Source: Minisyncoccota bacterium
GTDB lineage: Bacteria; Patescibacteriota; Minisyncoccia; Minisyncoccales; CG1-02-41-26
Direction: 5' to 3'
NCBI GenBank assembly: GCA_028718965.1
Contig: JAQUKS010000003.1
Location: 1-45,927 of the forward strand
Length of the DNA stretch: 45,927 nt
Part shown: piece by piece, positions 1 through 45,927 of the stretch
Position numbering within the stretch: position 1 is the stretch's first letter
Layout: each line of letters starts with the position of its first letter
Made by a program: the position numbers and the translations under genes
Notes under the pieces: model-generated
The model's input: only the letters and a program-made list of their open reading frames with translations
Database searches by the model: none
What the model was told of the DNA's origin: nothing

Positions 1-2
1 AA

Positions 3-962
3 ATCGGCCGGCGTTTGAGCGAGCTTATAAGAGACAAGGTTTTGTTCAGCGAGGAGAATAAGGGGAGACATGCCATGCGGCTGGTTAAAAAAATGAAACC
101 GGGCGATGTTTTGCTATTGGAAAATCTGCGCTTTGACGAGGGCGAGGAAAAAAATTCTTTGAAATTTGCCAGGTCGCTGGCGCTTTTAGGCGACGTTTAT
201 ATCAATGAGGCGTTCAGCGTTTGTCATAGAGAGCACGCCTCGGTGGTTGCCCTGCCCGGCATTATGAAACATTTTGCCGGACCGGAGCTTTCGCGGGAGT
301 TCGGATTTTTATCCCGCGTGCTTGATAATCCGCCCCGGCCGCTGGCGGTCCTGATCGGCGGAGCCAAAGTAGCCACGAAAATCAAGGTTTTGAAAAGATT
401 TCTGAAAACAGCTGATTATCTTCTTTTGGCCGGAGACGTGGCCAACACTGTTTTGGCGGTAAAAGGTCTTTGGATGGGCAAGCCGGTTCCGGATGAAGAG
501 GAGATAACGCTTATCAAAGAGATTAATCTTACTGACCCGAAAATTTACCTGCCTGTCGATGTTTTAGCTTCGGTTGATTCGCAAGGCGAACATCCGGTAA
601 GAGCGGCGGGTCCGGGGGCGGTAAGGCAAGATGAAGACGTTTTCGATATCGGCCCGGAAACAATTTCTCTTTATCGCGATATAATTAAGGAGGCAAAGTC
701 CGTATTTTGGTCCGGGCCCTTGGGATGTTTTGAAAAAGAGATTTTCAGCAATGGCACCAGAGAAATAGCCCAAGCCATAGCTGATTCTTCGGCTGACTTG
801 AGGCTCGCGGGAGGCGGGGATACGGTGGCTGCTTTGCGTTATTTCAATCTGACTGATAGGTTTTCTTTTGTTTCCACGGGCGGAGGAGCGATGTTGAATT
901 TTTTAGCCGGCGAAAGAATGCCCGGTTTGGACGCATTAGGTTTTGTTTATGAGCGAGATTAA
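3..962 (+). CDS. pgk: phosphoglycerate kinase, 5' end off-window
   Basis: The frame is open to the window edge, with no stop upstream of the TTG at 15. The translation carries PGK hallmarks: LENLRFDEGEEKN, IGGAKVATKI and the C-terminal STGGGAMLNFLAG..LPG. About 80 N-terminal residues are missing relative to typical ~400-aa PGKs. Confidence 0.9.
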   Translation: MGRRLSELIRDKVLFSEENKGRHAMRLVKKMKPGDVLLLENLRFDEGEEKNSLKFARSLALLGDVYINEAFSVCHREHASVVALPGIMKHFAGPELSREFGFLSRVLDNPPRPLAVLIGGAKVATKIKVLKRFLKTADYLLLAGDVANTVLAVKGLWMGKPVPDEEEITLIKEINLTDPKIYLPVDVLASVDSQGEHPVRAAGPGAVRQDEDVFDIGPETISLYRDIIKEAKSVFWSGPLGCFEKEIFSNGTREIAQAIADSSADLRLAGGGDTVAALRYFNLTDRFSFVSTGGGAMLNFLAGERMPGLDALGFVYERD

Positions 963-2106
963 AAATTTGAAAAGAGCGGCCAGGCGCATTAAAAAAGCCG
1001 TTTCTGATAACGAGCGGATTATTTTATTCGGCGATTCCGACTTGGACGGCACCACTTCGGTTTTATTACTGGAAGAAACGCTGATGAATTTAGGCGCGCA
1101 GAAACTTTCGGTTTATTTTCCCGAGTGGGAGAGCGAGGATTACGGTTTGAATAGGGCGGCCTTGCAATTTTTGAAGCCGTCCGCTCCGGCCTTGTTGGTG
1201 GTTTTGGACTGCGGCATCGGTAATTTCGAGGAAGTAAAAGCAGCCCGAGCCATGGGATTTTCAATCATTGTTATCGACCATCATGAAATCTTGGGCACGA
1301 TTCCGGACGCGGATATCGTGGTTGACCCCAAGCAAAAAGGCGACCGCTATTCGTTTAAGAAATTGACTACAGTCTGCCTGGTTTATCGGTTGAGTGAAAT
1401 AATGTTAGGAACAAGAATGAGTTTGATTTTAAAACAGGGTTTTGGAGAGCTCGCAGCCATAGGCGCTGTGGCTGATATGATGCCCGAGGAGGATCTCAAT
1501 GCCAAGCTGATAGGAGCAGGTTCCCAAACCATAAAGGATACTTTGCGTCCGGGCATTATAGCTATGCTCAAGGCGGCGAATCTTGCCGATAGCACTCCAC
1601 GGGAGATTTTCAAAAAGCTTACGGCTATTTTGAATATCACGGCGGTTAAAGATCATCTCACCGAAAGTTATATTTTGCTCAAAGGGCTGTCTTCGGAGCC
1701 GCTTCTTGATTTGGCTAAAGATTTGATACGCAAAGCCGAAGCTCGCAACCAGGAAATTTTCCAAATCGTTGAGGAGATTTCCCAGAAAGTCGCTGATTCG
1801 TCTTCGCCGATAATTTTTGAAGGCAGGACCCATTGGTCGCGGGTGCTTTCGGGAGCGGTGGCTTCGCGCCTTTGCAATAAATACAAAAAGCCAACGTTTA
1901 TTTTCAGGAAAGACGTTCAAAAAAGCCGCGGCTCGGTAAGAACAGCCCATGGCCTGGACGCGGTAGCTGCCTTAAAGAGTTGTTCTCCGTTTCTCCTGAT
2001 GTATGGCGGACACCCGCCCGCGGCCGGATTCACGGTGTCGAATGAGAAGATAGACGCCCTGAAAGAATGTTTAGAAGAATATTTTAAACAGTTTCAAAAC
2101 ATTTAA
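943..2106 (+). CDS. DHH/DHHA1 family phosphoesterase, RecJ-like
   Basis: The ordered DHH motifs are present: FGDSDLDGTTS, VVLDCGIGN and VIDHHE, plus DHHA1 GGHPPAAGF. At 387 aa it is shorter than canonical RecJ, so RecJ versus NrnA-like is unresolved. It overlaps the pgk 3' end by 20 nt; an alternative ATG lies at 949. Confidence 0.8.
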   Translation: MFMSEIKNLKRAARRIKKAVSDNERIILFGDSDLDGTTSVLLLEETLMNLGAQKLSVYFPEWESEDYGLNRAALQFLKPSAPALLVVLDCGIGNFEEVKAARAMGFSIIVIDHHEILGTIPDADIVVDPKQKGDRYSFKKLTTVCLVYRLSEIMLGTRMSLILKQGFGELAAIGAVADMMPEEDLNAKLIGAGSQTIKDTLRPGIIAMLKAANLADSTPREIFKKLTAILNITAVKDHLTESYILLKGLSSEPLLDLAKDLIRKAEARNQEIFQIVEEISQKVADSSSPIIFEGRTHWSRVLSGAVASRLCNKYKKPTFIFRKDVQKSRGSVRTAHGLDAVAALKSCSPFLLMYGGHPPAAGFTVSNEKIDALKECLEEYFKQFQNI

Positions 2107-2121
2107 CATTCAAAATTCATT

Positions 2122-2559
2122 ATGAAATTAATCATAAACATTGACGGTGGTTCAAGGGGCAATCCCGGAGAGGCGGCCTTGGGCGTTGCTTTCAGCGACG
2201 AAGAAGGGCATGTTTTAAAAGCCTATAGTAAGTCTCTCGGCGTCGCTACCAACAACGAGGCCGAATATCAGGCTTTGATTTTCGGTCTTAAAAAAGCCAA
2301 AGCGGTTTTTGGCAAAGAAAAAATTAAAGACACGGCCATTGAGGTTCAATCGGATTCAGAGCTTCTGGTAAAGCAGATGAGGGGAGAGTATAAAATTTTA
2401 GAGCCGTCCATTCAAGCTTTGTTTTTAACGGCCTGGAATCTGAAAGTCGAGCTGAAAAACGTTCGTTTTATGGCAGTGCCCCGGGAGGCCAATAAGTTAG
2501 CGGACCGGCTGGTCAATGAAGCCCTCGACAGTTCTTCTAAGAAACAGGCGCTTTTCTAA
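2122..2559 (+). CDS. rnhA: ribonuclease HI family protein
   Basis: The type-1 RNase H pattern is present: IDGGSRGNPGEAALG, NNEAEYQALIFGL, SDSELLVKQM and REANKLADRLVNEAL. Confidence 0.8.
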   Translation: MKLIINIDGGSRGNPGEAALGVAFSDEEGHVLKAYSKSLGVATNNEAEYQALIFGLKKAKAVFGKEKIKDTAIEVQSDSELLVKQMRGEYKILEPSIQALFLTAWNLKVELKNVRFMAVPREANKLADRLVNEALDSSSKKQALF

Positions 2560-2565
2560 AATAGT

Positions 2566-2594
2566 TTGACTTTTTATCTTTTTGTCGTTATAAT
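2566..2594 (+). promoter_or_regulatory. sigma70-type promoter for rnpB
   Basis: TTGACT (2566-2571), an exact 17-nt spacer, then TATAAT (2589-2594). The -10 box ends 7 nt before the predicted first base of the RNase P RNA P1 helix (2602). Confidence 0.6.
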
Positions 2595-2601
2595 ATTATT
2601 T

Positions 2602-2981
2602 GAGTAGGTAAAGCAATCGCCCTGCCCGCGAGGGTAAGGGAGGAAAGTCCGAACACTCCGCCCATCCGTGAGGAGTAGGGTAATAGTAGCGGGTAACGCC
2701 CGCCAATCGCGAGGTTAGAGGTGCGAACAGAGACGCCTTGGACGCCGAAAGGCGTCGGGCGCCCGGCCATCGCAAGATGGTTTAGGGTGAGCCCCATAGG
2801 AAACTTTGGGGGTGAAACGGCCAAATCCTTACTTGAGTGCAAGAGCAAACGTTTCGACAATCTCCGGATTTGCCGAAACGGAAAAGTAGCTCGCAAAGAT
2901 TCGGCAGGCAACTGCCGGACCAGATAAATGATTGCACCCCGCCTAAAAAGCGGGGCACAGAATTCGGCTTATTACCTGCTC
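2602..2981 (+). ncRNA. rnpB: RNase P RNA, bacterial type A-like
   Basis: The universally conserved GGAGGAAAGTCCGAAC (about 2639-2654) and ACAGAATTCGGCTTA (about 2957-2971) blocks are present. The terminal P1 helix pairs gagtaggtaa (2602-2611) with ttacctgctc (2972-2981), with one G-U. No protein-like ORF is present; the ORFs at 2588-2911(-) and 2721-2927(+) are artefacts of the structured RNA. Confidence 0.85.
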
Positions 2982-2984
2982 TCG

Positions 2985-3023
2985 CCCCGTTGAAAATCTT
3001 TGATTTTTAACGGGGTTTTGTTT
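2985..3023 (+). terminator. putative intrinsic terminator after rnpB
   Basis: The stem pairs ccccgtt (2985-2991) with aacgggg (3009-3015) and is followed by ttttgttt. The 17-nt loop is large, so confidence is moderate. Confidence 0.4.
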
Positions 3024-3041
3024 ACAATAGAGCATATCGTT

Positions 3042-4724
3042 ATGATCAACCGGCTGCTTAATTCCAAAACCAAAACTGTGTCGGCCGCTGTTTTTTTTGT
3101 GGCTTTTTCTACGTTTTTGGGCTATCTTCTCGCAATTTTAAGGGATAACTTTTTGGCCAATTTTTTAACCAATGCCCAGGCGGACGTTTATTGGGCAGCT
3201 TTTCGCGTGCCTGATTTCGTTTATGGCCTTCTGATAACCGGAGGCGTCACCGCGGCCTTTTTGCCTGTTTTGGCCGATTATTGGCATAAAGACGGGCAAG
3301 AGGCCAAAAACTTGTTCAAGAACGTTTTTACTTTTTTTCTTCTGATTCTATCGGCGCTTTCCCTCCTGCTGGCTGTTTTCGCGCCTTTTATCATTAAGGT
3401 TATCGTTCCGGGCTTTAGCGCGAGCCAACAAGCCCAAACGGTTGTTTTATCACGGATAATGTTTTTAAGTCCGATTATTTTGGGTATCTCGGCTATTTTT
3501 TCGGTTGTTTTGCAGTTTTTCGATCTTTTCATAGCCTTTTCCCTGGCGCCTGTTTTTTATAATTTGGGCATCATTGTCGGCATTATATTTTTTTTACCCT
3601 TGATGGGTTTGCCCGGACTTGCCTGGGGAGTTGTTTTAGGCGCTTTGCTGCACTTGCTTATCCAAGTAATTCCTTTGTTAAAAACCGGCTTTACTCCCGG
3701 CCTGTTCCTTAAATTGAAATCAGCGGGTCTTGCAAAGGTATTCAGGCTTATGATACCAAGAACCATCGGGGCGGGGGCTTATCATTTGAATCTGATAATA
3801 ATTACGGCCATTGCTTCTACGTTGGCGGCCGGTTCCATCAAGATTTTCAATTTGGCTAACAACCTTTATGGGGTACCCGTCGGGCTTATAGGCGTACCTT
3901 TCGCCACAGCCGCGTTTCCATTATTGTCCCGTTGTTGCGCTGGCCGGGAAAATGAAAAATTCTTGAAAATATTATCCCAGATATTTTCGCGGATTATTTT
4001 TTTGATTATACCGCTTTCCGCTTTGTTTTTTCTTTTCAGGGCGCAGATAGTAAGATTGTTCTACGGCACTCGGATTTCCGGGGGCGGGTATTTCGGCTGG
4101 TGGGAAACGCGCCTTACGGCGGGTTCGTTGGGTATTTTCGCTTTCTCGCTTTTCGCTGTTTGTCTTATTCCGCTTTTGGCGCGGGCTTTTTACTCTCTCC
4201 ATGACACGAAGACACCGGTAAAAATCGCGGTTTTTGCAATCGCTTTCAATATATTTTTAGTTTATTTTTTCGTAAAAATTTTAGGTTCGGCCAATGTTTT
4301 CAGTGGCTTTTTGGCACATATCTTGAAACTGGAGCGGTTGGATAACTTGGCTGTCTTGGGCCTGCCTTTGGCTTTATCGATTTCCGCGATATGGCAGTTT
4401 TTTGGGTTGCTATTCTATCTAAAAAGAAAAGTTAACTTCAAAGGGCACCGTTTTTTGGAGCAGTTTTTCCTTATAAAAGTCTTAGTAATGACCTTGGTAT
4501 GCTCTCTTACTGCTTATCTTTGCTTGCGAGTGAGCAGTCAATGGACTCTTACTAATACTGTATTGGGGATTTTGGAGCAAATTATCTTCTCCGCCCTGTC
4601 TGCGGTGCTTGTTTATTGTTTTTTATCTTTAGCTTGGGGTTTTAAGGAGCCGGTTTTGCTTTGGCGGTATTGTGTATTATTTTTTAAGCGTTTTAAAGTA
4701 AGGAACGGCTACAAGAAGCGATAA
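3042..4724 (+). CDS. murJ: lipid II flippase MurJ/MviN family
   Basis: A polytopic membrane protein with the MurJ-typical N-terminus (FLGYLLAILRDNFLANFL...ADVYWAAFRVPDFVYGLLITGGVTAAFLPV). The start is placed at ATG 3042 (MINRLLNS) rather than the TTG at 3000. Confidence 0.85.
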   Translation: MINRLLNSKTKTVSAAVFFVAFSTFLGYLLAILRDNFLANFLTNAQADVYWAAFRVPDFVYGLLITGGVTAAFLPVLADYWHKDGQEAKNLFKNVFTFFLLILSALSLLLAVFAPFIIKVIVPGFSASQQAQTVVLSRIMFLSPIILGISAIFSVVLQFFDLFIAFSLAPVFYNLGIIVGIIFFLPLMGLPGLAWGVVLGALLHLLIQVIPLLKTGFTPGLFLKLKSAGLAKVFRLMIPRTIGAGAYHLNLIIITAIASTLAAGSIKIFNLANNLYGVPVGLIGVPFATAAFPLLSRCCAGRENEKFLKILSQIFSRIIFLIIPLSALFFLFRAQIVRLFYGTRISGGGYFGWWETRLTAGSLGIFAFSLFAVCLIPLLARAFYSLHDTKTPVKIAVFAIAFNIFLVYFFVKILGSANVFSGFLAHILKLERLDNLAVLGLPLALSISAIWQFFGLLFYLKRKVNFKGHRFLEQFFLIKVLVMTLVCSLTAYLCLRVSSQWTLTNTVLGILEQIIFSALSAVLVYCFLSLAWGFKEPVLLWRYCVLFFKRFKVRNGYKKR

Positions 4725-4764
4725 TTTATTGGATAACCGATATGAGTTATTATATAAAAACAAA

Positions 4765-6618
4765 ATGGAAGATAATCTGAAAAATACGCCAAACAATATC
4801 AGAAATTTCGTCATAATCTCCCATATCGACCATGGTAAGTCTACGCTGGCTGACAGGTTTTTAGAATTGACCGGCGCGGTCAATAAAGAAAAGATGAAAG
4901 AGCAATTTTTGGACTCAATGGCCCTGGAACGCGAAAAGGGGATTACCATAAAAATGCATCCGGTTCGTCTTAATTATCGGTTGAGTGGAGTCGACTATGT
5001 GCTAAATTTAATCGATACTCCCGGACATATTGATTTTTCATATGAAATATCGCGGGCATTGGCTTGTTGCGAAGGCGCCTTGCTTTTAGTAGACGCGGTA
5101 AAAGGAATTCAGGCACAGACCCTTTATAATTTAAGTCAGGCTCAAAAACAGGGACTTGTCGTAATCGGCGCGGTTAATAAAATCGATTTACCACAGGCTC
5201 GCGTCGAGCAAACCCGGGATGAACTGGCGGAGGTTCTCAAAGTCGGGCCCGAAGAAATATTCGCTATTTCAGGCAAAACCGGTGAAAATATAGAGGCACT
5301 TTTGGAAGCTTTGGTTAAAAATGTTCCTTCTCCGCGCGTATCAAATGTCGTTAAGCCGTTTAAAGCTCTGGTCTTTGACTCCAAATACGATTCTTTTTCC
5401 GGTGTTGTCGCTTACGTGCGTGTTTTTGACGGAAATGTCTCTTTTGGCGATAAAATACATTTTATGCAAGCCAATTATCAGGCCGAGTGCAAAGAGGTTG
5501 GTTATTTTATGCCTCAATTGGTTCGCGCGGCCAGTTTAAACCCCGGAGAAATCGGTTACATTAAAACCGGTATTAAGATTCCTGCTAAGGTTAAAGTCGG
5601 GGAAACCATAACTATTTTAAAAAATTCAGCGGATAAAACTCGCGATGTATTGGATATCGGATACAGTGATATTAAACCGCTTCCCGGGTATAAAGAACCA
5701 CAGCCGGTTTTATTTTTAAGTTTGTATCCTTATAATGCCGACGAGTTTGACCAGTTAAGAGATGGCCTGGAAAAATTGTCTCTTAATGATCCGGCTTTGA
5801 ATTTTGCGACCGAGTCGAAAATGATTTTAGGCAGGGGCTTTCGAATCGGTTTTTTGGGTTCCTTGCACGCGGAAATCACTATCCGTCGGCTTAAAGAAGA
5901 ATTTGACCTGGAGTTGGTGGCCACATCTCCCCAAGTGGTTTTCAGGGTGATCACTAAAACCGGTGAAGAAAGGTTTGTTTCTTCACCTTCGGCCTGGCCT
6001 GACACAGCTATGATTCAGGAGGCGCAGGAGCCTTATGCCGATTTGGAAATCATTATTCCCAACGGCTATATCAGCGGATTGTTTCCGGTTTTTAAAAATT
6101 TCAATATTGTTTTGCTGGAAACGAAATTTTTAACTCCCCAAAAATCCCTTTTAAAGGCCCAGGCTCCTTTGAGAGAGATTATCAGCGGCGCTTTTTACGA
6201 TAAGATGAAAACGATTACTGAAGGTTATGGTTCGTTCAGCTTCGAATACGCGGGATATCGAAAAAACGATTTGGTGAAAATGGATATTTTAATTGCCGGC
6301 GAGCCCGAAGAGGCTTTTGCCAAGATCGTGCCCATGGATGATGCCTATGAGATCGGTAAAAGGTTCATCCAAAAATTAAGGGATGTTTTGCCGTCCCAGC
6401 AATTTTTGGTGAGTCTGCAGGCAGCGGTCGGGGGCAAGATAGTGGCGCGGGAGAACATTTCTGCCAGGAGAAAAGACGTTACTGCTCCATTATACGGAGG
6501 AGATGTTACTCGTAAAAAAAAGCTGCTTGAGGCTCAGAAAAGAGGCAAAAAAGACTTGCAAAAAAAAGGGCGGGTGCAGATACCCGCCAGAGTGTTTCTG
6601 GAAATGCTAAGGGATTGA
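4765..6618 (+). CDS. lepA: translation elongation factor 4 (LepA)
   Basis: NIRNFVIISHIDHGKSTLADR (G1), DTPGH (G3), NKID (G4), and the LepA-specific C-terminal region ending in a basic tail. ATG 4765 matches the usual short LepA N-terminus. An in-frame TTG at 4729 is an alternative start. Confidence 0.92.
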   Translation: MEDNLKNTPNNIRNFVIISHIDHGKSTLADRFLELTGAVNKEKMKEQFLDSMALEREKGITIKMHPVRLNYRLSGVDYVLNLIDTPGHIDFSYEISRALACCEGALLLVDAVKGIQAQTLYNLSQAQKQGLVVIGAVNKIDLPQARVEQTRDELAEVLKVGPEEIFAISGKTGENIEALLEALVKNVPSPRVSNVVKPFKALVFDSKYDSFSGVVAYVRVFDGNVSFGDKIHFMQANYQAECKEVGYFMPQLVRAASLNPGEIGYIKTGIKIPAKVKVGETITILKNSADKTRDVLDIGYSDIKPLPGYKEPQPVLFLSLYPYNADEFDQLRDGLEKLSLNDPALNFATESKMILGRGFRIGFLGSLHAEITIRRLKEEFDLELVATSPQVVFRVITKTGEERFVSSPSAWPDTAMIQEAQEPYADLEIIIPNGYISGLFPVFKNFNIVLLETKFLTPQKSLLKAQAPLREIISGAFYDKMKTITEGYGSFSFEYAGYRKNDLVKMDILIAGEPEEAFAKIVPMDDAYEIGKRFIQKLRDVLPSQQFLVSLQAAVGGKIVARENISARRKDVTAPLYGGDVTRKKKLLEAQKRGKKDLQKKGRVQIPARVFLEMLRD

Positions 6619-6653
6619 ACCCCGGCCCTGTATGCTTAAACAGGCTGGAGAGC

Positions 6654-6752
6654 TTAATAAAAAATCGGCCAAAGCAGTGATATAACCAAGCTCAAAGATA
6701 CCAATGAAATTAAAATAATCCAAACTATCCTGAATGCTTTTTTTGTTTTCAT
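6654..6752 (-). CDS. hypothetical 32-aa hydrophobic peptide (not in ORF track)
   Basis: The reverse-strand ATG..TAA translates to MKTKKAFRIVWIILISLVSLSLVISLLWPIFY, a basic head followed by one TM-like helix. There is no obvious Shine-Dalgarno sequence and it would be the only protein gene on the minus strand. It is weakly supported. Confidence 0.2.
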   Translation of the reverse strand: MKTKKAFRIVWIILISLVSLSLVISLLWPIFY

Positions 6753-6803
6753 TTTTGTGTTAATAATATAGTTAAGCGAAAGCGGTTCTTGAATATTATA
6801 ATA

Positions 6804-7187
6804 ATGCAAAAATCATTAAGATACAAATCCAAGAAACCCGGCTCGCGGGGGACGAGAATCCGGAAAGGCCGGCGAGCCTGGTGGTTCCTTACGGTTTTGG
6901 GCCTGGCGGTTTTTATTATCGGTTTGGTTTTCGGCAATATTGAACTGGCCCGAAGGCGCAATGAACTCAAGCGTGATTTAAGCGATTTGGAAGGGCGGCT
7001 TAATGCCCCTGTAAGTCAGACAGACGCCTTTATCGATGATTCTCCGGCCTATCTGGAACAGGCGGCCCGGGAAGAACTTAATTTGAGAAAGGCCGACGAG
7101 AAGGTTGTCGCCTTTCCCGAAAGAATCGAAGAAGATGTTGACGAAACCGAAGGGCTTTTGCAAAAAATAAAAGACAAACTTAAATAA
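6804..7187 (+). CDS. septum formation initiator family protein (FtsB/DivIC-like)
   Basis: A basic N-terminus, a single TM helix (WWFLTVLGLAVFIIGLVF), a coiled-coil segment (ELARRRNELKRDLSDLEGRL) and YLEQAAREELNLRKADEKVV, which is typical of the DivIC/FtsB family. The start is taken as ATG 6804. Confidence 0.6.
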   Translation: MQKSLRYKSKKPGSRGTRIRKGRRAWWFLTVLGLAVFIIGLVFGNIELARRRNELKRDLSDLEGRLNAPVSQTDAFIDDSPAYLEQAAREELNLRKADEKVVAFPERIEEDVDETEGLLQKIKDKLK

Positions 7188-7188
7188 C

Positions 7189-7259
7189 GCGAGAGTAGCA
7201 CAATGGCAGTGCGTTTGCTTCCCAAGCAAAACACGCGGGTCCGATTCCCGTCTCTCGCT
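7189..7259 (+). tRNA. tRNA-Gly (anticodon CCC)
   Basis: Manual cloverleaf: acceptor gcgagag/ctctcgc, D stem gcac/gtgc, anticodon stem tttgc/gcaaa with loop ttCCCaa, 4-nt variable loop, T stem gcggg/cccgt, discriminator U. No CCA is encoded. The T loop reads tccgatt, so U55 is replaced by C; see findings. Confidence 0.85.
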
Positions 7260-7316
7260 CATATTTTCTGATTTTCAATGTTTAAAAATTAGAAAGCAAT
7301 AATTAAGATATTCCGC

Positions 7317-7389
7317 GCCGATGTAGCTCAACTGGCAGAGCAGTCCCTTCGTAAGGGAAAGGTTGTCGGTTCAATTCCGACCATCGGCT
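7317..7389 (+). tRNA. tRNA-Thr (anticodon CGU)
   Basis: Acceptor gccgatg/catcggc, D stem gctc/gagc, anticodon loop ttCGTaa, T arm gtcgg-ttcaatt-ccgac. It is followed by a T8 run. Confidence 0.9.
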
Positions 7390-7438
7390 CTTTTTTTTCT
7401 GCTGAAAAATGCTATTATGAAATAGCAAGCCAAAGCCT

Positions 7439-8450
7439 ATGAAAAAACATACCATTCAACTGAATAATATCGCTAATGAGCTCCAATCGCTGGAGCAATG
7501 TCTTTGACACGGAGCGTTTCGACTTTTTTTCGAAAGAAATCGTTGATTTGAAAGAAATGCTTGCTTTGGGATTGATTAAGACTTCCGAAGATGAAGATAA
7601 TTTTTCCGTGAAGATCGCTTCTTTGGAAAAAGAACTGTTTGAGAATAAAAAAAAGATATTTTTAAACGGCAAATACGACGGATACGGAGCTATCCTTACT
7701 ATCAAGCCGGGGGCGGGCGGCAGGGATGCCCAGGATTGGGCGGCTATGTTGCTAAGGATGTATCAGAAATACTGCGAGCGGAAAAAATGGCTGTGTAAAA
7801 TATTATCCCAGAATTTCGCCGAAGGAGGAGGCCCGGAGGGCCGGATAGGCATCAAGGAAGTTGTTCTGGTTGTAAAGGGGGAAATGGCTTATGGCTTACT
7901 GAAAAGAGAAAGCGGCGGCCATCGCCTGGTAAGAATTTCTCCGTTTTCAGCTAAAAAATTAAGACATACGTCATTTGCCCAGGTTGAAGTGATACCGCAA
8001 CTATCTAACGAAACCGTCGAGGTAAGTTTGAAGCCCGAAGATTTGAAAATAGAAACTTTCCGTTCGGCCGGCCATGGCGGGCAGAATGTCAACAAAAGGG
8101 AAACCGCTGTTCGTCTCACGCATTTGCCTACGGGCCTTGCAGCATCTTCGCAGATAGAGAGAACGCAGATTATGAATAAGAAAATAGCTTTGAATTTTTT
8201 ATTGGCCAAGCTCGCGGCTTTACGGGAGAGCGAAAGGCAGCAGGAACTTCGGAATGAAAAATCAAAAATAGTCCATGGGGCAGGCGACAATAAAAAAAGC
8301 ACCGCTGATTTCGGCGGACAGATAAGGTCTTACGTGCTCCATCCGTATAAGTTGGTGAAAGACCATCGCACCGAATGTGAAACCAGTAATACGGAAGCGG
8401 TTCTGAACGGCGACCTTGAATGCTTTGTTAAGGCCGAAATTGAAATTTAA
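7439..8450 (+). CDS. prfB: peptide chain release factor 2, requires programmed +1 frameshift at 7502-7508
   Basis: Frame 0 reads ATG 7439 ... TGT CTT TGA C (MKKHTIQLNNIANELQSLEQCL-stop). Shifting +1 at CTT_TGA_C continues as GAC ACG... (DTERFDFF...), which is the long ORF in the track. SPF (RISPFSAKK) and GGQ (GHGGQNVNK) motifs identify RF2. A GGAG lies 6 nt upstream of CTT. Confidence 0.9.
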
Positions 8451-8457
8451 GATTACT

Positions 8458-9147
8458 ATGATAAAATTCGATAACGTGTCGAAAATCTATAATGGCGACA
8501 ATGAGCCGATTTCAGCGGTGAGAGAGGTGTCTTTTACGATTCAAGAGGGAGAGTTCGTCTGTCTTGTCGGGAAATCCGGCGCTGGCAAGACAACGCTTAT
8601 CAAACTCTTAACCGGCAATGAAAAGCCCACTTGCGGCCAGGTTTTCTTCCGTGAGACAGATATCCACGGCATTGTTTCCGCTGATTTGCAAAAAATAAGG
8701 CGTAAAATCGGCGTTGTTTACCAAGATTACAGATTGTTGCAGACCAAAACTGTCTTTGAAAATTTGGCGTATGTTATGCAGGTTATCGGGATACCCGATA
8801 CTGACATAAACAGGGACATAGCCCAGGTTTTGGAGATTGTCGGCCTAGAAACAAGAGCTTGCAGCTTTCCCGCGGAGCTTTCTGGCGGTGAAAGGCAGCG
8901 TTTAGCTATTGCCCGCGCTTTGATACATCGCCCCGAGCTTATTGTCGCTGATGAGCCGACCGGCAATTTGGATCCTTATCACACTTTCGGAATAGTGCAG
9001 CTGTTCAAAAAAATAAGCCAGATGGGCGCCACGATTGTTCTGGCCACTCATAATAAAGAAATCGTCGATAACTTGAAAAAAAGAGTAATAACCCTGGAGC
9101 AGGGTCGGATTATTTCGGATGACCCCGAAGGAAAATTTATTTTATAA
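8458..9147 (+). CDS. ftsE: cell division ATP-binding protein FtsE
   Basis: ABC ATPase with Walker [10 protein letters not shown], signature LSGGERQR and Walker B LIVADEPT, about 230 aa, immediately upstream of an FtsX-like permease. The start is ATG 8458 ([11 protein letters not shown]). Confidence 0.9.
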
Positions 9148-9151
9148 TTTT

Positions 9152-10069
9152 ATGCTCATAAATTTAAAAAGAATTTTAAAATTCGGCTGGCATAGTTTTA
9201 GTCGTAACAAGGGGCTGGGCTTCCAGGTTATTTTCATTATGGCCACGGCGGTATTTTTTATTCTGGTTTTCTTTTTAGGCAGGGGAGTGGGGCGGACTTT
9301 ATTCGATGAGATGGGCCGGAAAGTCGACATTTCGGTTTATTTCAAAAGCGAAACCACCGAGCAGGAAATTTTAGAGGTTAAAAACCGTCTTTCTTCGCTT
9401 TCCGACAAAATCAAAACAATCGAATACGTTTCCAAGGAAAGGGCCCTTACCATTTTCAAGGCGGAGCACCAGAGCGACGATCTTTACCTGAATGCTCTGG
9501 AAGAAGCCAAGGAAAATCCTTTATTGCCGTCTTTGAACATCTATTCTGATGATCCGAATTATTACGCGAAAATATCTGGCTTCTTGAAAGAGCCGCCCAC
9601 TAACGATATCGTAGAGAAAATTTCTTACGAGCAACCCAAAAACAGGCAAGCCATTGAAACATTGGCTGCAATCGCCAAAGGTATCAAAATTGTCGGGATC
9701 ATCATAGTCGGCTTACTTGGCCTTTTGGTAATTATCATTACTTCAAATATTATCAAGCTTACTTTTATTGTTTTAAAAGATGAAATCAGTACTATGAAGC
9801 TTGTTGGCGCTTCCGACTGGTTCGTGAGGGGGCCGTTTATGATTCAGACTTTTTTCTATGGGTTGTTCGCCGTGATAATCGTTGATACTTTTTCAGGAAT
9901 TTTGCTGTATTTCATAAGCGGGAAAGCGATTCATTGGTTTTCCGAATTTAATATTTTTAGTTATTTTTTCAGTAATTTGGCGGTTATTTTCGGCTTTCAG
10001 CTGGGTTTTGTCGCTCTGTTGGGGGCGGTTTCCACTTTGCTGGTAATGCGCAAACACCTTAAGGCCTGA
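9152..10069 (+). CDS. ftsX: cell division permease-like protein FtsX
   Basis: N-terminal LKRILKFGWHSFSRNKGL + TM, an extracytoplasmic loop of roughly 110 aa, and three C-terminal TM helices, matching FtsX topology; it is coupled to ftsE. An alternative ATG lies at 9119. Confidence 0.85.
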   Translation: MLINLKRILKFGWHSFSRNKGLGFQVIFIMATAVFFILVFFLGRGVGRTLFDEMGRKVDISVYFKSETTEQEILEVKNRLSSLSDKIKTIEYVSKERALTIFKAEHQSDDLYLNALEEAKENPLLPSLNIYSDDPNYYAKISGFLKEPPTNDIVEKISYEQPKNRQAIETLAAIAKGIKIVGIIIVGLLGLLVIIITSNIIKLTFIVLKDEISTMKLVGASDWFVRGPFMIQTFFYGLFAVIIVDTFSGILLYFISGKAIHWFSEFNIFSYFFSNLAVIFGFQLGFVALLGAVSTLLVMRKHLKA

Positions 10070-10090
10070 TAATGCCATAGCCGATACTAT

Positions 10091-10163
10091 TGCGAGGTGG
10101 TGTAATTGGTAACACGTCGCGCTCTGGACGCGAAGACTCCAGGTTCGATCCCTGGCCTCGCAG
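10091..10163 (+). tRNA. tRNA-Gln (anticodon CUG)
   Basis: Acceptor tgcgagg/cctcgca (a U1-A72 pair, as in bacterial tRNA-Gln), D stem gtgt/acac, anticodon stem tcgcg/cgcga with loop ctCTGga, T arm ccagg-ttcgatc-cctgg, discriminator G. Confidence 0.9.
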
Positions 10164-10181
10164 CCGTGAATTTTGTACAGG

Positions 10182-10216
10182 AAACCGGGCTCGTTAAAGC
10201 CTGGTTTTTTGTTTAT
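10182..10216 (+). terminator. intrinsic terminator after tRNA-Gln
   Basis: A 9-bp stem, aaaccgggc (10182-10190) pairing with gcctggttt (10199-10207) with one G-U and an 8-nt loop, running into ttttttgtttattttt. Confidence 0.6.
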
Positions 10217-10248
10217 TTTTGGCTTAAAGTTATCCACAGTTTTTTAAT

Positions 10249-10276
10249 TTGACAGGCCATTTATGTAAGCTAAAAT
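10249..10276 (+). promoter_or_regulatory. candidate promoter of the giant gene
   Basis: TTGACA (10249-10254), a 16-nt spacer, then TAAAAT (10271-10276), about 37 nt upstream of ATG 10313 in an AT-rich spacer. Confidence 0.35.
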
Positions 10277-10312
10277 TATATAAATATATTCCATATCCAA
10301 TATCGGATTGTA

Positions 10313-13300
10313 ATGACAGAGCAAGAAATCAAAGTCAATAATTACATATCTCTGGCCGAGGCCGCCGCGATATATACTGAGCACTCTCAGGAGTATTTGA
10401 GTTTGCGGGCAAGGCAAGGAAAACTTAAAGCAATAAAAATCGGCCGAAACTGGCTCACTAAGAAAGAATGGGTCGAGAAATACGTCAGTCAGGTGAGTGA
10501 TAAAAATGGAAACAATGGTTCTATACGCGTATCCGATACTTTTCAAGAAGAGAAGCCGGTCTATCTGTCTTTGGCAGAAGCTGAAATTTATAGTGGGTAT
10601 TCGCAGGAATATTTGGGGTTGCGAGCGAGACAGGGGAAATTGCGCGCGGTAAAAATCGGCCGAAACTGGCTCACTAAGAAAGAATGGGTCGACGATTACA
10701 AGATTAAGTTAGGCATAAGTGAACGACGTTTACCTGTTGAACCCGGACTGACAAAAATTACCGCAATAGGGAGAATAGGGAGATTGCCGCAACCGGGAAA
10801 ACTTTTCCATCCGATAAAAGAAGCATTTCAAAATTTTATTTTTATCATTAAGGCGAAAAAACCAGCCATGATTCTCGGTGCGTTTCTGATTTTTTGTTCC
10901 GCGGGACTGGCTGCTGGCTACCCTTATGCTGAAAATTTCATGCGGAGTCTTTCTGGACATTCCGAAACCCAGCTTGGCAGCATTGTTTTAAGAGCGACTG
11001 AATTTGCCGGCTTGCTTGAAAATTCTGTTTCGAAAGATTATCAAAAAGCCTATTGGACTGCGGAAAAATTTTCTGAAAAATTTTATAGAATTAAAAATTC
11101 GTTCGCTTGGGCCGTTTCTCGTTCTTTAATCAATTTAGAGAAGTCAGTCCGGCAAAATAGAGATAATCTGACGAATATCGTCACGGCATCGGAGATATTG
11201 GAGGATTATCTGGAAAAGTCCATGGCTGTTTCCTGTTCTTCCACCTGGCAGGATTTCAGAAATAAAAACAATCTGGCTCAAGGATTTATCAATCGTTTTA
11301 CTGCCGATGAATACCAGCGCCGAAAACAAAAAGCCGATGATTTCGCCGAGCAGCTGGCGGCAGGCTGGGGAGATGTCGAATCATCTTTGAGCGACATCGG
11401 CCTGGAATTGAAACGCGTCGCGGAAGATTATTCGTCGCTGGCCGCTGATAATTTGCGTTACGGCAATTATTTTTTACAGAGCTATTTGGCAGGGGAGTGG
11501 GAAAGATTTCAACAGCAGAGCTATGAATTATTTGCGCTGTCTCGGGGCGCGAAGCATACGGTAGAAAAATTTTTCGCCGCCGGCCAAGAGAAAACTTTTG
11601 AATATCGAAATTCGATTTCCTCACGCACGTTTGGACGTCTGGAGTTCATTGAAAACGAATTTTTTGCCGATGTGACTGCTTCACGGCAGAGCTTTTATGA
11701 CTTTGCCGCTAAAGCTTTTGAAACCGGACTTCAACAAAAACAAAAAGCCGATGATTTCGCCGAGCAGCTGGCGGCAGGCTGGGGAGACGCGAAGTTATTT
11801 TTAAGTTATGCCAGTCTGAAGTTAAAACGCGTCGCGGAAGATTATTCGTCACTGGCCGCTGATAATTTGCGCTATAATTCGCAGGCTGTTTCTTATCACG
11901 TTAACCAATGGGGAGATGTCATAGCGGATCGGCTGGAAGATCTCAGCGGTGATTTGATTATAGGCGTCACGGAAAGAGTGAGTTCTTTCATCGCCCAGGC
12001 CAGCCTCAAAACCGAAGATGCCGCTTATGCCATCGCTTACGTAACGGGCTATCTGGCTTCATCGGGAGCTGATAATTTTCAACAGACAACCCAGTCATTA
12101 TGGGGAAAGATAATATCCAGCGCGGATGCGGTTGATAATAAAATCGTCGAGGGCGTACAGAATACAATGGACAGGTTAAGATTCCTTACATATATATCAG
12201 ATAAAGTCGGCGAAGATATAAAAAACGGTTATGAATTCGTGATGAATCCCTGGTGGAAAGGAGAGACCCGGCCGATTGCCGAAAAGCCGTCGCGAACCAT
12301 TAATATAGAGCCGTTCGATCCGTTTCCGGACGATGATGAGGAAGAGGCCGTTGAGGAAGAACAAGTTTTACCCGCTTCCGCGGAACAATCAATCGTTCAA
12401 GTTTCGCCTGTTAAAGGGACATCCGAATCCGCGCCTCGGGAAACGCTGATTCAGCCGACTAAAGAAATCACCCGTGAGATTTTGCGCATTGATGACGCCT
12501 CGCTGGCACTATTGAAAGGACAGGTAACGGAATTGCAGAAAAATTACGCAAGCATTGTGGGCTTGCAGGATTTGGCCGCCAAGATACAATCGGTCCCACC
12601 GGTTTATTCAGTGGCGGCTGCTTCACCGGTTTATGTCGGCTCGACCGGTATTCAAGTCGGCGGGGGAGCCAATTTAAATACTTTGGGAGTGAGCGGCTCG
12701 GTGGGCATCAGAAATTTGTCGGTCGGGGGTTCGGCTGAAATCGGCGAGACTTCAAGCGATGTTTTGACAGTAAACGCTTTTGCTGATTTTCTTTCCGATG
12801 TCATAGTGCGCAAAGATCTTGAGATCGCGGGCGACTTGACGATAGGGGGCAGCCAAAGCGGAGGAGGAGTTGTTTCGTTTTCAGCTTCAAGCTCTTCGCC
12901 GATTTTGACTTTGAATCAGACGGGTTCGGGGCAGATAGCGCAGTTCAAGGACGCGGGCAATGTTGTTTTTGAGATTGCAAAAGGCGGAGCTATAACGATA
13001 ACCTCCACTTCTTCTCCGCAGTTAAGGGTTGCTTACGATGGCTCAAATTATCTCATTCTTGAGGTTTCCTCCACCGGAGATGTTTCAGCGACCTCCACCG
13101 GAGCCTTGAGTCTTACCGCTAACGCCGCTTCCGTATGGCAAGTTGTTTCCGCCCCGCTCACCATAAAAACAGATACGAGCGGCGATATTATTCTGTCTTC
13201 AGCGGGCAATCTTACTCAAAAATTCGCGACAAGCTCGGCTTATGGCTTGTATCAGGGAGAAATCGCCCGCTTGGCCATTAATACCGCAGGAGATGTTTCT

Positions 13301-16300
13301 CTTACCGCTTCTTCAACCATAAGTTTGACTGGAAACGTAGGCATCGGCACTTCCTCTCCTGTAGCCAAGCTGGCCGTAGAAGGGAACACCTTTTTCCGGG
13401 GGAATACAACCACTACCGGCGATTTTTTCGTGGGAGGCAATACGACAACCACCAACCTTTACATTTCGAACATTCTAACTGCTGGGTATCTTGATGTTGC
13501 GGGAAACGCGACGACAACCGGGAATCTATTCGTTGGCGGTAATGCCACTACCAGCGGTGATCATTTTATTGGCGGCAGTCTGCAGGTAAACGGCAGTTCC
13601 ATTGTTTTGGGCACATCATCCACGGCTTATCTTGTCGTGAATTCGGCCGTGGCTTCCGATTTTGTCCCTGATCAAAACGCGGTGCGCAACTTAGGCTCGC
13701 CGGCTTATTTTTGGGATTTTGTTTATACTGGCACGCTGGTAGCCACCAGCATAGAGGCTGCCTCAAGCACGCTTGGCGGAACAGCCAGCGCCAACTTTGT
13801 GCTTAATGCCGATAATATTACCGCTGACAATGAAAACGCGAATTTGATTTTTTTCAGAGGCACGGTCGTGCCCAATGCCCTAATAACCTGGGATTCCACC
13901 GCCGATCGCTTTGACATCAATCAGCCGTTTTTTATTCAAAACGATTCTTCGACTACCACGGTAATATCTTTGGATGTTTGGGGATCTGCCGGCCAGAGCG
14001 CCGATCTATTCAGAGTATCTTCGTCATCGGATGACGCTTTTCTAAATGTCACTTCGGCCGGCAACGTGGGTATCGGGACAAGTAGCCCGGTGGCCAGATT
14101 TGCCGTTGAGGGGGACAGTTTTTTGCGGGGCAATGCCACCACTACCGGCATTTTTTACACTGAAGAAGGAATGACATCGGCTGGCAATATTTCCGTCAAT
14201 ACGGCGGACGTTGTTTTGGATTCGGGCAATTTGAATATTACCTCAGGAGGCATAACGCTTACTGACGGGAATTTTAATCTTAATAACGGCAACTTGTCTC
14301 TTGATGCTAACAGCAGTTTTTACGTTGCTTCGTTGACGCAGGGCTCGATACCGTTTATCGGTTCGGGCGGTATGCTGTTGGAAGATAATTCAAACCTATA
14401 CTGGAATGACACTACTAATAGATTAGGCGTCGGCACCACTACTCCGGCCGCAAAATTAGATGTTTGGGGAAGCTTTCAGGTCGGCACTTCCACTACGCCG
14501 GTTCTTACCCCGTTGTTTATCGCCAATACTGGTTCGGCCACTGTTGGCATCGGCACCTCGACTCCGGCCGCCAAATTCTCTATAGCGGGTTCGTCCGGCG
14601 TCAATGCTTTTAATGTTGCTTCTTCTTCCGGCGCTTCAATGTTAATGGTTGACCAGTACGGCAATGTGGGTATTGGTACTTCAAGCCCTGGAGCCAAGCT
14701 TGAGATAGCGGGCAACAAAGACGCTACCGAATTTGTCGTTCGGGCGAATTCTTCTCAATCCAACACTAATCCTTTGATAAAGCTTTTGTCGAACGGAGGA
14801 ACGGAATTGCTTCGCATTCATTCCGATAATGCCAACAATCTTTTTGTCGGCACCAACACCGGACGGGTCAACAATGTCTCCGGAGTGGGTAGTCAGGGTT
14901 TGTTTAACGCTTTTGTGGGAGCTAACGCCGGCTTTTCCAACACAACCGGATATCAAAACAGCGCCATGGGAGCCAATGCCCTTTACAGCAATAATACCGG
15001 CTACACTAACAGTGCCATGGGCTTTAATTCTTTGTTTTTCAATACCACCGGCTACCAGAACGCGGCCATGGGAGCCAATGCCCTTTATTCCAACATCTCC
15101 GGCTATACTAATACAGCGGTCGGCTCAAGCGCCCTTTATCTGAATACTGCGGGCTATGGCAACAGTGCTTTGGGAGTTTCGGCTATGCTTTCCAATACCA
15201 CAGGTTACGATAATCTGGCCGCGGGCAACAGCGCTTTGCTTTCCAACACCACGGGTTATTCTAACGTGGCTTTGGGTAGCTATGCTCTGTTCGGTAATTT
15301 GCCGACAAGCAAGGCCATTACCGCTTTCACTGATGCGGGCGGGGGCAACACCACGGTTACTTCAGAAAGCCATAATCTGAATAACGGCACGATTGTTCAG
15401 ATTTACGGCACGACCAATTACAACGGCTCTTATACTATTTCCGGAGTTACCGCCGATACCTTTAATATAGTCAAAGCTTTTGTGGCTGACGACGCCACCG
15501 GATGGTGGGGGATCGACAGCGAGGGAAGATACAACGTGGCTTTGGGCGGTAACGCGGGGCGAAGCAACACCACCGGCTCTGCCAATACCTTTATCGGCTA
15601 TAACGCCGGATACACTGGAACTTCGGCCAGTCTTACCAATGCGGCTTGTCTGGGCTACGAGTGCCAGGTGGCGGCCAGCAGCGCCTTGATCTTGGGTGGA
15701 ACAGGAGTTAACGCGGTGAAAGTGGGTGTTGGAACAACCACACCAAACTATGTTCTGGATATTCTTGGCGCCTCCGGCACCGGTTCTTTGCACATCGCTT
15801 CCTCGAGCGGATCCAGTATGCTTGCCGTCAATGAATATGGCAACGTCGGTATCGGCACGACCACGCCTTCGGCTAATTTCCATGTCGTTGGAACGGCGAC
15901 GACGAATTTATTTCAAGTTACACGCACAGGCGTCGGAACTTTTGGAATGTTGTTTGATGCTAATGCTGGTAATGGCGTATCGTTAAGATTCAGCGGAACT
16001 AATTTTGTCCGTTCGTCTGGAAATGGTGGTTTTTCCGTAGGTTCGTATGCCAGCAGTGCTTCAGGTTCTGCTGCCCCAGAAAATGGAATAATAGTTAGTG
16101 GCAAGGTAGGCATCGCCACTACTTCTCCCGTAGCCAAATTAGCCGTGGAAGGGGATACCTTTTTTAGAGGTAATACCACCACAACCGGTAATCTTTTCAT
16201 CGGAGGCAACGCCACCACCACTGATCTCTATGTTTCCAATGTTCTCACTGCCGGCTATCTTAATGTCAACGGCACTACCACTATCGCTGGCAATCTTGTT

Positions 16301-19300
16301 CCTTCGGCCACCAATACCTACAACGTCGGCACTACCAATTATCGCTGGAATGAGGGCTGGTTCTCGACCGTGAACATTGGCACATCCACCTGGTCGATCA
16401 ATCAGCCCGATAATCAGCGGCTGTCTTTTTGGAACAGCTCTTCGGGCGCGGGAGTTGAAAAACTAACCATTACTCAAACCGGCTCTCTTGGCATTTCCAC
16501 CTCCTCTCCTTCCGCTCTTTTGGCCATAACCGGCACTTCTTCGGTTGCTTCTTTTGCTATCGCTTCTTCTACCGGCGCCTCGTTGTTTATGGTCGGCCAA
16601 TACGGCAATGTGGGCATCGGCACATCGAGTCCTTCGGCCAGACTTGATATTTTGGCCAGGGCCGCCTGGCCGAGCTTGCACATAGCTTCTTCTACCGGAG
16701 CCAACCAATTGTCAATCAACGAATACGGTCTGTTAAGCTTCGGCTTGCCCGACAACCAGACGTCTGCCATGACGATAGGGGAGAACTCAAATACCTATCT
16801 TACCTTCGACACCACCGACGGCGCAGAGAAGATAGTTATGGGCAAGAATATGGAGATCGGGCCGTTGGAGATTGACGCTGATTCTGGTGCAGTCAATTTC
16901 GTCAATATGAACATTGTGGCAACCTCTTCGGCCACGGGCACGGCAGAGAGCTTGAGCGTTGCCTTGGACGGTAATGCCGTTTTGACCGTATATGGCGAAT
17001 CAACCGGATATACCGCTAACTTGCAGAATGCCAGGGTCGGCATCGGCACGACCACCCCGACGGCCTTGCTTTCGGTAGCCGGAAATCCTTACTCAACAAG
17101 CCCTTTGTTAAGAATCTCGACTTCAACGACCGAAGCATTATACATTGATATAGCCGGTAATGTCGGCATCGGCACCACCAGCCCCCAGGCTAAGCTTCAT
17201 ACAGATTCAAGAGAAACCGGAGCGAGTGCTGTCACTCCGACTTATTATTATCAACAGGCGCAGAATTATTACCTTGCTCCTTCCGGCGATGCTTCGTATA
17301 GTGTTTATTACGGACAGAGCGAGGACGTTTATTTGGACTCAAGTAACACCTATCCGATCGCAGCCATTGGCGGCAATAATGTGACTGTTCAGTTGCAGGG
17401 TTCGGGAGTTATAACTTCAGGCGATGGTATTGTTTCAAATCTGTCTAATTATGCCACCAGCACTGCTTTGAAGACAATCTGGGCTAATGGCGTGAATTAT
17501 AACAGGGCTTCCTCGTTTTTTTACGGGTTGCAGGCCAATGTGAGCAACTGGGCTAATTCATCCGGGACCGGAAACATCACCACGGCCAGAGCCGGGAGAT
17601 TCAGATTGCAGAATTATGCCCAGAACGATTCTGGCGCAACCGGAGCGGCCAATATGACAACAGCCCAGGTCGTTTACGCCAACATTGAAAATGGCGCGAC
17701 CGGGGTTGTCGGCTATAACGGAACCATTGGCACGGCAGCGGGCTTTTATTATGATTTGGAAAACAGCGCGGGCGGGCAGATAGGCACAAGCTACGGCGCT
17801 TATTTTGCCGCTCCGACGAACGCTGGCACCATAACCAATCATTACGGTATATATCTGGCCGACCAGACGGTATCCGGCACGACCAACAATTTCTCCATTT
17901 ATTCGGCCGGGGGCACGAACTACTTTGGTGGTAATGTGGGTATTGGCACCTCCACGCCCCAGACAAAACTCGATGTTGTGGGTAGTTTCAGAGTGGGCAC
18001 CTCCACCACCCCGCTCATCACGCCAACCTTCATGGTTGATACTGGCAGCCAGAGAGTGGGCATTGGCACCTCAACCCCGAATTACCGTTTGGATATTCTG
18101 GGTTTAGCTGGCACTGATTCTTTCCACGTTGCTTCCTCAACCGGCTCTTCTATGCTCACCCTGAACCAGGCCGGCTCTCTCAAAATTAATAATCGTCTGA
18201 TAGTTTCTCCCACCGGGAATTCATATTATGACGATACCGGAATAGCCGAAAACGGTCCGGCCATATATTTGAACAGGAGCATTGGCGCTGAAAACAGCAC
18301 CAATGAACACGGAATTATCGATTACACTAATTTTAACCGTTCCACTAAGGCCTACGCCTCATTCGACGTTCAGACAAGATTGACTGGAACATACAATTAC
18401 AACCATTTCGTCGGTTTCCAGAACAGGGGGGACATGGCCTCCTCGGGAACTTTGGACAACTATTACGCCTTTTTGTCCGTCCCTAGGGGAGACGCGGGAA
18501 CGATCACCAATTATTATCATTTCACCAATAATGATGCCACCTATGCTGTCAGTTCAGCCATTGATAACGAGTATGGCTTATACGTGAAATCGCTCAACGG
18601 AACCAATAAATTCGGTGTTTACGTTCAATCCGATAAGAGCTATTTCGGCGGCAACGTCGGCATTGGCACTACCACCCCTCAGGTAAAGCTTCATCTTTAC
18701 GATAACACCAATGTGATCACCGGCTTGAGGGTAGAGAACATAAGCAGTGGCACGGTTGCTGACGCCAGATTATCCACCTATGACGCTTCGGGCCATTATT
18801 TCGTTATTAGCACTCCGGGAACGGGAAATACCGGATCAAGTATCTTCGGTCTAGCGAGGACATCGGCTGATTTCATCTTCAATACCAGCGGAACGACCCG
18901 CGATCTGGCCATAGGAACCACTGATGCAAAAAGTTTGATTCTTGGGACGAACAACGCCGAGAGATTGAGGATAAGCAGCAGCGGTAATGTCGGCATCGGC
19001 ACGACCACCCCGGCCACCAAGCTGGACGTCTGGGGAAGCTTACAGGTTGGAACATCCTCTCGCCCCGTGCTTTACGCTAACACCGGCAGCGGCTATGTGG
19101 GTCTTGGTACAACCACTCCTAACTACAATTTGGACATCCTCGGCACTTCGGGCGTTGGTTCTTTGCACATTGCTTCTTCAAGTGGAGCTACGATGCTTGT
19201 TGTAAATGAATATGGCAACGTGGGCATCGGCACATCCAGTCCTGCTGCCCGGCTGGACATCACTGAAAACCGCACTTTGGGCACGATAATAAACGCCAAT

Positions 19301-21820
19301 TACGGCGCGGCCACCACTTTGGCAGGCAATGTAATCGGCCTTAATCTGGACTTGTCCAGCAATGTTACCCCGGGTTCTTACAATCTTACCGGTTCAAAAA
19401 TCATTTTGCCGTCAGGCGGCACGGGCACCAATACTTTTGCCCAGTATTACGAGGGTTCAAGTGAGCTTTACAATATCGGCTCGGTTTCGGCCCAGTTCAA
19501 TGTGCCGGCGAGCTTCAACGCGGCCGGAGATGTTTCATTGGCTTATGATTTGATAATGAGCAACGGTTCGGCCTCTTACATAAAATTCCAGGGCCCGGGT
19601 TATATAAAAACCGAGGATGCTTCGGGGAATTATGACCTCACGGTTTCAGCTGCCAACGCGGGCAATGTCGTCATCCTGGAAGACGCTTCGACCACTGCTT
19701 CGACGATTGGCTTGGAAATCGTCAACTCGAGCATCAATCAGACGACCGACGGCTTGAGCAAATACGGCCTTTATATCGACAGCTCAACCGGCGACTTTGC
19801 CGGAAGCTCGGGAACGAACACGGTTAACTATGGTCTCTATGTGGTTCAGCCAGCCGGGGCTGACCTCAATTACGCGGCTGTTTTCGCCGGCGGAAGCGTG
19901 GGTATTGGTACTTCTTCGCCTCTGGCCGCCTTGGACATCTATTCTGCCTCGACCCAGTTGAGGATAGCCAGCTCAACCGGCTTTGCCAAGTTTTACCTTG
20001 ATTACACTGGTAATCTCAACATAGACACTGCTTTCTCGACTACTTCGGCTTTTCAAATCACCTCTTCCAATATTGTCGCCAATCAGCCGATGTCTTTCAA
20101 CTCGCCCGGAGATGTTTCTTTTTCCTATGATCTGCTTATGGCTAATCCTTCATCTGCCTATTTCAAGTTTTCGGGAGCCGGCTACATCCTTACCGAATCT
20201 CCTTTCGGAAATTATAATCTTACTTTGTCGGCCGCCAATGCTGGAAAAGTGGTCGTTGACGATGACCTTCAGATAACCGGCCAGACGCAGTTCGTTGCCA
20301 CGAGTACCCAGACGGTTTCGACCACCACGGCTGTTCAGGTCGGTGGAGCGACATATGTGACGCTCACCGCCACCAGCTCGGTTATTTTGAGCTCCGCTCC
20401 GACCATTGCCGACGGCGTTAATGGTCAGATAGTCATTATCCGCGGCGCTTCAACCACAGCCACCGTAACCGTTCAGGATCAGGATACATTGGCCTCAAGT
20501 AATCTGCAGCTTGGCTCTACCAACCGCCAGCTGGGCAATGGCGACACTTTGGCTCTGATGTTCAATGGCACGGACTGGGTGGAGCTTTGGTTCTCGGGCG
20601 GCATTGACGCTGATTATGCCGAAATGTATAGGATAAGCGATGATGTTGAAGCTGGTGAGATTGTTTCCTTCGGTGATGATTATCTTAAAGTAGGCAAGGC
20701 CAAACTGGGTGATAAGTCGCTGGCCGGCGTCATTTCCGCCCAGCCCGCATATTTGATCGGTCAGGAATTCAGCTATGAAATGCAGATGCCGGTGGCCCTG
20801 GCCGGACGGGTGCCGGTCAAGGTTTCTTTGGAAGCTGGCGAGATCAAGAAAGGAGACATTCTGGTGCCCTCGACCCGACCCGGCTTTGCCATGAGGTTCA
20901 ATCAGGATTATTTGAAGACGATCGGCGCTTCCAGCACTTTTGATTTGGAAAACATACCGGTGGTCGGTATCGCTCTTGAGGATTATGCGACCTCCAGCCA
21001 GGCGAGCGAATTTTCCGAAACGATTTACAAAACCTATAAGCTCAAATTTAAAAATGAAGCCGATAGAGCCGAGATAAACCGCCTTAACGCCAAATACAAG
21101 ATTAGGGATTTGAGCGGGAATCTTTCCGTTTCCGAGGCCTCGACTGGCTGGCAGCTTGTTGAGATAAGAGCCGAATATGCGGATAAATATCTTGCTTCGT
21201 CTCTCGTCGAGATATCGCAGTGGGTTTCCGATAATACGGTGCGCCAAGATAATCCCGAATTTCGTTCTCCGGAAAAGCAGACGGTTCTCTCCATGCTTAA
21301 GTCCGGTTTTATAGGATTATCCTCGGTTTCCAGGCTCACTGTCGAGGAGGAGGACGGCAAGTTAGTGGTCAAGGCCGCCGGAGGGCTGTTTGATCTCGGT
21401 TTGGAGATTTTAAGCGATGGCACGGTCCGGGTGGCCAAACTGGAGGTAGGGGAATTGCAGGTCGGCTCGTCTGAAAAAAGGACCGGTATAACCATTTATG
21501 ATGAAGATACCGGCCAGCCGTATTGTTTGAAGATGAAGGCTGGGGCGATGGTCTCGCTGGCCGGAAAATGCGGCCAGGAAGAAGCGGAGATCATATCAGT
21601 GCCCGAAGCGCCCGCTCTTGAGCCGGAGGAGACGGAAAGCGAATCAGTGAGTCAGCCGGAGGAGGAAATCGAAGAAGTTGAAACGGAAACGCCAGCAGAG
21701 GCGGAGGAGGAAGAGGTGCAAACAGCAGAACCGGCCGCTGATGAGCAATCTGACCAGGAGCAAGTCGAAGAACAAACCGAAGAGCAGGTCCAGCCAAGCG
21801 AACAGGACGCGCAAGAGTAA
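10313..21820 (+). CDS. giant (3,835 aa) membrane-anchored fibre/adhesin-like protein: 2x HTH - TM - duplicated helical module - tail-fibre-like repeats - Peptidase_G2-like C-terminal block - acidic tail
   Basis: A single uninterrupted 11,508-nt ORF. Its modules:
- aa 11-57 and 83-128: duplicated HTH-like modules (..GKL(K/R)A(I/V)KIGRNWLTKKEWV..).
- aa 184-203: one hydrophobic helix preceded by KAKK.
- 19 copies of the (N/R)VGIGT(S/T)(S/T)PxAKLxVxG motif.
- Seven 17-aa NTTGYxNSAMGxNALxS repeats.
- C-terminal GGIDADYAEMY...AGVISAQPAYLIG...VALAGRVPVKV block.
- Last ~80 aa roughly 40 percent Glu.
It is Ser/Thr/Gly/Asn/Ala-rich throughout. Confidence 0.9.
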   Translation: MTEQEIKVNNYISLAEAAAIYTEHSQEYLSLRARQGKLKAIKIGRNWLTKKEWVEKYVSQVSDKNGNNGSIRVSDTFQEEKPVYLSLAEAEIYSGYSQEYLGLRARQGKLRAVKIGRNWLTKKEWVDDYKIKLGISERRLPVEPGLTKITAIGRIGRLPQPGKLFHPIKEAFQNFIFIIKAKKPAMILGAFLIFCSAGLAAGYPYAENFMRSLSGHSETQLGSIVLRATEFAGLLENSVSKDYQKAYWTAEKFSEKFYRIKNSFAWAVSRSLINLEKSVRQNRDNLTNIVTASEILEDYLEKSMAVSCSSTWQDFRNKNNLAQGFINRFTADEYQRRKQKADDFAEQLAAGWGDVESSLSDIGLELKRVAEDYSSLAADNLRYGNYFLQSYLAGEWERFQQQSYELFALSRGAKHTVEKFFAAGQEKTFEYRNSISSRTFGRLEFIENEFFADVTASRQSFYDFAAKAFETGLQQKQKADDFAEQLAAGWGDAKLFLSYASLKLKRVAEDYSSLAADNLRYNSQAVSYHVNQWGDVIADRLEDLSGDLIIGVTERVSSFIAQASLKTEDAAYAIAYVTGYLASSGADNFQQTTQSLWGKIISSADAVDNKIVEGVQNTMDRLRFLTYISDKVGEDIKNGYEFVMNPWWKGETRPIAEKPSRTINIEPFDPFPDDDEEEAVEEEQVLPASAEQSIVQVSPVKGTSESAPRETLIQPTKEITREILRIDDASLALLKGQVTELQKNYASIVGLQDLAAKIQSVPPVYSVAAASPVYVGSTGIQVGGGANLNTLGVSGSVGIRNLSVGGSAEIGETSSDVLTVNAFADFLSDVIVRKDLEIAGDLTIGGSQSGGGVVSFSASSSSPILTLNQTGSGQIAQFKDAGNVVFEIAKGGAITITSTSSPQLRVAYDGSNYLILEVSSTGDVSATSTGALSLTANAASVWQVVSAPLTIKTDTSGDIILSSAGNLTQKFATSSAYGLYQGEIARLAINTAGDVSLTASSTISLTGNVGIGTSSPVAKLAVEGNTFFRGNTTTTGDFFVGGNTTTTNLYISNILTAGYLDVAGNATTTGNLFVGGNATTSGDHFIGGSLQVNGSSIVLGTSSTAYLVVNSAVASDFVPDQNAVRNLGSPAYFWDFVYTGTLVATSIEAASSTLGGTASANFVLNADNITADNENANLIFFRGTVVPNALITWDSTADRFDINQPFFIQNDSSTTTVISLDVWGSAGQSADLFRVSSSSDDAFLNVTSAGNVGIGTSSPVARFAVEGDSFLRGNATTTGIFYTEEGMTSAGNISVNTADVVLDSGNLNITSGGITLTDGNFNLNNGNLSLDANSSFYVASLTQGSIPFIGSGGMLLEDNSNLYWNDTTNRLGVGTTTPAAKLDVWGSFQVGTSTTPVLTPLFIANTGSATVGIGTSTPAAKFSIAGSSGVNAFNVASSSGASMLMVDQYGNVGIGTSSPGAKLEIAGNKDATEFVVRANSSQSNTNPLIKLLSNGGTELLRIHSDNANNLFVGTNTGRVNNVSGVGSQGLFNAFVGANAGFSNTTGYQNSAMGANALYSNNTGYTNSAMGFNSLFFNTTGYQNAAMGANALYSNISGYTNTAVGSSALYLNTAGYGNSALGVSAMLSNTTGYDNLAAGNSALLSNTTGYSNVALGSYALFGNLPTSKAITAFTDAGGGNTTVTSESHNLNNGTIVQIYGTTNYNGSYTISGVTADTFNIVKAFVADDATGWWGIDSEGRYNVALGGNAGRSNTTGSANTFIGYNAGYTGTSASLTNAACLGYECQVAASSALILGGTGVNAVKVGVGTTTPNYVLDILGASGTGSLHIASSSGSSMLAVNEYGNVGIGTTTPSANFHVVGTATTNLFQVTRTGVGTFGMLFDANAGNGVSLRFSGTNFVRSSGNGGFSVGSYASSASGSAAPENGIIVSGKVGIATTSPVAKLAVEGDTFFRGNTTTTGNLFIGGNATTTDLYVSNVLTAGYLNVNGTTTIAGNLVPSATNTYNVGTTNYRWNEGWFSTVNIGTSTWSINQPDNQRLSFWNSSSGAGVEKLTITQTGSLGISTSSPSALLAITGTSSVASFAIASSTGASLFMVGQYGNVGIGTSSPSARLDILARAAWPSLHIASSTGANQLSINEYGLLSFGLPDNQTSAMTIGENSNTYLTFDTTDGAEKIVMGKNMEIGPLEIDADSGAVNFVNMNIVATSSATGTAESLSVALDGNAVLTVYGESTGYTANLQNARVGIGTTTPTALLSVAGNPYSTSPLLRISTSTTEALYIDIAGNVGIGTTSPQAKLHTDSRETGASAVTPTYYYQQAQNYYLAPSGDASYSVYYGQSEDVYLDSSNTYPIAAIGGNNVTVQLQGSGVITSGDGIVSNLSNYATSTALKTIWANGVNYNRASSFFYGLQANVSNWANSSGTGNITTARAGRFRLQNYAQNDSGATGAANMTTAQVVYANIENGATGVVGYNGTIGTAAGFYYDLENSAGGQIGTSYGAYFAAPTNAGTITNHYGIYLADQTVSGTTNNFSIYSAGGTNYFGGNVGIGTSTPQTKLDVVGSFRVGTSTTPLITPTFMVDTGSQRVGIGTSTPNYRLDILGLAGTDSFHVASSTGSSMLTLNQAGSLKINNRLIVSPTGNSYYDDTGIAENGPAIYLNRSIGAENSTNEHGIIDYTNFNRSTKAYASFDVQTRLTGTYNYNHFVGFQNRGDMASSGTLDNYYAFLSVPRGDAGTITNYYHFTNNDATYAVSSAIDNEYGLYVKSLNGTNKFGVYVQSDKSYFGGNVGIGTTTPQVKLHLYDNTNVITGLRVENISSGTVADARLSTYDASGHYFVISTPGTGNTGSSIFGLARTSADFIFNTSGTTRDLAIGTTDAKSLILGTNNAERLRISSSGNVGIGTTTPATKLDVWGSLQVGTSSRPVLYANTGSGYVGLGTTTPNYNLDILGTSGVGSLHIASSSGATMLVVNEYGNVGIGTSSPAARLDITENRTLGTIINANYGAATTLAGNVIGLNLDLSSNVTPGSYNLTGSKIILPSGGTGTNTFAQYYEGSSELYNIGSVSAQFNVPASFNAAGDVSLAYDLIMSNGSASYIKFQGPGYIKTEDASGNYDLTVSAANAGNVVILEDASTTASTIGLEIVNSSINQTTDGLSKYGLYIDSSTGDFAGSSGTNTVNYGLYVVQPAGADLNYAAVFAGGSVGIGTSSPLAALDIYSASTQLRIASSTGFAKFYLDYTGNLNIDTAFSTTSAFQITSSNIVANQPMSFNSPGDVSFSYDLLMANPSSAYFKFSGAGYILTESPFGNYNLTLSAANAGKVVVDDDLQITGQTQFVATSTQTVSTTTAVQVGGATYVTLTATSSVILSSAPTIADGVNGQIVIIRGASTTATVTVQDQDTLASSNLQLGSTNRQLGNGDTLALMFNGTDWVELWFSGGIDADYAEMYRISDDVEAGEIVSFGDDYLKVGKAKLGDKSLAGVISAQPAYLIGQEFSYEMQMPVALAGRVPVKVSLEAGEIKKGDILVPSTRPGFAMRFNQDYLKTIGASSTFDLENIPVVGIALEDYATSSQASEFSETIYKTYKLKFKNEADRAEINRLNAKYKIRDLSGNLSVSEASTGWQLVEIRAEYADKYLASSLVEISQWVSDNTVRQDNPEFRSPEKQTVLSMLKSGFIGLSSVSRLTVEEEDGKLVVKAAGGLFDLGLEILSDGTVRVAKLEVGELQVGSSEKRTGITIYDEDTGQPYCLKMKAGAMVSLAGKCGQEEAEIISVPEAPALEPEETESESVSQPEEEIEEVETETPAEAEEEEVQTAEPAADEQSDQEQVEEQTEEQVQPSEQDAQE
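10434..10692 (+). repeat. 43-nt perfect direct repeat pair (10434-10476 and 10650-10692) inside the duplicated HTH modules
   Basis: taaaaatcggccgaaactggctcactaagaaagaatgggtcga occurs twice, 216 nt apart and in frame. It encodes (A)(I/V)KIGRNWLTKKEWV in both HTH copies. Confidence 0.95.
11323..11787 (+). repeat. 51-nt perfect direct repeat pair (11323-11373 and 11737-11787), core of a 414-nt (138-aa) tandem-like duplication
   Basis: aaaacaaaaagccgatgatttcgccgagcagctggcggcaggctggggaga occurs twice. A second near-identical block (aaacgcgtcgcggaagattattcgtc[g/a]ctggccgctgataatttgcg) follows in both copies. The protein reads KQKADDFAEQLAAGWGD...LKRVAEDYSSLAADNLRY twice. Confidence 0.95.
14939..15295 (+). 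repeat. seven tandem 51-nt (17-aa) coding repeats within the giant gene
   Basis: NTTGYQNSAMGANALYS / NNTGYTNSAMGFNSLFF / NTTGYQNAAMGANALYS / NISGYTNTAVGSSALYL / NTAGYGNSALGVSAMLS / NTTGYDNLAAGNSALLS / NTTGYSNVALGSYALFG (aa 1543-1661). Confidence 0.9.
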
Positions 21821-21823
21821 AGT

Positions 21824-21846
21824 TTGTCGGTATCTGGTATCGACAG
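21824..21846 (+). repeat. REP-A hairpin copy 1 (ttgtcggta-tctgg-tatcgacag)
   Basis: A 9-bp stem (two G-U pairs) with a 5-nt loop, 3 nt after the giant-gene stop and 10 nt before the LamG-A start. It is an identical 23-mer to copy 3 (32451-32473). Confidence 0.85.
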
Positions 21847-21856
21847 CTAAAAACTT

Positions 21857-23344
21857 ATGTCAAGATTTGCCAAACAATCGTTATTTATTTTTTTGAGCTT
21901 TGCTATCTTGGTGACAGGGGCTTTAGTTATCTGGGCCGCCAACGCCGGAGGCAATTTGAAAATCAACCCTTATTTGGGCCATGATTTGGATTTAAATGCC
22001 GCTTATTATGCCCAGGCGGCCAACAACACGGTGCACGATATTACCACCCAGGACATTTCAATATCGGCCTGGGTTAAGATGGATACCGATAGCTCGGGAA
22101 CGATGTATATCCTGTCTAAGTATTTTCCCGGATACGCCTTGTATCTGGTCAATAATGCGGTTGACGCTGTGATTCGTGACGCAGAAGATACTTATCAGAT
22201 ATATAGAAGCAGCGGCGTTGAAATAAGGGATAATAAATGGCATCATCTGGCAGCTGTTTTTGACAGGGATACGGCCGGAAACTGCAGGGTTTTTATTGAC
22301 GGCCAGGAAAGCGGAGAAACGGTGAGAACGGGAACGCTGGCCAACATTGGTTCGATCAGTAACGCCTCCACCTTAGCCATCGGCCGGCGGTCCGGGTCAA
22401 CGAGCAATTACCTTGACGGCCAGGTGCGCGATGTCAAACTGTATTATGCTTCGGCTGACCACTGGACCGACAGCCAGATATTGTATCAATACCAGCACCC
22501 CTTTGATTACACTGGCACGGCCGGAACCACCGGTTCTTTGACCGACTACTGGAGATGCGACGAGGGGAGTGAGACAACTTTGTATGGTAAGGTGAATAAC
22601 CTTACTTTGTCATCGGCATCGGCTTGGTCTATACAACCTAAATTAAAAAACAATCCGAGCTCTACTGCCAAAGTCAAAGTATCCACCGGTCTGGTGGGAT
22701 ACTGGAAACTGGACGATGATTCGACAAGCTCAACCTCAGTCATTGATTACTCGGGCAAAGGCAACACCGGCACGGCCTACTCATCAACAGCCACCACCAC
22801 TTCCGTCCTTTCCACCACCACGGCCCAGATAGGCCGGGCGATGTATTTTGACGGGGTGAATGATCGTGTCTACGGAGGTGCTGGAGACAGTTTTAATTTT
22901 TCTTCTACCAATAAACTTACAGTTTCAGCTTGGGTTAAAATGGATGCGGATACCGGAACCAATCAAACTATATCCGGTAATTGGAGTTATCATCGCTTTC
23001 TTATCAAGCCCACTCTTTTATATTTTGGTTACTGGAATACCGCCGGGATAGAGCAAATAGTTTCCAATACTTATACTTTTGATCTGAATCAGTGGTATTA
23101 TGTGGCGGTGACGGTAAATGATAATGTTGTCACAAAGTATATTAATGGTGTTAGATCTTCTGATTCTCCGGCTATCAAAACCGGAACAATAAAAACTGGA
23201 AATCATGGAGTTTATATTGGCGCTCAAGACGGAAACGCTTATTGGTTTAGCGGCCTCATCGACGACGTCCGCATCTACAACTACGCCAGATCGGCCGAGC
23301 AGATTTTGCAGGATTACCAGCGCGGCCTCAACCATCTACCCTAA
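21857..23344 (+). CDS. anchored LamG-domain protein A (2 LamG/ConA-like domains)
   Basis: N-terminal MSRFAKQSLFIFLSFAILVTGALVIWA (basic head + TM). There are two jelly-roll-type units, ending GQVRDVKLYYASADHWTDSQILYQY and GLIDDVRIYNYARSAEQILQDYQRG. The second is the canonical Laminin_G_3 C-terminal motif. Confidence 0.85.
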   Translation: MSRFAKQSLFIFLSFAILVTGALVIWAANAGGNLKINPYLGHDLDLNAAYYAQAANNTVHDITTQDISISAWVKMDTDSSGTMYILSKYFPGYALYLVNNAVDAVIRDAEDTYQIYRSSGVEIRDNKWHHLAAVFDRDTAGNCRVFIDGQESGETVRTGTLANIGSISNASTLAIGRRSGSTSNYLDGQVRDVKLYYASADHWTDSQILYQYQHPFDYTGTAGTTGSLTDYWRCDEGSETTLYGKVNNLTLSSASAWSIQPKLKNNPSSTAKVKVSTGLVGYWKLDDDSTSSTSVIDYSGKGNTGTAYSSTATTTSVLSTTTAQIGRAMYFDGVNDRVYGGAGDSFNFSSTNKLTVSAWVKMDADTGTNQTISGNWSYHRFLIKPTLLYFGYWNTAGIEQIVSNTYTFDLNQWYYVAVTVNDNVVTKYINGVRSSDSPAIKTGTIKTGNHGVYIGAQDGNAYWFSGLIDDVRIYNYARSAEQILQDYQRGLNHLP

Positions 23345-23348
23345 CTAA

Positions 23349-23376
23349 GCCTTGTGAGGGTCAGACCCTCACAGGC
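23349..23376 (+). terminator. strong hairpin between LamG-A and LamG-B (possible terminator/processing site)
   Basis: gcc-t-tgtgagggt cag accctcaca-ggc: a 9-bp perfect stem plus a 3-bp extension, with loop cag, followed by tgtttatt (a weak T tract). It is unrelated in sequence to REP-A and REP-B. Confidence 0.4.
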
Positions 23377-23388
23377 TGTTTATTAGAC

Positions 23389-26300
23389 ATGAAACTTTTT
23401 TCCAAACAATTATTGTTTATCGTCATTGCCGTTGTTATTCTGGCGACCGGAGCGGTTTTGATTTTCGCCATAAGCAGCAAAGGTATTCCGCCGATTGCCC
23501 TTTGGAAACTGGATGAAGGTAGCGGATCTTCCGTTTATGATAGCAGGAACAATGTTGCTGTCGGTAGGCTGGTCAATTCAGATGCTTCGCCAGCCACCTC
23601 AACCATGTGGGTGAGTGGTGTTTTTGGCACGGCTTTGAACTTTGACGGCGTCAATGACTATGTGGCCATAGGCAGTATTTCTTCTACCAGCTCCGGTTCG
23701 ATTTCCGCTTGGATAAAGCCGTCCGGAACTTATACCGGCTCCCAGGTAGTCGCGGCCGCGGTTTCCGCCGCGGGCGCTAACGAATCGGTAAGATATGAAC
23801 TCGGGGCGAGGGGCGCCGCTATATGTGCCAGCGGCGACTGGTTCACTGCTTTGGGCAACGGAACGACTTATCAGTTCGTTTGTTCCGGGCAGGTATACAA
23901 TTCGACCAATTTTCCTTCCGGCGTATGGGTGCATTTGTCCGTTACCTATGACGGCAGTAATGTGAGGTTTTACAAAAATGGCGCTTTGGTATCAACCGTT
24001 GCCCAGACAGTGAGCGCGGCCGGGGATGCCCAGCCATTTTCAATAGGCAGGACCGGAGGGTATAACGGAGGGTATTTTTCCGGTTCAATCGACGATGTGC
24101 GCATATACAACTACGCCCGCAATGCCGATCAGGTGAGACAGGATTATAATGCCGGAAAAGCGCTCTACGCGGGCCCCAGGGCTGTTGACTGCGAAAGCAA
24201 CCCGGCTGACTGCGTCAACAAGGGTCTGGTCGCTTACTGGGATCTCGACGAAATGTCCGGCCAGACAGCCAAAGACAAGACAGGCAACAATAACAACGCC
24301 ACCCTGGGAGCCAATTCCAGCCCTGCAGGCGACGATCCGACATGGTCCAGGGGTATCCAGCCCTTGTCAGGCGGCAAGACAGGCGGGGGAGGCCTTTATT
24401 TCGACGGCAGCAATGATTATGCGGTGGTAAGCGACGCCGATTCTTTGAGGGGAATGAGTGAGTTGACGGTTTCGGCCTGGGTGAAACTGAACGCTTACGT
24501 GGGCACCCAGGGAGCGAGAATCGTCCAGAAAGAGGCGGCCGCAATCGGCGATAACGGGAGTTATTGGCTAAGGGAAACGCCTTCGAACGATGCTGTTCCC
24601 AATACTTTTGGCTTTGCCATACAAGATACCACTACCGCTTTCAAAGAAATCAAAGACACGGCAACGCCTTCTCTTGACGTTTGGTATCACATTGTGGGAG
24701 TTTACAAGGCCGGCGATTTTATGAAGATGTATAGGAACGGCGTTGAAATAAGCACCAGTTCGGCAGCCGGCTATGGCGCGATAAGCGCTGAGCCCTACAA
24801 TTTGTTTGTCGGCTCGACCGGTACCCCGGGCAGATTTTTCAGGGGAACGATCGATAACGTGCGAGTTTACAACCGGGCGCTTTCGGTCGCTGAGGTGCGT
24901 TATCTTTATAATCAGGCGGGGCCTGTTGTCTGGTGGAAATTCGACGAATCGAGCTGGGCTTCAAGCAGTGGGGAGGTTAAAGACAGCGCGGGCAGTTACA
25001 ATGGGGCAGGCGTCAACGGGGCCAATACCACTTCAACAGCTGTTTTCGGCATGGCCGGAGTTTTTAACGGCAGCGATGACTATGTGGACGTGGGCACGGT
25101 GAGCATATCAGACAACGTTCCTTGGAGCGTGAGCTTGTGGATAAATGTGAGCAGTTTTGCCAGTTATCGAGGCATTTACGGCAACGCTTATACGGCCAGC
25201 AATTATACCCGGCTTATGCTTAATAATGTCGGCAATATTTATTTGTATAACGATGCCAACAGTTCCGCTGATTGGACTTCAACCGGCCTGGCTGCCGGAA
25301 GCTGGCAGCATTTGGCTGTCACTTGCGACGGCCAGACAACGGCCAATTGCTATGCTTATGTCAACGGCAAGGCATTGGCGGTAAAAACCCTGGCCAACTC
25401 CTCCCAGACCATTAAAAAAATCGGCAACTACGGCACGGCGTCCGAAGGCGTGTTCAGTGGTTTGATAGATAATTTTCGCATCTATAATTATGCCTTAACG
25501 GCCGATCAGGTCCGGCGCGATTACAACGGCGGCAAAGCTCTTTATGCCGGGGGCGGTTCGATACCCTCGGGCATTAGCTGCGATACCAACCCGGCCGCCT
25601 GTATTGCCGATGGTCTGGTCGCTTACTGGGATCTCGACGAAATGTCCGGCCAGACAGCCAAAGACAAGACAGGCAACAATAACAACGCCACCCTGGGAGC
25701 CAATTCCAGCCCTGCAGGCGACGATCCGACATGGTCCAGGGGTATCCAGCCCTTGTCAGGCGGCAAGACAGGCGGGGGAGGCCTTTATTTCGACGGCAGC
25801 AATGATTATGCCACCGGCACCTTGAGCACGCTTGTTGCTCCTTATTCGGTGGCGGGCTGGGTTAAGATAGATTCCACTTATCCGGCTAGCGAGGGCAGGT
25901 ATTTCTTTTGCCTCAATAGCGGAGGAAATGTGCCTTGCTTTTCGCCTCATTATTATAATAGCAGCAAACCCCTTATTTATCTTAATACCAGCAATTACCG
26001 TTATGGCTCCACTGATCTTAATGACAGTAGATGGCATCACATCGTTTTTATCGTGACCGGCAGCGGCCAGAGCGACATTTCAAACGCCAAAATTTACATT
26101 GACGGTAAAGAAGAAACATACGGCACTACTTTGGCCACTGACAGCCCGGTTTCTCCGGGGACTAATTTCAGTATTGGTAGCGGCAAGTATAAGGGCTGGT
26201 TGGATGGAGTGCGTGTTTATAACCGTGTTTTGTCGGCCGCCGAGGTGCGTTATCAATACAACCAGAGCAAGCCGGTGGCTCACTGGAAAATGGACGAGGG

Positions 26301-33033: not shown

Positions 33034-33056
33034 CTGTCGGTACCAGATACCGACAG
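33034..33056 (-). repeat. REP-A hairpin copy 4, inverted orientation (loop ccaga)
   Basis: ctgtcggta-ccaga-taccgacag, the exact reverse complement of copy 2. It begins 5 nt after the RAYT-like stop codon. Confidence 0.9.
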
Positions 33057-33155
33057 CTGTTTGCAAAAAAGCTTTTTCAAGGGTAAAATAATAAAATATA
33101 AAAAGAAATATTGGCATATCGAGCCGCCTTCGGCCATAGGACCGCGAGGTTCGCC

Positions 33156-33187
33156 ATATCGATATTTCAACATATCAACATATCAAT
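33156..33187 (+). repeat. four tandem 8-mers (ATATCGAT ATTTCAAC ATATCAAC ATATCAAT)
   Basis: Read directly from the sequence. The array ends 5 nt before ATG 33193 of the Wzy_C/TPR gene. Confidence 0.7.
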
Positions 33188-33192
33188 CATAT

Positions 33193-35469
33193 ATGTTCAA
33201 AAAACCATTAAAGTTCGTCATTTATGCGCTTGTTTTTCTGATGCCTATTTTCTGGCTGCCGTTCTCGGTCGAGGCGTTCGAGTTCAACAAGATTTATCTG
33301 ATGGGGGCGCTGGTTATGATAGGAATGGTTTTTTGGTTGGGCCGGATGGTTTTCGACGACAAGAAGTTGTCATTCAAATGGAGCCTGCTCGACCCGTTCG
33401 TTCTGGTTTTCTTGATAGTGAGCACGGTAAGCTCGTTTTTGGGAATTGACCGTTCGTCCAGTTTGCTGGGTTTTTACGGCCGCTTCTGGCCCAGCCTGAT
33501 CGGGCTTTATTTCGCGGCCGGTTTTTATTTTCTGGTTACCAATAATATCGCTAAGGACGATATAAATAAGGTCTTGAAAATTTTCATCACTTCAAACCTG
33601 CTAGCCGTTCTGGTCGCGTATCTGGCTGTTTTCGGGCTGTGGGGCAGGATCAACGTTCTGCTCGGTTCGCATTTGCCCGCCATAATGTCGTTGAGGACGT
33701 TTTCCATGACTGGCGGATCGCTTGAGGGATTGAGCATGTTTCTGGCCTGTCTGTCGGTGATGATTATAACGTTCGTTGCCTTTAGCAAGAATCCCAGGAA
33801 AGAAATCGTCTCTTATCTCACTTTGTTCGCCTCGTTGGGTCTGCTTATCATCATCGATTTTCAGCCGGCTTGGATAACGATGCTTCTGGCTCTAGTTCTG
33901 TTTTTGGTTTTTTCTCTCTGGAAAAGAATTTTTAAAACCGACGTCAACCGTCTTACTTTGGCAACTTTGTGTTGCTTTATCGCTTTGGTTTTTATTTTCA
34001 CCAGTCCGGTGAAATCTTTTCTGGACCAAACCGTAACCTCGGGCGGTTTGCCCAAGGAAGTGCTTTTGAACGAAAGAACCAGCTGGCAGATGGCCGTTGA
34101 CGGCTTCAAAGAGAGGTGGCTTTTGGGAGCAGGCACGGCCAATCTTCATTATGTTTTCGCGAAATTCAAGCCAGCCGCTTTTCTGCAAACCGATTTCTGG
34201 CAATTGAGATTTGACCGGACAGGAAGTTATTGGGCCGAAGTTTTGGCTGAAAACGGCGCCTTGGGCGCGTTGAGCTATCTGGCCTTGATAGGAATGTTTA
34301 TTTTGATCTCTTATTTTTTCGTAGCCAGCTTCAAGTTCAAGCTGATGGGTAGTAATCCGGTCAGTGGGGACAAGAAAATCACAGTAATCGCTCTTTTGGT
34401 GTCATTTCTCGCTATTTTGGCGGCGCAGTTCTTCTATTATCAGACCACTGTTTTGTCTTTTATCTTCTGGCTGGTGCTGGCCTTGGGCGTGGTGAGCTGG
34501 GGAGAGGCCTTGCGGGAAAAGTCGTTTTCTTTCAAAGATTTTCCCGAGGCTGGCCTGGTATTCAGTATTGTTTTTTGGGTGGTTCTGGTGGGAGCGGCTT
34601 TCATTTCTTTTACTCTGGGAAAATACTATCTGGCCGACGCTTATTACCGCGAATATCTGGTAGACCCGGCAGCGAATCTGCCCAAGCTCGAAACCGCAGC
34701 GCGCGTGGCGCCCGCCAGAGCGGTTTACCCGATTGTTTTAAGCCGCGCCTATTTGCAGAAATTCGTTCAGGAGGCCCAAAAAGCCGAGCCGGAGAAAGAG
34801 CTGGCCGCGGAAATGATAAACGAGGCGGTGCGGGAGAGCAAAATAGCCGTGGAAAAATTTCCCAATCTTGTCGCCGCACATGAAACTGCCGGAGTGGTTT
34901 ATCGCGAGATACAGGGAGCGGTGGCGGGCAGCCGCGAGTGGGCGATAAAAAGCTTTGAAGCGGCTTTGAAGCTTGAACCAAAAAATCCCGTGTTTTTGAC
35001 CGAACTGGGCAAGCTGGAACTGGCTGACAAAAAGAACGATGAAGCTAAAGACTTTTTCCAACAGGCCGTGGCAATAAAGCCCGACTACGTGGACGCGCAT
35101 TTGCAGATGGCGTTTTTGGAAGACGAAGAAGGCAGTAAGCAGGAAGCCCAGGGCCGGCTGGAGAATTTGGTGCGGCTTAGTCCATTTTCCGTGGACGCGC
35201 ATTTTCAGCTGGGTCGGATTTATTTCAATTCTGGAGAATACGACAAAGCGCAGGAACAGTTCCAGACCGTGCTGGCTTTGTATCCCAATCACTCTAACTC
35301 GCTTTATTCTCTGGCTTTGGTATATGAAAAAGAGGGCGAGAAAGACAAAGCCCTGGAATTACTGAACAGGGTTTTGGAACTGAATCCGGGCAATCAGGAT
35401 GTTAAGCAAAAAATCAGTGCCGTAAAAAACGAAAAATCAACGCCAGTGGAAGAATCCGCTGAAGAATAA
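33193..35469 (+). CDS. O-antigen ligase (Wzy_C)-like polytopic membrane protein with C-terminal TPR repeats
   Basis: More than 10 hydrophobic helices. The post-Wzy_C signature RTSWQMAVDGFKERWLLGAGTANLHYVF fits the family pattern R..W..a...f...P.lG.G.gnf. The C-terminal ~250 aa are TPR-like (AIKSFEAALKLEPKNP.., AKDFFQQAVAIKPDYVDAH.., AQEQFQTVLALYPNHSNSLYSLALVY.., ALELLNRVLELNPGN). The start is set at ATG 33193 because the track's 33019 start runs through the REP-A hairpin. Confidence 0.75.
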   Translation: MFKKPLKFVIYALVFLMPIFWLPFSVEAFEFNKIYLMGALVMIGMVFWLGRMVFDDKKLSFKWSLLDPFVLVFLIVSTVSSFLGIDRSSSLLGFYGRFWPSLIGLYFAAGFYFLVTNNIAKDDINKVLKIFITSNLLAVLVAYLAVFGLWGRINVLLGSHLPAIMSLRTFSMTGGSLEGLSMFLACLSVMIITFVAFSKNPRKEIVSYLTLFASLGLLIIIDFQPAWITMLLALVLFLVFSLWKRIFKTDVNRLTLATLCCFIALVFIFTSPVKSFLDQTVTSGGLPKEVLLNERTSWQMAVDGFKERWLLGAGTANLHYVFAKFKPAAFLQTDFWQLRFDRTGSYWAEVLAENGALGALSYLALIGMFILISYFFVASFKFKLMGSNPVSGDKKITVIALLVSFLAILAAQFFYYQTTVLSFIFWLVLALGVVSWGEALREKSFSFKDFPEAGLVFSIVFWVVLVGAAFISFTLGKYYLADAYYREYLVDPAANLPKLETAARVAPARAVYPIVLSRAYLQKFVQEAQKAEPEKELAAEMINEAVRESKIAVEKFPNLVAAHETAGVVYREIQGAVAGSREWAIKSFEAALKLEPKNPVFLTELGKLELADKKNDEAKDFFQQAVAIKPDYVDAHLQMAFLEDEEGSKQEAQGRLENLVRLSPFSVDAHFQLGRIYFNSGEYDKAQEQFQTVLALYPNHSNSLYSLALVYEKEGEKDKALELLNRVLELNPGNQDVKQKISAVKNEKSTPVEESAEE

Positions 35470-36734
35470 TGAAGAAAAAGACAGCAACAAAACGAAAAAC
35501 TCCTTTGACGCGTTCGCAGATGTCTGCTAGGGATGCGGTGCCGCCGGCCCGCAAGATAAAAATCCGTCTCATCGGCCTGGGCGGGGGCGGGAGCGCTATT
35601 GTTTCGGAGATGGCCTCTGTTTTAAAAGGAGTCAGTTTCGTAGCCGCCGATACCGATTTCAAGACCTCCAGGAAACTGAAAAAAGGGGTTAAGTTCTTTC
35701 AGTTTGGCGAAAAAATAACCAATGGCCTGGGCACTGGCCTGAATCCCGAGCTGGCTCAAAAAGCGGCCCAGGAGGAAAAAGAAAAGATTACCCGTCTTTT
35801 CAAGGATTGCGATTTGGTGATTTTGGTGGGCTCTCTGGGCGGGGGAGTGGCCTCAGGGGCCAGCTCCGTATTCGCGGAGGTGGCTGAAGCTCAAAAAGCC
35901 ATTGCTGTGGGAATTTTTACCATGCCTTTTTCATTTGAGGGAGAAAAAAAGACCCGGCTGGCGAATAAAGCGTTGGAAATCCTGGAGAAAAAGCTGTCCG
36001 GAGTAATGGTGGTTCCCAATGAAAGGATATTTCTGCTGGTTGACAAGAAAACTCCTTTGAAGAAATCCCTGTCTTTGTTGAACCAGATGTTCGCTTTATG
36101 GCTGAATGATTTGCTGCAAGTCATCGTAAAACCCGGGCTTATTAACATCGATTTCGCTGACTTGAAAACCATTCTGGAAAAACGCGGTAAAAAGTTATTT
36201 TTCGGCCAGGGAACGGCCCAGGGGCCGTTGAGGGCCGAAGAAGTGGTTAAAAATATTTTCCAGAGCCCGTTCGCCCAGGGCGCTCCGCTGAACGTGAAAA
36301 GAATTTTATTCAATATTACCGGAGGCAAGGACCTGGGGCTGAAAGAAATAGAAATCATCAGTAATAACATCGCTGCTTTGAATCCTAAGGCTAAGATTAT
36401 CTTCGGCATCACCGAATCTCCGTCTTTTCAGGGAAAAGTAAAAATACTGCTCCTGGCGGTGAGCGACGACGATCCGGTTTCAAACGCGGCCAATGGCGGA
36501 GAAACGCCTGCCAGCGGCGTGAAACAAGGCAGTGGCGGGAAGAGCGGACCGGCAATAAAAAAATCATCGCGAAAATCAAGAAATTCCAGACTCGCTCCGC
36601 CGGAGAAAGAGGAGAGAATAAAAATTCGCCGGAACGCCGTGGAGGTAAAGAAAGCCGATGAAGAAGAAAGGGATAGAGAGTGGGAAAGGGAGGCCGAATG
36701 GGAAGTGCCGGCGTTTTTGAAAAAAGATTTATAA
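35469..36734 (+). CDS. ftsZ: cell division protein FtsZ (divergent)
   Basis: IGLGGGGSAIVSEM, AADTDFKTS, GLGTGLNPELA, GSLGGGVASGASSVFAEVA, FTMPFSFEGEKK, VVPNERI, GLINIDFADL, and the conserved C-terminal peptide VPAFLKKDL. Confidence 0.88.
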   Translation: MKKKTATKRKTPLTRSQMSARDAVPPARKIKIRLIGLGGGGSAIVSEMASVLKGVSFVAADTDFKTSRKLKKGVKFFQFGEKITNGLGTGLNPELAQKAAQEEKEKITRLFKDCDLVILVGSLGGGVASGASSVFAEVAEAQKAIAVGIFTMPFSFEGEKKTRLANKALEILEKKLSGVMVVPNERIFLLVDKKTPLKKSLSLLNQMFALWLNDLLQVIVKPGLINIDFADLKTILEKRGKKLFFGQGTAQGPLRAEEVVKNIFQSPFAQGAPLNVKRILFNITGGKDLGLKEIEIISNNIAALNPKAKIIFGITESPSFQGKVKILLLAVSDDDPVSNAANGGETPASGVKQGSGGKSGPAIKKSSRKSRNSRLAPPEKEERIKIRRNAVEVKKADEEERDREWEREAEWEVPAFLKKDL

Positions 36735-36781
36735 CTCGCGGTGGGCACTGTGGGTGTCGGCATTTTTAATAATATATAAAT

Positions 36782-37660
36782 ATGTCTTCGGAAATCAAAA
36801 AAATTATTTTGCCCGCCGCTGGGCTAGGCACCCGCTTCCTGCCGTTGAGCAAAGCCGTGCCCAAACAATTTCTGCCTCTGGCGGACGCTCCAATGGTAAG
36901 TTATGTCGTGGATGAGGCCAGGGAAGCCGGGATGGAAGAAGTAATCTTCGTGGTCAACGAGGCCTCTAAAAACATTGCCGGATATTTTCAAAAAGACGCC
37001 AAGTTTGAAGAGGTTTTGGAGGAAAGGGGGGCTAAGGATGTCTTGGAAAAGCTGAAAAACGTTTCAGCTGGCCTGGAGAACGTCGCCATATCTTCGGTGG
37101 TTCAGCCTTTACCCAGGGGCGACGGGGACGCGGTTTTGAGGGCTGAAAAGGCTGTCGGCAAGGGAGCTTGCGCAGTCGCTTTTTTTGACGATGTTTTTTC
37201 ATCCAAGACACCGCCTCTTAGCCAGCTGCTCAATATTTTCAAAACTTCGCAGAAAACCGTGGTCGGCCTGAAAAAAGTGTCTCCGGAGAAATTGCCTTTT
37301 TACGGAGTGGCTGGCGTGGAAAAGATCGCCAGCAATATTTATAAAATCAAGGAAATTACTGAGAAGCCGCCCATGGGGCAGGCTCCTTCGGACCTGGCCA
37401 TGTGCGGTCGCTATGTTTTTACCGAAGAAATCTTCCATTATTTGAAGAAAACCCAGCCTAACGCCAAGGGGGAGATTATTTTAGCTGAAGCGGTCAAACT
37501 GATGCTGGCCGATGGCAAGATGGTTTACGGATGCGAAATCGAAGGAGAATGGCTCGAATGCGGCAATACGCAGGAGTGGCTGAAAAGCAATCTTACTTTA
37601 TGTTTGAGGCACCCGAAATACGGGCCGGTGCTGAAAGAATGGATTAAAAAAATAAAATAA
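36782..37660 (+). CDS. galU: UTP--glucose-1-phosphate uridylyltransferase
   Basis: ILPAAGLGTRFLPLSKAVPKQFLPLADAPMVSYVVDEA with an ~290-aa GalU-type nucleotidyltransferase layout. Confidence 0.85.
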   Translation: MSSEIKKIILPAAGLGTRFLPLSKAVPKQFLPLADAPMVSYVVDEAREAGMEEVIFVVNEASKNIAGYFQKDAKFEEVLEERGAKDVLEKLKNVSAGLENVAISSVVQPLPRGDGDAVLRAEKAVGKGACAVAFFDDVFSSKTPPLSQLLNIFKTSQKTVVGLKKVSPEKLPFYGVAGVEKIASNIYKIKEITEKPPMGQAPSDLAMCGRYVFTEEIFHYLKKTQPNAKGEIILAEAVKLMLADGKMVYGCEIEGEWLECGNTQEWLKSNLTLCLRHPKYGPVLKEWIKKIK

Positions 37661-37663
37661 TTT

Positions 37664-38527
37664 ATGCAAAAAATTACCAAAGACATTCTCAAAAAAGTTT
37701 ATTATACCCGGAAACCGGAAAGCCACAAGTATGATTACGGGCTTTTGCTGGTAGTTGGCGGAGGTAATTTTTACACGGGTTCTCCGGCATTGTCCGCTAT
37801 GGCCGCTTTCAGAGCGGGTGTTGATATGACGCATATTCTGGCGCCCAGGAGAGCGGCTGATATTATCGCCGGCTTTTCGCCCAATCTGGCGGCCTATCCT
37901 TTCAAGGGAGACTGGTTTGACAACGAAGATTTGCCGACTATTTTAAGCTTTACCGAATCCGCGAAAGAGGTGGCGGGCGGCAGGACTGCGGTTGTTTTGG
38001 GCGGGGGAATGGGCCGCTCGGAAGAAACCAAAGAAGCTATTTTGAGTTATCTGGGGCAAACTTACATTCGTGCGGTTATCGACGCTGACGGCATCCACGC
38101 GGTTGCTAAAAATTTAGCCGTTGTAAAAGACAGACATTTTGTTTTTACGCCCCATGCCTATGAATTTTTCGTTTTAACCGGCCGTGATATCCGCGAAGCT
38201 GGTTTTGAGGAAAAAATCAGGGTGGTGCAGGAGGAAGCGGCCCGGCTGGGATGCGTGATAGTGCTGAAGGGCAATCGCGATATTATATCAGACGGCCAGG
38301 AAGCGGCGATTGACGAGGGCGGTTCGCCCTTTATGACTGTCGGGGGTACCGGGGATACTTTGGCGGGGATTGCCGGTTCTTTACTGGCGCAGGGCATAGA
38401 GCCGTTCCTGGCGGCCCAGGCCGCAAGCTACATCAACGGCAAGGCGGGGGAGGCGGCGGCGAAAAAATACGGTCCGGGTATGACCGCTGTGGATCTGATT
38501 GAGGAGATAGCCAATGTAATAAAATGA
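37664..38527 (+). CDS. nnrD: NAD(P)H-hydrate dehydratase (YjeF C-terminal / carbohydrate-kinase-like)
   Basis: HKYDYGLLLVVGGGNFYTGSPALSAMAAFRAGVDM and GGTGDTLAGIAGSLLAQG motifs. Confidence 0.8.
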   Translation: MQKITKDILKKVYYTRKPESHKYDYGLLLVVGGGNFYTGSPALSAMAAFRAGVDMTHILAPRRAADIIAGFSPNLAAYPFKGDWFDNEDLPTILSFTESAKEVAGGRTAVVLGGGMGRSEETKEAILSYLGQTYIRAVIDADGIHAVAKNLAVVKDRHFVFTPHAYEFFVLTGRDIREAGFEEKIRVVQEEAARLGCVIVLKGNRDIISDGQEAAIDEGGSPFMTVGGTGDTLAGIAGSLLAQGIEPFLAAQAASYINGKAGEAAAKKYGPGMTAVDLIEEIANVIK

Positions 38528-39450
38528 TTTTTATGCACGATTTAATCATCATCGGCGGCGGGCCCGCGGGCATAACCGCGGGTATCTACGCCGCTCGTAA
38601 AAAGCTGAATACCTTGCTGATAACCAGGGATTTTTTTGGCCAAATCGGCTCTACCGGCCGCGTTGATAACTGGCCGGGCGAGATGGCTGTGAGCGGAATG
38701 GTTTTGATGCAAAAGCTGGAAAAACATTTGCGCGGTTTTGAGATTGAAATAAAAACCAATGAAAAGGTGTTCGCGATTGAGAGCCGCCCGGGCGGTTCTT
38801 TCAGCCTGCGGACGGACAAGAACGCGGAATATGCCGGTAAGGCCTTGATTATCGCCACCGGCAGATCCGCCAGGAAGCTGAACATCGAGGGCGAAAAAGA
38901 ATTTTTGGGCAAGGGGTTGTCTTATTGCAGTATTTGCGACGCTCCGTTTTTTAAAGACAAACAGGTAGCAGTGATAGGCGGGGGCAATGCCGGCTTCGAA
39001 GCTGCTTTGGACTTGGCGAAGTATGCCAAAAAAGTTTTTATTTTCGACAACGGCTCCAGGTTTTCAGCCGATGAACTGTTACAGACGGAAGCAAAAGACA
39101 CGGGTATAATCGACGCTCTCTTGAACACGGAGCTGCGAAGAATAGAAGGCAAAGGAAAAGTGCAGGCAATCGTTTATGAAAACCTTGTCGACCGGAAAGT
39201 TTTTCAGCAACCTATGGAAGGGGTTTTCGCGCAAATCGGCTCTTTGGCTGCCAGCGAATTCTTGGGCAAGCTCGTAAAATTGAACAAAAGCAAAGAAATA
39301 TCCGTAAACCCATTAACAATGGAGACATCGCGCAAGGGTATTTTCGCTCCGGGCGATTGCAATGATACGAAATTCAAACAGATGATAGTGGCGGCGGGCC
39401 AGGGGGCGGTAGCCGCTTTGAGCGCGTATGAGTATCTGCGGAAATCATAA
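38524..39450 (+). CDS. trxB: thioredoxin-disulfide reductase-like flavoprotein
   Basis: FAD motif IIIGGGPAGITAGIYAAR, redox CxxC (YCSICDAPFF), NADPH motif VAVIGGGNAGFEAALDL, and C-terminal GIFAPGDC. The ATGA overlap with nnrD suggests translational coupling. Confidence 0.85.
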   Translation: MIFMHDLIIIGGGPAGITAGIYAARKKLNTLLITRDFFGQIGSTGRVDNWPGEMAVSGMVLMQKLEKHLRGFEIEIKTNEKVFAIESRPGGSFSLRTDKNAEYAGKALIIATGRSARKLNIEGEKEFLGKGLSYCSICDAPFFKDKQVAVIGGGNAGFEAALDLAKYAKKVFIFDNGSRFSADELLQTEAKDTGIIDALLNTELRRIEGKGKVQAIVYENLVDRKVFQQPMEGVFAQIGSLAASEFLGKLVKLNKSKEISVNPLTMETSRKGIFAPGDCNDTKFKQMIVAAGQGAVAALSAYEYLRKS

Positions 39451-39465
39451 GAAGCAAACCGAAGC

Positions 39466-40680
39466 ATGAAAATTGATTTTATCGAAGCCAGAGAAATCCT
39501 TACTTCTAAGGGAAACCCTACGGTGGAGGTTTGTCTGGTAACGGATAAGGGCCGGTTTATCGCCTCGGCGCCTTCGGGCGTTTCCACGGGCGATTACGAG
39601 GCCGTGGAAATTCCGGCACACGAGGCAGTCAAGAAGATAGTTGAGATTGAATCTTTGCTTAAGGGCCGCGATTTTTCCGGCCAGGAAGAGTTCGATGGCT
39701 TTTTAATCAAACAGGACGGCACGGGAAACAAATCAAGCCTGGGGGCCAATGCCATGCTCGCATTGTCCATAGCTTTCGCCCGGGCCGCCGCTTTTGAGAG
39801 CAATCAGGAACTTTTTGATTATCTCTCGCGGGAAATTTTTTCTTCTCCCGCAGTGGCGAACAAAATGCCTGTTCCAGCTATGTTATGTCTGGAGGGTGGC
39901 AGGCACGGCAAGGGAAAGGCGAGCATACAGGAGTTCATTGTTGTGCCTCAAAAAAACAGCTTTGAAAAAAATTTCGCAGCCGGACGAATGATTTTCAACG
40001 CGCTAAAAAGCATTTTGGAGAAGGATCTGGGTAAAGACGCTTTCGAGGCGGGCGTTGAAGGGGCTTTTGCTTTAAAAAATTTAAATTCAGAGGAGGCTCT
40101 TTCTTTTTTAAACAGAGCGATTGACGAATCCGGCAATAAAGGCGCGAAAATCTATCTGGACATTGCCGCTTCAGAATTTTTTCAAAACCAAATCTATTTT
40201 TTTGACGGGCGGGAAATCGAGGCTGCCGGGTTGGCGGATTTTTACGATGAAATCACCGGCCGGTATCCGGTAAGTTTTATCGAAGACCTTTTCAGCCAGG
40301 ACGACGCGGCAAACTGGCATAATTTTAAGGCGAAAACTGAAAACCAGGGATTAAAAGTTATCGGAGACGACCTCACTGTAACCAATTCGCAAAGAATACG
40401 ATACGCCCAAGAAAACGGCCTTTGCAACGGAGTAATTATCAAGCCGAATCAAATCGGCACGGTTTGGGAAACATTACAGGCAGTGGCGCTGGCCAAGGAA
40501 TTCGGCTGGAAAATCATTGTTTCGCACAGAGCCGGCGAAACCGAAGACAGTTTTATCGCCGATCTGGCCGTGGCCGTGGCCGCTGACTTCATCAAAGCGG
40601 GAGGCTTGAGTCAGTCAGTGAGAATGGCCAAATATAACAGACTTTTAGAAATTGAAAAATCATTGTTGAGCCCATCCTAA
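39466..40680 (+). CDS. eno: enolase (phosphopyruvate hydratase)
   Basis: IEAREILTSKGNPTVEV, SGVSTGDYEAVE, IKPNQIGT, SHRAGETEDSFIADLAV. Confidence 0.92.
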   Translation: MKIDFIEAREILTSKGNPTVEVCLVTDKGRFIASAPSGVSTGDYEAVEIPAHEAVKKIVEIESLLKGRDFSGQEEFDGFLIKQDGTGNKSSLGANAMLALSIAFARAAAFESNQELFDYLSREIFSSPAVANKMPVPAMLCLEGGRHGKGKASIQEFIVVPQKNSFEKNFAAGRMIFNALKSILEKDLGKDAFEAGVEGAFALKNLNSEEALSFLNRAIDESGNKGAKIYLDIAASEFFQNQIYFFDGREIEAAGLADFYDEITGRYPVSFIEDLFSQDDAANWHNFKAKTENQGLKVIGDDLTVTNSQRIRYAQENGLCNGVIIKPNQIGTVWETLQAVALAKEFGWKIIVSHRAGETEDSFIADLAVAVAADFIKAGGLSQSVRMAKYNRLLEIEKSLLSPS

Positions 40681-40704
40681 AATCCGGTGTCGACACCGGA
40701 TTTT
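40679..40704. terminator. perfect palindrome / bidirectional intrinsic terminator after eno
   Basis: aaaatccggtgtc|gacaccggatttt: an 11-bp stem around a tcga loop, flanked by A4 and T4. Confidence 0.6.
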
Positions 40705-40721
40705 AGAAGTTCAACGAACAT

Positions 40722-40946
40722 AAAACCAATGAATAGCAACAGAGCCTTCACCCTCATCGAACTCCTTGTCGTAATAGCCATCATCGGCATCTTAGCCTCC
40801 ATTGTAATCGTGTCCTTTCCCACCGCCACCCAGAAAGCCAGGCTGGCCAAGACTCTCTCCTGGGCCGGAAGCGTGAGCCACTCCCTGGGATCAAGTGCCG
40901 TTGGCATCTGGACCTTTGACAACATCTCCGGAACAACCGTCTATGA
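40722..40946 (+). repeat. 225-bp perfect direct repeat, copy 1 (pilin 5' module)
   Basis: aaaaccaATGaatagcaacagagccttc...ggaacaaccgtctatga is identical to 44032-44256 (offset 3,310 nt). This is confirmed by identical translations on both strands in the track (40677-40925(-) versus 44020-44235(-)). Confidence 0.92.
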
Positions 40947-41529
40947 TGATTCGGGCAACGACAACAACGGCACCATCTCGGGAGCCACGGTGGTTGACGG
41001 CGTGGTGGACAAGGCCCTCTCCTTTGACGGGGTGAATGATTATCTCAATCTTACGGGCATTTCGACGAACAACGGAGGCAATTTGACGATTGCTTTTTGG
41101 GCGAACTTTCTCGTTTATGATGGCACTGACTTCATACTCGATATTGAAACAGGCAGATTGCTCATCGGTCTGAACGGAGGCAATTTTCGATTTTATGACA
41201 CTACCTGGAAAGACTACGGATCAGGGGTCGGAGTTTCTTCTTATTTGAACGCGTGGCATCATTATGTTTTTGTTTTTAACGCTAACGCGAATCCGGATGT
41301 CGCTCAACTATATATTGACGGATACCTGAATGGAACGAACAGCACGTATTCGGCGAGGGATGTCGGCGGCGCAGTTGCTTTGATGGCCCGCTATTCGAGA
41401 GACCAAGCGTTTGTAAGGGGCATAATCGACGATTTACGTATTTACGGGGAGCCTTTTGTCCAGGCACAAGTCGAGCAGCTCTACGCCCAGGGCCTGGAAA
41501 ATCATCGGAATTTAGTTATGGAAATATAG
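40729..41529 (+). CDS. type IV pilin-like protein with C-terminal LamG domain
   Basis: Class III (prepilin) signal MNSNRA|FTLIELLVVIAIIGILASIV with Glu at +5, then a LamG unit (WTFDNISGTTVYDDSGNDNNGTI ... GIIDDLRIYGEPFVQAQVEQLY). The start is ATG 40729 rather than the track's 40687. Confidence 0.85.
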   Translation: MNSNRAFTLIELLVVIAIIGILASIVIVSFPTATQKARLAKTLSWAGSVSHSLGSSAVGIWTFDNISGTTVYDDSGNDNNGTISGATVVDGVVDKALSFDGVNDYLNLTGISTNNGGNLTIAFWANFLVYDGTDFILDIETGRLLIGLNGGNFRFYDTTWKDYGSGVGVSSYLNAWHHYVFVFNANANPDVAQLYIDGYLNGTNSTYSARDVGGAVALMARYSRDQAFVRGIIDDLRIYGEPFVQAQVEQLYAQGLENHRNLVMEI

Positions 41530-41570
41530 GCCCGAAATAGCCGGTTCCGTAACAGCGGATAATTGTTTCG

Positions 41571-41579
41571 TGTTATAAT
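41571..41579 (+). promoter_or_regulatory. candidate extended -10 promoter element for ppsA
   Basis: TGtTATAAT lies 22 nt upstream of ATG 41601. No clear -35 box is present. Confidence 0.3.
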
Positions 41580-41600
41580 TCATAATCAAACAAATTTTTT

Positions 41601-44042
41601 ATGGAAAAAGAAAAGAACGAAAAATATCTTTTGTGGTTGGATGAAATCGGCAAAGACGACGTTGCTTTGGTGGGGGGCAAGAATGCTTCTCTTGGGGAAA
41701 TGTATTGCCATTTGACCTCGCAGGGCATAAGAATCCCCAACGGTTTTGCTTTGACAGCCAAGGCCTATTGGCATTTTTTGAAGTTCAACCATTTGGACGA
41801 CAAGCTATCCGACATTTTTTATCGCTTCAACCGGCAGAGCCTGGTAAGCCTGGCTAAAACCGGTCAGGCGGCCAGAAGCCTTATCTTAAAGGCGCAATTT
41901 CCGCCGGATTTGATTCAAGAGATAAAAAAAAGTTACAGAGAGCTTTGTAGCCAGGCCGGTAAGCGTAATCTGGCCGTGGCGGTGCGCTCGTCAGCGACCG
42001 CCGAGGACCTGAAAGGAGCGAGTTTCGCGGGAGCTATGGAAACATATCTTAACGTAAGCGGCGAACAGAATTTGCTCAACGCTATCAAGAAGTGCATTTC
42101 TTCTTTGTTTACCGACAGGTCAATAGCTTATCGCGAAGAAAAGGGTTTTGACCATCTCAAGATAGCTTTGTCGGCGGGAGTTCTGCAGATGGTAAGAAGC
42201 GATTTGAGTTCTTCAGGCGTAATGTTTACTTTGGACACTGAAACCGGTTTTCGCAACGTCGTGGTAATAAATTCCATCTATGGAGTAGGGGAGATGATTG
42301 TAAAGGGCCGCGTCACCCCCGACGAGTTCATTGTTTTTAAGCCGGCCCTGGAAGAAGGCTTCCGTTCGATTATCGTTAAAAATTTAGGCCAGAAACAGAA
42401 AAAATACGTTTACAAAAAAAACGGGGGGCTTAAGGAGGCGGCCGTGCCATTAGCCCAGCAAAAAAGTTTTTCCCTTGGCGAGGATGAAATTATCACTTTA
42501 GCCCGATGGGCGATGAAAATCGAAAAATATTATGATTTTCCGCAGGATATCGAGTGGGCCAAGGACGGTAAAACCGGCGAATTATTTATCGTGCAATCAC
42601 GGCCCGAAACCGTGCAAACCGAAAAAAAGGCTTCTGTTTTTCAAGAATACCGGATCGAAGCCCCTGGCGAAGCGCTTCTAGAAGGTATTGCCGTAGGCAA
42701 TAAAATCGGAAAAGGCGCCGCGCATATAATTAAAAATGTGGCACAGCTGTCTCAATTCAAAAAGGGCGAGGTGCTGGTAACCAAAATGACTGACCCGGAC
42801 TGGGTGCCGGCTCTTCGTTTGGCTTCAGCTGTGATAACCGATGAAGGATCAAGGGTTTGCCACGCCGCCATTGTATCACGAGAATTGGGTATCCCGTGCA
42901 TCGTGGCTACTGGGGCCGGCAGCAGGATATTAAAAAGTGGCCAAATGATAACAGTTGATTGTTCAAGCGGCTCAAAAGGCAAGGTTTATAAGGGGGATAT
43001 ACCTTTTGAGGTTAAAGAATATGATTTACAGGGAATACCGCCCTTGCCGGTAAAACTTACAGCTAACATTGGCAGTCCGGAAATCGCTTTTCAAAACTCT
43101 TTTTTGCCTGTTGAGGGCGTGGGCCTGGCAAGAGAGGAGTTCATTATAGCGGAAAAAATAAAAGTACACCCTCTCGCTTTAATTCATTACAATGAATTAA
43201 AGCATGGAAAGTTTTCGGCTTCCGGCTTCGGGACTTCGGACGAATCGCGAATTGCGAAACTGAAAATCCAAAAGATTATAAGGGAAATCGACAGAATAAC
43301 CCTTGAACACCATGATAAACAGGAGTATTTCGTTAGAGAGTTGGCCGAAGGTATCGGTAAGATTGTCGCGGCTTTTTGGCCAAAACCCGTGATAGTGCGC
43401 TTTTCCGATTTTAAAACAAATGAATACAGCCAGCTGGTGGGCGGTGAGCTATTCGAGCCGCAGGAAGAAAACCCGATGATTGGCTGGCGGGGGGCCTCGC
43501 GTTATTATGATGAAAAATTCAAGCCAGCCTTTTTAATGGAATGCGAGGCCATCAAACGGGTACGGGATGTGTTTGGCCTGAAAAATTTGAAAGTGATGAT
43601 TCCTTTTTGTCGTACACCTGAGGAAGGCAAAAAAGTGATTGAAATTATGCGCCAATCAGGCATTGAGCAGGGTAAAGACGGCTTTGAAATTTACGTAATG
43701 TGCGAGATTCCTTCCAACGTGATTTTGGCGGAACAATTTTTAGAAATTTTCGACGGGATGAGCATCGGCTCAAATGATTTGACCCAGCTTACCCTTGGCA
43801 TGGACAGAGATAATGGCGGGCTTTCGCATATTGGCGATGAAAGAAACGAAGCAATCAAAAAAATGCTCAAGCAAGTTATCGCTATCTGCAGAGAAAAAGG
43901 CAAGTATTGCGGTATTTGCGGTGACGCGCCGTCTTCGTTTCCTGATTTTGCGGATTTTTTGATTGATTGCGGCATTGAATCGATTTCTTTGTCTCCGGAC
44001 GCGGTAATTAAAACAATTTTTATTTTAGCGAAAAACCAATGA
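41601..44042 (+). CDS. ppsA: phosphoenolpyruvate synthase (pyruvate, water dikinase)
   Basis: VALVGGKNASLGEM, the phosphohistidine swivel motif TDEGSRVCHAAIVSRELGIPCIV, and the C-terminal PEP-utilising TIM barrel (MSIGSNDLTQL). Its stop TGA overlaps the ATG of the short pilin (ATGA). Confidence 0.92.
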   Translation: MEKEKNEKYLLWLDEIGKDDVALVGGKNASLGEMYCHLTSQGIRIPNGFALTAKAYWHFLKFNHLDDKLSDIFYRFNRQSLVSLAKTGQAARSLILKAQFPPDLIQEIKKSYRELCSQAGKRNLAVAVRSSATAEDLKGASFAGAMETYLNVSGEQNLLNAIKKCISSLFTDRSIAYREEKGFDHLKIALSAGVLQMVRSDLSSSGVMFTLDTETGFRNVVVINSIYGVGEMIVKGRVTPDEFIVFKPALEEGFRSIIVKNLGQKQKKYVYKKNGGLKEAAVPLAQQKSFSLGEDEIITLARWAMKIEKYYDFPQDIEWAKDGKTGELFIVQSRPETVQTEKKASVFQEYRIEAPGEALLEGIAVGNKIGKGAAHIIKNVAQLSQFKKGEVLVTKMTDPDWVPALRLASAVITDEGSRVCHAAIVSRELGIPCIVATGAGSRILKSGQMITVDCSSGSKGKVYKGDIPFEVKEYDLQGIPPLPVKLTANIGSPEIAFQNSFLPVEGVGLAREEFIIAEKIKVHPLALIHYNELKHGKFSASGFGTSDESRIAKLKIQKIIREIDRITLEHHDKQEYFVRELAEGIGKIVAAFWPKPVIVRFSDFKTNEYSQLVGGELFEPQEENPMIGWRGASRYYDEKFKPAFLMECEAIKRVRDVFGLKNLKVMIPFCRTPEEGKKVIEIMRQSGIEQGKDGFEIYVMCEIPSNVILAEQFLEIFDGMSIGSNDLTQLTLGMDRDNGGLSHIGDERNEAIKKMLKQVIAICREKGKYCGICGDAPSSFPDFADFLIDCGIESISLSPDAVIKTIFILAKNQ

Positions 44043-44256
44043 ATAGCAACAGAGCCTTCACCCTCATCGAACTCCTTGTCGTAATAGCCATCATCGGCAT
44101 CTTAGCCTCCATTGTAATCGTGTCCTTTCCCACCGCCACCCAGAAAGCCAGGCTGGCCAAGACTCTCTCCTGGGCCGGAAGCGTGAGCCACTCCCTGGGA
44201 TCAAGTGCCGTTGGCATCTGGACCTTTGACAACATCTCCGGAACAACCGTCTATGA
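44032..44256 (+). repeat. 225-bp perfect direct repeat, copy 2 (pilin 5' module)
   Basis: See copy 1 (40722-40946). Confidence 0.92.
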
Positions 44257-44299
44257 AGGGCTGGAAAGCCATCGTGATTTGGCACTAATTCGGCAATAA
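44039..44299 (+). CDS. short (86 aa) type IV pilin-like protein lacking the LamG head; may be a functional headless pilin or a deletion derivative
   Basis: The first 72 residues are identical to the pilin at 40729. After ..GTTVY it joins directly to EGLESHRDLALIRQ, which parallels the last residues of the long form (QGLENHRNLVMEI). Confidence 0.5.
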   Translation: MNSNRAFTLIELLVVIAIIGILASIVIVSFPTATQKARLAKTLSWAGSVSHSLGSSAVGIWTFDNISGTTVYEGLESHRDLALIRQ

Positions 44300-44324
44300 A
44301 TCCGTAGAAAAACACCCCGCCATC

Positions 44325-44349
44325 TTGAAAGTGGCCGAGCCACTTTCAA
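44325..44349 (+). repeat. REP-B hairpin copy 1 (ttgaaagtggc-cga-gccactttcaa)
   Basis: An 11-bp perfect stem with a 3-nt loop, 8 nt upstream of ATG 44358. The track's TTG start at 44325 lies inside it. Confidence 0.9.
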
Positions 44350-44357
44350 AAAATTAC

Positions 44358-45080
44358 ATGCGAAAAATAATTTTTGCAAACGATGAGTATTTTCATATTT
44401 TTAACCGAGGGTCTAACAAGCAGGATATTTTTCTTGAAGAAGAAGATTTTTGGAAATTTTTTGATGGACTTCGCGACTTGAATAACACAACTTGCTATGA
44501 AGACCGATTGAATGCTTTAGGTCTTTCTGTCCATTCCCGTAATTCGCTTGGTAAATTAGAATTTCAAGGACTTCGCTCTTTTCTCAGCGAGAAAGAAAAA
44601 GTTGTTGAAATTATCTCTTATTCTTTTAGCCCTAATCATTTTCACTTGATAATAAAACAGCTATGCGACAAGGGTATTTCATACTTGATGCATAAATTAG
44701 GCGGGAGTTATACGCTTTATTTCAATAAAAAACATAATCGATCGGGCCATATTTTCCAAGGGCCGTTTAAGGCGATTCATATTGATAGCAACGATTATCT
44801 TCTATGGCTAATGGGCTATGTTAATGGAAACATAGAAATACATAACCTCGCTCAGGCAGATAACTATAATTGGTCAAGCTATCGCGCTCTTTGCAAGTGG
44901 CTCGGCCACTTTCAATCTTCATCCTCGGCTTCGTTGTCGCCTTTGTCGGTGTTGGGCGGGTTAGATGTTATTTCGGAGCAGTTTAAAACCGTTGCTGATT
45001 TTCAAGATATGGTTAAAACAGTTGTTCGGGAAAGCCGCGCAAAAAAAGAAATGAAAAATTATTTATTAGAAAAAATATAA
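44358..45080 (+). CDS. IS200/IS605 TnpA-like (Y1 HUH) REP-associated tyrosine transposase-like protein 2
   Basis: YFHIFNRGSNKQDIFLEEEDFWKFFDGL, an intact HUH (SPNHFHLIIKQ), MHKLGGSYTLYFNKKHNRSGHIFQGPFKAIHIDSNDYLLWLMGYVNGN (candidate catalytic Tyr). It is flanked by REP-B hairpins. Confidence 0.8.
   Translation: MRKIIFANDEYFHIFNRGSNKQDIFLEEEDFWKFFDGLRDLNNTTCYEDRLNALGLSVHSRNSLGKLEFQGLRSFLSEKEKVVEIISYSFSPNHFHLIIKQLCDKGISYLMHKLGGSYTLYFNKKHNRSGHIFQGPFKAIHIDSNDYLLWLMGYVNGNIEIHNLAQADNYNWSSYRALCKWLGHFQSSSSASLSPLSVLGGLDVISEQFKTVADFQDMVKTVVRESRAKKEMKNYLLEKI
44891..44915 (-). repeat. REP-B hairpin copy 2, inverted (loop tcg), inside the RAYT-like CDS
   Basis: ttgcaagtggc-tcg-gccactttcaa, with one stem mismatch. 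It encodes ..LCKWLGHFQS.. Confidence 0.8.
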
Positions 45081-45092
45081 AAAATAAAAGTG

Positions 45093-45129
45093 TTGAAAGT
45101 GGCCGAGCCACTTTCAGAGCCACTTTGAA
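45093..45129 (+). repeat. REP-B hairpin copy 3 plus an extra 3' arm
   Basis: ttgaaagtggc-cga-gccactttca (45093-45116), followed by ga-gccactttgaa (45119-45129), a second copy of the 3' arm. Confidence 0.85.
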
Positions 45130-45133
45130 AAAT

Positions 45134-45927
45134 ATGAGCGAGATTATTACGTTTGGGTCCTCAACTGTTGACATATTTTTAAAGCCTGAGAAGGATTGCT
45201 TCGAGCGGGGCGACAAAGTGCAGGCAGGGGATTGGGCGATGCACAGCGGGGGCGGAGGAACCAACGCGGCGTGCACTTTCGCTTTGCAGGGTTTCAAAAC
45301 CGCTTATTATGGCAAAGTCGGGGATGACTATTTCGGCGGCGTGGTCTTAGATGATTTGAAAAGGAGCGGCGTTTGTTTGAAATTAGTGAAGAAAGACAGC
45401 AGTCGCCCTACGGCGCTTTCAGTCGTTTTATCGCAGGGAGCAGGGGATCGGGTAATTTTGGCAGCCAGGGGGGCTTGCCATTTTTTCGGGCAGGAGGACA
45501 TAAGATGGTCGAACGTCAAAAATACCAGCTGGTTTTATATTGCCCCGCTCTATGATAAGTCAAGCGATCTGGCCGGGACACTGGTGAAATTCGCCAGGGA
45601 ACATAAAATAAAAGTGGCTTTTAATCCGAGCGGGTCGTATATCAGAGAGAATCCCGAAGAACTGAAGCATATTTCGGCAGATGTCGATGTTTTACTGTTG
45701 AACCTTGGAGAGGCGGCTTTGCTCGCGGGATTGCCCCAAGACGATGCGCGCCCGCTGGCTGAAAAAATCAAATCATGGGGAGCGGGCATAGTGGTTATCA
45801 CTATGGGTGAAAAAGGGGCGGTAGTTTTGGACGGGTCCGGATATTACCAGGCCGGTATTTTTCCGGTCGAAGTAAGAGAAAGAACCGGAGCGGGAGATGC
45901 TTTCGGCTCGGGATTCATCGCTGGACT
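45134..45927 (+). CDS. PfkB-family (ribokinase-like) sugar kinase, 3' end off-window; absent from supplied ORF track
   Basis: Hand translation from ATG 45134 stays open to the window end: MSEIITFGSSTVDIFLKPEKD...HSGGGGTNAACTFALQGFKTAYYGKVGDDYFGG...VITMGEKGAVVLDG...RTGAGDAFGSGFIAG. These include the GG and DTxGAGD-type PfkB signatures. The track probably omitted it because no stop codon is reached. Confidence 0.85.
   Translation, partial: MSEIITFGSSTVDIFLKPEKDCFERGDKVQAGDWAMHSGGGGTNAACTFALQGFKTAYYGKVGDDYFGGVVLDDLKRSGVCLKLVKKDSSRPTALSVVLSQGAGDRVILAARGACHFFGQEDIRWSNVKNTSWFYIAPLYDKSSDLAGTLVKFAREHKIKVAFNPSGSYIRENPEELKHISADVDVLLLNLGEAALLAGLPQDDARPLAEKIKSWGAGIVVITMGEKGAVVLDGSGYYQAGIFPVEVRERTGAGDAFGSGFIAG

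What the first reader, a model, noticed from the sequence alone, without database searches (positions are those of the whole stretch)
10313..10921. Two tandem DNA-binding-type HTH modules sit on the predicted cytoplasmic side of a 3,835-aa surface protein
Seen in the sequence:
- aa 11-57 and 83-128 are duplicates: (I/L)SLAEA..IY...SQEYL.LRARQGKL(K/R)A(I/V)KIGRNWLTKKEWV. They include a 43-nt perfect DNA repeat.
- They are followed by a Lys-rich stretch (IIKAKK) and the only hydrophobic helix (aa 184-203).
- By the positive-inside rule the first ~183 aa would be cytoplasmic and more than 3,600 aa would be outside.

From recall: the pattern (helix, then G-K-hydrophobic-x-x-x-K-I-G-R-x-W, then a C-terminal acidic/aromatic helix) resembles excisionase/MerR-type HTH_17 domains. 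This was not verified by search.

Inference: membrane-tethered DNA-binding regulators are known (ToxR/CadC logic), but coupling such a module to a multi-kilobase extracellular fibre is not a described architecture. Possibilities include contact-dependent signalling, nucleoid tethering at the attachment site, or an HTH repurposed for protein contacts.
Basis: partly seen in the sequence, partly recalled or inferred. Interest (0 to 1): 0.8.

Follow-up and report, generated by a model that had tools for sequence, protein, structure and literature searches.

The report
Membrane-tethered DNA-binding head on giant fibre
A 3,835-residue surface fibre protein of a candidate-phyla-radiation (CPR) bacterium starts with two excisionase/MerR-type DNA-binding modules on the cytoplasmic side of its single membrane anchor, and this head recurs on thousands of CPR envelope proteins whose promoters share conserved DNA motifs, which suggests an undescribed direct link between cell-surface fibres and DNA.

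Summary
ORF 10313-21820 (3,835 aa) begins with two about 70% identical modules. They contain a 43-nt perfect DNA repeat. A Lys-rich stretch and the protein's only hydrophobic helix (aa 184-203) follow.

Each module is modelled with pLDDT above 90 as a beta-alpha-alpha-beta-beta-alpha winged helix. The best fold matches are TraN, RdfS/Xis excisionases, RacA, CarH and BldC. TIGR01764 passes its cut-off on the aa 1-231 fragment. Pfam HTH_17 falls below its cut-off here but passes in homologues.

The architecture is not a one-off:
- 6,311 representative clusters carry this head at the N-terminus.
- The genome records that name a lineage are nearly all CPR/Patescibacteria.
- Proteins range from 69 to 6,890 aa, with one to three modules followed by one TM.
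- The genes often lie just downstream of ftsW/rodA or ftsEX (ftsEX in this window).

New evidence: intergenic regions before head genes carry the palindrome TATCSGATA (37/75 versus 10/286 other regions) and a DnaA-box-like TTATCCACA 8-10 nt upstream of the -35 (40/75 versus 12/286). Both occur in this window's promoter.

Best reading (about 0.5): a ToxR-like, membrane-tethered DNA-binding head that acts at its own family's promoters. Rivals are a protein-docking head and a non-specific nucleoid tether. I found no paper describing this.

The parts
10230..10238 (+). TTATCCACA box, identical to the DnaA-box consensus, 10 nt upstream of the -35 hexamer
   Evidence: There is an exact match here, and the only other exact copy in the window is intragenic on the minus strand. 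The motif occurs in 40/75 intergenic regions that precede head genes against 12/286 others. The gap to TTGACA is 8-10 nt in 13 of 14 cases.
10249..10276 (+). Sigma-70-type promoter TTGACA-16-TAAAAT
   Evidence: It matches 11 of 12 consensus positions. It is the only intergenic TTGACA in the window. The tRNA-Gln terminator at 10177-10212 separates it from upstream transcription.
10294..10309 (+). TATCCAATATCGGATT: two overlapping imperfect copies of the TATCSGATA palindrome, 4 nt before the ATG
   Evidence: Shown. The same 16-mer sits before the ATG in L001, L003, L004 and L014. The family-wide palindrome is present in 37/75 head-preceding regions against 10/286 others.
10313..21820 (+). ORF of 3,835 aa: HTH-HTH-TM-giant fibre protein
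10343..10492 (+). Winged HTH module 1 (aa 11-60)
   Evidence: AF2 pLDDT is 95-97, with elements E11-13, H14-20, H26-35, E41-43, E46-50, H51-66. It gives TIGR01764 and HTH_17 stretches.
10562..10708 (+). Winged HTH module 2 (aa 84-132)
   Evidence: AF2 pLDDT is 91-97, with elements H87-94, H98-107, E113-115, E118-121, H123-132. It is the second stretch.
10434..10476 (+). 43-nt perfect repeat, copy 1 (copy 2 at 10650-10692)
   Evidence: It is interpreted as a gene-conversion tract.
10650..10692 (+). 43-nt perfect repeat, copy 2
10814..10861 (+). Juxtamembrane helix ending in the Lys-rich IIKAKK (aa 168-183)
   Evidence: AF2 helix 168-181. Charge count.
10862..10921 (+). Single transmembrane helix (aa 184-203)
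   Evidence: It is the only segment above the hydropathy threshold. AF2 places a helix at 184-214. The LIFCSAGL core is conserved in orthologues.
10922..21817 (+). Extracytoplasmic part (aa 204-3835): helical stalk, then G/S/T/N-rich fibre with GNVGIGT repeats and an acidic C-terminal tail
   Evidence: Translation. PHROG tail fibre, tail spike and virion structural protein hits fall within nt 12593-19801, with E-values down to 8e-17. Giant homologues have the same composition.

Best explanation
The gene encodes a bitopic (N-in, C-out) envelope protein.

Shown by tools:
- The cytoplasmic 183-aa head holds two independently folded excisionase/MerR-type winged-HTH modules joined by disordered linkers.
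- One TM helix follows, then about 3,630 aa of tail-fibre-like ectodomain.
- The protein belongs to a very large family with the same head, in which the genome records that name a lineage are nearly all CPR.
- The family's genes have a shared promoter layout. One to five ATCSGAT/TATCSGATA sites are often spaced one helical turn apart. A TTATCCACA box lies 8-10 nt upstream of a consensus -35.

Inferred mechanism:
- The head binds DNA while tethered to the membrane.
- Its most likely targets are the ATCSGAT-type repeats at promoters of its own gene family, one module per site.
- The fibre protein would then act as a ToxR-like one-component transmembrane regulator and DNA-to-membrane tether. It would feed back on its own expression and that of its paralogues, possibly in response to the state of the ectodomain.

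Whether it activates or represses is open. In this window the sites lie between the -10 and the ATG, a position typical of repression. In many relatives they lie at about -45 to -75, a position typical of activation.
For: Fold and family:
- TIGR01764 scores 34.5 bits (cut-off 28.8) on aa 1-231.
- HTH_17 and TIGR01764 are the only families matched, apart from one AbiEi_4 hit, by 36 and 29 of 48 family modules.
- AF2 pLDDT exceeds 90 for both modules.
- Foldseek gives probability 0.9-1.0 to DNA-binding wHTH proteins: TraN (two modules in one chain), RdfS, Pukovnik Xis (TM 0.71), RacA-DNA, CarH, BldC, GIsul2 Xis and SoxR.
- Basic residues in the recognition helix and wing are near-invariant: R24 in 297/298, K32 in 292/298, R35 in 254/298, W37 in 298/298.

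Topology.

Family size and architecture.

Cis-elements specific to head genes:
- TATCSGATA is in 37/75 head-preceding intergenic regions against 10/286 others (p=1e-20).
- TTATCCACA is in 40/75 against 12/286 (p=6e-22).
- The palindrome result holds among regions that have TTGACA (28/54 vs 3/59).
- 73 copies were seen in 34.9 kb, where composition predicts fewer than one by my estimate.
- The spacing between adjacent sites peaks at 10-11 nt (17 of 66 adjacent pairs).
- The sites occur in every synteny class.

Link between head and motif:
- Heads with the canonical recognition helix have the site in 48/59 cases. Divergent helices have it in 9/23 (p=4e-4).
- Two-module heads have the site more often (39/50) than one-module heads (18/34).
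- The two modules are kept alike by gene conversion, which fits recognition of repeated identical sites.

Precedents:
- TraN binds DNA sequence-specifically with two wHTH motifs in one monomer (PMC10877727).
- ToxR tethers DNA to the membrane (PMC10629549, title and significance text).
Against: - No binding was measured.
- The motifs could be bound by other factors. A stand-alone 69-70-aa MerR-family gene, 73-95% identical between species, lies within about 1.5 kb upstream of the head gene in 16 loci. TTATCCACA is the DnaA-box consensus.
- A 9-bp palindrome is short for two wHTH modules.
- The helix-motif association was defined post hoc and is not corrected for phylogeny.
- 20 of 84 upstream regions have neither motif.
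- The near-invariance of the putative DNA-contact surface across paralogues is unusual for specific transcription factors. It would equally fit one conserved protein partner.
- CbpM, a MerR-like fold that binds a protein, is among the fold matches.
- For this protein, Pfam HTH_17 is below its gathering score (21.8 vs 27). TIGR01764 on the full-length protein is also below its cut-off (25.8 vs 28.8).
Confidence: 0.5

Rival explanations
1. Protein-docking head, following RodZ or CbpM logic. The wHTH pair no longer binds DNA. Instead it docks the cytoplasmic end of envelope proteins onto a conserved cytoplasmic partner. Candidates are a divisome or elongasome component such as FtsA/FtsZ, FtsE or MreB, or an insertion or secretion factor. 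This would position or anchor fibres at sites of wall synthesis. The promoter motifs would be read by other factors (the small MerR protein, DnaA).
For: - Head genes lie directly downstream of ftsW/rodA (PF01098) in about 30 of 81 loci. They lie downstream of ftsE-ftsX in about 8 loci, including this window.
- The same surface is near-invariant on hundreds of different ectodomains, as expected for one shared partner.
- CbpM, which has a MerR-like fold and binds the CbpA J-domain, is among the fold matches.
- From established knowledge, not tested here: RodZ is HTH-TM-periplasmic domain, and its HTH binds MreB.
Against: - Head genes have their own promoters, and here a tRNA and a terminator separate the gene from ftsX. 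Synteny is therefore not operon membership.
- The conserved residues are those typical of DNA-contacting wHTH (basic recognition helix, K-x-G-R-x-W wing).
- The association of the canonical helix with the cis-motif is not explained.
- No partner was identified.
Confidence: 0.22
2. Non-specific nucleoid tether or mechanical anchor. The head binds DNA without sequence preference. Many copies on many envelope proteins would hold the nucleoid against the membrane, or give single-TM fibres a cytoplasmic hold in ultra-small cells. The function would be comparable to RacA or Noc, with no regulatory role.
For: - The fold class and basic surface fit DNA binding.
- Several paralogues occur per genome and per locus.
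- One to three modules act as beads on flexible linkers.
- RacA-DNA is among the best fold matches.
- The recognition surface does not diversify between paralogues.
Against: - It does not explain why conserved, phased sites mark the family's own promoters.
- It does not explain why those sites track the canonical helix.
- Excisionase and BldC-type domains usually recognise specific repeats.
Confidence: 0.15
3. Annotation artefact. The HTH region would be a separate small gene or an untranslated leader, with the fibre protein starting at the ATG at 10868, just inside the TM helix.
For: An in-frame ATG exists at 10868 (aa 186). No Shine-Dalgarno sequence precedes either start.
Against: - The reading frame is continuous from 10313.
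- The promoter lies directly upstream of 10313.
- The N-terminal Met and peptide are conserved in orthologues.
- The same HTH-then-TM order within one ORF occurs in 104 of 121 database proteins and in about 80 genome loci.
- Genes in this window generally lack SD sequences.
Confidence: 0.02

Closest known systems
ToxR / CadC / TcpP-type bitopic transcription regulators
   Same: They have an N-terminal cytoplasmic winged-helix DNA-binding domain, a single TM helix and a C-terminal extracytoplasmic domain. They bind promoters while membrane-tethered (PMC10629549; PMC5430869, listed).
   Different: Their DNA-binding domain is OmpR/PhoB-type, not excisionase/MerR-type. They have one domain, not a tandem pair. 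Their periplasmic sensor is about 100-250 aa, not a fibre of 3,600 aa. They are single regulators, not a multi-paralogue head reused on many ectodomains.
TraN of plasmid pIP501 (PDB 4p0z, 4pm3)
   Same: It has two excisionase/MerR-like wHTH motifs in one polypeptide. It is the best Foldseek match covering both modules. It binds DNA sequence-specifically through both recognition helices and wings (PMC10877727).
   Different: TraN is a small soluble cytosolic protein with the two halves packed as a rigid unit. Here the modules are separated by a disordered linker (RMSD 12-13 Å to TraN, pTM 0.36) and are fused to a TM helix and a giant ectodomain.
Excisionases (Xis, RdfS) and BldC-type stand-alone MerR-like proteins
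   Same: They share the beta-alpha-alpha-beta-beta-alpha fold and the K-x-G-R-x-W-type wing. From established knowledge, they multimerise on closely spaced repeats, which would fit the 10-11-nt spaced sites found here.
   Different: They are soluble proteins of 55-70 aa acting in recombination or development. None is membrane-anchored.
RodZ
   Same: The order is the same: cytoplasmic HTH, basic juxtamembrane stretch, single TM, extracytoplasmic domain. Both are linked to wall-synthesis genes (synteny with ftsW/rodA).
   Different: The RodZ HTH is Xre-type and binds MreB (own knowledge). No HTH_25 or DUF4115 match was seen here. The fold here is a winged excisionase type.
RacA (B. subtilis) and Noc
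   Same: RacA has a MerR-like wHTH and is among the top fold matches in complex with DNA. From own knowledge, both attach chromosomal DNA to the membrane or pole.
   Different: They are peripheral or soluble proteins without a TM helix or ectodomain.

Membership tests
Excisionase/HTH_17 winged-HTH domain (MerR superfamily; TIGR01764, PF12728) | Sequence-model match above the curated cut-off | tested here: inconclusive
   TIGR01764 scores 34.5 bits against a 28.8 cut-off on aa 1-231, but 25.8 on the full protein. Pfam HTH_17 scores 21.8 against 27. Two-module homologues pass HTH_17 at 31-40 bits. 36 of 48 modules hit HTH_17 at E<=0.01.
Excisionase/HTH_17 winged-HTH domain (MerR superfamily; TIGR01764, PF12728) | Beta-alpha-alpha-beta-beta(wing)-alpha fold matching solved members | tested here: met
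   AF2 pLDDT exceeds 90 for both modules. Foldseek gives probability 0.9-1.0 and target TM 0.58-0.71 to RdfS, Xis, RacA, BldC and GIsul2 Xis.
Excisionase/HTH_17 winged-HTH domain (MerR superfamily; TIGR01764, PF12728) | Binds double-stranded DNA | not testable with these tools
   The evidence is indirect only: a conserved basic helix and wing and family-specific promoter motifs.
ToxR-like bitopic one-component regulators | Cytoplasmic N-terminal DNA-binding domain, one TM, extracytoplasmic C-terminal domain | tested here: met
   There is a single hydrophobic helix, and positive-inside favours N-in. The ectodomain is fibre or FN3 type. Topology is predicted, not measured.
ToxR-like bitopic one-component regulators | OmpR/PhoB-type winged-helix DNA-binding domain | tested here: not met
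   There is no Trans_reg_C match. The only families hit are HTH_17 and TIGR01764. It therefore works like this group at most and is not a member.
ToxR-like bitopic one-component regulators | Regulates transcription from specific promoter sites | not testable with these tools
   Candidate sites exist at 10294-10309 and across the family.
RodZ | Xre-type HTH (HTH_25) and C-terminal DUF4115 domain | tested here: not met
   Neither family appears in Pfam scans of the head or of small paralogues.
TraN-like tandem wHTH proteins | Two wHTH motifs in one chain | tested here: met
   (alignments of 135-137 columns spanning both modules).
TraN-like tandem wHTH proteins | Compact soluble protein with fixed packing of the two halves | tested here: not met
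   The inter-module linker has pLDDT below 50. RMSD to TraN is 12-13 Å and pTM is 0.36. A TM helix and an ectodomain are present.
Phage tail-fibre-like surface fibres | Sequence similarity of the ectodomain to tail fibre or tail spike families | tested here: met
   PHROG tail fibre, tail spike and virion structural protein families match at E from 8e-17 to 1e-5 within aa 761-3163. There is no Pfam or PDB sequence match.

The most novel reading that the evidence does not exclude
CPR bacteria may possess a lineage-wide, one-protein outside-in pathway. Giant host-contact fibres and many smaller envelope proteins would be wired directly to DNA through tandem excisionase-type wHTH heads. These heads would recognise phased ATCSGAT sites in the promoters of their own gene family. 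Ectodomain state (contact, tension, cleavage or release of the head) would then set expression of the whole surface-protein regulon, possibly coupled to the cell cycle through the adjacent DnaA-type box and the ftsW/ftsEX neighbourhood.
Probability: 0.25. Interest if true: 0.85.

Novelty: new variant of a known kind. Interest (0 to 1): 0.7.

Why it matters
CPR/Patescibacteria make up a large share of bacterial diversity. They live attached to host cells, and how they sense and regulate is largely unknown.

A family of thousands of envelope proteins, including proteins of up to 6,890 aa, shares one cytoplasmic DNA-binding head and one promoter layout. If the head binds those promoters, this would be a simple and testable route from the cell surface to gene expression, or from the envelope to the nucleoid.

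The work gives concrete reagents for testing: a head fragment of 140-183 aa and a roughly 90-bp promoter fragment (10220-10312). It also flags a conserved regulon signature, TATCSGATA plus a DnaA-type box, that can be searched for in any CPR genome.

Tried and rejected
- My first specificity test of the upstream motifs suggested they were general promoter motifs. It was flawed. It counted only 200 nt upstream as 'head upstream', whereas these intergenic regions have a median of 328 nt. The region-based test reversed the conclusion.
- Sequence searches against PDB found nothing meaningful. I tried the head, a 50-sequence profile, a 48-module profile and the C-terminal 672 aa. The only hit was a chance ankyrin match.
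- Pfam and NCBIfam found no domain in the ectodomain.
- I considered an RNA-level role for the 5'-UTR motif and rejected it. Site positions range from -14 to -650 and often lie upstream of the -35.
- I considered oriC as the source of the DnaA boxes and rejected it. The boxes recur before head genes in at least five unrelated synteny classes.
- The three ATCSGAT sites within 10302-10815 of this window are not a family feature. The first 600 nt of head genes have 0.24-0.29 sites per kb, against 3.2 per kb upstream.
- The AF2 model of a small ftsW-linked paralogue (P0018) gave only pLDDT 55-70 for its conserved C-terminal domain, so no fold search was run on it.
- Eight literature searches found no description of the architecture. 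The CPR pilus preprint I checked is unrelated.
Full report
**1. The observation**

ORF 10313-21820 on the plus strand encodes 3,835 aa. It starts at the first ATG after an in-frame stop at 10271.

Residues 11-57 and 84-129 are duplicates. 51-aa segments are 70% identical. At DNA level, 114 nt are 79% identical. They include a 43-nt perfect repeat at 10434-10476 = 10650-10692.

The Lys-rich IIKAKK (aa 178-183) precedes the only segment of the protein that passes a TM-like hydropathy threshold. That segment is aa 185-203, with a mean of 1.90; the next best is 1.41. K+R is 4 against 1 in the 15 residues before and after the helix, and 8 against 3 over 40 residues.

**2. Gene boundaries**

- tRNA-Gln (10091-10165) and its terminator (10177-10212) lie upstream.
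- A near-consensus promoter follows: TTGACA-16-TAAAAT at 10249-10276, 11 of 12 matches.
- Genes in this window generally lack Shine-Dalgarno sequences.
- The N-terminal peptide MT(E/S)QEIK, both modules and the TM core LIFCSAGL are conserved in orthologues from Gribaldobacteria-type and other CPR genomes.
- A downstream start at 10868 is therefore very unlikely.

**3. What the modules are**

Sequence models:
- NCBIfam TIGR01764 (excisionase-family DNA-binding domain) matches aa 1-231 with two stretches. It scores 34.5 bits against a cut-off of 28.8, but 25.8 bits for the full protein.
- Pfam HTH_17 gives 21.8 bits, below its 27-bit cut-off.
- Close two-module homologues pass HTH_17 at 31-40 bits.
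- Of 48 family modules scanned singly, 36 hit HTH_17 and 29 hit TIGR01764. Apart from one AbiEi_4 hit, no other family appears.

Structure:
- AlphaFold2 with a 50-sequence alignment models both modules at pLDDT above 90 as beta-alpha-alpha-beta-beta-alpha.
- The linkers (aa 67-84, 133-167) are disordered, and a long helix runs through the TM segment.
- Foldseek against the PDB returns TraN of pIP501, aligned over both modules, with probability 0.98.
- For single modules it returns RdfS excisionase, RacA-DNA, Pukovnik Xis (target TM 0.71), CarH, GIsul2 excisionase, BldC and SoxR. It also returns the protein-binding MerR-like CbpM.
- The two modules are not predicted to pack like TraN (RMSD 12-13 Å, pTM 0.36).
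- Sequence searches of the PDB find nothing.

The recalled HTH_17/excisionase assignment is thus supported mainly by fold and by family-level sequence evidence.

**4. It is a family, not a curiosity**

- A search with aa 1-231 found 1,126 protein clusters. The named ones are Patescibacteria/CPR.
- Among the best 120 plus the query, 56 have two modules and 63 have one.
- 104 of 121 have a TM helix after the modules. Positive-inside favours N-in in 75, is neutral in 19 and is opposed in 10.
- A profile of the 51-aa module against 1.84 billion representatives found 6,311 proteins at E<=1e-3 and 2,263 at E<=1e-10.
- In the best 150 the module is always N-terminal. Lengths run from 69 to 6,890 aa, and 21 exceed 1,000 aa. 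Some have three modules.
- In species-representative genomes, 347 loci were found. The 80 retrieved include five head-bearing ORFs still open after more than 3,400 aa, and about 30 longer than 1,000 aa. Most record titles name CPR lineages or just 'bacterium'; about a dozen are titled Gammaproteobacteria or Burkholderiales, which I take to be mislabelled or contaminated bins.
- Orthologue L001 has the same HTH-HTH-TM-fibre order. L002 has one module on a fibre of more than 1,184 aa.
- Giant ectodomains are G/S/T/N-rich, low in charge and free of Cys.
- This protein's ectodomain matches PHROG tail-fibre, tail-spike and virion structural protein families, with E down to 8e-17. Smaller relatives carry FN3-type domains.
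- All of this fits a C-out topology.

**5. The duplication**

Within-protein identity of the two modules averages 0.72, against about 0.60 between proteins. In 16 of 47 two-module genes the copies share exact DNA tracts of 30-140 nt with very high third-position identity. The 43-nt repeat in this window is therefore one example of recurrent gene conversion or re-duplication that keeps the two modules alike.

**6. Genomic setting**

Clustering of all neighbours in 81 loci gave these patterns (window annotation):
- The head gene lies directly downstream of an FtsW/RodA-family gene in about 30 loci. The common order is pilin-pilin-unknown-LigA-FtsW-head.
- It lies downstream of ftsE-ftsX in about 8 loci, including this window.
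- It lies next to a divergent smpB in about 8 loci.

Several genomes and loci hold more than one head gene. Downstream in this window are three LamG-rich surface proteins.

**7. Promoter motifs (new)**

Discovery and specificity:
- A k-mer comparison showed strong enrichment of ATCSGAT/TATCSGATA, TTATCCACA and TTGACA upstream of head genes.
- My first specificity control wrongly suggested these were general promoter motifs, because it treated only 200 nt as upstream.
- Classifying whole intergenic regions corrects this. The palindrome TATCSGATA occurs in 37 of 75 regions preceding head genes (73 copies), against 10 of 286 other promoter-capable regions (p=1e-20).
- TTATCCACA occurs in 40 of 75 against 12 of 286 (p=6e-22).
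- The palindrome contrast persists among regions that contain TTGACA (28/54 vs 3/59).
- Several of the 'other' cases are in fact next to head genes that my pattern missed.

Layout:
- Sites come in one to five copies.
- Adjacent copies are most often 10-11 nt apart (17 of 66 pairs).
- TTATCCACA sits 8-10 nt upstream of the -35 in 13 of 14 cases.
- A recurrent layout is two ATCSGAT sites, then TTATCCACA, then N9, then TTGACA.
- In this window the promoter has TTATCCACA at 10230-10238 and the pair TATCCAATATCGGATT at 10294-10309, 4 nt before the ATG. The same 16-mer precedes the ATG in L001, L003, L004 and L014.

Link to the head:
- Heads with the canonical recognition helix (YSQ[E/D]YLSLRARQGKL) have the site in 48 of 59 cases.
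- Divergent helices have it in 9 of 23 (p=4e-4). This grouping was made post hoc and is not corrected for phylogeny.

**8. Mechanism**

Shown:
- The fold class.
- The single TM and charge asymmetry.
- The family-wide architecture.
- The family-specific, phased promoter sites.

Inferred:
- The head binds DNA, probably these sites, while tethered to the membrane. It would then act like a ToxR-type bitopic regulator and DNA-to-membrane tether.
- Two like modules on a flexible linker match two like sites one helical turn apart.
- TraN shows that two wHTH motifs in one chain can read DNA specifically (PMC10877727).

I put this at about 0.5.

Main caveats:
- A highly conserved stand-alone 69-70-aa MerR-family gene lies within about 1.5 kb upstream of the head gene in 16 loci. 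It is absent from this window and could be the factor that reads the palindrome.
- TTATCCACA is the DnaA-box consensus, so DnaA may read that box.
- The unvarying recognition surface would also fit a single conserved protein partner. The ftsW/ftsEX neighbourhood gives that RodZ-like reading some weight (about 0.22).
- A non-specific nucleoid tether is a third option (about 0.15).
- An annotation artefact is very unlikely (about 0.02).

**9. Novelty**

Bitopic membrane proteins with a cytoplasmic HTH are known (ToxR/CadC/TcpP, RodZ). This one fails their membership tests, because it has neither an OmpR-type nor an Xre-type domain. It also differs in four other ways:
- It uses a tandem excisionase-type head.
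- It attaches that head to ectodomains of any size, including giant fibres.
- It forms a multi-paralogue family that appears restricted to CPR.
- It carries its own promoter signature.

Eight full-text searches found no description. I rate it a new variant of a known kind, with interest 0.7.

Noticed in passing
window 10230-10238; L001, L003, L004, L005, L036, L061, L073, L074 and others: An exact DnaA-box consensus (TTATCCACA) sits 8-10 nt upstream of the -35 of head-gene promoters. It is present in 40/75 head-preceding intergenic regions and occurs in both orientations overall. This suggests DnaA or cell-cycle input to these surface-protein genes.
   Followed up: partly
L020:2878-3084 (-); also L038, L016, L042, L077, L028, L032, L046, L047, L026, L014, L017, L009, L050, L075, L029: A stand-alone 69-70-aa MerR-family protein (PF00376, 47 bits) is 73-95% identical between species. 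It is encoded within about 1.5 kb upstream of the head gene in 16 loci and is absent from this 46-kb window. It is a candidate reader of the promoter motifs.
   Followed up: partly
L020:3838-3969 (+); L015, L028, L029, L032, L038, L046, L047: A conserved 38-45-aa ORF encodes a Cys-containing peptide with one hydrophobic helix (for example MYCYSFTQCLEQDLIWTIVILSLITPGLVLILRKK). It lies immediately upstream of, or overlapping, the head-gene start in 8 loci of the unk273-FtsW class.
   Followed up: no
P0018, P0008, P0009, P0030, P0038, P0039, P0053, P0073, P0078 (C-termini): About a quarter of the small (about 290-370 aa) head proteins end in a conserved extracytoplasmic domain of about 55 aa (EGxVVIPS...SFSDEVxVxPxDxxSGIIxPxF...GxxYxYxLVP). 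It has no Pfam match. AF2 models it as beta-alpha-beta-beta-beta at only pLDDT 55-70.
   Followed up: partly
window 21825-21839, 32254-32268, 32452-32466, 33041-33055 (-): There are four exact copies of TGTCGGTATCTGGTA (0.02 expected). They are parts of hairpin-forming repeats that flank and lie within the Y1_Tnp-like ORF 32283-33029, and one sits just after the giant gene's stop. They resemble REP elements associated with a RayT/IS200-like transposase.
   Followed up: partly
window 40722-40946 and 44032-44256: A 225-nt perfect direct repeat duplicates the 5' part of the pilin-like LamG gene (40687-41529). The second copy lies just upstream of the second Y1_Tnp-like ORF (44325-45080; PF01797, 32.7 bits).
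   Followed up: no
window 10302-10308, 10531-10537, 10809-10815: Three of the window's nine exact ATCSGAT sites fall within 510 nt at the 5' end of the giant gene. One is in the 5' UTR, one in the inter-module linker and one before the TM. This is not seen in other family members, so it may be chance.
   Followed up: yes
window 8416-10069 and loci L003, L004, L019, L059; L008, L021, L024, L025, L035, L062 and others: Head genes occupy conserved positions right after ftsE-ftsX or after pilin-pilin-unknown-ligA-ftsW/rodA across different CPR lineages. Meanwhile their length varies from about 290 to more than 2,300 aa at the same position.
   Followed up: partly

Follow-up and report, generated by a model that had tools for sequence, protein, structure and literature searches.

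A headless pilin gene downstream of ppsA in a Minisyncoccota bacterium looks like a recent in-frame head deletion of a lectin-headed pilin

In the analysed stretch of Minisyncoccota DNA (the window; 45,927 nt) two type IV pilin-like genes flank ppsA and share an identical 5' end, and only one of them encodes a head domain. The question raised by this locus is whether the short gene specifies a dedicated partner of the long one or is what is left of an ordinary pilin gene. The data point to the latter: the short gene has the look of an ordinary lectin-headed pilin that recently lost its head by an in-frame deletion, and not of a designed partner. More specifically, we put a probability of about two in three on the explanation that the downstream gene (B) is ancestral and lost its head, that the upstream gene (A) is a lineage-specific extra copy, and that the 5' ends of both were homogenised. 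The finding holds up, although it is fairly ordinary. The features concerned are the following.

40680..40705, + strand: perfect hairpin AAAATCCGGTGTCGACACCGGATTTT, beginning at the enolase stop codon, 23 nt to the pilin A ATG
40722..40946, + strand: 5' module, copy 1 (leader AAAACCA, prepilin leader MNSNRA, alpha-1 helix and first beta strands, to ..GTTVY)
40729..41529, + strand: pilin A, 266 aa (class III signal/N_methyl, alpha-1 stalk, LamG (ConA-like lectin) head, C-terminal helix)
41487..41529, + strand: tail 1, QGLENHRNLVMEI and stop, the C-terminus of pilin A with the family motif
41601..44042, + strand: ppsA (PEP synthase, 813 aa), assigned from Pfam and relatives
44032..44256, + strand: 5' module, copy 2, the first 11 nt of which double as the last residues and stop of ppsA (K N Q stop)
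44039..44299, + strand: short pilin B, 86 aa (in-frame fusion of the 5' module and tail 2; N_methyl only)
44254..44256, + strand: putative deletion junction with 3-nt microhomology TGA
44257..44299, + strand: tail 2, (E)GLESHRDLALIRQ and stop, near the family consensus EGLExHxDLA
44325..44350, no strand: palindrome TTGAAAGTGGCCGAGCCACTTTCAA, between short pilin B and the Y1_Tnp-like gene
44358..45080, + strand: Y1_Tnp (IS200-like) gene, syntenic with its counterparts in the relatives L089 (78% aa) and L001 (30% aa)

The two copies of the 5' module match at 225 of 225 nt (40722-40946 versus 44032-44256). They are direct repeats, start-to-start 3310 nt apart on either side of ppsA, and such an exact repeat cannot have arisen by chance. 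With ATGs at 40729 and 44039, the repeat takes in a 7-nt leader, all of codons 1-72 and the first two nt of codon 73. Identity breaks abruptly at both ends, on the left at T (40721) versus A (44031), and on the right where copy 1 is directly followed by TGATTC and copy 2 by AGGGCT. The long gene then runs on into a LamG head, and the short gene reads ..GTTVY-EGLESHRDLALIRQ and stops. The tails of the two genes are homologous and diverged (~75% identity over 69 aligned nt, with tail 2 taken in its full-length version), and both carry the family tail motif (QLYAQGLENHRNLVMEI for tail 1 and (Y)EGLESHRDLALIRQ for tail 2). The stop codon of ppsA (44040-44042) overlaps the ATG of short pilin B as ATGA. 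An earlier note on this DNA had described the identical modules and their extent, the head of the long gene, the direct joining of ..GTTVY to a tail in the short one, the parallel but diverged tails and the ATGA overlap, and had taken the two genes for old paralogs on account of their diverged 3' ends; sequence comparison, translations and domain matches bear it out on all these points. Its further claim of recent gene conversion holds in part. The contrast between modules that are 100% identical and tails that are ~75% identical implies that gene conversion, or copying in the recent past, has kept the 5' ends alike. Conversion may well be the homogenising mechanism; other recent copying would give the same picture, and a conversion from A to B would fit the data as well as one from B to A.

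Pilin A is a typical member of a Patescibacterial family that combines N_methyl with Laminin_G_3 and often occurs in tandem; it has the same N-terminal module, head and ..LYAxGLxxHxxLA tail. Both pilins start with MNSNRA/FTLIELL.., in which the methylation/cleavage motif with Glu at +5 is present, and match PF07963 (N_methyl) better than the cut-off (E 1e-8 and 2e-9). Between N-terminal module and tail, pilin A carries a match to PF13385 (Laminin_G_3, E 3.8e-17), whereas N_methyl is the sole domain of the short gene. The AlphaFold2 model of pilin A (pLDDT 82.8) predicts helices at 9-28 and 33-55 and a beta sandwich at 57-239 that resembles lectin-like jelly rolls (Foldseek), that is, a long hydrophobic alpha-1 helix with a globular domain behind it. 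In short pilin B the helix is present and the globular domain absent; by the structure models, what the deletion takes out begins in the beta sandwich at about residue 73 and reaches as far as the C-terminal helix ends.

A search with pilin A gave 560 matches below 1e-5, with typical lengths of ~250-300 aa. The C-terminus ..LYAxGLxxHxxLAxx-stop is conserved in ~60 homologues, and in an alignment of 61 sequences Y252, G255 and L262 vary little or not at all. The short gene thus retains both constant ends of the family and misses the head, unlike every other member found. Indeed, among the best 150 matches from an exhaustive search of 1.84 billion representative proteins there was no headless homologue. 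Below 1e-30 the matches of the short pilin comprised the query itself and pilin A only, and all short matches that were inspected are fragments running on into the head region. An exact-protein look-up of both pilins (the long one with two starts) and of ppsA gave no record, an exact 60-mer of the module had 0 matches in genome contigs and 0 in metagenome contigs, and scanning metagenome data with the family alignment, where the patterns used were generic for N_methyl only, returned unrelated pilins.

Within the family, a constant 5' end, a variable head and a semi-constant tail form a mosaic that is found among paralogs throughout. In the array of at least 17 tandem pilins of L006, nucleotide identity is high at both ends (~88% in the initial 210 nt, 70-90% in the final 110 nt) and drops to ~33% in the head; paralog pairs in other genomes are identical at 77 of 80 N-terminal positions versus ~30% in the head. 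L006, L008 and L089 likewise have homogenised 5' ends and starts coupled by ATGA. The window differs in that its copies are not in tandem but split by a housekeeping gene, and in the length of the identity, as the longest exact run shared within the L006 array is 100 nt.

The surroundings of ppsA in relatives suggest which of the two genes is the older resident. Three relatives (ppsA 73-81% identical) have a pilin directly 3' of ppsA, two of them with the ATGA overlap, and these pilins are positional orthologues of the short gene. In L089, ppsA (77% aa) overlaps as ATGA with a full-length LamG pilin of 269 aa, followed by a hairpin, Y1_Tnp and PfkB; of the three contigs, this is the only one that reaches that far, and its order of pilin, Y1_Tnp-like gene and PfkB is that of the window. 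In L090 (ppsA 81%) the overlap leads into MKKGFTLLELLVVIAIIG.., after which the contig end cuts the pilin, and in L092 (ppsA 73%) the pilin after ppsA runs into the head (..YDDSGNNNN). L001 has the order ppsA-Y1-PfkB in common with the window, without a pilin. The Y1_Tnp-like gene marks a conserved right flank, ppsA-(pilin)-Y1-PfkB. The three relatives with contigs reaching upstream of ppsA (L090, L092 and L001) all lack a pilin there. Identical 5' modules are also prone to break or mis-thread short-read assemblies; the contig of L090 stops exactly inside the pilin N-terminus.

Two other origins of the downstream gene were considered and rejected. Tail 2 could have been the native 3' end of ppsA, split off by an inserted module. 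However, the C-terminus of ppsA in the window (..KTIFILAKNQ-stop) is homologous to those of L089 (..KTILSLAKSL-stop) and L090 (..KTILNLAKSL-stop), so that the gene is not truncated, and tail 2, when read in the frame of the pilin, fits the consensus of the pilins. The ancestral order ppsA-pilin-Y1-PfkB speaks against the other candidate, in which a LamG-ppsA circle entered a short pilin gene by Campbell-type integration.

A full-length version of the downstream gene was found in the runs from the source landfill (X1-X4), for which contigs were built per run at k=31, none of them spanning the 225-nt repeat. One contig of X4, of the same landfill study, reads ..CAGCAGCTTTACGC/TGAAGGGCTGG.., translates to ..QQLYAEGLESHRDLALIRQ and stop, and includes ..CAGCAGCTTTACGCTGAAGGG... 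The C-terminus of this full-length allele, ..TQAQVQQLYAEGLESHRDLALIRQ and stop, is the tail of the short gene and flows into its downstream sequence; the contig and that of the short junction merge into one downstream contig, 44276-44352 (depths 2 + 2 to 3.8). The allele is represented by a single 193-nt contig of depth 2 in a single run, and may derive from a nearby strain instead of the same population. The short junction was found in X1 (depth 11.4), where it is the main allele, in X3 (a 340-nt contig, 44053-44392) and in X4. Deleted and intact alleles thus seem to coexist at one site.

The presence of a full-length pilin in the slot of the relatives, together with an X4 allele that carries the tail of the short gene, identifies the latter as a probable in-frame head deletion. 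The proposed sequence of events starts with gene B as the ancestral pilin of the clade, directly 3' of ppsA, often with ATGA, and followed by the Y1_Tnp-like gene and PfkB. In the haplotype of the window, a single in-frame deletion between two TGA triplets would have stripped gene B of its whole LamG head: the module reads ..GTCTA[TGA]TGATTC and the full-length tail ..TACGC[TGA]AGGGCT. The right end of the repeat would then mark where this deletion broke the gene, and not where a conversion tract ended. Gene A would be an additional copy limited to the lineage of the window, and conversion or a recent copying event would have kept the 5' ends of A and B alike, much as is seen for tandem family members elsewhere.

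The same repeat could have arisen in one step and without gene conversion, if the 7-nt leader was carried along with the 5' module from one locus to the other in a single recent event, illegitimate or by template switch. This would have either pasted A's module before the remnant tail of a decayed B or used B to make the 5' end that A has now. The abrupt borders with dissimilar flanks suit such an event, as does the missing counterpart of pilin A 5' of ppsA in L090, L092 and L001, and the 7 nt, which are ppsA coding sequence in copy 2, hint at the ppsA-B junction as the source. Nevertheless, we consider it unlikely: to judge from the X4 allele, tail 2 belonged to an intact gene until recently, which calls for a separate head deletion in any case, and that deletion already accounts for the right border. 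Moreover, homogenised 5' ends are the rule among N_methyl + LamG pilins.

More elementary is the concern, raised in the earlier note, that the arrangement is an assembly artefact, in which a repeat common to several strains or loci was mis-threaded and the two pilins flank ppsA in no single genome. In X1 the module core has a depth of 39.6, against ~7 for the flanks, and a third in-edge has a depth of 27; the module is therefore carried by more loci or strains in the metagenome than the two contexts of the window. The repeat is spanned by no read or contig, the L090 contig breaks in the corresponding place, and base 40974 is C in the window and G in the contigs of X1 and X2 that closely match there. 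On the other hand, all four repeat junctions are present as exact contigs in X1, with a presumed pairing of in- and out-edges across the repeat, and a single 2706-nt unitig joins the head of A, tail 1, the spacer and ppsA. The three unique segments are equal in depth in X1 (6.8 on the enolase side, 7.35 for the LamG-ppsA body and 7.41 downstream), the orders ppsA-pilin-Y1-PfkB in L089 and ppsA-pilin with ATGA in L090 were obtained independently, and the sole alternative threading still puts a pilin 5' module after ppsA. We consider an artefact unlikely. The even depths also bear on the idea that recombination between the repeats deletes ppsA or amplifies the 3.3-kb unit, which is mechanistically possible: the coverage check shows no sign of either form. 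The depths in X1 do not balance throughout: the ppsA-side junction has 3.9 and the short junction 11.4, and at 43690-43720 the depth falls from 7.35 to 3.9. A second ppsA haplotype was rejected here, the branch being a conserved 31-mer common to the ppsA of another organism, which does not account for the fall.

It had further been proposed that a filament-forming headless pilin works with an occasional head-bearing one. In such a design an 86-aa stalk subunit would be selected to co-assemble with the LamG pilin via an identical alpha-1 interface, and conversion would be maintained for that reason. The short ORF is indeed uninterrupted and keeps its frame, its class III signal is complete and Glu5 is present, the overlap with ppsA would permit coupled translation, and the short junction, found in three runs, is the predominant allele of X1. 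Very short pilins are known elsewhere; in Geobacter sulfurreducens, the conserved short pilin PilA-N is paired with a downstream PilA-C gene. Like PilA-N, short pilin B would have a mature product of ~80 aa with little beyond the alpha-1 helix, but it has no conserved counterpart and lies upstream of a Y1_Tnp-like gene; a conserved short form with a partner gene was not seen, there being no headless homologue among the best 150 matches. This failure of the exhaustive search, the pilin of the relatives' slot, which is full-length (L089) or runs into the head (L092), and the co-occurring full-length allele in X4 all speak against the design. The ATGA overlap predates the short gene and is, to judge from L089 and L090, inherited from the full-length arrangement; the junction resembles an accidental microhomology deletion, and a single-sequence model of short pilin B has low confidence past the helix. 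We therefore regard the two-pilin design as improbable, and the 86-aa product as a presumably decaying or neutral remnant and not a selected subunit. The in-frame deletion and the coupled start may leave room for an expressed product; none of the RNA runs holds the locus. Equally doubtful is a head-on/head-off switch in the population, with the stalk-only subunit kept since it dilutes or masks the filament adhesin. If true, it would alter host range or evade phages that use the head, with the homogenised 5' ends preserving co-assembly.

The two genes can be compared with pilin systems in which recombination maintains constant 5' and variable 3' regions, such as pilE/pilS of Neisseria and tfpQ/tfpI of Moraxella. 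A shared constant N-terminal region, variable receptor-exposed parts and a repertoire shaped by recombination between copies are common to both. In the window, however, both copies have full 5' ends and starts, without promoterless silent cassettes or an invertase, and the outcome is loss of a head and not exchange. A repeat search gave no pilE/pilS-type partial head cassettes, the only two genes with a pilin motif in the window both having a start and the full module. The repeats are direct and not inverted as in tfpQ/tfpI, and the scanned ORFs hold no recombinase except the Y1_Tnp-like gene.

In architecture, pilin A resembles PilX1 and PilX2 of Nanosynbacter lyticus TM7x, lectin-like minor (tip) pilins of the type IV pili of Saccharibacteria with a beta-jelly-roll (PilX1) or beta-propeller (PilX2) as C-terminal domain (PMC11623550). 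These are likewise lollipop pilins with an additional beta-rich, putatively glycan-binding domain that is thought to mediate host binding by episymbiotic Patescibacteria. Their genes lie within pilus loci (PMC11623550), whereas the window ORFs scanned included no pilus machinery gene (prepilin peptidase, assembly ATPase or platform). The Pam pilus (preprint, 10.64898/2026.03.03.709456) was set aside as an unrelated donor-strand system.

LamG-headed pilins are strong candidates for host recognition by ultrasmall episymbiotic bacteria, and the locus would represent a snapshot of the turnover of their repertoire, in which the 5' ends of paralogs are held identical while heads are acquired, drift apart and, in this case, are lost by deletion. 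For annotation it follows that a short 'pilin' ORF in a genome of this kind can be the remnant of a deletion. The arrays of at least 17 ATGA-coupled pilins in relatives, with constant ends and hypervariable lectin heads, are probably the more interesting lead.

Finally, the closest matches of ppsA carry the labels Gribaldobacteria or Pacebacteria, and at the position of the palindrome 44325..44350 both L089 and L001 have a hairpin of different sequence.

The window contains an exact direct repeat of 225 nt (40722-40946 and 44032-44256; start-to-start spacing 3310 nt in the repeat search), the identity of which is lost abruptly at either border. Each copy of this module comprises a 7-nt leader (AAAACCA), an ATG (40729 and 44039, respectively) and prepilin codons 1-72, which encode MNSNRA followed by FTLIELLVVIAIIGILA and so on up to GTTVY. 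The left border thus lies 7 nt before the ATG, and in the second copy these nucleotides are coding sequence of ppsA. The genes opened by the module are the only two with a pilin motif in the window:

Genes at the repeat
40729-41529: pilin A, from the ATG in repeat copy 1, 266 aa, PF07963 (N_methyl) and PF13385 (Laminin_G_3, the LamG head)
41601-44042: ppsA, between the repeat copies, all three PEP-synthase domains
44039-44299: short gene, from the ATG in repeat copy 2, 86 aa, N_methyl alone, just 14 codons past the module (EGLESHRDLALIRQ, then stop)

The stop codon of ppsA (TGA) overlaps the ATG of the short gene. The 225-nt identity, the LamG continuation as opposed to the short fusion, the parallel but diverged tails and the ppsA overlap were all described correctly in the earlier note. 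A perfect 26-nt hairpin (within 40680-40728) overlaps the enolase stop codon and leaves 23 nt to the ATG of pilin A; a consensus scan found no promoter between the two, and pilin A may be expressed by read-through or from an unusual promoter.

The locus is present in four runs (X1-X4) of one landfill-metagenome study, analyzed as k=31 Logan contigs, and in X1 all four junctions are represented by exact contigs:

Contigs across the four junctions in run X1
40503-40751: enolase side to module, depth 6.8
40917-41031: module to head, depth 26.4, synonymous G at 40974
43691-44061: ppsA to module, depth 3.9
44227-44305: module to tail 2 (the C-terminal end of the short gene), depth 11.4

A single 2706-nt X1 contig (depth 7.35) joins the pilin A head, its own C-terminal end (tail 1), the spacer and ppsA, and the downstream contig has a depth of 7.41. 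The three unique segments are thus equally deep (6.8, 7.35 and 7.41), which argues against a sizeable subpopulation in which the 3.3-kb unit with ppsA has been deleted or amplified, as had been envisaged. The module core (40743-40946, also 44053-44256) reaches a depth of 39.6 versus about 7 in the flanks, and a third in-edge at 40743 (a 35-nt contig, depth 27) brings in upstream sequence unlike that of the enolase or the ppsA side, so that in this sample the module also occurs in further loci or strains outside the window. The junction depths around the module do not balance and no contig crosses the 225 nt. The threading of the window through the repeat is supported by the equal depths and by synteny with two relatives (L089 and L090) rather than by direct linkage. 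An assembly artefact, the concern raised in the earlier note, is unlikely, and with high probability the repeat is real and biological. A branch at 43690-43720 corresponds to a 31-mer common to the ppsA of another organism. The window has C at 40974, where G stands in the closely matching contigs of X1 and X2, a synonymous difference (ACC to ACG); the window contig was thus probably assembled from another sample or a minor variant.

Relatives recovered via ppsA revealed what normally follows this gene. On contig L089 (ppsA 77% identical) ppsA ends in KTILSLAKSL and overlaps by ATGA with a full-length LamG pilin of 269 aa (P0005), followed by a hairpin, a Y1_Tnp-like gene (78% identical to that of the window), PfkB and L25. 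The closest relative, L090 (81%), has the same LAKSL end and ATGA overlap, leading into MKKGFTLLELLVVIAIIG, where the contig ends, and in L092 (73%) a hairpin after ppsA precedes a pilin that continues into YDDSGNNNN. L001 (75%) and L091 (74%) are without a pilin after ppsA and keep the order ppsA-(Y1)-PfkB-L25. In L090, L092 and L001 the region upstream of ppsA has no pilin (the contigs of L089 and L091 start inside ppsA). By this comparison of copy state, proposed in the earlier note, the short gene corresponds in position to a normal pilin that is full-length wherever the contig shows it. By the same comparison, the ATGA coupling is inherited, the C-terminus of ppsA native and pilin A a lineage-specific addition.

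The short junction is real: it is found in X1 (depth 11.4), in X3 (a single 340-nt contig, 44053-44392) and in X4 (44226-44305, depth 2). In X4 an alternative contig (193 nt, depth 2) matches 44254-44305 with one mismatch and has TACCCAGGCCCAGGTTCAGCAGCTTTACGC before that stretch; both contigs end at 44305 and merge into a single one (44276-44352, depth 3.8). Once joined, the alternative contig translates into TQAQVQQLYAEGLESHRDLALIRQ and a stop, the end of a full-length LamG pilin bearing tail 2, and its tail stretch is 75% identical (52/69) to the 3' end of pilin A. The breakpoints have TGA in common in the same codon phase (module GTCTA[TGA]TGATTC, tail TACGC[TGA]AGGGCT), so that the head deletion is in frame and resembles a microhomology accident. 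The X4 contig that takes both tails departs from the window just past a palindrome (from 44352: TACCATAAAT versus AAATTACATG), which indicates at least one X4 strain with a different right flank.

The proposal that a headless, filament-forming pilin acts as partner of a head-bearing one fares poorly against the full-length counterparts in a relative (L089) and in X4. Moreover, when 1.84 billion representative proteins were searched by HMMER with the 86-aa protein, nothing pointed to a conserved class of headless pilins: only the protein itself and pilin A scored below 1e-30, and every short match inspected (89-154 aa) was a fragment in which the module continues into the head region, none being a headless fusion to the tail. 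The headless pilin is most plausibly an allele of the pilin ancestrally located after ppsA that has recently lost its head through an in-frame deletion. As an example of turnover in an adhesin repertoire it is small but good, and it does not represent a new kind of system.

Proteins of the same architecture as pilin A, usually about 250-300 aa long, form a large family in Patescibacteria to which it belongs (560 matches below 1e-5; the best is only 50% identical). The family C-termini are strikingly conserved (QQLYAEGLxTHQNLAxx), which identifies the tail of the short gene as an authentic C-terminus of a pilin; the consensus is in fact nearer to it than to the tail of pilin A. AlphaFold2 models pilin A as a lollipop (pLDDT 82.8), in which the alpha-1 helices (9-28 and 33-55) are followed by a beta sandwich (57-239) and then by a C-terminal helix (245-258). 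The head resembles lectin-like jelly rolls, namely clostridial neurotoxin HCN domains and the carbohydrate-binding domain 4 of the arabinanase AbnA (E ~1e-11). In the predicted short product the helix and the first strands remain, as does the end of the last helix; the confidence of its single-sequence model is low past the helix. A role in host attachment is supported by the literature for Patescibacteria pili, lectin-like pilins and ConA-like proteins (PMC11623550, PMC12911398).

The 100% identity over 225 nt versus about 75% in the tails requires that the 5' ends were recently homogenised or copied. The reading as old paralogs with recent gene conversion is in line with these figures, but the right border of the repeat is simply the deletion breakpoint, and conversion from pilin A to the short gene and copying in the opposite direction both fit. 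Similar patterns occur in relatives. Contig L006 (1-14286; JGI Ga0315277_10001226) carries at least 17 tandem N_methyl+LamG genes with 4-nt overlaps and enolase at the end, and L008 (9168-11697) three such genes with 4-nt overlaps, followed by ftsZ and an NTP-transferase gene; the latter two lie about 4 kb upstream of pilin A in the window. L007 is likewise listed with a tandem array. Within the L006 array the nucleotide identity between pairs of genes averages about 88% over the first 210 nt, drops to about 33% for the head and is again 70-90% over the last 110 nt; paralog pairs on three contigs have N-terminal blocks identical at 33-39 of 40 positions and heads at about 20-35%. With both ends constant and heads that cannot be aligned, the L006 and L008 arrays look like a hypervariable adhesin repertoire; a literature search found no published description of N_methyl+LamG pilin arrays. 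On these alignments, 5'-end homogenisation is a general habit of the family, and the 5' end of pilin A is best read as kept identical to that of the short gene by such recombination.

The IS200-like Y1_Tnp gene occupies one position, after ppsA or the pilin and before PfkB, in three genomes, and thus behaves as a resident rather than a mobile gene. A hairpin of the same shape and different sequence lies just before each ATG:

Y1_Tnp-like gene regions with hairpin
Window 44325-45119: GAAAGTGGC-CGA-GCCACTTTC
L089 2234-3005: GTAAGGCGC-TTG-GCGCCTTAC
L001 8584-9411: CAGGGGTC-TGA-CCCCTG

The palindrome has three copies in the window (44327, 44893 inside the ORF, and 45095), an arrangement that recalls REP/RAYT elements. 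There is a second, weak Y1_Tnp ORF at 32283-33029. The region 10313-32234 encodes a cluster of very large proteins that are probably exposed at the surface. Its 3835-aa ORF has no Pfam match, and the proteins after it contain 2, 6 and 6 Laminin_G_3 domains (21857-23344, 23389-27615 and 27951-32234); a pilin N-terminus is absent from all of them. Finally, some ppsA homologues of about 1200 aa (L005 4852-8415; P0271) have the extra Pfam entries PF14528 and PF14890, which correspond to LAGLIDADG and intein-splicing domains and point to possible inteins in the ppsA genes of related Patescibacteria.
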